This document shows positions 1 to 64,000 of a DNA stretch of 64,000 bases, piece by piece; within the stretch, counting starts at the first letter, position 1, and the number at the start of each line of letters is the position of its first letter. Below the pieces are notes generated by a model, which worked only from the letters and a program-made list of their open reading frames with translations, made no database searches and was not told the DNA's origin. This stretch comes from Candidatus Stammera capleta (GTDB lineage Bacteria; Pseudomonadota; Gammaproteobacteria; Enterobacterales; Enterobacteriaceae): the NCBI GenBank assembly GCA_036689415.1, contig CP144817.1, forward strand, positions 42,253 to 106,252. Reading direction: 5' to 3'. Position numbers and translations under genes: made by a program.

Positions 1-21
1 ATAAATTTTATAAAATGGTAA
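1..21 (+). CDS. 3' end of an upstream CDS, partial (by operon position probably ribosomal protein L22)
   Basis: The frame ata aat ttt ata aaa tgg taa enters the window and stops at TAA 19-21, 5 nt before rpsC. Only 6 codons are visible, so identity rests on S10-operon order alone. Confidence 0.3.
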   Translation: MNFIKW

Positions 22-26
22 AATAT

Positions 27-737
27 ATGGGTCAAAAAGTAAATCCTAATGTTATACGTTTAGGTATAACAAAAATGTGAAATTCTACATGATTTGTTAA
101 TAAAAAAGATTTTGCTAATAATTTATATAGTGATTATAAAGTTCGTAATTATTTAAATAAAAAATTATCTAAAGCTTTAATATCTAAAATATTGATTGAA
201 AGACCAGCTAAAAAAAGTATAAAAATTATAATATATACTGCTAGACCTGGTATTGTTATAGGTAAAAAAGGTGAAGATATAGAAAAACTTAAAAAAAAAA
301 TATCTATTATTACTGGTGTTCCTTCTCAAATAAATATTTTAGAAATTCGTAGACCTGAATTGGATTCTAAATTAGTTGCTGATAATATTGCTTTTCAATT
401 AGAAAAACGTATGATGTTTAGAAGAGTTATGAAAAGAGTTATTTATAATGCTTTACGTTTAGGTTGTAAAGGTATAAAAATTAAAATTAGTGGTAGATTA
501 GGAGGTTCAGAAATTGCTAGAACTGAATGATATAAAGAAGGTCGTATACCTTTACATACATTAAGAGCAGATATAGATTATAGTTTTAAAAAAGCTTTTA
601 CAAATTATGGTGTAATAGGTATTAAAGTTTGAATATTTAAGGGAGAAATATTAGATAAATTATATCCTATAAAATTATATTATAATAATGTCATGAATTT
701 TAAAAAATATTTTAAAAAAAATAATATTGGAAAATAA
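27..737 (+). CDS. rpsC: 30S ribosomal protein S3
   Basis: ATG at 27. The N-terminus [23 protein letters not shown] matches S3. The two Trp of WNSTW are TGA (78-80, 90-92). The frame continues through TGA at 528 and 630 to TAA 735-737, giving 236 aa. Confidence 0.95.
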
Positions 738-741
738 TTAA

Positions 742-1173
742 ATGTTATATCCTAAAAGAACTAAATATAAAAAAGTACAAAAAGGTCGTAATAAAGGATG
801 ATCTAATGATACTGAAATTATTTTTGGTAAATATGCATTAAAAGCTATTACTAGAGGACATATATCTTCTAAACAAATAGAAGCAGCACGTAGAGTTATT
901 ACTCGTTCTATAAAAAAACAAGGTTTTTTATGAATAAGAATGTTTCCTGATAAACCTATTACTAAAAAACCTTTAGAAATAAGAATGGGAAAAGGAAAAG
1001 GTAATGTTGAATATTGAGTTGCTGTTATTAAACCTGGTAAAATATTATATGAATTAGATGGAATTGATGAATATATAGCTAAAAAAGCATTTAAATTAGC
1101 TAGTGCTAAATTATCTGTAAAAACAACTTTTGTTATAAAAAATAATTTATTATGTCAAACAATAAATTTTTAA
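742..1173 (+). CDS. rplP: 50S ribosomal protein L16
   Basis: Contains [20 protein letters not shown] and [26 protein letters not shown], both L16 signatures. There are several in-frame TGA and a TAA at 1171-1173. It is missing from the ORF track because TGA fragments it. Confidence 0.92.
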
Positions 1174-1358
1174 GAAGTAAAAGTATAGAAGAGTTAAAAA
1201 ATAATTTACATATTTTATTAAAAAAAAAATTTACTTTACGTATGCAATTATTTTTAAATAAAATTAAAAAAAATCATTTAATTCGTAAATGTAAAAAAAA
1301 TATATCAATAATTAAAACTATTTTAAGGGAAAAATGTATTAATGAAAAAAAAAAATAA
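1152..1358 (+). CDS. rpmC: 50S ribosomal protein L29
   Basis: A 68-aa ORF at the operon position between rplP and rps[14 protein letters not shown] and LRMQ fit L29. It overlaps the rplP 3' end by 22 nt. Confidence 0.8.
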
Positions 1359-1590
1359 TATAAAAAAAGGTATTGTAATAAGTAATAAAATGAATAAAAC
1401 TATAATAGTTTTAATTACTAAATTAATAAAACATAAGATTTATGGAAAATATATTAAAAAGAGATCTAAAATATATGTTCATGATGAATATAATAAATGT
1501 AATATAGGAGATATTGTATTGATAAAAGAATTTCGTCCTTTATCTAAAAAAAAATCATGAGTTTTATATAAAAAATATAAAATGAAATAA
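1342..1590 (+). CDS. rpsQ: 30S ribosomal protein S17
   Basis: [16 protein letters not shown]...[15 protein letters not shown]...RPLSKKKSW is S17-like. TGA at 1558 sits on the conserved KSW Trp. The frame reads on to TAA 1588-1590. Confidence 0.88.
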
Positions 1591-1601
1591 GGAAAAATTA
1601 T

Positions 1602-1970
1602 ATGATTCAAGAAAGATCTTTACTATTAGTATCAGATAACACTGGTATTAAATTAGTTATGTGTATAAAAGTATTAGGAGGAACTAAATTTAAATATGCA
1701 AATATTGGTAATATAATTAAAATAGTTGTTAAAGAAGTTATTTCTAAAAGTAAATTTAAAAAAGGTGATGTACTAAGAGCTTTAATTATAAGAACAAAAT
1801 ATGGTATTCAAAGGAAAGATGGTTCTATTATAAAATTTGATAATAATTCATGTATCATATTAAATGATAATAATCAACCATTAGGAACAAGAATTTTTGG
1901 TCCTATTACAAGAGAATTAAAGTGTGAAAAATTTGTAAAAATTATTTCTCTTGCTCCAGAAGTAATTTAA
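1602..1970 (+). CDS. rplN: 50S ribosomal protein L14
   Basis: A 122-aa ORF with [15 protein letters not shown] and [11 protein letters not shown], both L14 signatures. AAGGA lies upstream. Confidence 0.95.
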
Positions 1971-1980
1971 AGGATATAAT

Positions 1981-2310
1981 ATGTCTTGTAAATTTCGTAT
2001 AAATGATAAAGTTATTGTAATTTCAGGTAAAGATAAAGGAAAGAAAGGTATAATAAAAAAAATTAAATTTAATAAAGTTATAATTAGTAATATTAATCTA
2101 GTTTATAAAAATATTAAATCTAATATTATAAATAATATTATAGGTAAAATTATTAAAAAAGAATCTTGAATAGATATTTCTAATATAAGTCATTTTTTTT
2201 TAGATAAAAATAATAAAGTTATTTTATCTAAAGTAGGTTTTAAATATTTAAAAAATAAAAAGAAAGTTCGTTATTTAAAATATAATAATTTATTAATTGA
2301 TAAAAAATAA
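1981..2310 (+). CDS. rplX: 50S ribosomal protein L24
   Basis: KFRINDKVIVISGKDKGKKGII is the KOW motif of L24. The frame passes through TGA at 2167 to TAA 2308-2310. Confidence 0.88.
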
Positions 2311-2311
2311 T

Positions 2312-2851
2312 ATGAATAGTTTATATAATTTATATAAAAAAAAAATTATATATAATTTTTTAAAAAAATTTAATTGTAAATCTATTATGGAGGTTCCTAA
2401 AATTACTAAAATAGTTTTAAGTGTAAGTTTAAATTCAGTAGATTTATCTAAAAATAAAATAAATAATGTTTTATTAAATTTAAAATTAATTTCTGGTCAA
2501 TTACCAGTAATTATAAAATCTAAAAAATCTATATCTAGTTTTAAAATACGTAAAAATTTTCCTATTGGATGTAAAGTTACATTAAGAAAAAAGATAATGT
2601 GGTTTTTTTTAGATAAATTAATATTTATTGTTATTCCTAGAATTAGAGATTTTAGAGGTATTTCTAAAAAATCTTTTGATAAGTATGGAAATTTAAATAT
2701 TGGTATTAAAGAACATATTATATTTCCAGAAATTGATTATGAAAAAGCTAAATATATTCATGGAATGAATATTTCTATTGTTATAAGAAATAAAAATATT
2801 AAAGAATCTATATTTTTATTAAGTTCTTTTTCTTTTCCTTTTAAAAATTAA
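2312..2851 (+). CDS. rplE: 50S ribosomal protein L5
   Basis: The ORF is L5-like (MEVPKITKIVLSV, FRGIS, GNLNIGIKEHIIFPEIDY). I prefer ATG 2312 to the TTG 2297 in the track because 2297 lies inside rplX. Confidence 0.9.
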   Translation: MNSLYNLYKKKIIYNFLKKFNCKSIMEVPKITKIVLSVSLNSVDLSKNKINNVLLNLKLISGQLPVIIKSKKSISSFKIRKNFPIGCKVTLRKKIMWFFLDKLIFIVIPRIRDFRGISKKSFDKYGNLNIGIKEHIIFPEIDYEKAKYIHGMNISIVIRNKNIKESIFLLSSFSFPFKN

Positions 2852-2868
2852 TAATTTATAATTTTGTT

Positions 2869-3174
2869 ATGACTAAAAAATCTATTATAGCACGTGAAAA
2901 AAAAAGAATTAAATTAATTAATAAATATTATGATAAAAAAGTTAAATTAAAAAATATTATTTCTAATAAAAAATCTTCAGGTAAACAAAGATGAAAGGCT
3001 TTAGTAAAACTACAATCTTTACCTAGAAATTCTAGTATTTGTAGACATCGTAATAGATGTATATTAACTGGAAGATCTCATGGTTTTTTACGTAAATTTG
3101 GTTTAAGTAGAATTAAATTTCGTGAATTTGCTGTTAGAGGTGATATTCCTGGTTTGAAAAAATCTAGTTGATAA
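2869..3174 (+). CDS. rpsN: 30S ribosomal protein S14
   Basis: Contains [46 protein letters not shown]. It ends KKSSW with the terminal Trp encoded by TGA 3169-3171, followed by TAA. Length is 101 aa. Confidence 0.93.
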
Positions 3175-3196
3175 TTTTAAAAATTATGGTGATATT

Positions 3197-3592
3197 ATGA
3201 GTATGCAAGATTCTATATCAGATATGTTTACATGTATAAGAAATGCTCAAATGGTTAAAAAAAAAAAAATTATTATTTATTATACTAAATTTAAACATTC
3301 TATTTTAAATGTTATTCATTCTGAAGGTTATATAAAGAGATTTGTTATATTTTTTGAATCTAAAAAAAAAAAAATAACAATTTATTTAAAATATTATTTT
3401 AATAAACCTGTTATTTCATTAATTAAAAGAATAAGTCGTCCTAGTTTACGTATATATAAATCTTGTAAGAATTTACCTTTTTTAAAATCTGGATTAGGTA
3501 TAGTAATTGTATCTACATCTAAAGGAGTTTTATCAGATAAAAAAGCTCGTCTTTTAAATGTAGGTGGAGAAATAATTTGTTATATATTTTAA
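3197..3592 (+). CDS. rpsH: 30S ribosomal protein S8
   Basis: A 131-aa ORF with MSMQDSISDMFTCIRNA and GGEIICYIF, both S8 signatures. Confidence 0.93.
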   Translation: MSMQDSISDMFTCIRNAQMVKKKKIIIYYTKFKHSILNVIHSEGYIKRFVIFFESKKKKITIYLKYYFNKPVISLIKRISRPSLRIYKSCKNLPFLKSGLGIVIVSTSKGVLSDKKARLLNVGGEIICYIF

Positions 3593-3606
3593 AAATGAGA
3601 TAATAT

Positions 3607-4155
3607 ATGTCAAGAATTGCAAGAAAACCTATTATAATTCCTAAAGATGTTAAAATAAATATTATTAATAATAAAATTGTTATATTTAAAAATAATTTAG
3701 TTATTAAAAATATAATTCATTATTCTGTATTACCTATAATAAAAAAAAATAAAATTATTTTTATTAATCATAGTTGTTATTCTAAAAAATATTTAATGTA
3801 TGCTGGTACTATTCGTTCAATAATTAATAATATTTTAATTGGTTTAAAAAATAATTTTGTAAAAAAATTATTATTAATTGGTATTGGATATAAAGCTTAT
3901 ATTGAAAAAAAAATATTATTTTTAAATTTAGGTTTTTCTTATACTATTAAATATGAAATACCTGATTATATAAATATAGTATGTTCAAATAATAATGAAA
4001 TTATAATTAAAGGTTTTGATAAACAAAAAGTTGGTCAAGTGGCAGCTAAAATAAGATCTTTTAGACCTCCTGAATGTTATAAACAAGGAAAAGGAATAAG
4101 ATATATTAATGAATTTATTAGAATTAAAGAAAATAAAAAAAAAATAAGTAAATAA
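3607..4155 (+). CDS. rplF: 50S ribosomal protein L6
   Basis: A 182-aa ORF with [15 protein letters not shown] and [15 protein letters not shown], both L6 signatures. Confidence 0.92.
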
Positions 4156-4157
4156 TT

Positions 4158-4517
4158 ATGTTAAATAAATATAAAAAACGTTTAATTAGATGTAAAAAAT
4201 TACGTTTTATTTATAAAAAACAAAATAAGATTTGTTTAGTAATTAATAAAACTTCTCGTCATATGTATGCTCAAATTATAAAATATAATAATTATGTATC
4301 TAGAGTATTATTGTCTGCTTCTACTTTAGAAAAAAAATATTTTAAATATAAATATACTGGAAATAAGAAGTCTTCTTGTATTCTTGGTAAAATTATAGCT
4401 AAAAGAGCAATTAGAAGAGGTATTAATAGTGTTGTGTTTGATAGATCTGGATATAAATATCATGGTCGTGTAAAATGTTTAGCTAAATATGCTAGAAAAT
4501 ATGGATTATTATTTTAA
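4158..4517 (+). CDS. rplR: 50S ribosomal protein L18
   Basis: A 119-aa [38 protein letters not shown] and LF match L18. Confidence 0.92.
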
Positions 4518-4534
4518 TTTATTATATAAAATAT

Positions 4535-5035
4535 ATGAAAAAAATAAATGTTAATAATGAATATCATGAAAAATTAGTTTTTGTTAATAGAATTTCTAAA
4601 ACTGTAAAAGGAGGAAGAATATTTTCTTTTTCTGCTTTAACTGTTATAGGTAATAAAAATGGTAAAGTTGGTTATGGATATGCTAAATCTAAAGAAGTTC
4701 CTTTAGCTATACAAAAATCTTTAGATAATTCTCGTAAAAATATTATTTCTATATTTTTAAATAAAAAAAAGACTTTAAGATATTCTATTAATTATAATTA
4801 TAAAAGTACTACTATTTTTATTAAACCTGCTATCGAGGGTACTGGAATAATAGCTGGTAAGGCTATGAAATTTTTATTTGAAGTAGCTGGAATAAAAAAT
4901 GTTTTATGTAAATGTTATGGTTCTACTAATCCTATAAATGTAATAAAAACAACTTTTAAAGCTTTAAATAATATTCAATCTCCTTTATTTATAGCTAATA
5001 AAAGGGGTAAATTTTTAAAAGAAATATTTAATTAA
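4535..5035 (+). CDS. rpsE: 30S ribosomal protein S5
   Basis: A 166-aa ORF. VNRISKTVKGGRIFSFSALTVIGNKNGKVGYGYAKSKEV matches S5. Confidence 0.93.
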   Translation: MKKINVNNEYHEKLVFVNRISKTVKGGRIFSFSALTVIGNKNGKVGYGYAKSKEVPLAIQKSLDNSRKNIISIFLNKKKTLRYSINYNYKSTTIFIKPAIEGTGIIAGKAMKFLFEVAGIKNVLCKCYGSTNPINVIKTTFKALNNIQSPLFIANKRGKFLKEIFN

Positions 5036-5056
5036 TTTTATGGAGATAAATAAATT

Positions 5057-5482
5057 ATGTTTTTGAATAATATATGTATAAGAAAAAAAAATAAAAAATC
5101 TAAACGTTTAGGTAGAGGAATAGGATCTGGTTTAGGTAAAACAAGTGGTAGAGGGCATAAAGGCCAAAAATCTAGATCTGGATATAATATAAAAAGATAT
5201 TTTGAAGGAGGACAAACACCGTTTTATCGTAGAATACCTAAATTTGGTTTTAAAAGTAAAAAGAATATTTTTTTTAAGGAATTATCTTTAGATAAATTAA
5301 ATATATTTAATAATAATGATATTATAGATTTAAAATTATTAAAAAAAAAAAAAATTATAAAATATAATATAAAAATTGTTAAGATAATATTAGGAAATAT
5401 AATTTTTAATAAAAAAATTAAAATATTAGATAATAATATTAAATTATCTTCTAGTGTTCGTAATATATTAAAAAATAATTAA
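5057..5482 (+). CDS. rplO: 50S ribosomal protein L15
   Basis: A 141-aa [30 protein letters not shown] and [15 protein letters not shown] match L15. GGAG lies upstream. Confidence 0.92.
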
Positions 5483-5494
5483 TTAGGTATAAAT

Positions 5495-6811
5495 ATGAAT
5501 ATTAAAAATATTTTATTTGATTCTTTATTAGATAATTTTAAAGAATTAAAAAATAGATTATTATTTTTATTTTTTTATATATTTATATTTCGTATAGGAA
5601 GTTTTATTTCTATACCTGGTATTAATTTATATATATTAAATAATATATTTGAAAATATTAATATTAATAAAAAAATTATTAATATTTTTAATATAATTTC
5701 TGGTGGAAATATATTAAATTTTTCTATATTTACTTTAGGAATAATACCTTATATTTCCTCTTCTATTATTATAGAGTTATTAACTATAGTTTTTCCTTAT
5801 TTTATAAAATTGAAAAATAATATTAATGGTAAATATATTATTAATAAATATATAAAATATTTAACTTTATTATTATCTATAATACAATCTATTATTATAT
5901 TTTCTTTTATTAATAAATTTAATAATCATAATGTTTTTTTTTTATATAATAATAATTTTATTTTATATATTAGTTCTATTATTAGTTTAATTACTGGAAC
6001 TATTATTTTAGTATGATTAAGTGAACAAATTTCAAAAAATTCTTTAGGTAATGGTGTATCTGTTATAATGTTTACTAATATAATTTCTAATTTACCTAGT
6101 TCTTTATTTAGTTTTTTTTGAAATATTAATAATTTATCTTATATAAAATTATTTTTAATTTTTTTTTTAGTTATATTTATTATATATTTAATAGTTTTTA
6201 TTGAAATGGCTAAAAGAAAAATATTAATTTTATATCCATCTAAAGGATATAAAAATATTAAATGTTTTTTTTATTCTTATGATACATTTTTACCATTAAA
6301 AATTAATATGACAGGTATAATACCGTCTATTTTTACTTCTAGTATTATGTTAATATTTTCTATTTTTTTACTTTTTTTTAATAATTTTTCTAAAATTAAT
6401 TTTTTATTTTATATTTATAATTTATTTTATCCAAAAAATTTTTTATATTTATTAATTTATTCTATTTTTTTAATTTTTTTTTGTTTTTTTTATACATTAT
6501 TAGTATATAATCCTAATGATATTTCTAATAATTTAAAAAAAAGTGGTGCTTATATACCTGGAATTAGACCGGGAGAAAATACATCTTTTTTTTTAAAAAA
6601 TGTTATTTTAAAGTTAACTTTATTTGGATCTCTATATATATTAATAATATGCTTAATTTCTGATTTTATATATGATGTGTTAAATATAAACTTTAATTTT
6701 AGTTTTATATCTTTATTAATTATAATTAATGTTATTATGGAATTTATATATCAAATAAAATCATTAATTATGTCAAATAGTTATTTTTCTATTATTAAGA
6801 ATTATAGTTAA
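5495..6811 (+). CDS. secY: Preprotein translocase subunit SecY
   Basis: ORFs 5495-6016 and 6206-6811 share a frame and are bridged through TGA at 6014 and 6119. The junction reads WLSEQISKNSLGNGVSVIMFTNII, a SecY motif. Total length is 438 aa at the canonical spc position. Confidence 0.9.
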
Positions 6812-6820
6812 AATTTATAT

Positions 6821-6937
6821 ATGAAAGTAAGAGCTTCAGTTAAAAAGATATGTTCTTTTTGTAAAATTGTAAAACGTTATGGTATATTATATGTTATTTG
6901 TAAAAATAATCCTAAACATAAACAACGTCAAGGTTAA
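6821..6937 (+). CDS. rpmJ: 50S ribosomal protein L36
   Basis: The product [38 protein letters not shown] is 38 aa and a classic L36. The gene is too short for the ORF track. Confidence 0.93.
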
Positions 6938-6955
6938 AGATAAGGGATATATATA

Positions 6956-7312
6956 ATGATAATTAGAATTTGTGGAATAAATATTTCGGAAAATAAATCT
7001 ATTTTATTTGCTTTAACTTCTATATATGGTATAGGAAAATCTCGTTCTAAATTTATTTGTGATAAATTAAATATAAATTATTATATAAAAATTAAAGATT
7101 TAGATAATTCTAAAATAATAGAAATAAGAAAAGTTGTTTCTGATTATATTTTAGAAGGAGATCTTAGAAGAGAAATTATGTTGAATATTAAAAGGTTAAT
7201 TGATATAAATTGTTATAGAGGTATAAGACATAAAAAAAAATTACCAGTACATGGTCAGCGTACTAGAACTAATGCTAAAACTTGTAAAAAATTACGTAAA
7301 ATTAAAAAATAA
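6956..7312 (+). CDS. rpsM: 30S ribosomal protein S13
   Basis: A 118-aa ORF. IRICGINIS, ALTSIYGIGKSRS, CYRGIRHKKKLPVHGQRTRTNA match S13. Confidence 0.93.
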   Translation: MIIRICGINISENKSILFALTSIYGIGKSRSKFICDKLNINYYIKIKDLDNSKIIEIRKVVSDYILEGDLRREIMLNIKRLIDINCYRGIRHKKKLPVHGQRTRTNAKTCKKLRKIKK

Positions 7313-7333
7313 TCTTTTTATTAAGTAATTATT

Positions 7334-7717
7334 ATGTCAAAAAATAAAAATATTAAAAAAAAAAAAAAACAAATATTAAATGGTGTAGCTCATATTTATG
7401 CTTCATTTAATAATACTATAATTACTATTACTGATAAATTGGGTAATGTATTAGGTTGAAAAACTTCTGGAGGTTCTGGTTTTAGAGGTTCTAGAAAATC
7501 TACTCCTTTTGCAGCTCAAATAGCGGCTGAAAAATGTGCAGAAATAGTTAAATTATATGGATTAAAAAATTTAGAAATTATGGTTAATGGTCCTGGTCCT
7601 GGAAGAGAATCTAGTATAAAAGCATTATATAATGCAGGTTTTAATATTACTAATATTAATGATATTACTCCTATTCCCCATAATGGTTGTCGTTCTCCTA
7701 AAAAAAGACGTGTATAA
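7334..7717 (+). CDS. rpsK: 30S ribosomal protein S11
   Basis: ATG at 7334. [26 protein letters not shown](TGA)[20 protein letters not shown]...[15 protein letters not shown] matches S11. TAA at 7715-7717. Confidence 0.93.
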
Positions 7718-7751
7718 TTTAATTTAATTTTTTTTTAAAAATGAGTATAAA

Positions 7752-8372
7752 ATGTCTAAATATTTAGGTCCTAAATTAAAATTAAGTCGTAGAGAAGGTA
7801 TTGATTTATTTTTAAAATCTAATTTACGTAATATTGAATCAAAATGTAAAATAGATCGTTTACCTGGTCAACATGGTTATAAAAAAAATAGATTATCTGA
7901 TTATGCTCTTCAATTAAGAGAAAAACAAAAAGTTCGTCGTATATATTGTATTTTAGAAAAACAATTTTTGAATTATTATAAAAAATCTGTTAGTTTAAAA
8001 GGAAATACTATTGAAATTTTGTTTTCTTTCTTAGAAAGAAGATTAGATAATATTGTTTATAGAATGGGTTTTGGGTCTACTCGTTATGAATCTCGTCAAT
8101 TAATTAATCATAAGTTAATTTTAGTTAATAAAAAAATTGTTAGTATTCCTTCTTTTTTAGTTTCACCTAATGATTTAGTAAGTGTTTCAGATAAAGCTAA
8201 AAATCAAGATCGTATTAAATATTCTTTAGAATTATTTAAACAGCGTAAATTAATTAATTGAATAGATGTAAATATTAAAAAAATGGAAGGTAAGTTTAAG
8301 TTTATTCCTAAAATTAAATATATATTTAATGATATTGAAGAACATCTTATTTTAGAATTTTATTCTAGATAG
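7752..8372 (+). CDS. rpsD: 30S ribosomal protein S4
   Basis: [23 protein letters not shown] and [14 protein letters not shown] match S4. TGA at 8259 is read as Trp. The gene ends at TAG 8370-8372, giving 206 aa. Confidence 0.93.
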
Positions 8373-8411
8373 TATAAATATATATAAATTTATAAGAAGG
8401 TATGAATAATT

Positions 8412-9407
8412 ATGATTAATGTTTTGAAGAATTTAGAACCTAAATTAATAAAAATAAATAAAATTTCTAATAATTCTTCTTTAATAATTTTAGAACCACT
8501 AGAAAAAGGATTTGGTAATACTTTAGGAAATGTATTAAGACGTATATTATTATCTTCTATTCCAGGTTATTCTATAACTGAATTAGAAATTGATGGAATT
8601 GAACATGAATATGATTATAAAGAAGGATTATTAGAAGATATTACAGAAATAATTTTAAATTTAAAAAATTTATCTATAAATTTAGATAATGATTTATATG
8701 AATCTATTTTAACTATTAATAAAAAAGGAATCGGTCCTGTTTTAGCATCTGATATAAAATCAATTGATAAATTTAATATAGTTGATCCAAATTATGTTAT
8801 ATGTAATTTAACATCTTCAGATTCTTCTATTTCTATTCGTATGAAAGTTGAATTAGGTAAAGGGTATGTATCTTCTTTATCAAAGATAGATAAAATTAAA
8901 AAGAATAGTAATGATTTATTAATTGGTAAATTATTTATTGATTCATATTTTTCTCCTATAAAATGTGTTTCATATAATGTTGAAAATACTAGATTAAAAG
9001 ATTGTAATGGATTAGATAAATTAATATTAGATATTAAAACTAATGGAACTATAAGTCCTGAATTAGCTGTTCGTAAAGCTGCTAATATTTTAGTTAATCA
9101 ATTAAGTATTTTTGTAAATTTAAATGAAAATATAATTAATAAAAAAAATAAAAAAAAAATAAAATTTGATTCTATTTTATTAAAATCTGTTGATGATTTA
9201 GATTTAACTGTAAGATCAGCGAATTGTTTAAAAAATGAATCTATATATTATATAGGAGACTTAGTACAAAAAACAGAATTTGAATTATTAAAAACTCCTA
9301 ATTTAGGTAAAAAATCTTTATCTGAAATAAAAAATATATTATTATCTAAAGGATTAAAATTAGGTACTAAATTAGATAATTGACCTCCTGTTGATTTAAA
9401 AAAATAA
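8412..9407 (+). CDS. rpoA: DNA-directed RNA polymerase alpha subunit
   Basis: [26 protein letters not shown] and the C-terminal domain [23 protein letters not shown] match RpoA. TGA 9381 gives the conserved NWPP. TAA at 9405-9407. Confidence 0.95.
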
Positions 9408-9420
9408 TAAGGAATATTTT

Positions 9421-9774
9421 ATGCGTCATAAAAAAAAAGGGCGTAAATTTAATAGAAATAGTAGTCATAGAAGATTAATGTTTAGAAATATGATAAATTC
9501 TTTAATAAATTATGAATTGATCAAAACTACTTTATTTAAAGCAAAAGAATTAAGAATTTTAATAGAAAAATTAATAACTAGATCTAAAGTAAATAATTTA
9601 CATAATAAAAGAATATTATTTTCTATTATTAGAAATAAAAAAAATGTTAATAAATTATTATATATTTTAGGTCCAAAATTTTTAAATTTTAATGGAGGTT
9701 ATACTAAAATTTTAAAATGTGGTTTTAGAAATGGTGATAATGCTCCTTTAGCATATATAAAAATTTTAAATTAA
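9421..9774 (+). CDS. rplQ: 50S ribosomal protein L17
   Basis: A 117-aa ORF. MRHKKKGRKFNRNSSHRRLMFRNM and GGYTKILKCGFRNGDNAPLAYI match L17. Confidence 0.93.
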   Translation: MRHKKKGRKFNRNSSHRRLMFRNMINSLINYELIKTTLFKAKELRILIEKLITRSKVNNLHNKRILFSIIRNKKNVNKLLYILGPKFLNFNGGYTKILKCGFRNGDNAPLAYIKILN

Positions 9775-9779
9775 TTTTT

Positions 9780-9797
9780 TATATATATATATATATA
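9780..9797. repeat. Simple (TA)9 dinucleotide repeat in the rplQ-glyQ spacer
   Basis: The run tatatatatatatatata can be read directly. It is self-complementary and lies 6 nt after the rplQ stop. Confidence 0.8.
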
Positions 9798-10018
9798 AAT
9801 ATATTTTATTAGTATTTAAATTAAATGTATATTATATTTAATAATTAATATTATTTTAAAATAATATATATTATTATATAATATATATATAATTAATTAT
9901 TTATTAAATTATTATTATATAATAAGTGTTTTTATTTTTTTTTTAAAAAAATGATGTATTATTAAAAATAATATTTTATAATTATATTAAAATATATTGA
10001 TATTAATGTTTTTAATAT

Positions 10019-10873
10019 ATGATTACTTTTAAAAAATTAATTTTTAAGTTATATAAATATTGATCTAAATTAGGTAGTTGTATTATTCAACCTATAGATA
10101 TAGAGGTAGGTGCTGCTACTTTTCATCCTATTACTTTTTTTAGTTGTCTTAGTAATAATAAAATTTTTTATAATTATATACAATTATGTAGAAGACCAAA
10201 TGATGGTCGTTATGGTAATAATTTTAATAAATTACAACAATATTATCAATTTCAAGTTATTAGTAAACCTTCTTTATTAAATATTCAAAATTTATATATA
10301 AAATCATTAAAATATTTAAATATTAATTTAAATATATCTGAATTACGTTTTATTGAAGATAATTGAGAAAATCCTACTTTAGGAGCATATGGTACAGGTT
10401 GAGAAGTTTGATTAAATGGTATGGAAATTAGTCAATTTACTTATTTTCAAAAAATGGGAGGATTTAATTGTATTCCTATACTTTGCGAAATTACTTATGG
10501 GTTAGAAAGAATATCTTTATATTTACAAGATGTAAATCATATAAATAAATTAATTTGAGATATTAATATTTATGGAAAATTAAAATATATTGATATTTTA
10601 TATGATGAAATTGATAAGTCTAATTATATTTTTAATAATTCAAATATAGATTTTTTATTTTCATGTATGAATAATTATAAAAATGAATCTTTAAGATTAA
10701 TAAATTTGAATAAACCTTTAATTAAAGTATCATATGAATTTGCAATTAAAATGGTTTATTATTTTAATTTATTAGATGCTAAAAATTATTTTTCTAAAAT
10801 AGAAAGACAAAATAATATTTTATGTATTAGAGAAATTTTTAATAAAATTGCTAAATTATATTTAAATTTATAA
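10019..10873 (+). CDS. glyQ: Glycyl-tRNA synthetase alpha subunit
   Basis: The product begins [15 protein letters not shown](TGA)[22 protein letters not shown]. Further in it reads [34 protein letters not shown] with the Trp positions as TGA. It shares a frame with ORF 10667-10873. Confidence 0.92.
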
Positions 10874-10890
10874 TTTATTTAAGGATATAA

Positions 10891-12966
10891 ATGAGAGGTA
10901 TATTATTAATTGAATTAGTTTCTGAAGAATTACCTATTGATAAATTAAAATATATTAGTATAAATTTTAAAAAATATATTGATTATAATTTAAAAAAATA
11001 TAATTTTTTATTTAGTAAAATAAATGTTTTTGTTTCTATTAGAAGAATTTCTTGTTTAATTTATAATATAAATTATAATCAAAGTTTTAAAAGTAAATAT
11101 AAAATTATAAAAGGTCCTATAATTAAAGTTTCTAAAAAAAATATTTTTAATAATAATAAATTAATTAATTGATGTAAAAATATAGGTTTATTTATAAAAA
11201 ATATAAAATATATTAAAAAAAATAATTTTAAATATTTTTTTTTTAAAAAAAAAAATAGAATAAGTAATATTAAAAAATTAATTTTAGTAATATTAAAGAA
11301 TGTTTTTTCAAACTTATTAAAAAATAATAAAAGTATGAGTTGAGGAGATGGTAAATATTATTTTTTTAGACCTATAAATAATATTATTGTTATGTTTAAT
11401 AATAAAGTTTTAAATATTAAAATTTTTGGTATTAAATCTAATAATATATTATTAGGACATAAATTTATTTATAATAATAAAAATATATTTTTAAATAATT
11501 CTAATAATTATATAATTAATTTATTTAAATTTTGTAAAATTATAATAGATTATAAATATAGAAAGAAAAAAATATTAAATATAATTAAAAATATATCTAT
11601 TAAAAAAAATATTATTTTTTTTTATGAAAATATTTATTTAGAAAAAATTATTTCTATGGTAGAATGACCTGTTGGTATTTTATGTAATTTTAATAAAAAA
11701 TTTTTATTTTTACCTAAAGATTTAATAATATTTATTATTAAAAAATATTTTGGTATTATTTCGTTTAAAAAAGAAAATAAATTAACAAATAATTTTATTA
11801 TTATATTAGATATGAAAACTAATAGTTATAATAAAATAATAAAAAGTTATGAAAATATTATTAATTCTGAATTAAATGAAGCTAAATTTTTTTTTTTAAA
11901 AGATAGGAAATTTTATTTAATTAGTTATTTATATAAGTTAAAAAATATCATTTTTCATAGGAAAATTGGTAATTTTTTAAATAAAATAACTAGAATTTTA
12001 TTTTTATCTAAAAAAGTTTTATATTATTTAAATTATTTTAATATTGATATAAATTTTTTAAACCATGTTATATTATTAATAAAATGTGATTTAACTACTT
12101 TTTTATATAAATATTATAGTTCTTTAAAAGGAATAATAGGTATGCATTATTCATTATTAGATGGAGAATCTATAGATACTTCTTTAATAATAAGAGATCA
12201 CTATAATATTAATAGTATTAATGTATATAGTTCAATAGTATTTTTATTAGATAAAATAGATAATTTAGTTGGTATTTTTATATTATACAATTTTATTTTT
12301 TTAAGTAAAAAAAATGATCCTTATGGATTAAGAAAATTATCTTTTCTAATTATAGAAAAGATATTGAATAGTAATTTTTATATTAATATGTATAATATAA
12401 TTAAATATTCTATATTTTTATTTGGTATAAAGAAAATAAAATTAAAAAAAAATATACTTATTATATTAAATTTTATTAATATTAGATTTATAAATTATTT
12501 AAATAAATTAAATTTTTCAAAAAATATAATATATTCTTTTTTAAAAAAAAATAAAAATTATGATTTTTTAGATATTAAAAATCGTATTGATATTATATTA
12601 AAATATATAAATAAAAAAATATTTAGTAAATTTATTATTTTATATAAAAGAATAAATAATTTATTATTTAAATATAATACTTTTAATTTAATTAAATTTG
12701 ATAATAACTTTTTAATCGAAAATGAAGAAATTTTATTATATAAATATATTGTATATTTATATAAAAAAAATGATTTTTTTTATACTAATCATAATTATGA
12801 AAAATTAATTAAATATTTTTTTATATCTATAAAAAAAATAAATAATTTTTTAAATTCTACTAAAATAAATATTAAAAATAAAAATATTAAGTCTAATAGA
12901 ATTTTTTTATTAAAAAAAATAAATTTTTTATTTAAAAAATTTTCTAATTTTAAATATTATTATTAA
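10891..12966 (+). CDS. glyS: Glycyl-tRNA synthetase beta subunit (highly diverged)
   Basis: ORFs 10891-, 11392- and 11812-12966 are in one frame joined through TGA. The N-terminus LLIELVSEELP, then SMSW GDGKYYFFRP and VEW P are GlyS landmarks. It directly follows glyQ and is 691 aa. Confidence 0.82.
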
Positions 12967-14059
12967 TAATAGGTATATTTTTTAAAATTATTGCTCCTCC
13001 TAAGCATATATTTTTTTTATAAAAAACTATTGATTGTCCAGGAGTTATACCAAATATTTTTTTATTAAATAATATTTTGTTTTTATTAATATATATTTTA
13101 CATTTAATATTTTTTTTTTGTTGATGTCTTATTTTTGATTTACAAAATATTTTTTTTTTATTATTATTTTTTTTATTTATAAAATGTATATTTTTAATAT
13201 ATGCTCCTATAGAATATAATAAAATATTTTTTATTCCTTTTACTACTATTAAATTATTATTTTTTATATCTTTTTTATATACATAATAAGGTATATGTTG
13301 ACCTAAATTAATATTTAAATTTTTTCTTTGTCCTATTGTATATAAATGTAATCCTTTATGTATTCCTAATATTTTATTATTTATATTAATTATTTTTCCT
13401 TTGTTATTTTTTATATATTTTTTTATAAAATTAAAATAATTTTTTTTTCCTATAAAACATATTCCAGTTGAATCTTTTTTTTTAGCATTAATTAATTTTA
13501 AATTAATAGCAATTTTTCTTATATTTTTTTTATAATATTTTCCTAATGGAAATATACATTTTTTTATTTTTTTTTGAGTTAAATTATATAAAAAATAACT
13601 TTGATCTTTTTTTTTATCTATACCTTTTATTAAATAATATTCATTTTTTTTTTTTTTTTTTATTATATAATGTCCTGTAGAAATATAGTTTCCTTTTAAA
13701 ATTTTTAAAGCAAATTTTATAAATATTTTAAATTTTATTTCTTTATTACATAATATATCAGGATTTATAGTTTTATTTTTTTTTTGATTTTTTATAAATA
13801 TATTAAATACATATTTTCAATATTCATAAGAAAAATTAACATTATATAATTTTACATTAAATTTTTTACATATTTTTTTACAATCTTTATAATCTTTTAA
13901 ATTGTTACATTTATTATTAATAATATTATTTTCTTCTCAACATTTTATAAAAACACATTTTATATAATATCCTAGTCTTTGTAATATTCATATTGTTACT
14001 GAAGAATCTACTCCTCCTGATAATGCAATTATAACTTTAATTATTTTATATATTTTCAT
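12950..14059 (-). CDS. mnmA: tRNA-specific 2-thiouridylase MnmA
   Basis: The start codon complement is at 14057-14059. The N-terminus reads MKIYKIIKVIIALSGGVDSSVTIW ILQRLGYYIKCVFIKCW EE, containing the SGGVDSS PP-loop. The frame is open with TGA=Trp down to the TAA complement at 12950-12952, giving 369 aa. Confidence 0.88.
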
Positions 14060-15239
14060 ATTTTATATTTTTTAAAAAATTAATTGATTTATTTATTATT
14101 TTATAAATTTTTATTTTTATATTATCTAATATTATCTTTATAATATTATTTCTTTTTATTGTTTTTAATGATAATATTTTATATTTTTTTTTAATTTTAT
14201 TATTTATTTTAATAAATATATTTCCTAATATTTGATTTTTTAATATTGGAGCCTTTAATATATTTGTAAATTTTATTAATAATTTTATTTTTATTTTTTT
14301 TTCTTTTTTATAATTTATATATATATTTTTATTTATTAATATTGGTAGAAATTTTTTTTTACCAAATCATATTTTTTTATTTATTATTTTTTTATTTTTT
14401 TTAATTATTTTTTTAGTTATAAAATTTTTAAATCCTCATCTTAATATTTTTTTTGCATAATAATTTCTATCTTTTATAGATTTTGCCCCTAATATTACTA
14501 CTATTAATCTATTATTATTTTTTTTAGATGAACTTATTAAATTATATTTTGATTTTTCTGTATGACCTGTTTTTATTCCATCTATATATAGATTTTTATT
14601 TCATAATAATAAATTTCTATTTATTTGTTTAATATTATTAAAAGTAAATTTTTTTTTTTTGTATATTTTGTATATTTTTGGAAAATTTTTTATTAATAAA
14701 ATACTTAATTTTGCCATATCATATGCTGTTGTATATTGTTTATTATTATCTAATCCATGTGAATTAACAAAATTTGTATTTTTTAAATTAATTTTTTTTT
14801 TATATTTATTCATTAATTTAACAAAATTCTTTTCATTTCCCGATAAATATTCTGCTATAGCTACACATGCGTCATTTCCAGATTGAATTATCATTCCTTT
14901 ATTTAAATCTGATATTTTAACTTTTTGATTTTTTTTTAAAAACATTAATGAGGATCCTTTAAAATACGGATTTTTTCAATATGAATTTTTTTTTATTTTA
15001 ACTAAATCATTTTTATTTATTATTTTTTTTTTTATAAAATCGGCTAAAATATAACTAGTCATAATTTTATTTAAACTAGCTGGATATAATTTTTTGTTAG
15101 AATTTTTTTCTAATAATATTTTATTAGATTTATAATCTACTAAAATATATGATTTGACATTTATATTTTTTATTGTATTAGCATATAAATTTATACTAAT
15201 TAAATATATTATTAATATTAATATTTTTTTTTTTTTCAT
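14046..15239 (-). CDS. dacA: D-alanyl-D-alanine carboxypeptidase (PBP5/6 family)
   Basis: ORFs 14976-15239 and 14601-14945 share a frame, which continues through TGA to the TAA complement at 14046-14048. There is a signal-like N-terminus. The SxxK (PASLNK), SxN (SGND) and KTG (DGIKTGHT) motifs are all present. Length is 397 aa. Confidence 0.85.
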
Positions 15240-15253
15240 ATTTCATTAAATAT

Positions 15254-16327
15254 TTATTTTTTTAAAGACATAATTATTGCAAACATAGATATTGTTGTTA
15301 TTAAGGATGTACCTCCATAACTTATTAATGGTAATGGTATACCTACTATTGGAAATATTCCAATTACCATTCCTATATTAATAAATATATGTATACAAAA
15401 ATTTATTATTAAATTTGATATTAATAATTTTTTAAATATATCATTATCATTTATACTAATTATTAAAATTCTAGTTATTAATATTATATAAATTGATAAT
15501 ATAATTAATATTCCTATAAATCCATGTTCTTCAGCTATTAAAGTAAATATAAAATCAGTTTTATTTTCTGGAATAAAATTAAATTTTGATTGTGTTCCTA
15601 AAAATATACCTTTACCATATAATCCTCCAGATCCTATTGCAATTTTAGATTGATTTATTTGGTATCCATTATTTAAAATATCATTATTTTTATTTAAAAG
15701 TGTTATTATTCTATCTTTTTGATATTTATATAATAAAAATTTTCATAAGAATGGTATACTTATAAATATCATTATCATAAATAATGATATTATTTTTTTA
15801 TTAATTCCACTTAAATATAAACCTATTATTCCATATAATAATATTAATATAGATGTTCCTAAATCTGGTTGTAAATATATTAAAATACTAGGAATTAAAG
15901 TTATTATTATTATCAATATAATTTTTTTTATATTTTTAATTGGATAATTATTTTCATTTAATATTTTTGCAATTAATATAGGTACTGCTAATTTGGCTAT
16001 TTCTGAAGGTTGAAATTTAATAATTTTTATGTTTATTCATCTTTTTGCTCCATTTATTATATGTCCATAAATAAATACATATATTAATAGTGAATTACAT
16101 ATTATATATATAATATATGCATTATTAATGTAATATTTTTTATTGAGATTAATTATATATAACATTATTATTAAACTAATAATTATATGAAAAATTTTTT
16201 TATATATAATAGTATTATTTTTATTGTTAATATTAGTACTATATAATAGTAATATACTATAAGTTATAATAAATATTATACATAGTATAGTTATTATATC
16301 TATTTTTTTTATATTTTTTTTATTCAT
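15254..16327 (-). CDS. mrdB: Peptidoglycan glycosyltransferase RodA (SEDS family)
   Basis: The N-terminal ORF 16037-16327 extends through TGA codons to the TAA complement at 15254-15256. The product is polytopic and hydrophobic, 357 aa. It lies immediately downstream of mrdA, as in the mrdAB operon. Confidence 0.8.
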
Positions 16328-16330
16328 TAA

Positions 16331-18073
16331 TTATTTTATATTTTTTTTATAAATAAAATCTGTTATTTTTCTCATTATATTTCCTATTTTTAATCCATTA
16401 CCTCCATGTTCTAAAACTATTGTTATTGCAAATTTAGGATTCTTATATGGTAAAAAAGCATTCATTAATATATGATCTTTTAATTTTCTTTTTATATATT
16501 TTTTTTTATAATGATTATTAATTGAATATACTTGAGCTGTTCCTGATTTTACTGCAATTTTATATTTTGTTGTTAAAAAATTTCAAAATGCTGTTCCATT
16601 TTTTTTATGAGCTACTCCATACATACCTTTTTTAATTATTTTGAGATTTTTTTTTTTAATTATTATATTATTTATTTTTTTATTTTTATATTTATTTAAT
16701 AATATATGTGGTTTTATTATATATCCGTTATTAATTAAAATTAATAATGCTTGATGTATCTGTATAGGAGTTGTTATTAAATAACCTTGTCCTATTCCTA
16801 TAGAAATAGTATCTCCTAAATATCATTGAGAATTGTATTTTTTTTTTTTTCATTTTTTACTAGGTAAAAATAATTTTTTTTCATTTGGTAAATCTATATT
16901 AGTTTTATTTCCAAATTTAAATTTTTTTATTCAATTAATTATTTTTTTAATACCTAAATGATAAGATATTTGATAAAAAAATATATCTGAAGATTCTTCT
17001 ATAGATTTAATTATATTTAATTTACCATGTCCTGTTTTTTTTCAATCATAAAATATTTTTTGAGATGTAGGTAATTTTCATCATCCTGGATCAAACATAG
17101 TAAATTTTTTATTTATTATTTTTTCTTCTAATGCTGCTATACCTATATAAGGTTTTATAGTTGATGCTGGTGGATATATTCCTTGTATTACTTTATTAAT
17201 TAAAGGTGAATTTTTATTATTTAAAATTTTTTTGTATTCTTTATTAAATATTTTTCTTGTAAATAAGTTAGGATTAAAACTTGGAATAGAAATTAAAGAT
17301 AGAATTCTTCCATTTTTACAATTTGTTACTATTGCTGATGCATTATTATTTTTTAATAAATTATAAATAAATTTTTGTAATTTTATATCTATTGATAATT
17401 TTATATTTTTACCAGATATAGGTTTTTTAATTTTATATTTATAAATTATTTTACCTTTATTATTTAATATTTTTTTTTTATATCCATATTTTCCATTTAT
17501 TTTTTTTTCATAATATTTCTCTATTCCATCTTTTCCTATAAATTTTTTTTTATTTTTATTTTTTAATCCTATATATCCTATAATATGAGCTAATATATTT
17601 TTATATGGATAATTTCTTCTTATATATTTTTTTAAATTTATATTTTTAATTAAAAATTTATTTATATAAAATTTTATTAAATTATTTTTATTTATTTTAT
17701 ATAATGTTTTTTTATTATTTTTATATTTTATTTTAATTTTTTTTATTATTTTTTTTGATATATTTATTTTTTTTAATATATGTATAATATTTTTAAAATA
17801 TTTTTTTTTATGTGGTATTATATTAATATAATAATATTTTTTATTATTAGCTATTGGTATATTATTTTTATCTATAATAATTCCTCTATTTGGAATAATA
17901 TTAATTATTTTAGTATAATTTTTCTTAGATAAGAAATAATATTTTTTAAAGTTTATTATTTGTAATTTATATATATTATAAATTAAAAATATTTTAATAA
18001 TTATTAAAATAATTATTATATATATTATTCTATAAATAAAAATGTTATTTTTTTTTTTATATATAATTTTCAT
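16331..18073 (-). CDS. mrdA: Penicillin-binding protein 2 (elongasome transpeptidase)
   Basis: ORF 17081-18073 extends through TGA to the TAA complement at 16331-16333. It has an N-terminal membrane anchor, STIKP (SxxK), ESSD (SxN/D position), KSGTAQ (KTG-type) and a C-terminal VLEHGGNG. Length is 580 aa. Confidence 0.85.
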
Positions 18074-18191
18074 TATTTTTTTTTTATAAATAATGTTAAA
18101 TATTTATATTATATTTTATTAATTATAATTAATAAATTATTCAATTTATATATAAATTATTATAAATATTATATATATTAGGAATTTAAAT

Positions 18192-19856
18192 ATGTTTAAA
18201 AATCCTATTAAAACTAAAAGTTGAAAAAAAATATTGAATCATTTTAATTATTTAAAAAATATTAAAATAATTGATTTATTTAAAAAAGATAAAGATAGAT
18301 TTAATAAATTTTCTATAAATTTTAATAATAAAATTTTAATTGATTATTCAAAAAATAAAATTACATTGGAAACAATAAATTTATTTTTAAATTTATTAAA
18401 TGAAATTAATTTTAAAGATTATATTACATCTATTTTTAAAGAAAAAGATATTAATTTTATAAAAAAAAAACCTTTTTTAAATTTTTTATTAAGAGATTTT
18501 GATAATAAATTATTAGGTGATAAGAAATATATATTAGATTATAAAAAGGATATAAATGCTAATTTAAATAAAATTGAATTTTTTACTAATAAGATAATAA
18601 ATGGAGAGTGATTAGGTTATTCTGGTAAAAAAATTAAAAATATAGTTAATATATCAATGGGAAGTTCAGATTTTGGACTTAGAATGATTATAAAATCTTT
18701 ATTAAAATTTAAAATTAATAAAAATCAAAAATTTTATTTTATTTCTGATATAGATTCTTTAGAAATTTCAGAATTAATAAAAAAAATTTCTCCTAAAAAT
18801 ACTCTTTTTATAATTTATTCTAAAAGTTTTAAAAATATAAAGACATTATATAATGCAAATATAGCAAAAAATTGAATTTTAAAATTTTATAATAGTAATA
18901 TATCCTTAAATAATCATTTTATATTAGTATCTAATAATTTTAATGAAACAATAAAATTTGGAGTAAATTTAAATAATATTTTTATTATAGATAATTGATT
19001 AGGAAAATATTATTCTTATTGTTCACCTTTTGGTTTATCTATATCTATTTTTATGGGATTTAAAAATTTTAAAAAATTATTATATGGAGCTCATGATATG
19101 GATATTCACTTTTTTAATTCAAATTATGAAAATAATATACCTATATTATTATCAATAATAAGTATTTGATATAATAATTTTTTTAATTATCCTATAGAAG
19201 GTATTTTAGTTTATAGTAATAAATTATTTTTTTTACCAATTTATTTACAACAATTAATAGTTGAATTTAATAATAAATATATAAATTATATTAATAATTA
19301 TATAAATAAATATTATATATCTTCTATAATTTTAGGTGGTATTAATACAACTTATCAAAATTCTTTTTATAAATTATTATATAAAGAAAATTGTGTTATT
19401 CCTTGTGATTTTATTATAGAAATATGTAATTCTTATAATATAAATAATTCTCATTTATTTTTAATGTCTAATTTTATATCTCAAACTCAATTTTTAGCTT
19501 TTGGTAATAAAATATTTAAGAATAATATTTTTAATAAAAAAAATAATAATAATATTTATGAATTTATTAAATTTAAAGGTAATAAACCTAGTAATTCTAT
19601 TTTAATAAATAATATAGATCCTTATACTATAGGTGCTTTAATTACTTTGTATGAATATAAATTAATTATTCAAAATATTATATTAAATATTTCTAATTCT
19701 AATAAATGAAAATTTGATTTAAATAGAAAATTGTCTAAATTTATTTACTCATATTTAGATAAAAGATATTTAAATAATAATTTAAATAAAAAAAAGATAT
19801 ATTTAGATAGTTCTACTTTAAATTTAATAAATTATTTTAAAAAAAATTTTAATTAA
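18192..19856 (+). CDS. pgi: Glucose-6-phosphate isomerase homologue (diverged at catalytic positions)
   Basis: ATG at 18192. MFKNPIKTKSW KKILNHF...DLFKKDKDRFNKFSINFNNKILIDYSKNKIT is collinear with Pgi. Four standard-code ORF pieces share one frame. TAA at 19854-19856 gives 554 aa. Confidence 0.8.
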
Positions 19857-19871
19857 TTATTGGAGATAATT

Positions 19872-20132
19872 ATGTCTATTAAATTTTATAAAAAAAAAAA
19901 AAATATAAATAAATATAAAAATAAAATTAATAAAAGTAAAAAATCTATGATTAAGACATATATTAAAAAAATTAAATTTTATATTTTAAAAAAAAAAAAA
20001 AATAAAGCTTTATTATTTTATCGTATTTTACAATCTAATTTAGATAAATTATATATAAAAAGAGTAATTCATTTAAATAAATGTTCTAGATATAAATCAA
20101 ATTTATTTAAATTAATTAACAAAATTTATTAA
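19872..20132 (+). CDS. rpsT: 30S ribosomal protein S20
   Basis: SIKFYKKKK, KKSMIKTYIKKI, IHLNKCSRYKSNLFKLINK parallel S20. I prefer ATG 19872, which has GGAG at 19862-19865, to the TTG 19860 in the track. Confidence 0.85.
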   Translation: MSIKFYKKKKNINKYKNKINKSKKSMIKTYIKKIKFYILKKKKNKALLFYRILQSNLDKLYIKRVIHLNKCSRYKSNLFKLINKIY

Positions 20133-20929
20133 TTGTTTTTTTTTATTATATAATTTATTATTTTAGAATATTCTTTTATATTAATTTTGTTTATTCTAAT
20201 ATTAGGATTTATATTTATTTTTTTAAATTCTTTAATATTTATAAATTTTTTTAAATTATTACATATTTTTTTTTTTTTTTTATTAAATATATTATTTAAT
20301 ATGTGTATAGATAAATTTATATTTTTTATATTATATATATTATTATTTGATATTAATTTTATTAATGTTGATGTAATTTTTGGTTTTGGTTTAAAATTAT
20401 AATTTTTAATATTTATTATTTTTTTAATTTTAAATAATAAATTTATTATTATAGTAGTTTTAGAATATTTTTTATTTTTTTTATTTAAAAATAAATTATT
20501 TGCTAGTTCTTTTTGTAATAATATATGTATATCATATATAAAATTATAATTTTTAATTAGTTTATAAATTATTTTATGAGATATATAATATGGAATATTA
20601 CCAATTATTCTAAATTTTTTTTTATATTTTAAAAAATTAAATTTTAATATATCTATGTTTAAAAAAATAATTTTATTATTTTTTTTTTTACATTTTTTAA
20701 TTAAATTATTATCTATATCTATAGCTATAATATTTTTATTATATTTATATAATTCTTTAGTTAGTTTTCCTAAACCACAACCTATCTCTAAAAATGTATC
20801 TTTTTTTTTTGGTTTTATAAAATTTATAATTTTTTTTATAATTTTTTTATTAATTAAAAAATTTTGTCCTATATCTTTATACATATTTTTATTATATAAA
20901 TTTTCTTTTTTCACCTTTTCCAAATACAT
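20129..20929 (-). CDS. rsmA: 16S rRNA (adenine1518/1519-N6)-dimethyltransferase
   Basis: GQNFLINKKII, LEIGCGLGKLT and GNIPYYIS are KsgA/RsmA motifs. The start is uncertain. An internal ATG (complement 20882-20884) would remove the overlap with ileS. Confidence 0.88.
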   Translation of the reverse strand: MYLEKVKKENLYNKNMYKDIGQNFLINKKIIKKIINFIKPKKKDTFLEIGCGLGKLTKELYKYNKNIIAIDIDNNLIKKCKKKNNKIIFLNIDILKFNFLKYKKKFRIIGNIPYYISHKIIYKLIKNYNFIYDIHILLQKELANNLFLNKKNKKYSKTTIIINLLFKIKKIINIKNYNFKPKPKITSTLIKLISNNNIYNIKNINLSIHILNNIFNKKKKKICNNLKKFINIKEFKKININPNIRINKINIKEYSKIINYIIKKNN

Positions 20930-23696
20930 TTTTTATACATCTAATACATATATTATATTTTTTAACATTATATATTTTTTTTACATAGTGTCAACATCTA
21001 TTACATTTAATTCCAATAATTTTTTTGCATTTTATTTTAAAAAATTTTTTATTTTTTTTATTTTTTAATATTTTTATATTAGTTTTTGATGTTATAAAAA
21101 AAAACTTTAATTCTGATTTAATTTTTTTAATTATATTAAAAAATTTTTTTTTTAAATATAATGTTAATTCTATTTCTAATGAAGATTTTATTTTTTTTTT
21201 ATTTTTTTTTTTTTCTAATATTTTATTAAAATTATTTTTAATATATATTAATTTTTTTCATATATTTTCATTTATTTTATTATTTTTATTTAAATAAAAT
21301 AATTTATTAAATCAAGTTTCTTTATATATTGATTTATTTTTTTTGTTTGGTAAATATTTGAATACTTCTTCTGAAGTAAAAGATAATATAGGAGATATTC
21401 ATTTAACTAATGATTCTAAAATCATTCATATAGTTATTTGTAAACTATTATAAGGTTTTGTATTTTTCTTTATTATATATTTTCTATCTTTTATTATATT
21501 TAAATATATTGAACTTAAATATATATTACAAAAATTTATAATTTTTTTTGTTATTTTATAAAATTTAAATTTATTATATAAATATATTATTTTTTTTTGT
21601 AATTTTTTTGTTTTATGTATAATTCATTTATCTATTAAAATTATATTTTTTTTTTTTATTTTATTTTTAATTATATCTTTATTATCTAAATTTGAAATTA
21701 AAAATTTTATTGTGTTCCTAATTTTTCTATACGATTCTACAGTTCTTAAAATAATTTCATTTGATATATTTATATCTTTATAAAATTTTGTTGAAGATAC
21801 TCATAATCTTAATATATCAGAACCAAAAGTTTTTATTATTTCTTTAGGTTTTATATAGTTATTTAAAGATTTTGACATTTTTTCATTATTTTTATTTAAT
21901 ATAAATCCATGTGATATTACTTTTTTATATGGTGCACAATTATTGATTGCTGTGTTTATTATTAAGGAAGACATAAATCATCCTCTGAATTGATCTGATC
22001 CTTCTAAATATATATCACTTATTTTATTTTTTTTAAATTTTGAATTTATTATAGTAAAACATGTTGCTCCTGAATCAAATCAAACATCTAATACATCTTT
22101 TACTTTCTTATATTTTTTATATTTTTTACCTAATAATATTTTTTTATTAATATTATTTCAATAAATAGGACCTGTTTTTTTAATATTTTTTAATATTTTT
22201 TTAATTAAATAATTTGTTTTTGGATGCATTTTTTTTGTTTTTTTATTAATAAATATAGGTATTGGTGTTCCTCATATTCTTTGTCTTGATATACATCAAT
22301 CAGGTCTATTTACAATCATTTTTTTAATTTTTTTATATCCTCATTTGGGTATTCATTTTACTTTTTTAATTGATATTAGTAATTTTTTTTTTAAATTATT
22401 TTTATTTATATTTATAAATCATTGAGATGTAGATTTTAATAATATAGGTTTTTTATGTCTTCAACAATATGGATATTTGTGTATTATATTTTCTTCTAAA
22501 ATTAATTTTTTATTTTTTTTTAATTTATTGATTATTAATTTTTCTGCGTTATTTATATTAGTATTTTCTATATTATTTATATATTTATATTTAATAAATC
22601 TTCCATTTTTTTTTATAACATTTAATCCTTTTATATTATTTTTTTTTGATATTTTATAATCTTCTTGTCCATGTTCAGAAGCAATATGAATTATTCCTGT
22701 TCCAAGATTTTTTTTTATATATAAATCTAATATTATAGGTACTTTTTTTTTTGATATTGGATGATATACATAAAGATTATTAAATATTTTTCCTTTTGAT
22801 GAATATATATTTTTATAATTTATTTTTGTTTTTTTTACTATTTCTTTTATTTTATTATTTAATAATATATATACATTTTTTTTTTTTTTTATAAATGAAT
22901 ATGTGTATTTTGGATTTATAGTAATAGCACAATTTCCAGGTAATGTTCATGGTGTAGTTGTTCATATAATTAATTTAAAATTATAATTTATATATTTTTT
23001 ATAATTAAGATAAGTTCTTTTTAAGAAAGATTTTTTATCATATATATTAAATAATATATATACAGATTTTGATAATTTATTTTTATATTCTATTTCTGCT
23101 TCTGCTAAAGAAGATTTACATTTTGTACATCAATTTGTAGGTATTTTTTTTCTTTCTATATAATTTAATTTTATTAATTTATTTAATACTTTTATTGTAT
23201 TTGATATAGTTTTAAAATCCATAGTTTTATAATAATTATTTCAATCACCTAGTATTCCTAATCTTATGAAATTATTTTTTTGTTTTTTTATTTGTGAATT
23301 AACATATTTGAAACATAATTTTTTAAAATAATTATTATATTTTTTTTTATTTATATTTTTTTTTTTTTTTTTGATTTTTAATTCTATAGGTAATCCATGA
23401 CAATCCCATCCTGGAATATAATTAATATTAAAATTCATAAAAATTTTATATTTTAATATTATATCTTTTAATATTTTATTATAAGCATGTCCTATATGGA
23501 TATTTCCGTTTGCATATGGAGGTCCATCATGGATTATAAATGTTTTTTTTTTTTTATCTTTTATATTTAAATATAAATTGTTTTTTTTTCATTCTTTTAA
23601 TATTATAAGTTCTTTTATATTTAAATTTGCTTTCATAGGAAAATTTAATTTTGGTAAATTTATTATGTTTTTATAATTTATTTTTTTTTTATTCAT
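20892..23696 (-). CDS. ileS: Isoleucyl-tRNA synthetase
   Basis: The start complement is at 23694-23696. The product has [18 protein letters not shown] (HIGH motif) and [10 protein letters not shown]. It has the C-terminal zinc motif KCNRCW (TGA)...CIRC...GKGEKRKFI. The frame was spot-checked open with TGA=Trp, for example [20 protein letters not shown]. The TAA complement at 20892-20894 gives 934 aa. Confidence 0.88.
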
Positions 23697-23811
23697 TTTG
23701 TATTTTTATATTTATTAAAATTATTAAAATAATTTATAAATTATAATTATATATTAAAAATATATAAAATTATATATTTTATATTTTATATAAAATATTT
23801 TATATTTTTAG

Positions 23812-23839
23812 TTGATATTTTAAAGTATGAACATATATT
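23812..23839 (+). promoter_or_regulatory. Candidate promoter upstream of dnaK (TTGATA, 16 nt, TATATT)
   Basis: TTGATA at 23812-17 and TATATT at 23834-39 are about 40 nt upstream of the dnaK ATG. The overlapping gaaCATAT could be a degenerate sigma-32 -10 element. -10-like hexamers are everywhere in this AT-rich DNA, so support is weak. Confidence 0.25.
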
Positions 23840-23855
23840 TCTATATGAAGGTTAA

Positions 23856-25796
<1,941 letters not shown>

Positions 25797-25828
25797 TTTT
25801 AAATATTAGATTTTATAGGTTTTTTAAA

Positions 25829-26953
25829 ATGTCAAATAAAGATTATTATGATATTTTAGGTATTTCTAAAAAAGCAAATAATCAAGAAATTAAAAGAGCA
25901 TATAAACGTTTAGCTATAAAATATCATCCTGATAGAAATAAAGGTAATAAAATTTATGAAGAAAAATTTAAAGAAATACAAAAAGCTTATGAAGTACTAA
26001 GTGATAATAAAAAAAGATCTATGTATGACCAATATGGTCATACTTCTTTTAATCAAGATAATTATACTGATTTTACTTATACTAGTGATTTTAGTGATAT
26101 ATTTGGTGATGTTTTTGGAGATATTTTTAATTCTAATAAAAATAAGAAATCTTATAGTAATACTAAAGGTTCTGATGTTTTATATAAAATTAATATAACT
26201 TTAGAAGAAGTAATAAAAGGTGTTTCTAAAAATATAAAAATTAATTTAATACAAAAATGTAGTATATGTAATGGAACTGGTTGTAAACCTGGTACAACTC
26301 GTAAAGTATGTAATACATGTAATGGAAATGGTAATATACATATTAAACAAGGTTTTTTTACAATACAACAAACATGTCCTTCTTGTAATGGTAATTGTTA
26401 TATTATTAATGATGTTTGTTATATTTGTAGAGGATCAGGTACTGAAAAAGTATATAAAAATTTTTCTATTAAGATACCTTCTGGTATAAATAATGGTGAT
26501 AGTATACGTATTATTGGAAAAGGTAATTATGGTGGTTACAATACAAAATATGGTGATTTATATATTAAAATAAAAGTTAAAAAACATCCTATTTTTAAAA
26601 GATTTGATAATGATTTACATTGTAAAGTTCCTATAAATTTTTCTGTAGCGGCTTTAGGAGGTCAAATAGAAATACCTTCTTTATATAAGAAAATAATATT
26701 TAAAATTCCTCCTGAAACTCAAACTGGTAAAATTTTTCGTATAAAAAATAAAGGAATTAAATATTTAAAAAGTAATAGATATGGAGATTTATTATGTAAA
26801 ATAATAGTTGAAACTCCAATTAATTTAAATAAATTACAAAAAAAATTATTATATAATTTAGGTATAACTTTAAAAAAAAATATTAAAAAAAATAATCCTA
26901 AATCAGAAAGTTTTTTAAATAACTTAAAAAATTTTTTTAATTCTTTAATTTAA
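25829..26953 (+). CDS. dnaJ: Co-chaperone DnaJ
   Basis: It has a J domain with KYHPDRN, the DIFGDVFGDIF motif and four Cys repeats (CSICNGTG, CNTCNGNG, CPSCNGNC, CYICRGSG). Length is 374 aa. Confidence 0.95.
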   Translation: MSNKDYYDILGISKKANNQEIKRAYKRLAIKYHPDRNKGNKIYEEKFKEIQKAYEVLSDNKKRSMYDQYGHTSFNQDNYTDFTYTSDFSDIFGDVFGDIFNSNKNKKSYSNTKGSDVLYKINITLEEVIKGVSKNIKINLIQKCSICNGTGCKPGTTRKVCNTCNGNGNIHIKQGFFTIQQTCPSCNGNCYIINDVCYICRGSGTEKVYKNFSIKIPSGINNGDSIRIIGKGNYGGYNTKYGDLYIKIKVKKHPIFKRFDNDLHCKVPINFSVAALGGQIEIPSLYKKIIFKIPPETQTGKIFRIKNKGIKYLKSNRYGDLLCKIIVETPINLNKLQKKLLYNLGITLKKNIKKNNPKSESFLNNLKNFFNSLI

Positions 26954-28181
26954 TGTTATATATTGGAAATTTTTTACATATATTTAATATTATTTTTTTT
27001 TTTTTTTTTATATTTTTTTTATTTATTTTTTTATCTAATATTTTACATATTATTTTTGTTATTTTTATAATTAATTTTTCTTTTATTCCTCTGCGAGTAA
27101 TTGCAGAAGTTCCTATTCTTATTCCAGAGGTAATAAAAGAATTTTTTTTATCATTAGGTATACAATTTTTATTGACATTTATATTTATTTTGTTTAATAT
27201 TTTTTCAGCTTCTAATCCTGATATATTTTTATTTTTTAAATTTATTACAAATAGATGTGTTTCTGTTCCATTTGAAATTATTTTAAATTTTTTTTTAATA
27301 AAAATATTACACATTAATTTACAATTTTTTATTATTTTTTTTTGATAATTTATAAATTTTTTATTTAATGCTTCTTTAAATATTAAAGCTTTTGCTGCTA
27401 TTATATGCATCATTGGTCCTCCTTGTATTCCTGGAAATAATGAAGAATTTATTTTTTTATATAATTTATAATTATTTCCTTTTGCTAATATTATTGCTCC
27501 TCTTGGGCCAGCTAATGTTTTATGAGTAGTTGTTGTTACTATATCTGCAAATTTTAATGGATTAGGATATATTTTAGCTGCTACTAAACCAGCTATATGT
27601 GACATATCTATCATTAATAAACTATTATATTTTTTTGATATTTCTTTAAAAATTTTTCATTTACATATTTTAGAAAATGAAGAAAATCCTGCTATTATTA
27701 ATTTAGGTTTATATTTTTTAGCTAAGTATTCTATTTCATTATAATTTATTTCTTCTTTTTTGTTTAATCCATATAATTTTGCATTATATATTTTTCCTGA
27801 TATATTTATTTTTGAACCATGTGTTAAATGACCTCCATGATTTAATTTCATACCTAAAATAGTATCTCCTGGTTTTAATATAGCATTATATACAGCAAAA
27901 TTTGCTTGAGAACCTGAATGAGGTTGTACATTTACATAATTTGCATTAAATAATTTTTTTGCTCTATTTATTGCTATTTTTTCTATTTTATCTATATATT
28001 TACATCCTCCATAATATCTTTTTTTATAGTATCCTTCAGCATATTTATTAGTTAATATTGATCCTTGTGCTTTCATTATATTTAAACTTGTATAATTTTC
28101 TGATGCTATTAAATTTATATTATTTTCTTGTCTTTTTTTTTCTAATTTTATTAATTTGAAAATTTTGTCTTTATATTTCAT
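26937..28181 (-). CDS. glyA: Serine hydroxymethyltransferase
   Basis: ORFs 27657-28181 and 26937-27614 share a frame and are bridged by [25 protein letters not shown] and [12 protein letters not shown] (PLP lysine) are present. Length is 414 aa. Confidence 0.93.
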
Positions 28182-28543
28182 TTTATTTATATTTTTTTTA
28201 TTATTTAATTTAAATTTATTAAATTATATTAAATATTTATTTAAATATAAATTATAATATTAATAATAATTTTTAAAATTTATATTTATATTTGTAATAT
28301 TTATTATTTTATTTATATATTAAAATTATTATAATATTTTATTTTTTTTAATTAATTTTTTAAAATTTTTTAAATAAAGTATTTAGTTAAATATTAATAA
28401 TATATTATTTATATTTAATTTAATTATTGTTAATTATAAATTTATAATATTTATTAATTTTTTATATATATATATTAATATTAATAATTTAAAAATAATT
28501 AGTTTTATAAATAATTAATTATATAATATTAATATATTTTTTT

Positions 28544-29113
28544 TTAATTAAGTATCATATATTTTGCTTTTGGATATATAATATAAATTTTTTTTTTATA
28601 AAAATTTTTTATTTTATTTTTAAATTGATAATTATTTACTATAATATTTATTTTTTTTGGCAAGGATATAATTTTTTTTTTAAAAATCTTAATAGAATTA
28701 TATTTTTTTATTCTATTTTTATAGTATATAATAATATTATATATACTATTATATATACTTATAAATATATTTTTATTTATTTTTTTTTTAATTTTTAAAT
28801 TATTTAATATAATTTTAAAAGAATTTGATTTTAATATTTTAATTTTTTTATTTTTTAATTTAAATAATTCTGCTATATTAAATGCTATTCTTGTACCTAT
28901 TATACTTCCTGGTCCTTTATTTATATAAATATATTTTATTTTATTTATATTTATATTATTTTTTTTTGTTAATTTATTAATTAATACTAATATATATTGA
29001 TGTTTTTTTTTATTAATAAATTTATATTTTGTAAATATTTTTTTTTTATATTTTATAGCTACTGAACATAATTCGGTAGAAATTTCTATTGCTAAAATGT
29101 TTTTATTTATCAT
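28544..29113 (-). CDS. tsaB: tRNA t6A37 modification protein TsaB (YeaZ family)
   Basis: ILAIEISTELCSVAI and INKGPGSIIGTRIAFNIAE match the TsaB N-terminal actin-like fold motifs. Length is 189 aa. Confidence 0.7.
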   Translation of the reverse strand: MINKNILAIEISTELCSVAIKYKKKIFTKYKFINKKKHQYILVLINKLTKKNNININKIKYIYINKGPGSIIGTRIAFNIAELFKLKNKKIKILKSNSFKIILNNLKIKKKINKNIFISIYNSIYNIIIYYKNRIKKYNSIKIFKKKIISLPKKINIIVNNYQFKNKIKNFYKKKIYIIYPKAKYMILN

Positions 29114-29232
29114 TTTATTTTTTTTAAAAAAAAAACATATATATCTTTTAATATTTTTTTTATTATTATATAATAATAATTAAAATTAAGTATTAATTTT
29201 TTATATATTTAATAATAATATTTGTTTAAAAA

Positions 29233-29685
29233 ATGTTTTTTTTAAAGAATATAAATAATTACATATTTATTAATAATTTAATATTAATTTATAATAAAAT
29301 GAATAATTTAAAATTACCTACTTTAGGTAAAATATTGATAAGAGCTAGAAAATCTTTAAATTTATCTAGAAAAGATATATCTAAAAAATTATGTCTTAAA
29401 ATAGATATTATAAAAAATATAGAAAAAGATATATTATCTTTTGATATACCCCCCGTTTTTTTATATGGATATATATATTCTTATGCTCGTTTAGTTAAAA
29501 TTCCTAAAAAAAAAATATTTTTTTTTTTAAAAAAATATAAAATTGAAAGTAATATTAATAATAATTTTATTAATGAAAATTCTTTTTTTGTTATATTTAA
29601 AAAATTTATTTTTTTAAATTATTTTAATATAATTAAAATATTTATTTTTATAATATTAGGATTTATTTATTTTTATAATATTTAA
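29233..29685 (+). CDS. rodZ: RodZ-like cytoskeleton adaptor, short form (HTH plus one membrane span)
   Basis: LGKILIRARKSLNLSRKDISKKLCLKIDIIKNIEKD...FLYGYIYSYARLV matches the RodZ XRE-type HTH and the RGY..YA motif. The C-terminal tail is hydrophobic. The position upstream of hisS-der matches the beta/gammaproteobacterial rodZ-ispG-hisS neighbourhood. The start may instead be ATG 29299. Confidence 0.6.
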   Translation: MFFLKNINNYIFINNLILIYNKMNNLKLPTLGKILIRARKSLNLSRKDISKKLCLKIDIIKNIEKDILSFDIPPVFLYGYIYSYARLVKIPKKKIFFFLKKYKIESNINNNFINENSFFVIFKKFIFLNYFNIIKIFIFIILGFIYFYNI

Positions 29686-29707
29686 ATTTTTTTTAAATTA
29701 AATAATT

Positions 29708-31000
29708 ATGAGTAAATTAAAAATAAAATCTTTAAAAGGTATGCATGATTATTTTTTAGATGATATATATTTTTTAAATTATATAGAAAAATGTTTTAGA
29801 AATATTATTTCTTTTTATTCTTTTGAAGAAATTAGATTACCAATTTTAGAAAAAGAAAAATTGTTTACTAAATATATAAATAAAAACTATAAAAATTTTT
29901 ATAAAGAAATATATTCTTTAAAAGATAATAATAATATTATTTTAAGTTTAAGACCTGAAGGTACTATAAGTTGTTTAAGAGCTTATATACAAAATAAATT
30001 ATATTTAAATAATTTTTTAAATAAATTTTGATATATTGGTCCTATGTTTAGATGTGAAAATACACAAAAAGGTCGTTTTAGACAATTTTATCAAATTGGA
30101 TTAGAATTATATGGTAGTTTAAGTATTAGTATGGATATAGAATTATTATTAATAATAGAAAATTTTTTTAAAAAAATAAATATCTATGATTTTTTATATT
30201 TAGAAATTAATACTATTGGTTCTTTAAAAGATAGAAAAAAATATATTAATTTTATAAAAGAAAAATATGGTAAAATTATTTTTAATAAGTTAAATATTAA
30301 AAAAAATACTAATTATTTTAAATTAATTGATAAAAATAATAAAAAATTTTTGAATATGTATAATTATATTCCTAAATTAAAAGATTTTATTAATGAAAAT
30401 TCTTTAAATAATTTTTATAATATATGTAATAAACTTGATTATTTAAATATAAAATATAAAATAAATTATAATTTAGTAAGAGGTATAAATTATTATAATG
30501 ATTTTGTTTTTGAATGAAAAATAAAATCAAAATATATTTATGGAAGTAATAATACTATTTGTGCTGGTGGAAGATATAATAATCTTTCTAAAAATATTTC
30601 TAATTTATCTATACCTTCTATAGGGTGTGCTATAGGTTTAGAAAGATTAATTATTTTATTTAAAAGAAATAACATAAAATGTAATATAAATAAAAATATT
30701 GATATATATATAATTTCTTCTTATAATGATAAATCTATGTTATTAGGTATTTTAATATTTAAAGAAATATTAAATTCTAATTTAAATAATTTAAAAATTT
30801 ATAATGATCATAAATTATATAATAATTTAAATGTTGTAATTAAAAATATATTAAAAAGTAATATACGTATATTAATAATTATAAATAAAAAAGAATTATA
30901 TGGAAATTATATAACTATAAAAGATTTATATTATAATAAACAGAAAAAAGTAAAAATATCTTGTGTTATTAAAACTGTAAATAATTTTTTGAAATTATAA
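29708..31000 (+). CDS. hisS: Histidyl-tRNA synthetase
   Basis: Three ORF pieces share one frame through TGA. GMHDYF, LRPEGT, FRCENTQKGRFRQFYQ and AGGRYNNL...GCAIGLERL are the class II HisRS motifs. Length is 430 aa. Confidence 0.9.
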
Positions 31001-31003
31001 TTT

Positions 31004-32458
31004 ATGTTAACTATAGCTATAGTTGGTAATTATAATGTAGGAAAAACTAGTTTATTTAATTTATTAACTAATACTAATTTTTCATTTACTAATAAATTTA
31101 AATATTTTACTTTAGATTATAATTATGGATTTTTAGATAAAAAATATAAAATTATAAATAAAAATATTATTTTTATTGATACTAATAGTATATTAAATTT
31201 TATTTTTTTAAATAAAAAAAATAAAGGATATAATAATTTTTTATTAAATTTAGAAAGAAAATTTCTATTTATAATTAAAAAAGTAAATTTTATTTTTTTT
31301 TTAGTTGATTCACATATAATTACAGAAAAGGATAAATCTTTATCAAAATATTTAATTAAATATAATAATAATATAGTACTTTTATTAACTAAAAAAGATA
31401 TATATAATAATTTTATATTAAATTTAAATAATTTTTATTGTTTAAGAATAAATAATATTTTTTATATATCTATATATGATAAAAATAGTATTTTTATATT
31501 TTTAAATGAATTTTTAAATAAAAAAAAAATATTAAATAAAAAAAAAAATTTTTATATAAGAAATATAAAATTTTGTATTAATTTAGATAAAAATTATTAT
31601 ATATTAAAAAAATTTATTTTTAATAAAAAAATAAGTAATTATGAAATTAATAAAAATATTATAAAATTAGTAATATTAGGAAAAAATGGTATTGGTAAAT
31701 CTAGTTTTTTAAATTTAGTATGTAAAAATAATAGATCATTTATATCTAATAAAACAGATGGTTGTACTAAAGATTTTATTATGTCATTATATAAATATAA
31801 TAAAAATATTTATTATTTAATTAGTGATTCTCCAGGTTTATGTAATAATAAAAATTATTATAATGATATTATTTTAAAAATTAAATTTAATTTTAATATT
31901 ATTTTATATATAATAGATTTTAATTTAAATATATCTAGATATGATTTAAAAATGTTAAATTTTTTTTTAAAAGAAGGTAAATATATATTATTATTATTTA
32001 ATAAATGTGATAATATTAAAAATAATATTTTATTAAAATATAAAGATATTTTAATTAAAAGATATGATTTTATGAAATATATAGATATATATTTTTTTTC
32101 TTGTTTAAATTATAATATAAATATTATTAATAATTTATTTAAAACTATATATTTAAATTATTTAAATATTTTTAATAATAATATTAATAATATTATTATT
32201 AATAATATTTTAAAAATTTTTAATAAAAATATTAAGAATATTAGAAATAATAAAAATTATATTTTTAAATTAAGATATGCTTTAATTTGTAAATATTATC
32301 CTTTAATAATAATTATATATGGAAATAAAATTAATTTAATAAATAATTTTTATAAAAAGAAAATATTAAATCTTTATATGAAAAAATTAAAATTTAAAGG
32401 TTTTAGAATATTTTTAAGATTTAAAGAAATATATAATCCTTATAAAAAAAAAAAATAA
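31004..32458 (+). CDS. der: Ribosome-associated GTPase Der (EngA), diverged
   Basis: It has two tandem P-loops (IVGNYNVGKTS and ILGKNGIGKSS). The second domain has DSPG and NKCD. Its position after hisS also fits Der. Length is 484 aa. Confidence 0.75.
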   Translation: MLTIAIVGNYNVGKTSLFNLLTNTNFSFTNKFKYFTLDYNYGFLDKKYKIINKNIIFIDTNSILNFIFLNKKNKGYNNFLLNLERKFLFIIKKVNFIFFLVDSHIITEKDKSLSKYLIKYNNNIVLLLTKKDIYNNFILNLNNFYCLRINNIFYISIYDKNSIFIFLNEFLNKKKILNKKKNFYIRNIKFCINLDKNYYILKKFIFNKKISNYEINKNIIKLVILGKNGIGKSSFLNLVCKNNRSFISNKTDGCTKDFIMSLYKYNKNIYYLISDSPGLCNNKNYYNDIILKIKFNFNIILYIIDFNLNISRYDLKMLNFFLKEGKYILLLFNKCDNIKNNILLKYKDILIKRYDFMKYIDIYFFSCLNYNINIINNLFKTIYLNYLNIFNNNINNIIINNILKIFNKNIKNIRNNKNYIFKLRYALICKYYPLIIIIYGNKINLINNFYKKKILNLYMKKLKFKGFRIFLRFKEIYNPYKKKK

Positions 32459-32460
32459 AA

Positions 32461-32869
32461 TTTTAATTGACAATCGCTATTATATATAAAATTTAATAGA
32501 GGAAAGTCCGGACTCCTTAGGAAAAGATGCCAGATAATTTCTGGAAAAATATTTATTTATTTTATGAATAGTGCAACAGAAAATAACCGCCATTTTGGTA
32601 AGGGTGAAAAAGTATGGTAAAAGCATACTATATATTATAGTAATATAATATATGTGTAAACTCCATCTGGAGCAAGGCTAAATTTATAAAAATAAAATAT
32701 TTATATTTTTTTTTCTAAAAAAAATATAATTCAATGTATTTTCCATACATATATTTTATTTTTTATGGTAAGCTGCTTGAATTAATAAGTAATTATTAAT
32801 CTAGATAAATGATTGTCTTATTTATTTTTTAAAAAAAATAAATAAACAGAATCCGGCTTATAATTAAAT
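32461..32869 (+). ncRNA. rnpB: RNase P RNA (bacterial type A) with AT-rich peripheral helices
   Basis: The universal P4 strands GAGGAAAGTCCGG (32499-32511) and ACAGAATCCGGCTTA (32846-32860) are present. So are ACAGAAAATAACCGCC, GGTAAGGGTGAAA, GGAGCAAGGC and AAGCTGCTTGA. P2 pairing is gacaatc/gattgtc and P1-like pairing is tttaatt/aattaaa. The ends are accurate to about 5 nt. Confidence 0.9.
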
Positions 32870-32905
32870 GTTTATTTTTTTAAAATTTATATTGATAATT
32901 TATAT

Positions 32906-34300
32906 ATGTTAAAAATATTTAATACTTTAACTAATAAAAAGGAAATTTTAATTTTTAATAATACTAAAAATATAAATTTATATGTTTGTGGTGTTACAGT
33001 ATCTGATTATTGTCATATTGGTCATGCTAGAACATTTTATTTTTTTGATATTTTAGTTAGATATTTAAATTATTTAAATTATAAATGTAATTATATTAGA
33101 AATATAACAGATATTGATAATAAAATAATTTTTAATTCTTATAAAAATAATATTTCTATTAAAAGTTTATCTAATTTAATGATTTTAAATATGAATAATG
33201 ATTTTAAAAAATTAAATTTTATAAAACCTAGTTTTGAACCTAAAGTTAGTAATCATATAAAATTAATAATTTTTTTTATAAAAAAATTAATTAAATATAA
33301 TTATGCTTATATTTCTTTTAATGGTGATGTATTATTTAATATAAAAAAAATTAAAAAATATGGTAATAATATATTAATAAATAATAATATTAATAATTAT
33401 AATAATAATGATTTTGTTTTATGAAAATTAAATTTAAATTCTTCTGTTAAAAATTTTGGTTGAAATTCTCCTTGAGGTATAGGTAGACCAGGATGGCATA
33501 TTGAATGTTCAATTATTAGTTATAAATATTTAAAAAATATTGATATTCATGGAGGAGGAATAGATTTAATTTTTCCTCATCATGAAAATGAATTTGTTTT
33601 ATCTAAATGTTTATTTAAAGAAAAATATTCTGTTAAACATTGAATACATACTGGTATGGTTATAAATAATATTGGTAAGTTATCTAAATCTAAAAATAAT
33701 TTTTTTCTTATAAAAGATTTATTAAAAAAATATAATTCTGATGTTATAAAATTTTTTCTTATGTCAACTCATTATAGGAAAAATTTAGTTTTTGATTTAA
33801 AGTATTTAAATAAATCAAAATTATGTATAAAAAAAATATATTCTTCTTTAAAAGATTTAGATTTAAATATTTGTTTATCTGATAAAGATAAAAATTTATT
33901 TCTTTTTAAGAAAATTAATTATTATTTTAATATGTATATGAATGATGATTTTAATATACCGAAAATATATTGTTTATTTTTTTATATGGTTAATAAAATT
34001 AATATTTTAAAATCTTATGGTAATTATATTTTAGCTAGTAAAATAGGAGTTAAAATTAAATATTTTGCGAATTTATTAGGATTATTAGATAAAAAAAATT
34101 TAGATTATTTTCTTAATAAAAAAATAAGTAATAATAAAAGAAATGTTTTTATAAATAAAATAAATAAATTTATTATTTTACGTAATAAAGCTCGTTTATT
34201 AAAAAAATGAAAATTAGCTGATTGAATAAGAAATAGATTATTAAAAAATAATATTTGTATACAAGATAAAAAAGAAAATACTAATTGATATTTTAATTAA
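32906..34300 (+). CDS. cysS: Cysteinyl-tRNA synthetase
   Basis: [19 protein letters not shown] (HIGH), [24 protein letters not shown] and KLSKSKNN (KMSKS) are present. The pieces join through TGA. TAA at 34298-34300 gives 464 aa. Confidence 0.92.
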
Positions 34301-34620
34301 TATTTTATATATATAATATTATTATATATTATTTATTTAGTATTTTGTTATTAGTATTTTATTTTTTTTAATAATTTTGTTATTTTTATAATTATTTATT
34401 TATATTTATATTTATAAATACTTAATTAATTATATTTATAAAAAATTAATATAGTTTATTATTTTATTTATACAAAATTTTATATGATTTAAAATTTTAA
34501 ATAAATATATTTATATTTTTAATAAATTTTTTTATTTTATATATTTAATTTATATTTTATAAAAATATGTTTATTTTTTTTTTATTATTATATATAATAT
34601 TTAAAATATATAAAAAGTAA

Positions 34621-34693
34621 ACGCTCTTAGCTCAGTGGATAGAGCAACAGCCTTCTAAGCTGTAGGTCACAGGTTCAAATCCTGTAGAGCGTG
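34621..34693 (+). tRNA. tRNA-Arg (anticodon UCU)
   Basis: A 73-nt cloverleaf. The acceptor is acgctct/agagcgt and the D arm is gctc-agtggata-gagc. The anticodon arm is acagc-cTTCTAa-gctgt and the variable loop is aggtc. The T arm is acagg-ttcaaat-cctgt and the discriminator is g. No CCA is encoded. Confidence 0.92.
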
Positions 34694-34698
34694 TTTTA

Positions 34699-37035
34699 TT
34701 AAAATATTTTTTTTTCCAATGATAATTTTAATACTTCTTTAATATTTTTTAAACAATATATTTTAATATTTTTTTTTATATTTATTGGTATTTCTTCTAA
34801 ATTTTTTTTATTTCCATAAGGAATTATTATATTTTTAATTCCTGATCTTAAAGCTGCTAATATTTTTTCTTTTAATCCTCCTATTGGAAGAATATTACCA
34901 TGTAATGTTATTTCACCAGTCATTGCGATATTTTTTTTTATATAATTTTTAGTTAAAGTTGATATTATTGATGTACATATAGTTATTCCAGCACTAGGTC
35001 CATCTTTTGGAATAGCTCCTTCTGGAACATGTAAATGAATGTCTTTATTGAGATAAAATTTTTTTTTGATTTTTAATTTTTTATATAATGATCTTACTAT
35101 TGTTAAAGATATTTTTATAGATTCTTTCATTACTTTTCCTAATGATCCTGTATATATAAGTTTTCCTTTTCCTGGAACACATAATGTTTCTATTATTAAT
35201 ATTTCTCCTCCATTTTCAGTTCATGCTAATCCTATTACTTCTCCTATTTTTTTTTTTTTGTATATTTTTTTAAAATTAAATTTTTTTATTCCTAAATATT
35301 TTTTTATATTTTTTTTATTTATTTTTATTTTTTTTATTTTTTTATTAATTGTTATTTTTTTTACACTCTTTCTACATATTTTAGATATTTCTCTTTCTAA
35401 TGATCTTACTCCTGGTTCTTTTGTATAATATCTTATTATTTTTATAATTACATTATTATTTATTTTTAATTCATTTTTTTTTAGAAAATTATTTTTTATT
35501 TGTTTAGGTATTAAATATTTTTTTGCTATATTTATTTTTTCATTTTCATCATATCCATATAATTTAATTATTTCCATTCTATCTAATAAAGGAATTGAAA
35601 TATTGTTTATTGAATTAGCTGTTGCTATAAACATTATTTTAGATAAATCATAATCTAATTCTATATAATGATCATTAAAATAACTATTTTGTTCTGGATC
35701 TAATACTTCTAATAATGCTGATGAGGGATCTCCTCTTAAATCTGAGGATATTTTATCAATTTCATCTAATAAAAATAATGGATTTTTTACTTTTGATTTT
35801 ATTATTTTTTGTATTATTTTTCCTGGCATAGATCCTATATAAGTTTTTCTATGTCCTCTAATTTCAGCTTCATCTTTAATTCCTCCTAAAGACATTCTTA
35901 TATATTTTCTTCCAGTAGCTTTTGCTATAGATTTTCCTAAAGAGGTTTTACCTATACCTGGTGGGCCTATAAAACATAATATTGATCCTTTTATTTTATT
36001 AGATCTATTTTGTACAGATAGATATTCTAATATTCTTTCTTTTATATATTCTAATCCAAAATGATCTTTATCTAATATTTTTTTTGCTTCATATAGATTT
36101 TTTTTTATTTTTGTTTCTTTATATCATGGAATTTGTATAATTCAATCTATATAATTTCTTATTACTGTTGATTCTGCAGATAATATAGGCATTACTTTTA
36201 ATTTTTTTAATTCTAATTTTATTTTTTTTTTTACTTCTTTAGGTATTTTAAGATTATTAATTTTTCTTTTTATTAAATCATATTCATTTAAATTTTTATT
36301 TATATAATTAAGTTCTTTTTGTATAGCTTTTATTTTTTCATTTAAATAATATTCTTTTTGATTTTTTTCTATTTGTTTTTTTATTCTATTTTTAATTTTT
36401 TTTTCTATTTTAAGAAGTTGTATTTCTGATTCAATCATTAATAGAATATATTCTAATCTTTTATATATATTTGATAATTCTAATATATATTGTTTATTTT
36501 TTATTTTTATAGGTAAATGTGTAGAAATAACATTAGTAAATTTTTCTATATTATTAATATTATTTAATGAATTTAATATCTCTATTGGTATTTTTTTATT
36601 TAATTCTATATAATATTTAAATTTATTTATTATTGTTTTAACTAAAATATTTTCTTTTTTTTTATCTGTTTTTTTAATTTTTATTTTTTTAATTAGTCCT
36701 ATAAGATATTTTCCTTTATCTTGTATTTCTATTATTTTAGCTCTCTGTATTCCTTCAATTAAAATTTTAACTGTACCATCTGGTAATTTTAGCATTTGTA
36801 ATATATATGATATAGTTCCTATTTTATATAAATTTTTTATATTTGGATCATTATCAGATGGGTTTTTTTGAGTTACTAACATAATTTTTTTATTTTGTTT
36901 CATTGATAATTTTAAACAAAATATGGATTTTTTTCTCATTATAAAAAGAGGTATAATTGTATTTGGATATACTATTATATTTCTTAATGGTAAAATTGGG
37001 ATCTCATTATTTTTTTGAGATCATTTTAATTGCAT
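34699..37035 (-). CDS. lon: ATP-dependent protease Lon
   Basis: Three minus-strand ORFs share a frame and are bridged by TGA. The N-terminus is [31 protein letters not shown]. Walker A is [32 protein letters not shown] contains the catalytic Ser. Length is 778 aa. Confidence 0.93.
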
Positions 37036-37046
37036 ATATTTTTCCT

Positions 37047-38231
37047 TTATTTTATTTTTATAATTTTTGGTTTTTCTTTATTTTTTATTGTATTTTTATT
37101 AATTATTATTTTTTTTATATTTTTTTTTGATGGATAAATATACATTATATTTTTTAATTTTTTTTCTATTATATTTTTTAATCCTCTAGCACCTATTTTT
37201 TTCTTTATGGATTCTTTTACTATTTCTTTTAAAGATTTTTTTGTAAATTTTAATTCTATATTATCTAATTTAAATAAATATTTATAATATTTTATTATTG
37301 AATTTTTTGTTTTAGTTAAAACTTTAAATAAAGATTTTTTATTTAATTTTTTTAATTTTATTATAATTGGTATTCTTCCTATAAATTCTGGTATTAATCC
37401 AAATTTTATTAAATCTTCAGTTTCTATTTTATTATTATTTTTTTTTTTGATATTTAAATTAGCATTAAAACCAATTTCATTATTATTTTCTAATCTTTTA
37501 TTAATAATATTATTTATTCCATTAAATGTTCCACTACATATAAATAATATATTTTTTGTATTTATTGGTATATATTCATCTTGAGGATGTTTTCTTCCTC
37601 CTTTTGGGGGAATATAAGTTATTGTTCCTTCTATCATTTTTAATAGAGATTGTTGTACTCCTTCACCTGATACATCTCTAGTTATTGATATATTATGTGT
37701 TTTTTTTGCTATTTTATCTATTTCATCTATAAAAATTATACTATTTTCTGTTTTTTTTATATCAAAATTACATTTTTGTAATAAATTATATATTATATTT
37801 TCTACATCTTCTCCTACATATCCCGCTTCAGTAAATCTTGTAGCATCTGCTATTGATACTGGTATATTAAATTCTTTTTCTATTACTTCTGCTATTAATG
37901 TTTTTCCACTACCTGTAGGTCCTATTAATAATATATTTGATTTATTAAAAATATTTTTATTATTATTATTATTATTAATTAATTTGTAGTGATTATATAT
38001 TGTTGTTGATATTATTTTTTTTACATTATTTTGACCAATAATAAATTTATCTAATATATTTTTTATATTTTTAGGTTTATATTTATCTGTATTAAAATAA
38101 TTATATTTTTTATTTTTTTTCTTTTTAATTAAATTTAGACAGTAATTGCATATATATATATTTTTATTTGATATATTATTTTTACAAATAGAACAATATA
38201 TTTCTATATTATTTTTTTCTTTTATATTCAT
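37047..38231 (-). CDS. clpX: ATP-dependent Clp protease ATP-binding subunit ClpX
   Basis: It has an N-terminal Cys4 zinc motif (CSIC...CNYC), [22 protein letters not shown] and GARGLKNIIE. Length is 394 aa. Confidence 0.93.
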   Translation of the reverse strand: MNIKEKNNIEIYCSICKNNISNKNIYICNYCLNLIKKKKNKKYNYFNTDKYKPKNIKNILDKFIIGQNNVKKIISTTIYNHYKLINNNNNNKNIFNKSNILLIGPTGSGKTLIAEVIEKEFNIPVSIADATRFTEAGYVGEDVENIIYNLLQKCNFDIKKTENSIIFIDEIDKIAKKTHNISITRDVSGEGVQQSLLKMIEGTITYIPPKGGRKHPQDEYIPINTKNILFICSGTFNGINNIINKRLENNNEIGFNANLNIKKKNNNKIETEDLIKFGLIPEFIGRIPIIIKLKKLNKKSLFKVLTKTKNSIIKYYKYLFKLDNIELKFTKKSLKEIVKESIKKKIGARGLKNIIEKKLKNIMYIYPSKKNIKKIIINKNTIKNKEKPKIIKIK

Positions 38232-38232
38232 A

Positions 38233-38844
38233 TTAAATTTTATTTTTTTTTTTATTAAAATATTTACGTTTAGTTATTATTTTATCTATTATTCCATATT
38301 TTAATGCTTTTTTTGGTGATAAAAATTTATCTCTTTCAATATCTATTTTAATTTTATTATATTTTTGTCCAGTATTAATAGAAAGTAAATTTATAATTTT
38401 ATTTTTAATTTTAATTATTTCTCTTGCTTGAATTTCTATATCTGAAGCTTGTCCTCTAAAGCCTCCTAAAGGTTGATGAATCATTATTCTTGAATTTGGT
38501 AAGCTAAATCTTTTATTTTTTTCTCCTGAAGATAATAATATAGCAGCCATTGAACATGCTTGACCTATACATATAGTATTTATTTTAGGTTGAATGAATT
38601 TCATAGTATCATATATAGACATACCTGATGTTATAACTCCTCCTGGTGAATTTATATACATATATATATCTTTTTTTTTGTTTTGTGATTCTAAAAATAA
38701 AAGTTGTGTAATTATTGTATTTGATATTTGATCTTCTATATATCCTGTTAAGAATATAATTCTATTATTTAATAATTTTGAATATATATTATATATGTGT
38801 TTATTTTCACTTAATATATTTTTATCTTGTTTTTTGAAATACAT
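38233..38844 (-). CDS. clpP: ATP-dependent Clp protease proteolytic subunit ClpP
   Basis: [29 protein letters not shown] (catalytic Ser) and IMIHQPLGG (His) are present. Length is 203 aa. Confidence 0.95.
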
Positions 38845-38882
38845 AGTTTTTTTTTTAATTTATTGTTAATAATGATTAATTA

Positions 38883-39317
38883 TTATTTTTTTTTTATATT
38901 TTTATTTATATTATCTAATATTTTATTAATTAATTTATAACTATTATATGCTCCAAATTTTTTTGCTATTAATATACTTTCATTTATTATTATTTTATAT
39001 GGTAATAATTTACTTATTTTTAATTCATATATTGATAAATATAATATTGATAATTCAATTATTCCTATATATTTTGTATTATTATATACATATTTATTTA
39101 TTATTTTATTTATAAAATTATAATATCTCTGTATTCCATTTAAAATTTTAATTAAATATTCAATATTTATATTTTTAAGTATATTTTTTTTAATTTTTTT
39201 AAATTCTTTAATTTTATATTTTATATTATTTTTATTTTTAAATATATTTCATGAATATATAATTTGTAATGCTAATTCTCTTGTTTTAATATTAATATTG
39301 TATTTTTTTTTTTGCAT
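38883..39317 (-). CDS. nusB: Transcription antitermination factor NusB
   Basis: The start complement is at 39315-39317. TRELALQIIYSW (TGA), ELSILYLSIYEL, PYKIIINESILIAKKFGAYNSYKLINKILD are collinear with NusB. The gene is not in the ORF track because of an early TGA. Length is 144 aa. Confidence 0.82.
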
Positions 39318-39331
39318 TTATATTATATATA

Positions 39332-39553
39332 TTATTTATTGCTTCTAAAAATTATTCTTCCTTTATTAATATCATAATGACTAATTTCAACTTTAACTTT
39401 ATCTCCTTTTAAAATTTTTATATAATTTTTTCTCATTTTTCCTGATATATGTGCTATTATTTTATGTCCATTATCTAATTTAATTTTAAACATAGTATTA
39501 GGTAATGTTTCTATTACTATTCCTTGTAATTCTATATTTTTTTCTTTTATCAT
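39332..39553 (-). CDS. infA: Translation initiation factor IF-1
   Basis: A 73-aa [49 protein letters not shown] is IF-1. Confidence 0.95.
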
Positions 39554-39562
39554 TTTTATATT

Positions 39563-40507
<945 letters not shown>

Positions 40508-40605
40508 TTATATAATATTTTTAAATATTTTATTAATATATAATAGATTTTATTATATAATTATTTTAATTATATTTTAAAATTAATTATTAAATTATAT
40601 TATTT

Positions 40606-41901
40606 ATGTTAAATATTAAATTATTATTGAATAATACTTCTTATTTTGCAAAAAAAATTAAAATTCGTGATGAAAATTTTAATATTAATAAAATATTAAA
40701 TATTTATTTAATTTATAAAAAATTATTAAATGAAATAGAATTTATGCAATGTAAACGTAATTATTTATCTAAAAAAGTTTTTTTTTATAAAAATAAAATT
40801 TATGATTTATTATATTTAAAATATTTTTTAAAATTAATAAAATATAATATTTTTTTTAAAAAAAAAAAAAAAAATAAAATTTTATATATTTTAAATAAAA
40901 TGATGTCTTATATACCTAATATAATTAGTGATGATGTTCCATTAGGAAATGATGATAATTTTAATAAAATTATATATAAATGAGGAAGTATAAAAAAATA
41001 TAATTTTAAAATTATTGATCATATTAATTTTGGATTATTAAGTAATAATATAGATTTTAAAATTTCTAGTGTTATTAGTGGTTCATCTTTTAGTGTTATT
41101 AAAAATGATATTTGTATGTTATATAGAGCTATTTCTCAATTTATGTTAGATACTCATGTTATTATAAATAAATATTCTGAAATCTATGTTCCTTATATTG
41201 TGAAAGATATATGTTTATATGGAACTGGTCAATTACCTAAATTTTATAATGATTTATTTCATATTTCTAATAAAGATAAAAAAGAAAAATTATTTTTAAT
41301 TCCTACAGCTGAAGTTTCTTTAGTTAATTTATTTAGAAATAAAATTTTGTATAATAAAGATTTACCAATTAAATTAGTTTCTTGTACTCCTTGTTTTAGA
41401 TATGAATCTAAATCTTATGGAAAGGAAAATAAAGGTTTAATTAGATTAAATCAATTTGATAAAGTTGAATTAGTACAAATAGTTAAACCTGAATTTTCAT
41501 CATATTATTTAGATAAATTAACTTTAGATGCTGAAAAAATATTAAAAATGTTAAAGTTACCGTATCGTAAAGTATTATTATGTAGTGGTTGTATAAGTTT
41601 TAGTTCATCTAAAACATATGATTTGGAAGTTTGATCTCCTATTAGTAATTCTTATATAGAAGTATCTTCTTGTTCTAATACATTGGATTTTCAATCTAGA
41701 CGTATAAATTTACGTTATAAAGATATTAATAAAAAAAAAGAGTTTTTACATATATTAAATGGTTCTGGTTTAGCTATTGGAAGAATTTTAATAGCTATAA
41801 TAGAGAATTTTCAAATTAGTAGTGGTTTAATAAAATTACCTAAAGTATTATATAAATATATGAATGGTAAAAAATATATTGATTGTTTTAAAAAATATTA
41901 A
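40606..41901 (+). CDS. serS: Seryl-tRNA synthetase
   Basis: Three same-frame ORFs join through TGA. They have an N-terminal coiled-coil arm, LIPTAEVSLVNL, TPCFRYE, GLIRLNQFDKVE and LNGSGLAIGRILIAIIEN. Length is 431 aa. Confidence 0.9.
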
Positions 41902-41924
41902 ATATTTGACATAATAAAAATATT

Positions 41925-42938
41925 ATGAATATACATAGATTTTCTGTTGCTCCTATGTTAGGTTTAACAGATAAATATTGTCGTTATTTTTATAGTTTAT
42001 TAAATAATAATATAAAATTATATACAGGTATGATACATACTTCTTCTTTTTTATTTAGATATAAAAATAAGATGTTATCTTATAATTTTATAAAGAATAA
42101 TATTGTTGCTATACAATTTATAAGTAATAATCCTAAAGATTTATATATTTGTTCTAAAATAGCAGAAAAATTAAATTTTTCTGAAATAAATTTTAATATA
42201 GGTTGTCCTTCTTTAAATTGTAATAAAAATAAATTAGGATTTTATTTGTATAATAATATAAATCTAATTATAGATTGTTTGAATGCTATAAGATATGCAT
42301 CTGAAAAAGTAATTTTATCTATAAAATTACGTATTAATATTTTATATTCTTATGAAGAATTTTTAGATTTTATTTATAAAATTTATTTTAAAACTAATTG
42401 TAAAATTTTTATTATTCATGCAAGAAGTATTTTGAAAAATAATTTTTCTCCAAAATTTAATTTAAATTATCCTAAATTAAATTATAATATAGTTTATAAA
42501 ATAAAAAAAGAATTACCAAATTTAATAATAATTATTAATGGTAATATAAATAATATTAAAGATATTGATAATCATCTTAAATATGTAGATGGTGTTATGA
42601 TAGGTAGATATATATATAAAAATCCATTATTTTTATTAAATATAGATAATAAATATAATAAAAAAAATAATTTTTTTTATGAAAATAATTTTTTTAATTA
42701 TAAAAAGAAAATTAGTTTTAAAATTAGAAAAATATTATTTTATTTATATAAATATATTAAAAATATAATGTATGTAAAAAACATAAATCCTATAAATATT
42801 ATTAAACATGTTTGTAATATCTTTTATAATATAAAAAATTCTTATAGATTACGTTTAAATTTAATAAAATCATCATATATTTTTGAAAAATTTAATAATT
42901 ATATTAATTTTGAAAATTTTATTATTAATAATAGTTAA
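41925..42938 (+). CDS. dusA: tRNA-dihydrouridine synthase A
   Basis: HRFSVAPMLGLTDKYCRYFYSLL is the DusA N-terminal signature. NIGCPS holds the catalytic Cys, and IIHARS is present. Length is 337 aa. Confidence 0.82.
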   Translation: MNIHRFSVAPMLGLTDKYCRYFYSLLNNNIKLYTGMIHTSSFLFRYKNKMLSYNFIKNNIVAIQFISNNPKDLYICSKIAEKLNFSEINFNIGCPSLNCNKNKLGFYLYNNINLIIDCLNAIRYASEKVILSIKLRINILYSYEEFLDFIYKIYFKTNCKIFIIHARSILKNNFSPKFNLNYPKLNYNIVYKIKKELPNLIIIINGNINNIKDIDNHLKYVDGVMIGRYIYKNPLFLLNIDNKYNKKNNFFYENNFFNYKKKISFKIRKILFYLYKYIKNIMYVKNINPINIIKHVCNIFYNIKNSYRLRLNLIKSSYIFEKFNNYINFENFIINNS

Positions 42939-42988
42939 TTTATTTTTTTTTAAAAAAGTAATTTATAATTATATTATTTTTATATAAT

Positions 42989-44629
42989 TTATTTATTTTT
43001 TGCTATTTTAAAAGCTTCTACCATACTATTAAATGAGAAATTTTTATTTTTTTTATCTTTTTTATTTTTTGTCTTAGGATTTATAGTTAAATATATTATT
43101 CTTTTTTTTTCATCTATTTTAATTATTTTTGTATATAAAATATCATTTATTTTATTTTTTTTAATTAAATATTTATATTTTTTATTTTTTTTATCGTTAA
43201 TATCTATTTGTCCTTCTATTTTATCTTTAAATTTTACATATATAATATTATTATTTATATTTATTATTTTAGATTTTATATTTTTTTTATCTTTATATAT
43301 TTTTATATATTTTATAAAAGGATCTTTTTTAAGTTGTTTTAAACCTAAATAAATTTTTTCTTTATTTATATTTATTTGAAGTAATATAGTAGTTATTTTA
43401 TCTCCTTTTTTATATTTATTTATTTTATAATTATTAAATCAAGAAATATCTGTATTATGTATTAAACCATCTATATTATTTAATTTTACAAATATACCAA
43501 AATCTGTTATAGATTTAATTATTCCTTTTATTTTACTACCTATTTTATATTTTTTAGAAAATTCTAATCATGGATTAGGATTACATTGTTTTATTCCTAA
43601 TGATATTCTTCTTTTTTCTTTATTTATATTTAATATAATTGCATTTGTTTTTTGACCTATTTTAAAGATTTTAAATGGATTAATATTTTTATTTTTTCAA
43701 TTCATTTCAGAAATATGTACTAATCCTTCTATTCCTTCTTTTATTTCTATAAAACATCCATAATCTGTTATATTTGTTATTTTTCCTTTTATTTTACTAT
43801 TTATAGGATAATTTTTATCTATAGATGTTCATGGATCTTTACTAAGTTGTTTTAAACCTAATGATACTCTTATTTTTTCTTTATCAAATTTTATTACTTT
43901 TAATTTTATTTTTTGTCCTATATTTAATATTTCACTTGGATGTTTTACTCTTTTTCATGCTATATCAGTTATATGTAATAAACCATCTAATCCACCTAAA
44001 TCTATAAATGCTCCATAATCTGTTATATTTTTTACTGTTCCATATAAACAAATTCCTTCATATATATTTTTAAGTAGTTTTTTTCTTTCATAAATATTTT
44101 CATTTAATATAACTGCTTTTCTAGAAAGAACTATATTATTTTTTTTTTTATCTAATTTTATTATTTTAAATTCTAATTCTTTTCCTTCTATTTCTGATAA
44201 ATTTTTTATAGGTTTTATATCTATTAGTGATCCTGGTAAAAAAGCTTTTATACCTTCTATATTTACTGTTAATCCACCTTTTACTCTACCTTTTATAATT
44301 CCTTTTATATTTAAAGATTTATTATATGATTTTTCTATATTTAATCATGTTTCATATTTTTTTGCTTTATCTCTAGATAATATTGTTTCTCCTCATTCTC
44401 CTGCTATATTATCTATTGAAACATCTATTATATCATTTATATTTATATTTAATTTTCCATCTATATCTTTAAATTGTTCTATTGGAATATATGATTCTGA
44501 TTTTAGCCCTGCATCTACTATTACTATGTTATGTTCTATATTTATAATTTTACCTTTTATTATAGAACCATGTTTAATGTTTTTTTTATTTATTGATTTT
44601 TTAAATAATTTTTGAAATAATTTATTCAT
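42989..44629 (-). CDS. rpsA: 30S ribosomal protein S1
   Basis: The N-terminal ORF (LFQKLFKKS...[35 protein letters not shown]) is S1. The frame continues through many TGA across repeated S1 domains to the TAA complement at 42989-42991. Length is 546 aa. Confidence 0.88.
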
Positions 44630-44646
44630 ATTTTTATATAAATTTA

Positions 44647-45108
<462 letters not shown>

Positions 45109-45205
45109 TTTATATTTTTATTTTTTTTAAAAAAATTATTTTAAAATTTATATTATTATATTATATATATAAAAAAATATATATATAAATTTTTATTTAT
45201 ATAAT

Positions 45206-46585
45206 TTATATATTTGATATTTCATATTCATTTGTAGTATAGTTATCAAATCTAGATATTTTTCCGTTAAAAAATAAATTTATTGTTCCTGTAGGACCAT
45301 TACGTTGTTTACTTATTATTATTTCTGTTATTCCTTTCATTTTTTTAAAATTATTATATAATTCATCTCTATATATAAACATTATTAAATCTGCATCTTG
45401 TTCAATTGATCCAGATTCTCTAAGGTCTGAATTAACTGGTCTTTTATCTACTCTTTGTTCTGAAGATCTATTTAATTGAGATAAAGCTATTATAGGTATT
45501 TTTAATTCTTTTGCTAATAATTTTAGTGAACGAGAAATATCAGCTATTTCTAATGCTCTATTTTCTAAGTATGATGAAGATTTCATTAATTGTAAATAAT
45601 CTATCATTACTAAACTTAATCCTTTATTTTCTCTATATATTCTTCTTGTTTTTGATCTTATTTCATTAGGTGTTATTGTACACGAATCATCTATAAATAT
45701 ATTTTTTTTTTTTTTAAGTAAATCTATTGTATTTGATATTTTTATTCAATCTTGGTAATTTAATTTTCCTGTTTTTATTTTACTTTGTTTAATTCTAGAT
45801 AAAGAAGATATTATTTTTATTATTATTTGTTCTGAAGACATTTCTAAACTAAAAATTAAAACAGGTTTTTTTTGAGATATAGATATATTTTCACATAAAT
45901 TTATAGCGAATGTAGTTTTACCCATTGATGGTCTACTTGCTATAATTATTAAATCTGATTTTTGTAATCCAAAAGTTTTTTTATTTAAATCTATATATCC
46001 TGTATCTATTCCAGTTATATCAAAACTAGGATTTTTGTATAAATTTTTTATTTTTTTTTTAGTTTTTTTTAATATTAAATTTATATTTTTTGGATTATTA
46101 TTATTTACTTTTTTTTCTGATATTTTTAATATTTTTGATTCTGCTATATCTATTATATCCTTACTATCTTTGCCATTTGGATTATAACTTGTTAATATAA
46201 TTTCATTGGCTATATTTATAATTTCTCTTAATGTTGATTTTTCTTTAATTATTTGTGCATAATAATCAATATTAGTTAAATTATTTATATTTTGTGAAAT
46301 TTCTACTAAATAATTAAATCCTCCTATTATTTCTAATTTTTTATTTTTTTCTAATGATTCTGATAATGTAATTATATCTATTGGTTTACATAATTTAGAT
46401 AATTTATTCATTTCATTGAATATTATTTGATGAGATTTATAAAAAAAATCTTTTTCTTTTATTATTTCATTTATTTTTTCTAATTTATTATTGTTTAAAA
46501 TTAATCCACCTAATATTGATTGTTCTGATTCAACAGAATATGGTTGTATATTTATTTTATTATTTATATTTTTATTATTATTCAT
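45206..46585 (-). CDS. dnaB: Replicative DNA helicase DnaB
   Basis: Two same-frame ORFs are bridged by TGA. PYSVESEQSILGGLI, IIASRPSMGKTTFAINL (Walker A), VMIDYLQLM and ISKQRNGPTG are present. Length is 459 aa. Confidence 0.93.
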
Positions 46586-46693
46586 ATATTTGTTTTTGAT
46601 TTTTTTTATTATTAAAATAATAATTTATTTATATTTTTTAATTATTATTTTTATATAATATAAAATATATTTATATATTATATATATAATATT

Positions 46694-47260
46694 TTATATT
46701 ATATATTTTATAAATAAATAAAATTTGATATTATTACTTTCTTTTTTTTTGTAAATTTTTCATGTTTTTGGTATTTTTATATTTTTATTTTTCTTATATG
46801 TTTCTATATATATCAAGCTATTTTTTTTTATTAAATTATTATTTTCTATTATTTTTATACATTCATTTAATAAATTTATCATTTTATATGGAGGATCTAA
46901 AAATATTAAATCAAATTTAGTTTTATTTTTTTTTTTTAATCAAATTAATGAATTTATATTTATTATTTTGTAATTTAAATTATTTATATTATTAATATTT
47001 TTTTTTATATTTTTAAATATTTTATAATTTTTTTCTAAAAATATTACATATTTTGCATTATTTGATAAACATTCTATACCTAGTATTCCACTACCTGAAA
47101 AACAATCTAAACATATTTTATTTTTTATATATTTATATAATCAACTAAATAATGTTTTTCTAATATTTATTAATGTTGGTTTTAATAATTTATTATTTAT
47201 AGTTTTAATATGTATATTTTTGTATTTTCCTGAAATTATTTTTATATATTTTTTTTTCAT
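46694..47260 (-). CDS. rsmD: 16S rRNA (guanine966-N2)-methyltransferase RsmD
   Basis: The start complement is at 47258-47260. IISGKYKN, LKPTLINIRKTLFSW (TGA) L, CLDCFSGSGILGIECLS, FDLIFLDPPY are collinear with RsmD. Length is 188 aa. Confidence 0.75.
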
Positions 47261-47383
47261 TATTTATTATAATTTTATTTTATATTTGTTATTATTAATG
47301 TATAAATTATTTTATTAAATTTAAAATATATTTTAATTTATGTTTATAATATATATAAATTTATATTATTATTATGTATTAAT

Positions 47384-48253
47384 ATGTTTAATAATATTGT
47401 TAATTCTAAATTGTTTAATATAAATAATTTAGATTATTATATATATATGGTTAGTTCTTTACCTATATTATCTTTAAAAAAAGAACATAAATTAATTACT
47501 AGATTTTATTATTATAATGATTTAGATTCTGTAAAAGAATTAGTTTTATTGAATTTACGTTTTGTTATATATATAAGTAAAAATTATTCTAGTTATGGAT
47601 TATCTCAATTAGATTTAATACAAGAGGGAAATATTGGTTTAATGAAATCTATAAAAAAATTTAATCCATTTTTTGGTGTTAGATTAATATCTTTTGCTAT
47701 TCATTGAATTAAAGCAGAAATAAATAATTATATATTAAGAAATTGAAAAATTGTAAGGATTGCTACTACTAAATCTCAACGTAAATTATTTTTTAATTTA
47801 AGAAAAATTAAAAAGAAGATTGGTTGATTTAATAATAAAGAAATAAGATTTATTTCTCGTAAATTAAATGTTTCTAAAAAAGATATAGTAGAAATGGAAT
47901 CTAGAATGTTTAATAAAGATATAGAAATAGATTTTTATAAAAATAATTTTTTTAATAAAAATAAAGTATTTTTGAATGTTTTAGGAGATAAGAATTCTAA
48001 TTTTGCTAATAATATAGAAATATATAATTGAAAAAAATATATTTTAAAAAAATTAAAAATAGCTTTGAATTTATTGGATAATAGAAGTAAATATATAATT
48101 ATTTCTAGATGATTAAATAATAAAAAAAAAAAAACTTTAAAAAAATTAGCTAAATATTATTCAGTATCTGCTGAAAGAATTCGTCAAATAGAAAAAAATG
48201 CTATGAAAAAGATTAAAATTTTTTTGAAAGAAAAAGAAGTAATTTTTAAATAA
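47384..48253 (+). CDS. rpoH: RNA polymerase sigma-32 factor RpoH
   Basis: The product reads [38 protein letters not shown]...FAIHW (TGA) [33 protein letters not shown]. This includes the RpoH box. TAA at 48251-48253 gives 289 aa. Confidence 0.92.
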
Positions 48254-48293
48254 AATTTTATTTATTATTAATAATTTATATTATAGGTTTTTT

Positions 48294-48818
48294 GTGACTA
48301 CTATATTAAGTGTTAGAAGAAAAAATTTGGTTGTTATGGGTGGTGATGGACAAGCTACTTTTGGAAATATAATTTTAAAAAGTAATGTAAGGAAAATTCG
48401 TAAGTTATATTCAAATAAAGTTATTGTTGGATTTGCTGGAGGTACAGCAGATGCTTTTACATTATTTGAATATTTTGAAAAAAAGTTAGAAATTTATCAA
48501 GGACATATAATAAAATCAGCTGTCGAATTAGCTAAAGATTGAAGGACTGATAGAACTTTAAGAAGATTAGAAGCATTATTAGCTATTGTTGATATAAAAT
48601 ATTCTTTAATAATTAGTGGTAATGGAGATATTATTCAACCTGAAAATAATTTGATTGCTATTGGTAGTGGAGGGTCTTATGCTTTAGCTTCTGCTAGATC
48701 TCTATTAGAAAATACTAATTTAGATGCTAAATGTATAGTAAAAAAATCTTTATCTATTTCAGCTGATATATGTTTATATACTAATCATAATTTTATTATA
48801 GAAAAATTATATTATTAA
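48294..48818 (+). CDS. hslV: ATP-dependent protease subunit HslV
   Basis: GTG start. [20 protein letters not shown]...[14 protein letters not shown]...AKDW (TGA) RTDR...IAIGSGG is collinear with HslV, including the catalytic Thr2. Length is 174 aa. Confidence 0.93.
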
Positions 48819-48836
48819 TATTATTAAAGGTTAAAT

Positions 48837-50156
48837 ATGTATAATGAAATGACTCCTAAAGAAATTGTTAATGAATTAGATAAATTTATTATTGGTCAAA
48901 ATAATGCTAAGAAAGCTGTTGCTATTGCTTTAAGGAATAGATGACGTAGAATGCAATTAAATAAAGAATTTCGTAATGAAATTACTCCTAAAAATATTTT
49001 AATGATAGGTCCTACAGGTGTAGGAAAAACTGAAATAGCTCGTCGTTTAGCGAAATTAAGTAATTCTCCTTTTATAAAAGTTGAAGCTACTAAATTTACT
49101 GAAGTAGGTTATGTTGGTAAAGAAGTTGATTCTATTATTAGAGATTTATTAGATTATGCTGTAAAAATGATTAAAAATCAAACTGTAAAAATGAATATAT
49201 TAAAAGCAAAAAAATTAGCTGAACAACGTATATTAAATATTTTAATTCAAAATTTAGATAAAGAAAATGATAAAAAATATATTATTAAAAAAGATTCTAT
49301 ATTAAATAAATTACGTAATGGTGATTTAGATGATAAAGTTATTGATATTAATATTAATATTCCATCTTTAGGTATAGAAATAATGTCTCCTCCTGGAATG
49401 GAAGAAATGACAAATCAATTACAATCTATATTTCGTAATTTAAGTAGTAAAAAAAAAAAAATACATAAATTAAAAATCAAAGATGCTATAAATTTACTTG
49501 TTGAAGAAGAATCATCTAAATTAGTTAATTTTGATGATGTTAAACGTAAAGCTATTAATTTAGTAGAACAACAAGGTATTGTTTTTATTGATGAAATAGA
49601 TAAAATTTGTAAAAGAGGTGAAATTAGTGATTCTGGAGTTTCTAGAGAGGGAGTACAAAGAGATTTATTACCTTTAGTTGAAGGTTGTACTGTATCTACA
49701 AAATATGGTGTTGTGAAAACTGATTATATATTATTTATAGCTTCAGGATCATTTCAGTTTTGTAGTACTTCTGATTTAATACCTGAATTGCAGGGAAGAT
49801 TACCTATTAAAGTAGAATTAAGTCCTTTAACTAGTAAGGATTTTGAAAAAATTTTAGTTGAACCTAATATTTCTATTACTTCTCAATATAAAAGTTTATT
49901 AAAAGTTGAAGGTATTAATATAAAATTTACTGATGATGGTATAAAATCTTTAGCTAATATTTCTTGAAAAATTAACGAAAATACTGATAACATAGGAGCT
50001 AGAAGATTACATACTGTATTAGAAAAATTAATAGAAGATATATCTTTTAATATTACTGATTATAAAGATAAATTAGTTTTAATAGATTCTAAATATGTAA
50101 ATTTAAAGTTAAATAACTTGATTGTAAATGAAGATTTAAGTAAATTTATATTATAA
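48837..50156 (+). CDS. hslU: ATP-dependent protease ATPase subunit HslU
   Basis: ATG at 48837. [32 protein letters not shown] (TGA 48942) [22 protein letters not shown] and [11 protein letters not shown] are present. The frame passes through TGA 49965 to TAA 50154-50156. Length is 439 aa. Confidence 0.95.
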
Positions 50157-50267
50157 TTTTTTTTTTATTAAATTATATTATTATTTATTTTTTATTAAAA
50201 TATTTTATATTTGTTTATTTTTATTTTTTTTGTTATTATATATATAAATATTTAGATAAAATTATAT

Positions 50268-50543
50268 ATGAGATTAAAAAAGTGAAATAGAAGTATAGCT
50301 ATTAATATAGCTTTAAAAGAAAATATTGTTTTAAATATATATTATTGAAGGATAATTTTTTATTTTAGATTTTTTTATATAAAAAATTATAATATTCCTA
50401 ATGTTAGGAATTTATTAAATTTTTTAAATAAAAAATATAATAATAATTATAATAGTTTATATTTATATAAATTATTTCCAAAAGGTTTTATGAAACAAAT
50501 TATTAAAATTACTTGTTTACCAAGTAATGTTAGATGTTTTTAA
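50268..50543 (+). CDS. Hypothetical 91-aa ORF (table 4 only); may instead be a non-coding structured leader
   Basis: The frame is open from ATG 50268 to TAA 50541 if the two TGA are read as Trp (MRLKKW NRSIAINIALKENIVLNIYYW RIIFYFRFF...). I recognise no family. There is no obvious SD, and the interval contains three perfect hairpins. Confidence 0.25.
50508..50528 (+). promoter_or_regulatory. Perfect 8-bp stem / 5-nt loop hairpin upstream of rpmE
   Basis: attacttg-tttac-caagtaat ends 48 nt upstream of the rpmE ATG. It stands out because it contains G/C pairs in otherwise pure A/T DNA. Its function is unknown; it could be a terminator remnant or an rpmE leader element. Confidence 0.3.
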
Positions 50544-50575
50544 TAATATTAATTAAATATATTTAAATTTTTTAT

Positions 50576-50788
50576 ATGAAAAAAAAAATACATCCAAATA
50601 TATTTTGTTTGAAAGTAAATTGTTCATGTGGTAATATAATTAATATTTTTTCTACGTTAAAAAATAATTTTTTTGTAGATGTATGTTATAAGTGTCATTC
50701 TTATTATACAGGTAAACAAAAAATTTCTTTTTCTAAAGGTAGAATAGAAAATTTAAGAAAAAGATTTAATAAAATTAATATTAAATAA
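50576..50788 (+). CDS. rpmE: 50S ribosomal protein L31
   Basis: A 70-aa ORF. MKKKIHPN, CSCGN, VDVCYKCHSYYTGKQK match L31 with the Cys motif. Confidence 0.93.
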   Translation: MKKKIHPNIFCLKVNCSCGNIINIFSTLKNNFFVDVCYKCHSYYTGKQKISFSKGRIENLRKRFNKINIK

Positions 50789-50801
50789 TATTAATATTTT
50801 T

Positions 50802-52061
50802 TTAATTTATTTTTTTTATTTTGATTTTTAAATTTTTAAATTTTTTAATTATATTTTCATAACCTCTATATACATGATATATAGATTTTATAGTTGTTTT
50901 ACCATAAGCAATACATCCTGCTAAAATTAATGTTATTGCACATCTTAAATCTTTAGCAATTATAGTTTTACCAAAAATTTTTTTTACTCCATAACATATA
51001 ATTTTATTATTTGAATGTTTTATTTTTGCTCCCATTTTTTTTAATTCATTTATATGAGAAAATCTTTTTTTAAATATATTTTCTTTAACTAAAGATTTTC
51101 CTTTCGAAATACAATTTAATAAGGTAAATTGAGGTTGCATATCTGTAGGAAAGTTAGGATATGGGTTAGTAATTATATTAACAGATTTACATCTTTTATT
51201 TTTCATATCTAATTTAATAAAGTCATTTTTAATTTTTATTTTAGCTCCAGATAATTTTAATTTTTGTATTATAATATTTAATATATTAGGATTTGTATTA
51301 TAACAAATTATTTTTCCTCTAGATATAGCTGATGCTATTAAATATGTACCTGTTTCTATTCTATCAGGTAATATTTTATATTTACATGATAATAGTTTTT
51401 TAATTCCATATATAATAATAATATTTGTTCCTCCACCGTATATTTTTGCTCCACATTTATTTAAAAAATTAATTGTATCTATTATTTCTGGTTCTTTAGA
51501 ACAATTTTTTATTATAATTTTTTCATTTATAAAAATTGATATTAATATACTAGTGATTGTTGCTCCTACACTTTTCTTCTTTAAAATAATTATATTTGAT
51601 TTTAATTTTTTATCTATTTTAGCTTTTATTATATTATTTTTATATTTTATTTTTATTCCTATTTTTTTAAGTACATATAAATGTAAATTTATTGGTCTAC
51701 TTCCTAAATTACATCCTCCTGGAGTATTCATTATTATTTTTTTACATCTTATTAATATTGTTGGTAATAATCATATAGATGCTCTTGTTTTTTTTATTAA
51801 ATTTGATAGAAAATAATTAATATTTATATATTTTGCATTAATTATTATAATATCTTTTTCCTTTTTTATTTTTACTCCTATTTTTTTAAATAATTTTAAA
51901 GTTATATTAATATCTATTAAATTAGGTATATTTTTTATTATTATTTCTTTTTTAATTAATAAACAACTATATAATATTGGTAAAGCTGAATTTTTTGATC
52001 CTGATATTTTTACTTCTCCTTCTATTTTATTTGGACCTAATATTATAAATTTTTTTATCAT
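50802..52061 (-). CDS. murA: UDP-N-acetylglucosamine 1-carboxyvinyltransferase
   Basis: Two same-frame ORFs are bridged by TGA. ISGSKNSALPIL is present, and PGGCNLGSRPINLH holds the active-site Cys. Length is 419 aa. Confidence 0.92.
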
Positions 52062-52414
52062 ATTTATTATTTTATTTAAAATTTTATAAATTTATTTAAA
52101 ATTTTTATTAATATTTTATTTATTTATTATTATATATATTTTATACAAATATTTATTTTATTTATATGATATACATATTATAATTATTTTTTTTTATTAT
52201 TTTATATATTATAATTATTATATTTTTAATATATTTATATTTTTTTAATATTTTATATATAAAGTATAAATTATATTTTAATTTTTAGTTAATTGTAATT
52301 ATTTTTTTATTTTTTTAAATATTAAATAATTTATATTATTAAATATTTTTAAATAAAAATAAATATGTTATATTAATATAAATTTATTTTAAATTTTTAT
52401 TTTATAATAATTAT

Positions 52415-53341
52415 ATGAAATATAAGTCTGCTTTTTTAAATAGTATTAATAATTTTTTAAATATTAAAAAAGAGGGTATATATATAGATTGTACATTTGG
52501 TAATTCATATCATTCTTTAAAAATATTAAATTTTTTAAATAAATATGGTAAATTATATTCTTTTGATTGTGATCCTGATTCTATTAAAAATGGAAAAAAA
52601 ATAATTAATGATAATCGTATAAAATTAATAAATGATAATTTTTCTAATTTAGAATATTATATTAATTATTTTGATTTGTATAATAAGGTTAATGGTATAA
52701 TTTTTGATTTAGGATTGTCATATATTCAGTTAGATAATAGTAATAGAGGTTTTTCATTTTTAAAAAATGGACCTTTAGATATGCGTATGAATCAAAATAT
52801 AGGATTTACTTTAAAAAGTTGAATTAATAATGCAAAAGAAAAAGATATTTATAACATTATTAAAAAATATGGTCAAGATTATAATTCTAGAAGGATATCA
52901 AAAAATATATTTTCATATTGTAAAAAAAAAAAATTAAATACAACTTATGAATTATCTAAAATTATTGAATATTCTATAAAATCTTATAAGGATTATAAAA
53001 GTAAAGCTAGAGTTTTTCAATCTTTTAGAATATTTATTAATAATGAATTAAATAATTTAAAAAATATTTTATATAAATGTTGTAATTTTTTATCTAAAAA
53101 AGGTAGATTAGTTATTATTAGTTTTAATTCTTTAGAAGATAAAATAGTAAAAAAATTTATTATAGAAAAATCTAATAGTAATTTTAAATTGTTAAATGAT
53201 ATTCCTTTAACATTAGATCAAATTAATAATTTAAATCCACCTGAATTAATAAATTTAGGTAAATTTAAACCTTCAGAGAAAGAGGTTTATTCTAATCCTA
53301 GAATAAGAAGTGCAATATTAAGAGTTGCTGAAAAAATTTAA
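52415..53341 (+). CDS. rsmH: 16S rRNA (cytosine1402-N4)-methyltransferase RsmH (MraW)
   Basis: GIYIDCTFGNSYHS, FDLGLSYIQLDNSNRGFSF, GPLDMRM and NPRIRSAILRVAEK are present. The frame passes through TGA 52820 to TAA 53339-53341. Length is 308 aa. It heads the dcw cluster. Confidence 0.88.
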
Positions 53342-53369
53342 GTTTTATTTTTTTTATTAAGAGGTTTAT

Positions 53370-54878
53370 TTGAAAAAAAAAAATTTAAAAAATATTTTAT
53401 TTAAATATTTTAATAATAATAATTTTCCTAATATTTATATAAAAAATATAAGAATTGATAGTAGATTAATTAAAAAATATGATCTATTTATAGCTGTAAA
53501 AGGTTATAAAGAAGATGGTAAAAAATATATTAATAATGCTTTATTAAATGGAGCAATTGCAATTTTAACATATTCTAATATAAATAAAAATTATTATTTA
53601 TTTAGTTATAAATATAATGTATTTATTTTTTTTATTTTTAATTTAAATAGTTTTTTATCTGAAATTGCAGGTAATTTTTATGGTAATCCAAGTAAAAAAA
53701 TGTTTTTATTAGGTGTTACTGGTACAAATGGAAAAACTACTATTATTAATTTTCTTTCTAGTTGAATTCATTTATTAGGTTATAAAAGTTCTGTATTAAG
53801 TACCTTGGGAAATGGTTTATATAATAATTTAAAATATTCATTAAATACTACAAGTTCTGCTGTAGATACTCAGTATGAATTAAAAAATCAATATGATATG
53901 GGTTCTAAATTTTCTTGCATTGAAATTTCATCACATTCATTAGTACAAAATCGTGTAAAGGCATTATATTTTAATTGTGCAATATTTACAAATTTAACTT
54001 TAGATCATTTAGATTTTCATAAAAATTTTAGAAATTATGAATTAGCTAAACGTAAATTATTTTTTGAATTTAATATTAAAAATTTAATTATTAATATAGA
54101 TGATCCTATTGGGTTTAAATGATTTAAAGAATTATCAAATAAATATGTTATTCCTGTTACTTTTAATAAAAAAAATTTTATTTATTTTAAATATAGATGA
54201 TTATATATAAAAAAAATTGTTTTTTTTGGTTTTTTAAAAAAAGTTTATTTTGAATCTTATTTAGGAAATGGTATATTAAATTTCTTTTTTCCAGGTAATT
54301 TTAACATTATAAATGTTATGTTAAGTTTTGTGTCTTTATTATCATTAAATTTTAATTTTTATGATTTATTAAATACAAGTAAATATTTAAGTTTACCTAA
54401 AGGTCGTATGGAATTTTTTTTTTATAAAAAAAAACCCTTATTTATTGTTGATTTTGCTCATACTCCTGATGCTTTAAAAAATGTTTTATTGGAATGTAGA
54501 AAATATTGTTTAGGAAAATTATGATGTATTTTTGGTTGTACTGGTAATAGAGATAGAAATAAAAGATCTTTAATGGGTTTTATAGCTAAAAATTATTCTG
54601 ATATAGTAATTATAACTAATGATGATTTATATTTTGAAAATGAAAATTCTATTTTAGAAGATATTAAATTAGGTATAAAAAATTTTAATAATGTTTATAT
54701 AATATTAAATAGAAGTTTAGCAATTAAATTTTCTTTTATAAATTCTAATTATAATGATGTTATATTAGTAGCTGGTAAAGGACATGAAAACTTTCAAATT
54801 TTTTTAAATAAAAGAATTAAATATTCTGATAGAAAATTAATTAAAAAATTTTTAAATGAATCTTTATGAAAAATTTAA
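53370..54878 (+). CDS. murE: UDP-N-acetylmuramoyl-L-alanyl-D-glutamate--2,6-diaminopimelate ligase (MurE-type)
   Basis: TTG start with GAGG 5 nt upstream. IDSRLIKKYDLFIAVKG, GVTGTNGKTTII, FTNLTLDHLDFH and VAGKGHE are present. Four ORF pieces share one frame. The TGA in the ATGA junction at 54867 is read through to TAA 54876-54878. Confidence 0.88.
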
Positions 54879-56218
54879 ATTTATTAAAAATAGCAAATAT
54901 TACTGATGCAATTTTATTAGGTAAAAATATATATATTAAAAATATTTCTGTTGATACAAGAAAAATTAATATAAAAGATTCTTTATTTATAGTTATTGAG
55001 GGTTCTTATGATAAAAAATTTTTATGTTTTAATGCTATTAAAAAAGGTGCTTTAGCTTTACTTGTAGATTTTTATTTATCTATATTTAAGGTACCTTTAT
55101 TAATTGTTAAAGATACTAAAATAGCTCTAGGAAAAATATCTTCTTGGTTAAGAAAAAAAAGTTCTTCAAAAGTAATTTGTATCACTGGTAGTACTGGAAA
55201 AACTTCTTCTAAAGAAATAATAGTTAATATTTTAAAACAATCTAATTTTATATTATATAATCTTTATAATTTTAATAATGAATTAGGTGTACCTATTACT
55301 TTATTAAATTTACAATATTTTAAATATAAATATATAGTTTTGGAATTAGGTAGTAATTCTATTGGAGATATTAATTATTTATCTAAAATTACTTTGCCTA
55401 ATATTTCTTGTATTACAAATATTTCTATTTCTCATTTAAGAGGTTTTAAAAATTTTAAAAATATTATAATTGATAAAGGTAAAATATTTAAATATTTATC
55501 TAAAGATGGTACTGCTATTATAAATATAAATTATTTTTATTATAATTATTGAAAAAAATATTTATTAGATAAAAAAAAAATATTTTATAATATTTTAGAT
55601 TTTTATAAATGTAATATATTTATAAGTGATTTAAAATTTAATATATTTGGTACTTATTTTGTTATGAATACTATATATGGTAAACAAAAAGTATTTTTAA
55701 AATTATTAGGTATTCATAACATTTCTAATGTTTTACTATCTATTCTTTTATCTTTATATTTAAATGTAAATATAAAAGATATAAAGTTAGGTTTAGAAAG
55801 TTTATTACCTATTAAAGGTAGATTATATCCTATATTTTTAAATAAAAAAAAAGTAATTTTAGATGATTCTTATAATTGTAATCCTAGATCATTGTATTTT
55901 AGTATATTATTTTTACATAAATGTAATGGTTATAAATTATTAGTTATTTCTGATATGTTTGATTTAAGTTATATGTCTTTTTTTTATCATAAATATATTG
56001 GTATTTTAATAAAAAAAAATTTCTTAATTAATAAAATTTTAAGTATAGGGAAATATAGTTATTATATTACTAAATATAGTAGGATAGGTGAACATTTTAA
56101 TAATTTTAATAAATTATTATCTAGAATAAAAAGTATATTAATTTCATATAATGAAATTACTATTTTAATTAAAGGTTCTAATATATTTAATATGAGTAGA
56201 ATAATTAATTTTTTATAG
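54866..56218 (+). CDS. murF: UDP-N-acetylmuramoyl-tripeptide--D-alanyl-D-alanine ligase
   Basis: VDTRKINIKDSLFIVIEG, ITGSTGKTSSKE, LELGSNSIGDI and DDSYNCNP are present. Two pieces join through TGA. It ends at TAG 56216-56218, giving 450 aa. Confidence 0.88.
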
Positions 56219-56225
56219 GTATTTT

Positions 56226-57275
56226 ATGTTTTATATTTTTATTTTAAAATTATTTTTTTTATTTTTCTTAAATCCTTTTTTTTTATCTCTTATATTATCA
56301 TTTTTTTTTATTAAATATTTTATATTTGTTTTTAATAAATATAAATTTTTTCAAAATTTAAGAATTATTATACCTAATAATCATATTTTAAAAAAAAATA
56401 TACCTACTATGGGAGGATTAATAATTTTATTATGTTTTTTTTTAATATTTTTTTTATTTTTTTATAAAATTTTTAATTTTGATATATTTATATTATTTTT
56501 ATTTTTTATTTTAAATGCATTAATAGGCTTATTGGATGATTATATAAAATGTTTTATATTAAATTCTAATGGTTTATCTATATTTTATAAATATATTTTA
56601 CAATCTTTAATTTCTTTTTTATATATATATTATTTATATAATTATAGTTTTTTAAATTTGAATAATTATTTTATTATTTTTAATTATAAATTTTATATAA
56701 ACTATATTTATTTTATTTTATGATATTTAATATTAGTAGGTACTTCTAATTCTGTTAATTTTACTGATGGATTAGATGGTTTAGTTAGCTTTCCATTAAT
56801 TTTAAATTTTATATTTTTATTAATTATTTGTTTTAATGAATATTTTTATATTATTAATTATATTTTAATTAATTATAATTATTTAATATTTATTAAATAT
56901 TTAATTATATCTATTAGTATTATTTTAGGTATATTATTTTCTTTTTTATATTATAATTTTTATCCTGCTAGAATTTTTTTAGGAGATGTAGGTTCATTAT
57001 CTTTGGGTTTTATTTTATCTAGTATTTTTATTTTGTTAAAAAAAGAATTTTTTTTATTGTTAAGTGGTTTTGTTTTTTTAATTGAAATTATTTCTGTGAT
57101 AATTCAGATTTTATCATTTAATTTTTTTGGTAAAAGAGTGTTTTTAATGGCTCCTTTACATCATCATTATGAAATATTAAATTATAAAGAAAAAAATATA
57201 GTTTTTGTTTTTTGATTTATATCATTTTTATCGTTTTTAATTTCTTTATTTATATATTTTAAAATTTATGTTTAA
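56226..57275 (+). CDS. mraY: Phospho-N-acetylmuramoyl-pentapeptide transferase
   Basis: The product is a polytopic membrane protein. KKNIPTMGG, GLLDDYIK, NSVNFTDGLDGL, FLGDVGSLSLG and APLHHHYE are present. The pieces join through TGA. TAA at 57273-57275 gives 349 aa. Confidence 0.9.
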
Positions 57276-58584
57276 TTATAATAATAAAAATATTGTTGTT
57301 TTGGGTGCTGGTTTAACTGGTTTATCTTGTATTAATTATTTTATTTCATTAAATATATTTCCTAAATTAATGGATTCTAATAATATTAATAATATTTTAA
57401 TTCCAAATGGAATAGAATATTGTTTTGGATATTTTAATAAAGATTGATTATTAAATTCTGATTTAATTGTTATTAGTCCAGGAATATCTTCTTATCATCC
57501 TTTGATTATTAAAGCTAAAAAAATTGGAATAGAAATTATTAATGATATAGAAATATTTTGTAGAATAAATAAAAAACCTATTATTGCTATAACTGGAACT
57601 AATGGTAAAAGTACTGTAGTATCATTATTATTTAATATTTTTAAATCATATAATATTAATGTTTCTTTAGGAGGAAATATTGGTATTCCAATATTAAATT
57701 TATTAAATAATAATTCTGATATTTATATATTAGAAATTTCTAGTTTTCAATTGGAATATATATATTCTTTAAAATTTTTTTGTTCTTGTATTTTAAATGT
57801 TACTTATGATCATATGGATAGATATATATATTTTTATGACTATCTTTTTTATAAATTTAAAATTTTTAGTTATTCTAAATATTGTATAGTTAATTATAAT
57901 GAAAAAAAGACATTATTTAAAAATATTTTTGAAAAAAATGTTATTACATTTGGTTATTATATAGGAGATTATTATATTAATGAATTTAATAATAATTTAT
58001 ATTTATCTAAATTAAATTATAATTATTTAAATACTAAATATATTTATTTAAAAGGTATTTTTAATTACTTAAATATGTTAGTTGTAATTTGTATTTCTGA
58101 AATTTTTAATATTCCTGAAAATATTATTTTAAATAATTTAATTAATTTTAAAGGTTTATCTCATAGGTTTTCTATAATTAAAAAAAAAAAAGGTATTTTA
58201 TGAATTAATGATTCTAAATCTACTAATATAGATAGTACATTATCGGCTTTAAGTAATTTATCTTATGTTAAAGGTAGAATATGATTATTAATGGGTGGTG
58301 ATAATAAAAATGTTAATTTTAAAAAATTTTTAAAACCTAGCTTATTATTATATAAAAATTTATTTATTTGTTGTTATGGGAAAAGTAAAAATATTATATT
58401 TAATTTATTACCTAAAATTTCTTTTAAATTTAATTTTTTATGTGATGTTATTAAATATATTTCTAATTATTTAAAATTTAATGATGTAGTTTTATTTTCT
58501 CCAGGATGTTCTAGTTTAGATCAATTTAATAATTATAAACAAAGAGGTTTAGAATTTATTAAATTAGTTAATAAATATACTTAA
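57268..58584 (+). CDS. murD: UDP-N-acetylmuramoylalanine--D-glutamate ligase
   Basis: ATG at 57268 overlaps the mraY end by 8 nt. IVVLGAGLTGLS, ITGTNGKSTV, LW (TGA) INDSKSTN and FSPGCSSLDQFNNYKQRG are present. Length is 438 aa. Confidence 0.9.
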
Positions 58585-58607
58585 TTAATTATAATTTAAA
58601 TATTTAT

Positions 58608-59666
58608 ATGAATATAAATCGTGTAATGATTATTACTGGTGGTACTGGTGGTCATATATTTCCTGGTTTGGTAATTGCTGAATATTTAAAAAAAAATGGT
58701 TGTTTAGTAAAATGAATAGGTAGTAAAGATAGATTAGAATCTATTTTAGTTCCTAAATTTAAAATAGATATTGAATATGTTTATATTCCTAATTTTTTAA
58801 GTTTAATAAATTTTAATTTTTTTTTAAATTCTTTTTATTATCTAAAATCTATTTATATAATTATAAAAAAAATAAGATATTGAAAACCTGATTTAGTTTT
58901 AGGTTTTGGTGGTTATATATCTTTTTGTGGAATTTTTTCTGCATGATTATGTAAAATTAGTAGTATTATACATGAACAAAATTCTGTTGTTGGTTTTTCG
59001 AATAAAATTTTATATTATATTGCTACTAAAAGTTTACAAGCTTTTCCTAATACTTTTAATTCTAATGTTATTACTGTTGGTAATCCTATTAGAAAAGATA
59101 TTTTATCTATAAAACCACCTAATATTAGATTAATTAATCGTATAGGTAAAATAAATATATTAATTATAGGAGGTAGTCAGGGTTCTGATATTATTAATAA
59201 TACAATTTTTAAAATTGTAAAGATTTTAGATATAAATAAATATTCATTTTTACATCAAGTTGGTTTTTTAAATTATAAAAAAAATTTAGAATTAATAAAT
59301 AATATAAATAATATTAATTATAAATGTGTTGATTTTATATATAATATGTATAATGCTTATAATTGAGCTGATTTAATAATATGTAGATCTGGTGCTTTGA
59401 CAATAAGTGAAATAAGTAGTATAGGTTTAGCTGCTATTTTTATACCATTTATATATAAAGATAATCATCAATATTTAAATGCAAAATTTTTATCTAAAAA
59501 TAATTCTGCTATTATAATAAATGAAGATGAATTAAATGAATTTTTATTAGTTGATATAATATTAAAATTAGATAGAAAAAAATTATTTAATATGTCTAAT
59601 TTATCATATCTTAATAGAATTAAAAATTCTAATAGAAAATTTATAAAAGAAATATATAATTTTTAA
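58608..59666 (+). CDS. murG: Lipid II synthase MurG (UDP-GlcNAc transferase)
   Basis: ATG at 58608. MIITGGTGGHIFPGLVIAE, IHEQNSV, GGSQGS and W (TGA) ADLIICRSGALTISE are present. It shares a frame with ORF 59397-59666. Length is 352 aa. It starts 23 nt after murD, with no ftsW between. Confidence 0.9.
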
Positions 59667-59695
59667 TATAATATTAATATTATGAGATGAATTAA

Positions 59696-61141
59696 GTGAA
59701 AAATAATAATGATTTATTTATAGGTATAGATAAGAATAAATTTATTATACATTTTATTGGTATTGGTGGTGTAGGAATGTCATCAATAGCAGAATATATG
59801 TTATTATCTGGTTATAATATAACTGGATCAGATATATGTTTAAATTATAGAACCAAATATTTATCCTCTTTAGGAGTTAAAATATATAATTATCATTCTA
59901 AAAATAATATATTAAAATGTAATTTGATTGTTTATTCTTCTTCTATTGATTTATTAAATGATGAAATTAAGTTTGCTAAATTTAATAATATTCCAGTAAT
60001 ATCTAGAATTGAAATGTTATATGAATTAACAAAATACAATTATTTAATTACTGTTATTGGTAGTCATGGAAAAACTACTACTACTTCTTTTATATTTGAT
60101 TTATTTTTAAATTATAATTTAAAAATTAATTGTATAAATGGAGGTAATATAAAATCTATTAATTCTTATATTTATTTAAGTGATAATAAATATTTTTTAA
60201 TTGAATTAGATGAAAGTGATAATTTATTTATTTTATTAAGACCTTTTATAGTTATATTAACTAATATAGATTCTGATCATTTAAATAATTATAATAATAA
60301 TATTAATAATTTAATAAATTCTTTTTTAAATTATATTAATAAAATTCCATTTTATGGTTATTTTATAGCTTGTTTAGATGATAATAATATTTTATCAATT
60401 TTAAATAATAATAGTTTTAATTGTAAAGTAATTACTTATGGTTTTAATAAGTATTCTGATTTTTTAATTTCTGATTATAAGCAAAAAAAAAATTTTAGTA
60501 ATTTTAATTTATATATTAATAATAAAGAAAAATATAATTTAAGTATAAATATTTTTGGTAAACATAATATTTTAAATTTAGTAGGTTCTATAGCTTTATT
60601 AAATCAATTTTATAAAATAAATTTATTAGATTTACAAAAGTCTTTATATTGTTTAAAGGGAGTAAATAGAAGATCTGAAATAATAGGTGAATTTTCTTTT
60701 ACATATAAAAATTATTCATATAATAATATATTATTTATATCTGATTATGGTCATCATCCTACTGAAATAGAATATAATATAAATTCTATATATAAATCTT
60801 GAAATAGAAGAATAGTTATGATATTTCAACCTCATAGATTTAGTAGAACTAAATTTTTATTAGATTATTTTGTAAATGTTTTAATTAAAGTTGATATTTT
60901 ATTATTATTAAATATTTATTCAGCTTATGAAGATAATAGTATTTATTCTATAAATAGTAATAAATTATTTATGTTAATGTATGATTTATATAATTATAAA
61001 AATTGTATTTTAATTAATAGAAATTATGAAATTTTTAGATATTTATTAAATATTATTATAAATAAAGATATTGTTTTGTTTCAAGGAGCTGGTAAAACTA
61101 ATTTGTTTTTATATCATTTCATTAATAATTATATAAAGTAA
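59696..61141 (+). CDS. murC: UDP-N-acetylmuramate--L-alanine ligase
   Basis: GTG start, with an in-frame TAA immediately upstream. [36 protein letters not shown] and FQPHRFSRT are present. The pieces join through TGA 60800. Length is 481 aa. Confidence 0.9.
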
Positions 61142-61165
61142 AATTAATTTTTAACTATATTAAAT

Positions 61166-62083
61166 ATGAAAATTATAAATAATGTTGCTATATTTTGTGG
61201 TGGTAGTTCTACTGAAAGAGATATTTCTATGAAATCTGGATACTATATATTTAAGTGTTTATTAAAAAAAAATATTAATGTATTTCCTATTGATATAAAA
61301 TATTTTTGTTTAAATGATTTCTTAAATAAGAAAATAGATAAAGTTTTTATAATGTTACATGGTAAAATAGGAGAAGATGGAATTATACAAGGTTTTTTGG
61401 ATTTTTTAAAAATTCCATATACTGGAAGCGGAATTTTTACTTCATCTTTATGTATAAATAAGTATAATACTAAGAAATTTTTAAGTAATTTTAAAATAAA
61501 TGTTATATCTGATATATTTTTAAGAAAGGAAAATATTATTAAAAATAAACTTTTAAAATTATATAATGAATCTTTTTTAAAACTTAATATTCCTTTTGTA
61601 ATAAAACCTAATGATCATGGATCAAGTATAGGAATAAGTATTATAAATAATTTTTATGATTTTAAAAAATATTTTACTAAAAATAATTTTATTTTTAATA
61701 ATTTTATATTAGAAAAATATATTTATGGTGATGAATATACTATTACTATTTTAAATAAAAGAGTTTTGTGTCCTATAAAAATTAATTTTAAAAATAATTT
61801 CTTTGATTTTAATAGTAAATATAATATTGATAATATAAATATTTCTAATAATATTAATAATGATATTAAAAATAAAATAATTAATATTTCAAAAAAAATA
61901 TGGAATATTTTAGATTGTAAAGGATGTATAAGAATAGATTTTATAGTTGATAAATTTAAAAAAATTTGATTTTTAGAAATAAATACTATACCTGGTATGA
62001 CCAATACTAGTTTAGCACCTATTTGTGCTAAATATTCTGGTATTAGTTATTCAAAATTAATTTTAGATATATTATTTAATTAA
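61166..62083 (+). CDS. ddl: D-alanine--D-alanine ligase
   Basis: VAIFCGGSSTERDISMKSG, LHGKIGEDGIIQGFLDFLKIPYTGSG and IW (TGA) FLEINTIPGMT are present. TAA at 62081-62083 gives 305 aa. Confidence 0.9.
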
Positions 62084-62084
62084 T

Positions 62085-62390
62085 TTATAATTTATAACTT
62101 ATAATTATTTTTATATTTTTTATTTTTTTATGATTTATTTTTTTTATTATTTTTTTTTTATTTTTTATTAAATATTTTTTAGCTATATAATTATTTATTT
62201 TTATATATATATTATTTTTATTTATATTTATTATTTTATAATTATTATATATTTTTGTTGATAGAATTTTTTTTATTTTATTATCTATTTTTTTTATTAT
62301 TTTACTTTTTTTTATTAAATTAGTTAAATTATTTTTTTTTTCTTTATTATTAATAATATTTATAATTGATTTTAAATTTTTATTTTTCAT
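62085..62390 (-). CDS. Small basic protein, possibly DUF721/DciA-like (putative DnaB helicase operator)
   Basis: A 101-aa Lys/Asn/Ile-rich ORF lies antisense between ddl and secA. The pattern ILSTKIYNNYKIININKNNIYIKINNYIAKKYLIKNKKKIIKKIN...IKNIKIII resembles the DUF721 core. I also recall a DUF721 gene sitting divergently next to secA in beta/gammaproteobacteria. The composition is very low in complexity, so this is tentative. Confidence 0.4.
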   Translation of the reverse strand: MKNKNLKSIINIINNKEKKNNLTNLIKKSKIIKKIDNKIKKILSTKIYNNYKIININKNNIYIKINNYIAKKYLIKNKKKIIKKINHKKIKNIKIIISYKL

Positions 62391-62504
62391 TTTTTTTATA
62401 TTTTTATGATAATATATATTATAAATTATTTTAAATTATTAAATAATAATAATAATTTAAATTTTATTATTTAATCTTATTATATATAAGTTTTATAAAT
62501 TATT

Positions 62505-64000
62505 ATGTTTATTAAATTATTTTCATATATTTTTGGTAATAAAAATAAAAAAAAAATTAATTATTTTTATGATATTATAGATAAAATAGTTAGTTTAAAA
62601 AAAGTATTTTCTAAATATCCTGATTTTATTATAAAAAATAATACAGATATATATCGTAATATATTATGTTCTAATAATAATATTTACAATAATAATTATA
62701 TTTTACCTTATATATTTACTAATATATATGAAGCTATTAAGAGAATTTTTGGAATTGAGTTATTTGATGTTCAATTATTAGGGGCATTATCATTATATAG
62801 TGGTTATATTATTGAAATGAAAACTGGTGAAGGTAAAACTATTACATCTACTTTACCTGCTTATTTTTATTCTTTATTTAATAAAGGTGTTCATATAATT
62901 ACTATAAATGATTATTTAGCTAAAAGAGATTGAACTAATAATACTAAATTATTTAATTTTTTGGGTTTAAGTGTTGGTTTAAATTTATCTGGTATGTCTT
63001 TAATAGAAAAAAAAAGATCTTATTTATGTGATATTACTTATGGTACTAGTAGTGAATTTGGTTTTGATTATTTACGTGATAATATGGTTTTTTCAAAAAA
63101 TGATAAAGTTCAAAGAAAAAAATTATATTATGCTATTTTAGATGAAATAGATTCTATTTTAATAGATGAATCTAGAACTCCTCTTATTATTTCTAGTTCA
63201 GATAATAATGTAAATAATATTTATAAAAAAATAAATAAAATTATTTTTGATTTAAAACCTATATATAAAGAAAGTTTTAATTATAGAATTAGTGATGGTG
63301 ATTTTATAATTAATAAAAAAAATAATCAAGTTTATTTAACTGAAAATGGTTTTATAAATTTAGAGAAATTATTTGTGAGTCATAATGTAGTTAGTGAAAA
63401 TGAAATTTTTTATACATCTAAAAATATAAATATTATTAATTATTTAATTTGTTTATTAAAAGCTTATTATATTTATAAAAAAAATATAGATTATTTAGTT
63501 GATAATAATAAAGTTATAATTATAGATAAAAATACAGGTAGAATGGTTCCTGATAGAAGATGATCTGATGGAATACATCAAGCTTTAGAAATTAAGGAAA
63601 ACGTTAAAGTTAATAATGAAAATAAAATATCTGCTTATATAACTTTTCAAAATTATTTTCGTATTTATGAAAAAATATGTGGTATGACAGGTACTGCTAT
63701 TACTGAGGCTTCTGAATTTAATTTAATTTATAATTTAGATATTATTGTTATTCCTACTAATAAACCTATGATTCGTATTGATTATGATGATTTAGTATAT
63801 TTAACAGAAAAAGAAAAAATATATTCTATAATAAAGGATATAAAAAGTAAACATATTAAAGGACAACCTATTTTAGTAGGTACTACTTCTATAGAAAAAT
63901 CGGAATATTTATCTAATTTATTATTTAAATTTGGTATAAAAAATAATGTTTTAAATGCTAAATATCATATGTTTGAAGCTGATATTATTTCTCAGGCTGG
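62505..64000 (+). CDS. secA: Preprotein translocase ATPase SecA, 5' part (continues past the window end)
   Basis: [72 protein letters not shown] and RRW (TGA) [12 protein letters not shown] are present. The same-frame pieces are still open at 64000. Confidence 0.93.

What the first reader, a model, noticed from the sequence alone, without database searches (positions are those of the whole stretch)
52415..62504. dcw cluster keeps every peptidoglycan precursor gene but has lost all divisome genes
The canonical proteobacterial order is mraZ-rsmH-ftsL-ftsI-murE-murF-mraY-murD-ftsW-murG-murC-ddl-ftsQ-ftsA-ftsZ(-lpxC...secA).

Three junctions here are empty where divisome genes normally sit:
- rsmH ends at 53341 and murE starts at 53370, a 28-nt gap where ftsL and ftsI belong.
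- murD ends at 58584 and murG starts at 58608, a 23-nt gap where ftsW belongs.
- ddl ends at 62083 and is followed only by a 101-aa antisense ORF and then secA. ftsQ, ftsA, ftsZ and lpxC are absent there.

mraZ is also absent; a 353-nt AT spacer lies upstream of rsmH.

The Mur ligases keep their P-loops (GTNGKTT, GSTGKTS, GTNGKST, GSHGKTT). MurG keeps GGTGGH, MraY keeps DDYIK and HHHYE, Ddl keeps GEDG, and MurA (50802-52061) keeps its catalytic Cys.

So wall synthesis appears to be under selection while the FtsZ-ring genes have gone from their ancestral locus. This pattern recalls FtsZ-less Chlamydiae. It would be unusual in a genome this reduced, where the wall is usually lost first.
Basis: partly seen in the sequence, partly recalled or inferred. 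Interest (0 to 1): 0.72.

Follow-up and report, generated by a model that had tools for sequence, protein, structure and literature searches.

The report
Cell-wall genes kept, division genes deleted
In this tiny genome of a leaf-beetle gut symbiont (Candidatus Stammera capleta), the cluster that normally holds both wall-building and cell-division genes keeps the wall genes intact and has lost every division gene, and related strains show that loss at different stages.

Summary
Read with genetic code 4 (TGA = Trp), window 52415-62504 is rsmH-murE-murF-mraY-murD-murG-murC-ddl, with murA upstream. No ftsL, ftsI, ftsW, ftsQ, ftsA, ftsZ or lpxC is present.

The organism is Candidatus Stammera capleta, the extracellular pectin-digesting symbiont of tortoise beetles (chromosome 245,958 bp).

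- The window also carries mrdA(PBP2)-rodA-dacA and a shortened rodZ.
- The ancestral sites of ftsK and ftsY-ftsE-ftsX in this window are empty too.
- The "101-aa antisense ORF" is a conserved dciA homolog that abuts ddl with a 1-nt gap.

Eight related loci form an erosion series: mur+ftsA+ftsZ, mur+ftsZ only, mur+ftsA only, mur only (this window), and no mur genes at all. When ftsA or ftsZ exist they sit between ddl and secA, so loss is much likelier than relocation.

Against the closest strain, the six genes murE to murC show 0 indels and dN/dS of 0.15-0.41, similar to dnaK. They are therefore under purifying selection.

I could not scan the whole genome. MreB, MurB, MurI and MurJ are untested, and "every precursor gene" is not shown.

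Verdict: a real FtsZ-free, wall-making lineage and a new variant of the chlamydia-like theme. The mechanism is inferred.

The parts
50802..52061 (-). murA (UDP-GlcNAc enolpyruvyl transferase), the first committed step of wall precursor synthesis
   Evidence: TIGR01072 scores 461 bits against a cut-off of 393, over the full length. The catalytic Cys lies in PGGCNLGSRP.
52062..52414 (.). 353-nt AT-rich spacer between murA and rsmH; no mraZ
   Evidence: Sequence read. E. coli MraZ gives no tblastn hit. No Stammera locus examined has mraZ upstream of rsmH.
52415..53341 (+). rsmH (16S rRNA m4C1402 methyltransferase), first gene of the cluster
   Evidence: TIGR00006 scores 291 bits against a cut-off of 154.
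53342..53369 (.). 28-nt junction where ftsL and ftsI lie in E. coli
   Evidence: E. coli FtsI hits only PBP2 elsewhere in the window.
53370..54878 (+). murE (meso-DAP-adding ligase)
   Evidence: TIGR01085 scores 425 bits against 257. 0 indels against CP144815.1, dN/dS 0.31.
54866..56218 (+). murF (D-Ala-D-Ala-adding ligase)
   Evidence: PRK10773 E 6e-110. TIGR01143 scores 286 bits, just under the 289 cut-off. 0 indels, dN/dS 0.32.
56226..57275 (+). mraY (makes lipid I)
   Evidence: TIGR00445 scores 230 bits against 192. 0 indels, dN/dS 0.15.
57268..58584 (+). murD (D-Glu-adding ligase)
   Evidence: TIGR01087 scores 324 bits against 212. 0 indels, dN/dS 0.41.
58585..58607 (.). 23-nt junction where ftsW lies in E. 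coli
   Evidence: E. coli FtsW hits only RodA.
58608..59666 (+). murG (makes lipid II)
   Evidence: TIGR01133 scores 282 bits against 250. 0 indels, dN/dS 0.39.
59696..61141 (+). murC (L-Ala-adding ligase)
   Evidence: TIGR01082 scores 396 bits against 335. 0 indels, dN/dS 0.35.
61166..62083 (+). ddl (D-Ala-D-Ala ligase)
   Evidence: NF002378 scores 302 bits against 243. dN/dS 0.64, the least constrained gene of the set.
Its stop codon lies 1 nt from the end of ddl, so the ancestral ftsQ-ftsA-ftsZ-lpxC slot is closed.
   Evidence: Pfam PF05258 DciA: the window protein scores 19 bits (E 1.6e-3); the ortholog in CP144815.1 scores 25.6 bits, above the gathering score of 24. A gene annotated DciA sits in the same place and orientation, between lpxC and secA, in an unrelated gammaproteobacterial locus, L013. 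An ORF is conserved in L010 and L011. dN/dS 0.22.
62505..64000 (+). secA, 5' part (runs off the window)
   Evidence: 100% identical to P0001, an 835-aa SecA on a 245,958-bp NCBI contig.
16331..18073 (-). mrdA (PBP2, the elongasome transpeptidase)
   Evidence: TIGR03423 scores 560 bits against 455. Aligned to E. coli PBP2 (8TJ3_C), the SxxK (STIK), SxD (SSD) and KSGT motifs are conserved.
15254..16327 (-). rodA (mrdB, the SEDS peptidoglycan polymerase of the elongasome)
   Evidence: TIGR02210 rodA scores 378 bits against 337, higher than the ftsW model at 279. Aligned to E. coli RodA (8TJ3_B), the residues matching E114, K117, D159 and D262 are conserved.
14046..15239 (-). dacA-type D,D-carboxypeptidase (PBP5 family)
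   Evidence: DacD and DacA models give E about 1e-103, below their equivalog cut-offs. The SLNK, SGN and KTG motifs are visible in the translation.
29233..29685 (+). shortened rodZ: HTH domain plus a hydrophobic C-terminal stretch, with the periplasmic part missing
   Evidence: NCBIfam RodZ PRK10856 matches only profile positions 11-87 of 334. Pfam HTH_25 E 1.2e-10. Same 150-aa length in CP144815.1, no indels, dN/dS 0.33.
40508..40605 (.). 98-nt trxB|serS junction; E. coli has lrp-ftsK-lolA-rarA here
   Evidence: trxB and serS confirmed. E. coli order confirmed. E. coli FtsK and LolA give no hit.
47261..47383 (.). 123-nt rsmD|rpoH junction; E. coli has ftsY-ftsE-ftsX here
   Evidence: rsmD confirmed and rpoH confirmed. 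E. coli order confirmed. E. coli FtsY, FtsE and FtsX give no hit.

Best explanation
**What it is.** The window comes from a Candidatus Stammera capleta strain.

**What happened (shown or strongly inferred).**
- Reductive evolution removed the division machinery gene by gene from its ancestral sites. ftsL, ftsI, ftsW, ftsQ and lpxC are missing from every Stammera cluster examined.
- ftsA and ftsZ were lost later, and apparently more than once. In this lineage both are gone.
- ftsK and ftsEX are absent from their ancestral sites in this window. zapD, which the 325,578-bp Stammera strain keeps next to secA, is absent downstream of secA in this strain's own contig (L003).
- The cytoplasmic and membrane steps that make lipid II are kept under purifying selection: murA, murC, murD, murE, murF, ddl, mraY and murG.
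- So is the one SEDS/class-B PBP pair seen here, RodA-PBP2, together with PBP5 and a RodZ stub.

**How it most likely works (inferred).** Wall polymer is made only by the elongasome-type synthase. Cell fission does not use an FtsZ ring.
- My preferred version (about 0.4) is that RodA-PBP2, positioned through RodZ and MreB if MreB is present, supplies wall for both growth and constriction, loosely as in Chlamydia.
- An L-form-like fission is nearly as likely (about 0.35; see rivals).
- The wall is probably kept because Stammera lives outside host cells and must survive transfer in egg caplets.
For: **Identity**
- CP144815.1 (Stammera) is 93.6% identical to the window over 8 kb.
- The window's SecA is 100% identical to a protein on a 245,958-bp NCBI contig.

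**Genes and empty junctions**

**Ancestral order**
- Checked in E. coli.

**Erosion series among related loci**
- CP144859.1...ddl-ftsA-ftsZ-secA.
- CP144808.1...ddl-ftsZ-secA.
- CP144853.1...ddl(split)-ftsA-secA, plus zapD.
- CP144787.1 and JBNIDL010000001.1: mur genes without ftsA or ftsZ.
- CP144815.1: same layout as the window.
- CP043989.1 and CP024013.1: rsmH next to secA, with no mur genes.

**Homolog searches**
- FtsA was found only in Stammera chromosomes of 296-326 kb. None came from the 212-283 kb group.
- FtsZ was found in the 297-312 kb group and in one 283-kb genome. None came from the window's subclade.

**Selection**
- murE to murC have 0 indels against CP144815.1, and dN/dS of 0.15-0.41.
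- Reference values are dnaK 0.33 and the secA 5' part 0.74.
- Intergenic DNA has 16 indel events in 596 columns.

**Enzymes and context**
- Catalytic residues of RodA and PBP2 are conserved.
- The RodZ stub is conserved.
- Stammera is extracellular and caplet-transmitted (bioRxiv 10.1101/2023.12.12.571295; PMC10910848).
- Chelymorpha symbionts are reported to keep murD, murE and ddl (PMC12905250).
Against: - Only 64 kb of about 246 kb was seen for this strain. A relocated ftsZ, ftsA, ftsI or ftsW cannot be excluded directly.
- The FtsZ search lists only the best 120 hits, with a cut-off near 457 bits. The 283-kb strain's FtsZ scored 462. A diverged FtsZ from this subclade could therefore have fallen just below the list.
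- MreB, MreC and MreD were not testable, so the positioning step is inference from RodZ alone.
- murB, murI, alr, dapF, murJ and uppS were not seen, so a complete pathway is not shown.
- ddl is less constrained than the other genes (dN/dS 0.64).
- Sister strains with neither mur genes nor ftsZ evidently still divide. In this genus the wall is therefore not indispensable for fission.
- No expression or wall-labelling data exist for this strain.
Confidence: 0.75

Rival explanations
1. L-form-like fission. Division needs neither FtsZ nor wall synthesis. Cells split by membrane excess, blebbing or tubulation, or by mechanical shearing in the host organ. The peptidoglycan made by RodA-PBP2 is only a thin protective layer for the extracellular stages.
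For: - Two related strains have lost all the mur genes of this cluster as well as ftsA and ftsZ, yet persist: CP043989.1 and CP024013.1.
- Electron microscopy papers describe Stammera cells as pleomorphic or deformed (PMC8787481; PMC11059521).
- The host organ is described as contractile (PMC11059521).
Against: - In this strain the mur genes, rodA, mrdA and the rodZ stub are as constrained as housekeeping genes.
- A cell enclosed by a sacculus cannot bleb freely.
- The pleomorphy was described for symbionts of other hosts, including Cassida rubiginosa, whose symbiont lacks the mur cluster.
Confidence: 0.35
2. Relocation. ftsZ, and perhaps ftsA, ftsI and ftsW, still exist elsewhere in this genome. 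Only the cluster was rearranged.
For: - About 74% of the chromosome was not seen.
Against: - Where present in Stammera, ftsA and ftsZ are always between ddl and secA.
- Gene order around the cluster is conserved across strains.
- The FtsA search recovered 45%-identical Stammera FtsA proteins but found none in any 212-283 kb genome.
- The ftsK and ftsEX ancestral sites in this window are empty too.
- zapD, present next to secA in CP144853.1, is absent downstream of secA in this strain and its sister.
Confidence: 0.07
3. Decaying leftovers. The mur genes are no longer useful and are simply the next to be deleted, or they serve only a role other than wall-building.
For: - The mur genes are gone in two relatives.
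- ddl is split in CP144853.1, murE is split in CP144787.1, and ddl is missing in JBNIDL010000001.1.
- The Stammera pangenome paper places cell-wall biogenesis in the accessory genome.
- ddl here has dN/dS 0.64.
Against: - There are no indels in murE to murC between two strains that differ at 5-7% of sites, although intergenic DNA has one indel event per about 37 columns.
- dN/dS is similar to dnaK and dnaJ.
- All catalytic motifs are intact.
- The periplasmic enzymes RodA, PBP2 and PBP5 are also retained, which only makes sense if polymer is made.
Confidence: 0.08
4. Artefact. The missing genes are due to mis-assembly or to reading the wrong genetic code.
For: Table 11 does fragment all the genes.
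Against: - Code 4 restores full-length proteins that match the family models end to end.
- An independent Logan assembly of SRR23946975 is 100% identical over the parts it covers.
- The sister genome CP144815.1 has the same layout and junction sizes.
Confidence: 0.01

Closest known systems
Chlamydia trachomatis FtsZ-less division (hybrid divisome/elongasome that makes a septal peptidoglycan ring)
   Same: - No ftsZ, but a retained lipid II pathway.
- PBP2 is retained in both; MreB and MreC are chlamydial components (PMC11975371) that could not be tested here.
- From my own knowledge, not checked here: Chlamydia also retains RodA and RodZ.
- A reduced genome and a host-associated life.
   Different: - Chlamydial division depends on FtsK and also uses PBP3/FtsI (PMC11975371). 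Here ftsK and ftsI are absent from their ancestral sites, and only one class-B PBP is seen.
- The lineage is different (Gammaproteobacteria), and the organism lives outside host cells.
- The FtsZ-less state is recent and varies between closely related strains.
- MreB presence is unknown here.
L-form bacteria (FtsZ-independent proliferation of wall-deficient E. coli or B. subtilis); from my own knowledge, not checked here
   Same: - Proliferation without FtsZ.
- Pleomorphic cells are reported for Stammera.
- Relatives lacking both the mur genes and ftsZ look like natural, permanent L-forms.
   Different: This strain keeps wall-synthesis genes under selection and keeps the RodA-PBP2 polymerase. 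It is therefore not wall-less by gene content.
Insect symbionts with very small genomes that have lost both ftsZ and cell-envelope synthesis (Carsonella, Hodgkinia, Tremblaya, Nasuia); from my own knowledge
   Same: - Extreme AT bias and reduction.
- UGA read as Trp, as in Hodgkinia, Nasuia and Zinderia (PMC13462651).
- Loss of division genes.
   Different: - Those symbionts are intracellular and have no wall synthesis.
- This one is extracellular and keeps lipid II synthesis plus an elongasome.
Canonical dcw cluster of Enterobacterales and their symbionts (E. coli)
   Same: The order of the retained genes is exactly the E. coli order: rsmH, murE, murF, mraY, murD, murG, murC, ddl, then secA.
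   Different: - mraZ, ftsL, ftsI, ftsW, ftsQ, ftsA, ftsZ, lpxC and secM are missing.
- A dciA-like gene lies before secA, as in a non-enteric gammaproteobacterial locus (L013). E. coli has no such gene there.

Membership tests
dcw (division and cell wall) gene cluster | Co-linear mur, mraY and ddl genes in the conserved order, following rsmH | tested here: met
   same order as E. coli for all retained genes, on one strand, with gaps of -13 to +29 nt between neighbours.
dcw (division and cell wall) gene cluster | Interleaved division genes ftsL, ftsI, ftsW, ftsQ, ftsA and ftsZ | tested here: not met
   Junctions of 28, 23 and 1 nt. No tblastn hits other than to the paralogs PBP2 and RodA.
Chlamydia-type FtsZ-independent, peptidoglycan-dependent division | ftsZ absent from the genome | tested here: inconclusive
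   ftsZ is absent from the ancestral slot, from the 64-kb window and from about 20 kb around secA in the two closest relatives. No FtsZ from this subclade appears among the best 120 homologs. The whole chromosome was not scanned.
Chlamydia-type FtsZ-independent, peptidoglycan-dependent division | Retained lipid II synthesis genes | tested here: met
   murA, murC-F, ddl, mraY and murG are intact and constrained. murB, murI and the flippase could not be seen.
Chlamydia-type FtsZ-independent, peptidoglycan-dependent division | FtsK as organiser, plus PBP3/FtsI alongside PBP2 (PMC11975371) | tested here: not met
   trxB|serS are adjacent where ftsK lies in E. coli. rsmH|murE are adjacent where ftsI lies. 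No hits in the window. This holds for the ancestral sites only.
Chlamydia-type FtsZ-independent, peptidoglycan-dependent division | MreB present and required for septal peptidoglycan | not testable with these tools
   mreBCD is not in the window. Only the MreB partner RodZ (HTH stub) is seen.
Chlamydia-type FtsZ-independent, peptidoglycan-dependent division | Peptidoglycan actually made at the division site | not testable with these tools
   This needs labelling with D-amino-acid probes in beetle tissue.
Rod complex (elongasome) | RodA (SEDS polymerase) with catalytic residues, paired with PBP2 carrying SxxK, SxN/D and KS/TG motifs | tested here: met
   The residues matching E114, K117, D159 and D262 of E. 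coli RodA are conserved. PBP2 has STIK, SSD and KSGT.
Rod complex (elongasome) | RodZ, MreB, MreC and MreD | tested here: inconclusive
   RodZ is present but cut to 150 aa, an HTH domain plus a hydrophobic tail. MreBCD were not seen.
DciA (PF05258, replicative helicase operator) | Match to the Pfam model at or above the gathering score | tested here: inconclusive
   The window protein scores 19 bits, under the gathering score of 24. The ortholog in CP144815.1, 87% identical, scores 25.6 bits. The more distant orthologs give no hit.
DciA (PF05258, replicative helicase operator) | Conserved position, antisense and immediately upstream of secA | tested here: met
   Locus L013 has lpxC, then a gene annotated PF05258 DciA on the minus strand, then secA. 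The window has the same arrangement without lpxC.

The most novel reading that the evidence does not exclude
Stammera strains form a natural deletion series for the bacterial division machine: ftsA+ftsZ, ftsZ alone with its FtsA-binding tail gone, ftsA alone, neither, and neither plus no wall genes.

The Chelymorpha-type strains would then show that a Gram-negative cell can grow and split using only lipid II synthesis and the RodA-PBP2 elongasome. It would do so with no FtsZ, FtsA, FtsI, FtsW, FtsQ or FtsK. That is a simpler peptidoglycan-based, FtsZ-independent division system than the chlamydial one.
Probability: 0.3. Interest if true: 0.8.

Novelty: new variant of a known kind. Interest (0 to 1): 0.6.

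Why it matters
Division without FtsZ in bacteria that still make peptidoglycan is known mainly from Chlamydiae and Planctomycetes. In those groups the change is ancient and the intermediate steps are gone.

Here closely related strains of one uncultured symbiont differ in whether they keep FtsA, FtsZ, both, neither, or no wall genes at all. All share the same gene order and all lack FtsI, FtsW and FtsQ.

That gives a comparative system for three questions:
- In what order can a division machine be dismantled?
- Can a RodA-PBP2 elongasome take over fission?
- What does the wall contribute to a very small genome that must survive outside host cells?

It may also explain differences in host immune response to different Stammera strains, a link to cell-wall differences that has already been suggested (PMC12905250).

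Tried and rejected
- **Table-11 ORFs.** These fragment every gene, so I switched to code 4.
- **Contig look-ups by exact protein.**
  - The second used the wrong end of a minus-strand gene.
  - The third, with DnaJ, found only a 3.3-kb Logan contig.
- **Genome-collection scan.** It named the organism but returned only 8 kb, so the full genome could not be fetched.
- **This strain's own NCBI contig.** It is not in the gene-position index. The SecA look-up returned only a 5.9-kb Logan contig.
- **Literature searches.** I searched for Stammera with ftsZ, cell division, peptidoglycan, mreB, rodA, divisome and elongasome and the supplements of two papers. No statement on division genes turned up. 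The 2017 Cell genome paper is not held.
- **Uncorrected tblastn.** A run without composition correction gave only low-complexity noise. It was redone with correction.
- **P0291.** This FtsZ on a 264-kb contig looked like a mid-sized Stammera. It is an unrelated bacterium with a complete dcw cluster.
- **Strain names.** The cluster-member look-up gave no strain or host names for the Stammera proteins. Host assignment therefore rests on genome sizes in Table S2 of the bioRxiv paper and is tentative.
- **Remnants of ftsZ or ftsA.** I looked for them between ddl and secA and found none. There is no room, because ddl and dciA are 1 nt apart.

Full report
**1. Checking the observation**

The window has about 15% G+C. 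With the standard bacterial code every gene in 52415-62504 breaks into pieces. The 61 ORFs I listed contain 130 in-frame TGA and only 5 TGG.

NCBIfam models identify nine genes. Eight score above the curated cut-off. MurF is just below its subfamily cut-off, at 286 against 289 bits with E 5e-85.

| Gene | Coordinates |
|---|---|
| murA | 50802-52061 (-) |
| rsmH | 52415-53341 |
| murE | 53370-54878 |
| murF | 54866-56218 |
| mraY | 56226-57275 |
| murD | 57268-58584 |
| murG | 58608-59666 |
| murC | 59696-61141 |
| ddl | 61166-62083 |

The junctions are 28 nt (rsmH|murE) and 23 nt (murD|murG). ddl is followed after 1 nt by the stop codon of a 101-aa minus-strand ORF, and 114 nt further on secA begins.

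The reference order was verified in E. coli K-12: mraZ-rsmH-ftsL-ftsI-murE-murF-mraY-murD-ftsW-murG-murC-ddlB-ftsQ-ftsA-ftsZ-lpxC-secM-secA.

I ran tblastn (code 4) with E. coli MraZ, FtsL, FtsI, FtsW, FtsQ, FtsA, FtsZ, LpxC, SecM, ZapD, FtsK, FtsE, FtsX, FtsY and LolA. Only FtsI and FtsW hit the window, and those hits are to the paralogs PBP2 and RodA.

**2. What organism this is**

- An exact 45-mer from dnaK matched CP144815.1, "MAG: Candidatus Stammera capleta isolate KGPCFMKM", 244,218 bp. That locus is 93.6% identical to the window over 8 kb.
- The window's SecA fragment is 100% identical to a protein on a 245,958-bp NCBI contig. About 45 further SecA clusters come from chromosomes of 212-326 kb.
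- Logan contigs of run SRR23946975 are 100% identical to the window.
- Stammera is the extracellular, pectin-digesting symbiont of cassidine beetles. It is passed on in egg caplets and is one of the few Pseudomonadota that read UGA as Trp (PMC13462651; bioRxiv 10.1101/2023.12.12.571295).
This host assignment is tentative.

**3.

- **An elongasome operon on the minus strand.**
  - mrdA/PBP2 is at 16331-18073, rodA at 15254-16327, and a PBP5-type carboxypeptidase at 14046-15239.
  - Aligned to the E. coli RodA-PBP2 structure 8TJ3, RodA keeps the residues matching E114, K117, D159 and D262. PBP2 keeps SxxK, SxD and KSGT.
- **A shortened RodZ.** The 150-aa protein at 29233-29685 matches only the N-terminal HTH of RodZ and ends in a hydrophobic stretch. 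It lies next to hisS and der; from memory, E. coli rodZ lies near hisS and der, but I did not check this.
- **Two more empty ancestral sites.**
  - trxB(-) and serS are 98 nt apart, where E. coli has lrp-ftsK-lolA-rarA.
  - rsmD(-) and rpoH are 123 nt apart, where E. coli has ftsY-ftsE-ftsX.
- **The "101-aa antisense ORF" is a real gene.**
  - It is conserved in CP144815.1 (87% identity, dN/dS 0.22) and in CP043989.1.
  - It matches Pfam DciA. The window copy scores 19 bits; the CP144815.1 ortholog scores 25.6 bits against a gathering score of 24.
  - An unrelated gammaproteobacterial locus has lpxC, then a minus-strand gene annotated DciA, then secA.
  - The ancestral order was therefore most likely ...ddl-ftsQ-ftsA-ftsZ-lpxC-dciA(-)-secA. 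The deletion here removed exactly the four genes between ddl and dciA.

**4. Loss or relocation?**

I used SecA, and then the FtsA and FtsZ proteins found on the way, as anchors to read the same region in other genomes.

| Genome | Chromosome (bp) | Layout at the locus |
|---|---|---|
| CP144859.1 | 306,465 | rsmH-murE-murF-mraY-murD-murG-murC-ddl-ftsA-ftsZ-secA |
| CP144808.1 | 282,761 | same, with ftsZ but no ftsA |
| CP144853.1 | 325,578 | ddl split in two; intact ftsA; 366-nt gap instead of ftsZ; zapD beyond secA |
| CP144787.1 | 313,940 | mur genes, no ftsA or ftsZ; murE split |
| JBNIDL010000001.1 | 312,799 | mur genes, no ftsA or ftsZ; ddl missing |
| CP144815.1 | 244,218 | identical to the window |
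| CP043989.1 | 212,704 | rsmH next to secA; no mur genes |
| CP024013.1 | 271,175 | rsmH next to secA; no mur genes |

CP024013.1 appears to be the Cassida rubiginosa reference. That assignment rests on my recollection of its genome size and was not checked here.

The FtsA of CP144853.1 and the FtsZ of CP144808.1 both pass their equivalog cut-offs, at 297 against 176 bits and 405 against 295 bits.

None of these loci has ftsL, ftsI, ftsW, ftsQ or lpxC. Whenever ftsA or ftsZ exists, it sits in its ancestral slot.

The homolog searches agree:
- A search with Stammera FtsA recovered 45%-identical Stammera FtsA proteins, but only from chromosomes of 296-326 kb.
- A search with Stammera FtsZ found FtsZ in the 297-312 kb group and in the 283-kb genome, and none from the window's subclade.
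- The FtsZ result is a weak negative. Only the best 120 hits are listed, and the 283-kb FtsZ was close to the cut-off.

Downstream of secA this strain goes straight to dnaX and htpG. It therefore lacks the zapD, the PNP_UDP_1-family gene and the trypsin/PDZ protease gene that some relatives keep there.

On a rough SecA neighbour-joining tree, strains lacking ftsZ fall in several separate groups. This suggests repeated loss. Together these results make relocation unlikely; I put it at about 0.07. I could not scan the other 74% of this chromosome.

**5. Are the wall genes still in use?**

Comparison of the window with CP144815.1:

| Region | Nucleotide identity | Indel events | dN/dS |
|---|---|---|---|
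| murE to murC (six genes) | 93-95% | 0 | 0.15-0.41 |
| dnaK | 96.7% | 1 (3 nt) | 0.33 |
| dnaJ | 96.2% | 0 | 0.31 |
| tsaB | 93.7% | 0 | 0.32 |
| secA, 5' part | 93.1% | 1 (6 nt) | 0.74 |
| ddl | 90.3% | 1 (at its 3' end) | 0.64 |
| rodZ stub | 92.5% | 0 | 0.33 |
| intergenic DNA around dnaK to rodZ | 82% | 16 in 596 columns | not applicable |

- At the intergenic indel rate, neutral drift would have broken every one of these genes.
- In a genome this AT-rich, synonymous sites are constrained by mutation bias. Absolute dN/dS is therefore inflated, and the comparison with housekeeping genes is the fairer test.
- A published note says that the Chelymorpha symbionts keep murD, murE and ddl while another strain lacks them (PMC12905250). 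The pangenome paper places cell-wall biogenesis in the accessory genome. Both fit.
- The pathway is therefore maintained in this lineage, but it is dispensable in the genus as a whole.

**6. How it most likely works**

*Shown.* The genes for the MurA step and for the steps from UDP-MurNAc to lipid II are present and constrained. So are one SEDS/class-B PBP pair (RodA-PBP2), a carboxypeptidase and a RodZ stub. The division-specific pair FtsW-FtsI and the ring proteins are absent from their sites.

*Inferred.* Wall polymer is made only by the elongasome-type synthase, and fission is independent of FtsZ. Two versions compete.
- **Version (a), about 0.4.** RodA-PBP2, guided by RodZ and MreB, supplies wall for both growth and constriction. 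This loosely resembles Chlamydia, where a hybrid machine containing PBP2, PBP3, MreB and MreC makes septal peptidoglycan rings (PMC11975371).
  - The retention of a RodZ reduced to its HTH domain plus a hydrophobic anchor is the main hint. From my own knowledge, not checked here, that HTH is the MreB-binding part of RodZ.
- **Version (b), about 0.35.** Fission is L-form-like, and the wall serves only as protection during the extracellular and caplet stages.
  - This is favoured by relatives that lack both the mur genes and ftsZ, and by electron microscopy reports of pleomorphic cells (PMC8787481, PMC11059521).

I lean slightly to (a) for this strain, because RodA, PBP2 and RodZ are as constrained as housekeeping genes. 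MreB could not be checked.

**7. Comparison with what is known**

- **Chlamydia-type division.** This strain shares the absence of ftsZ from its ancestral site, the retained lipid II genes and PBP2. It does not share the dependence on FtsK or the presence of PBP3. It works somewhat like that system but is not a member of it.
- **Other very small symbiont genomes.** As I recall, most have lost both the wall and the division genes. Here the wall genes persist in several loci that have lost ftsZ.
- **Prior reports.** I found no paper in the held library that reports the division-gene content of Stammera. The original genome papers are not held, so prior mention cannot be excluded.
- **Rating.** A new variant of a known kind, with interest 0.6. 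The pattern is real and the between-strain series is unusual. The genomes are already public, the mechanism is inferred, and the organism is uncultured.

**8. Limits**

- The whole genome was not scanned.
- MreBCD, MurB, MurI, Alr, DapF, MurJ, UppS, class-A PBPs and wall hydrolases are unknown.
- The host assignment is tentative.
- The tree is a quick neighbour-joining tree on one protein.
- There are no expression or wall-chemistry data for this strain.

Noticed in passing
window 62085-62390 (-); L010 9583-9888 (-); L011 9604-9897 (-); L013 12142-12636 (-): The small ORF before secA is a DciA-like helicase operator. From my own knowledge, Enterobacterales replaced DciA with phage-derived DnaC. 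A dciA in a symbiont classed with Enterobacteriaceae may therefore bear on its phylogenetic placement or on how it loads its replicative helicase.
   Followed up: partly
L008 10001-11089 (CP144808.1) compared with L007 11312-12421 (CP144859.1): In the strain that has ftsZ but no ftsA, FtsZ keeps a conserved GTPase core but lacks the conserved C-terminal peptide, and ends ...NKKKFI. The strain with both genes keeps that peptide (DLDIPTFLRKK). From my own knowledge, this peptide binds FtsA and ZipA. It looks like co-loss of a tether and its docking site.
   Followed up: partly
L004 8363-9634 and 12591-13319 (-) (CP144853.1): The largest Stammera chromosome (325,578 bp) keeps an intact ftsA and zapD, but has only a 366-nt gap where ftsZ should be, and its ddl is split in two. 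These are FtsZ partners without FtsZ at the locus. Either ftsZ was lost recently or it lies elsewhere in that strain.
   Followed up: partly
window 47261-47383: ftsY (the SRP receptor), usually essential, is missing from its ancestral place between rsmD and rpoH, together with ftsE and ftsX. I could not check whether ftsY is elsewhere.
   Followed up: no
window 40508-40605 and 62084; L010 20084-21166 (-): lolA (lipoprotein carrier) and lpxC (lipid A synthesis) are absent from their ancestral sites, yet a porin gene persists near secA in related strains. This suggests an outer membrane without locally encoded LPS synthesis.
   Followed up: no
window 29233-29685: RodZ is cut down to 150 aa, an HTH_25 domain plus a hydrophobic C-terminal stretch. 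The ispG and bamB genes that I recall lying near it in E. coli are absent.
   Followed up: partly
L005 (JBNIDL010000001.1, 312,799 bp, labelled 'Enterobacteriaceae bacterium'): In the SecA tree this genome falls outside the Stammera group. Yet it has the same division-gene-free cluster (rsmH-murE-murF-mraY-murD-murG-murC-secA, no ddl). It is either a deep Stammera relative or a convergent case.
   Followed up: no
whole window: TGG is almost unused: 5 TGG against 130 TGA in 61 ORFs. The only non-coding RNAs found are RNase P RNA (32458-32876) and tRNA-Arg(TCT) (34621-34693).
   Followed up: no
L012 5676-7451 (-) (CP024013.1): A 591-aa ORF with no Pfam hit lies between tusE and rpmE. In this window murA occupies the space between tusE and rsmH. 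It may be a very diverged priA, going by my recollection of E. coli gene order.
   Followed up: no
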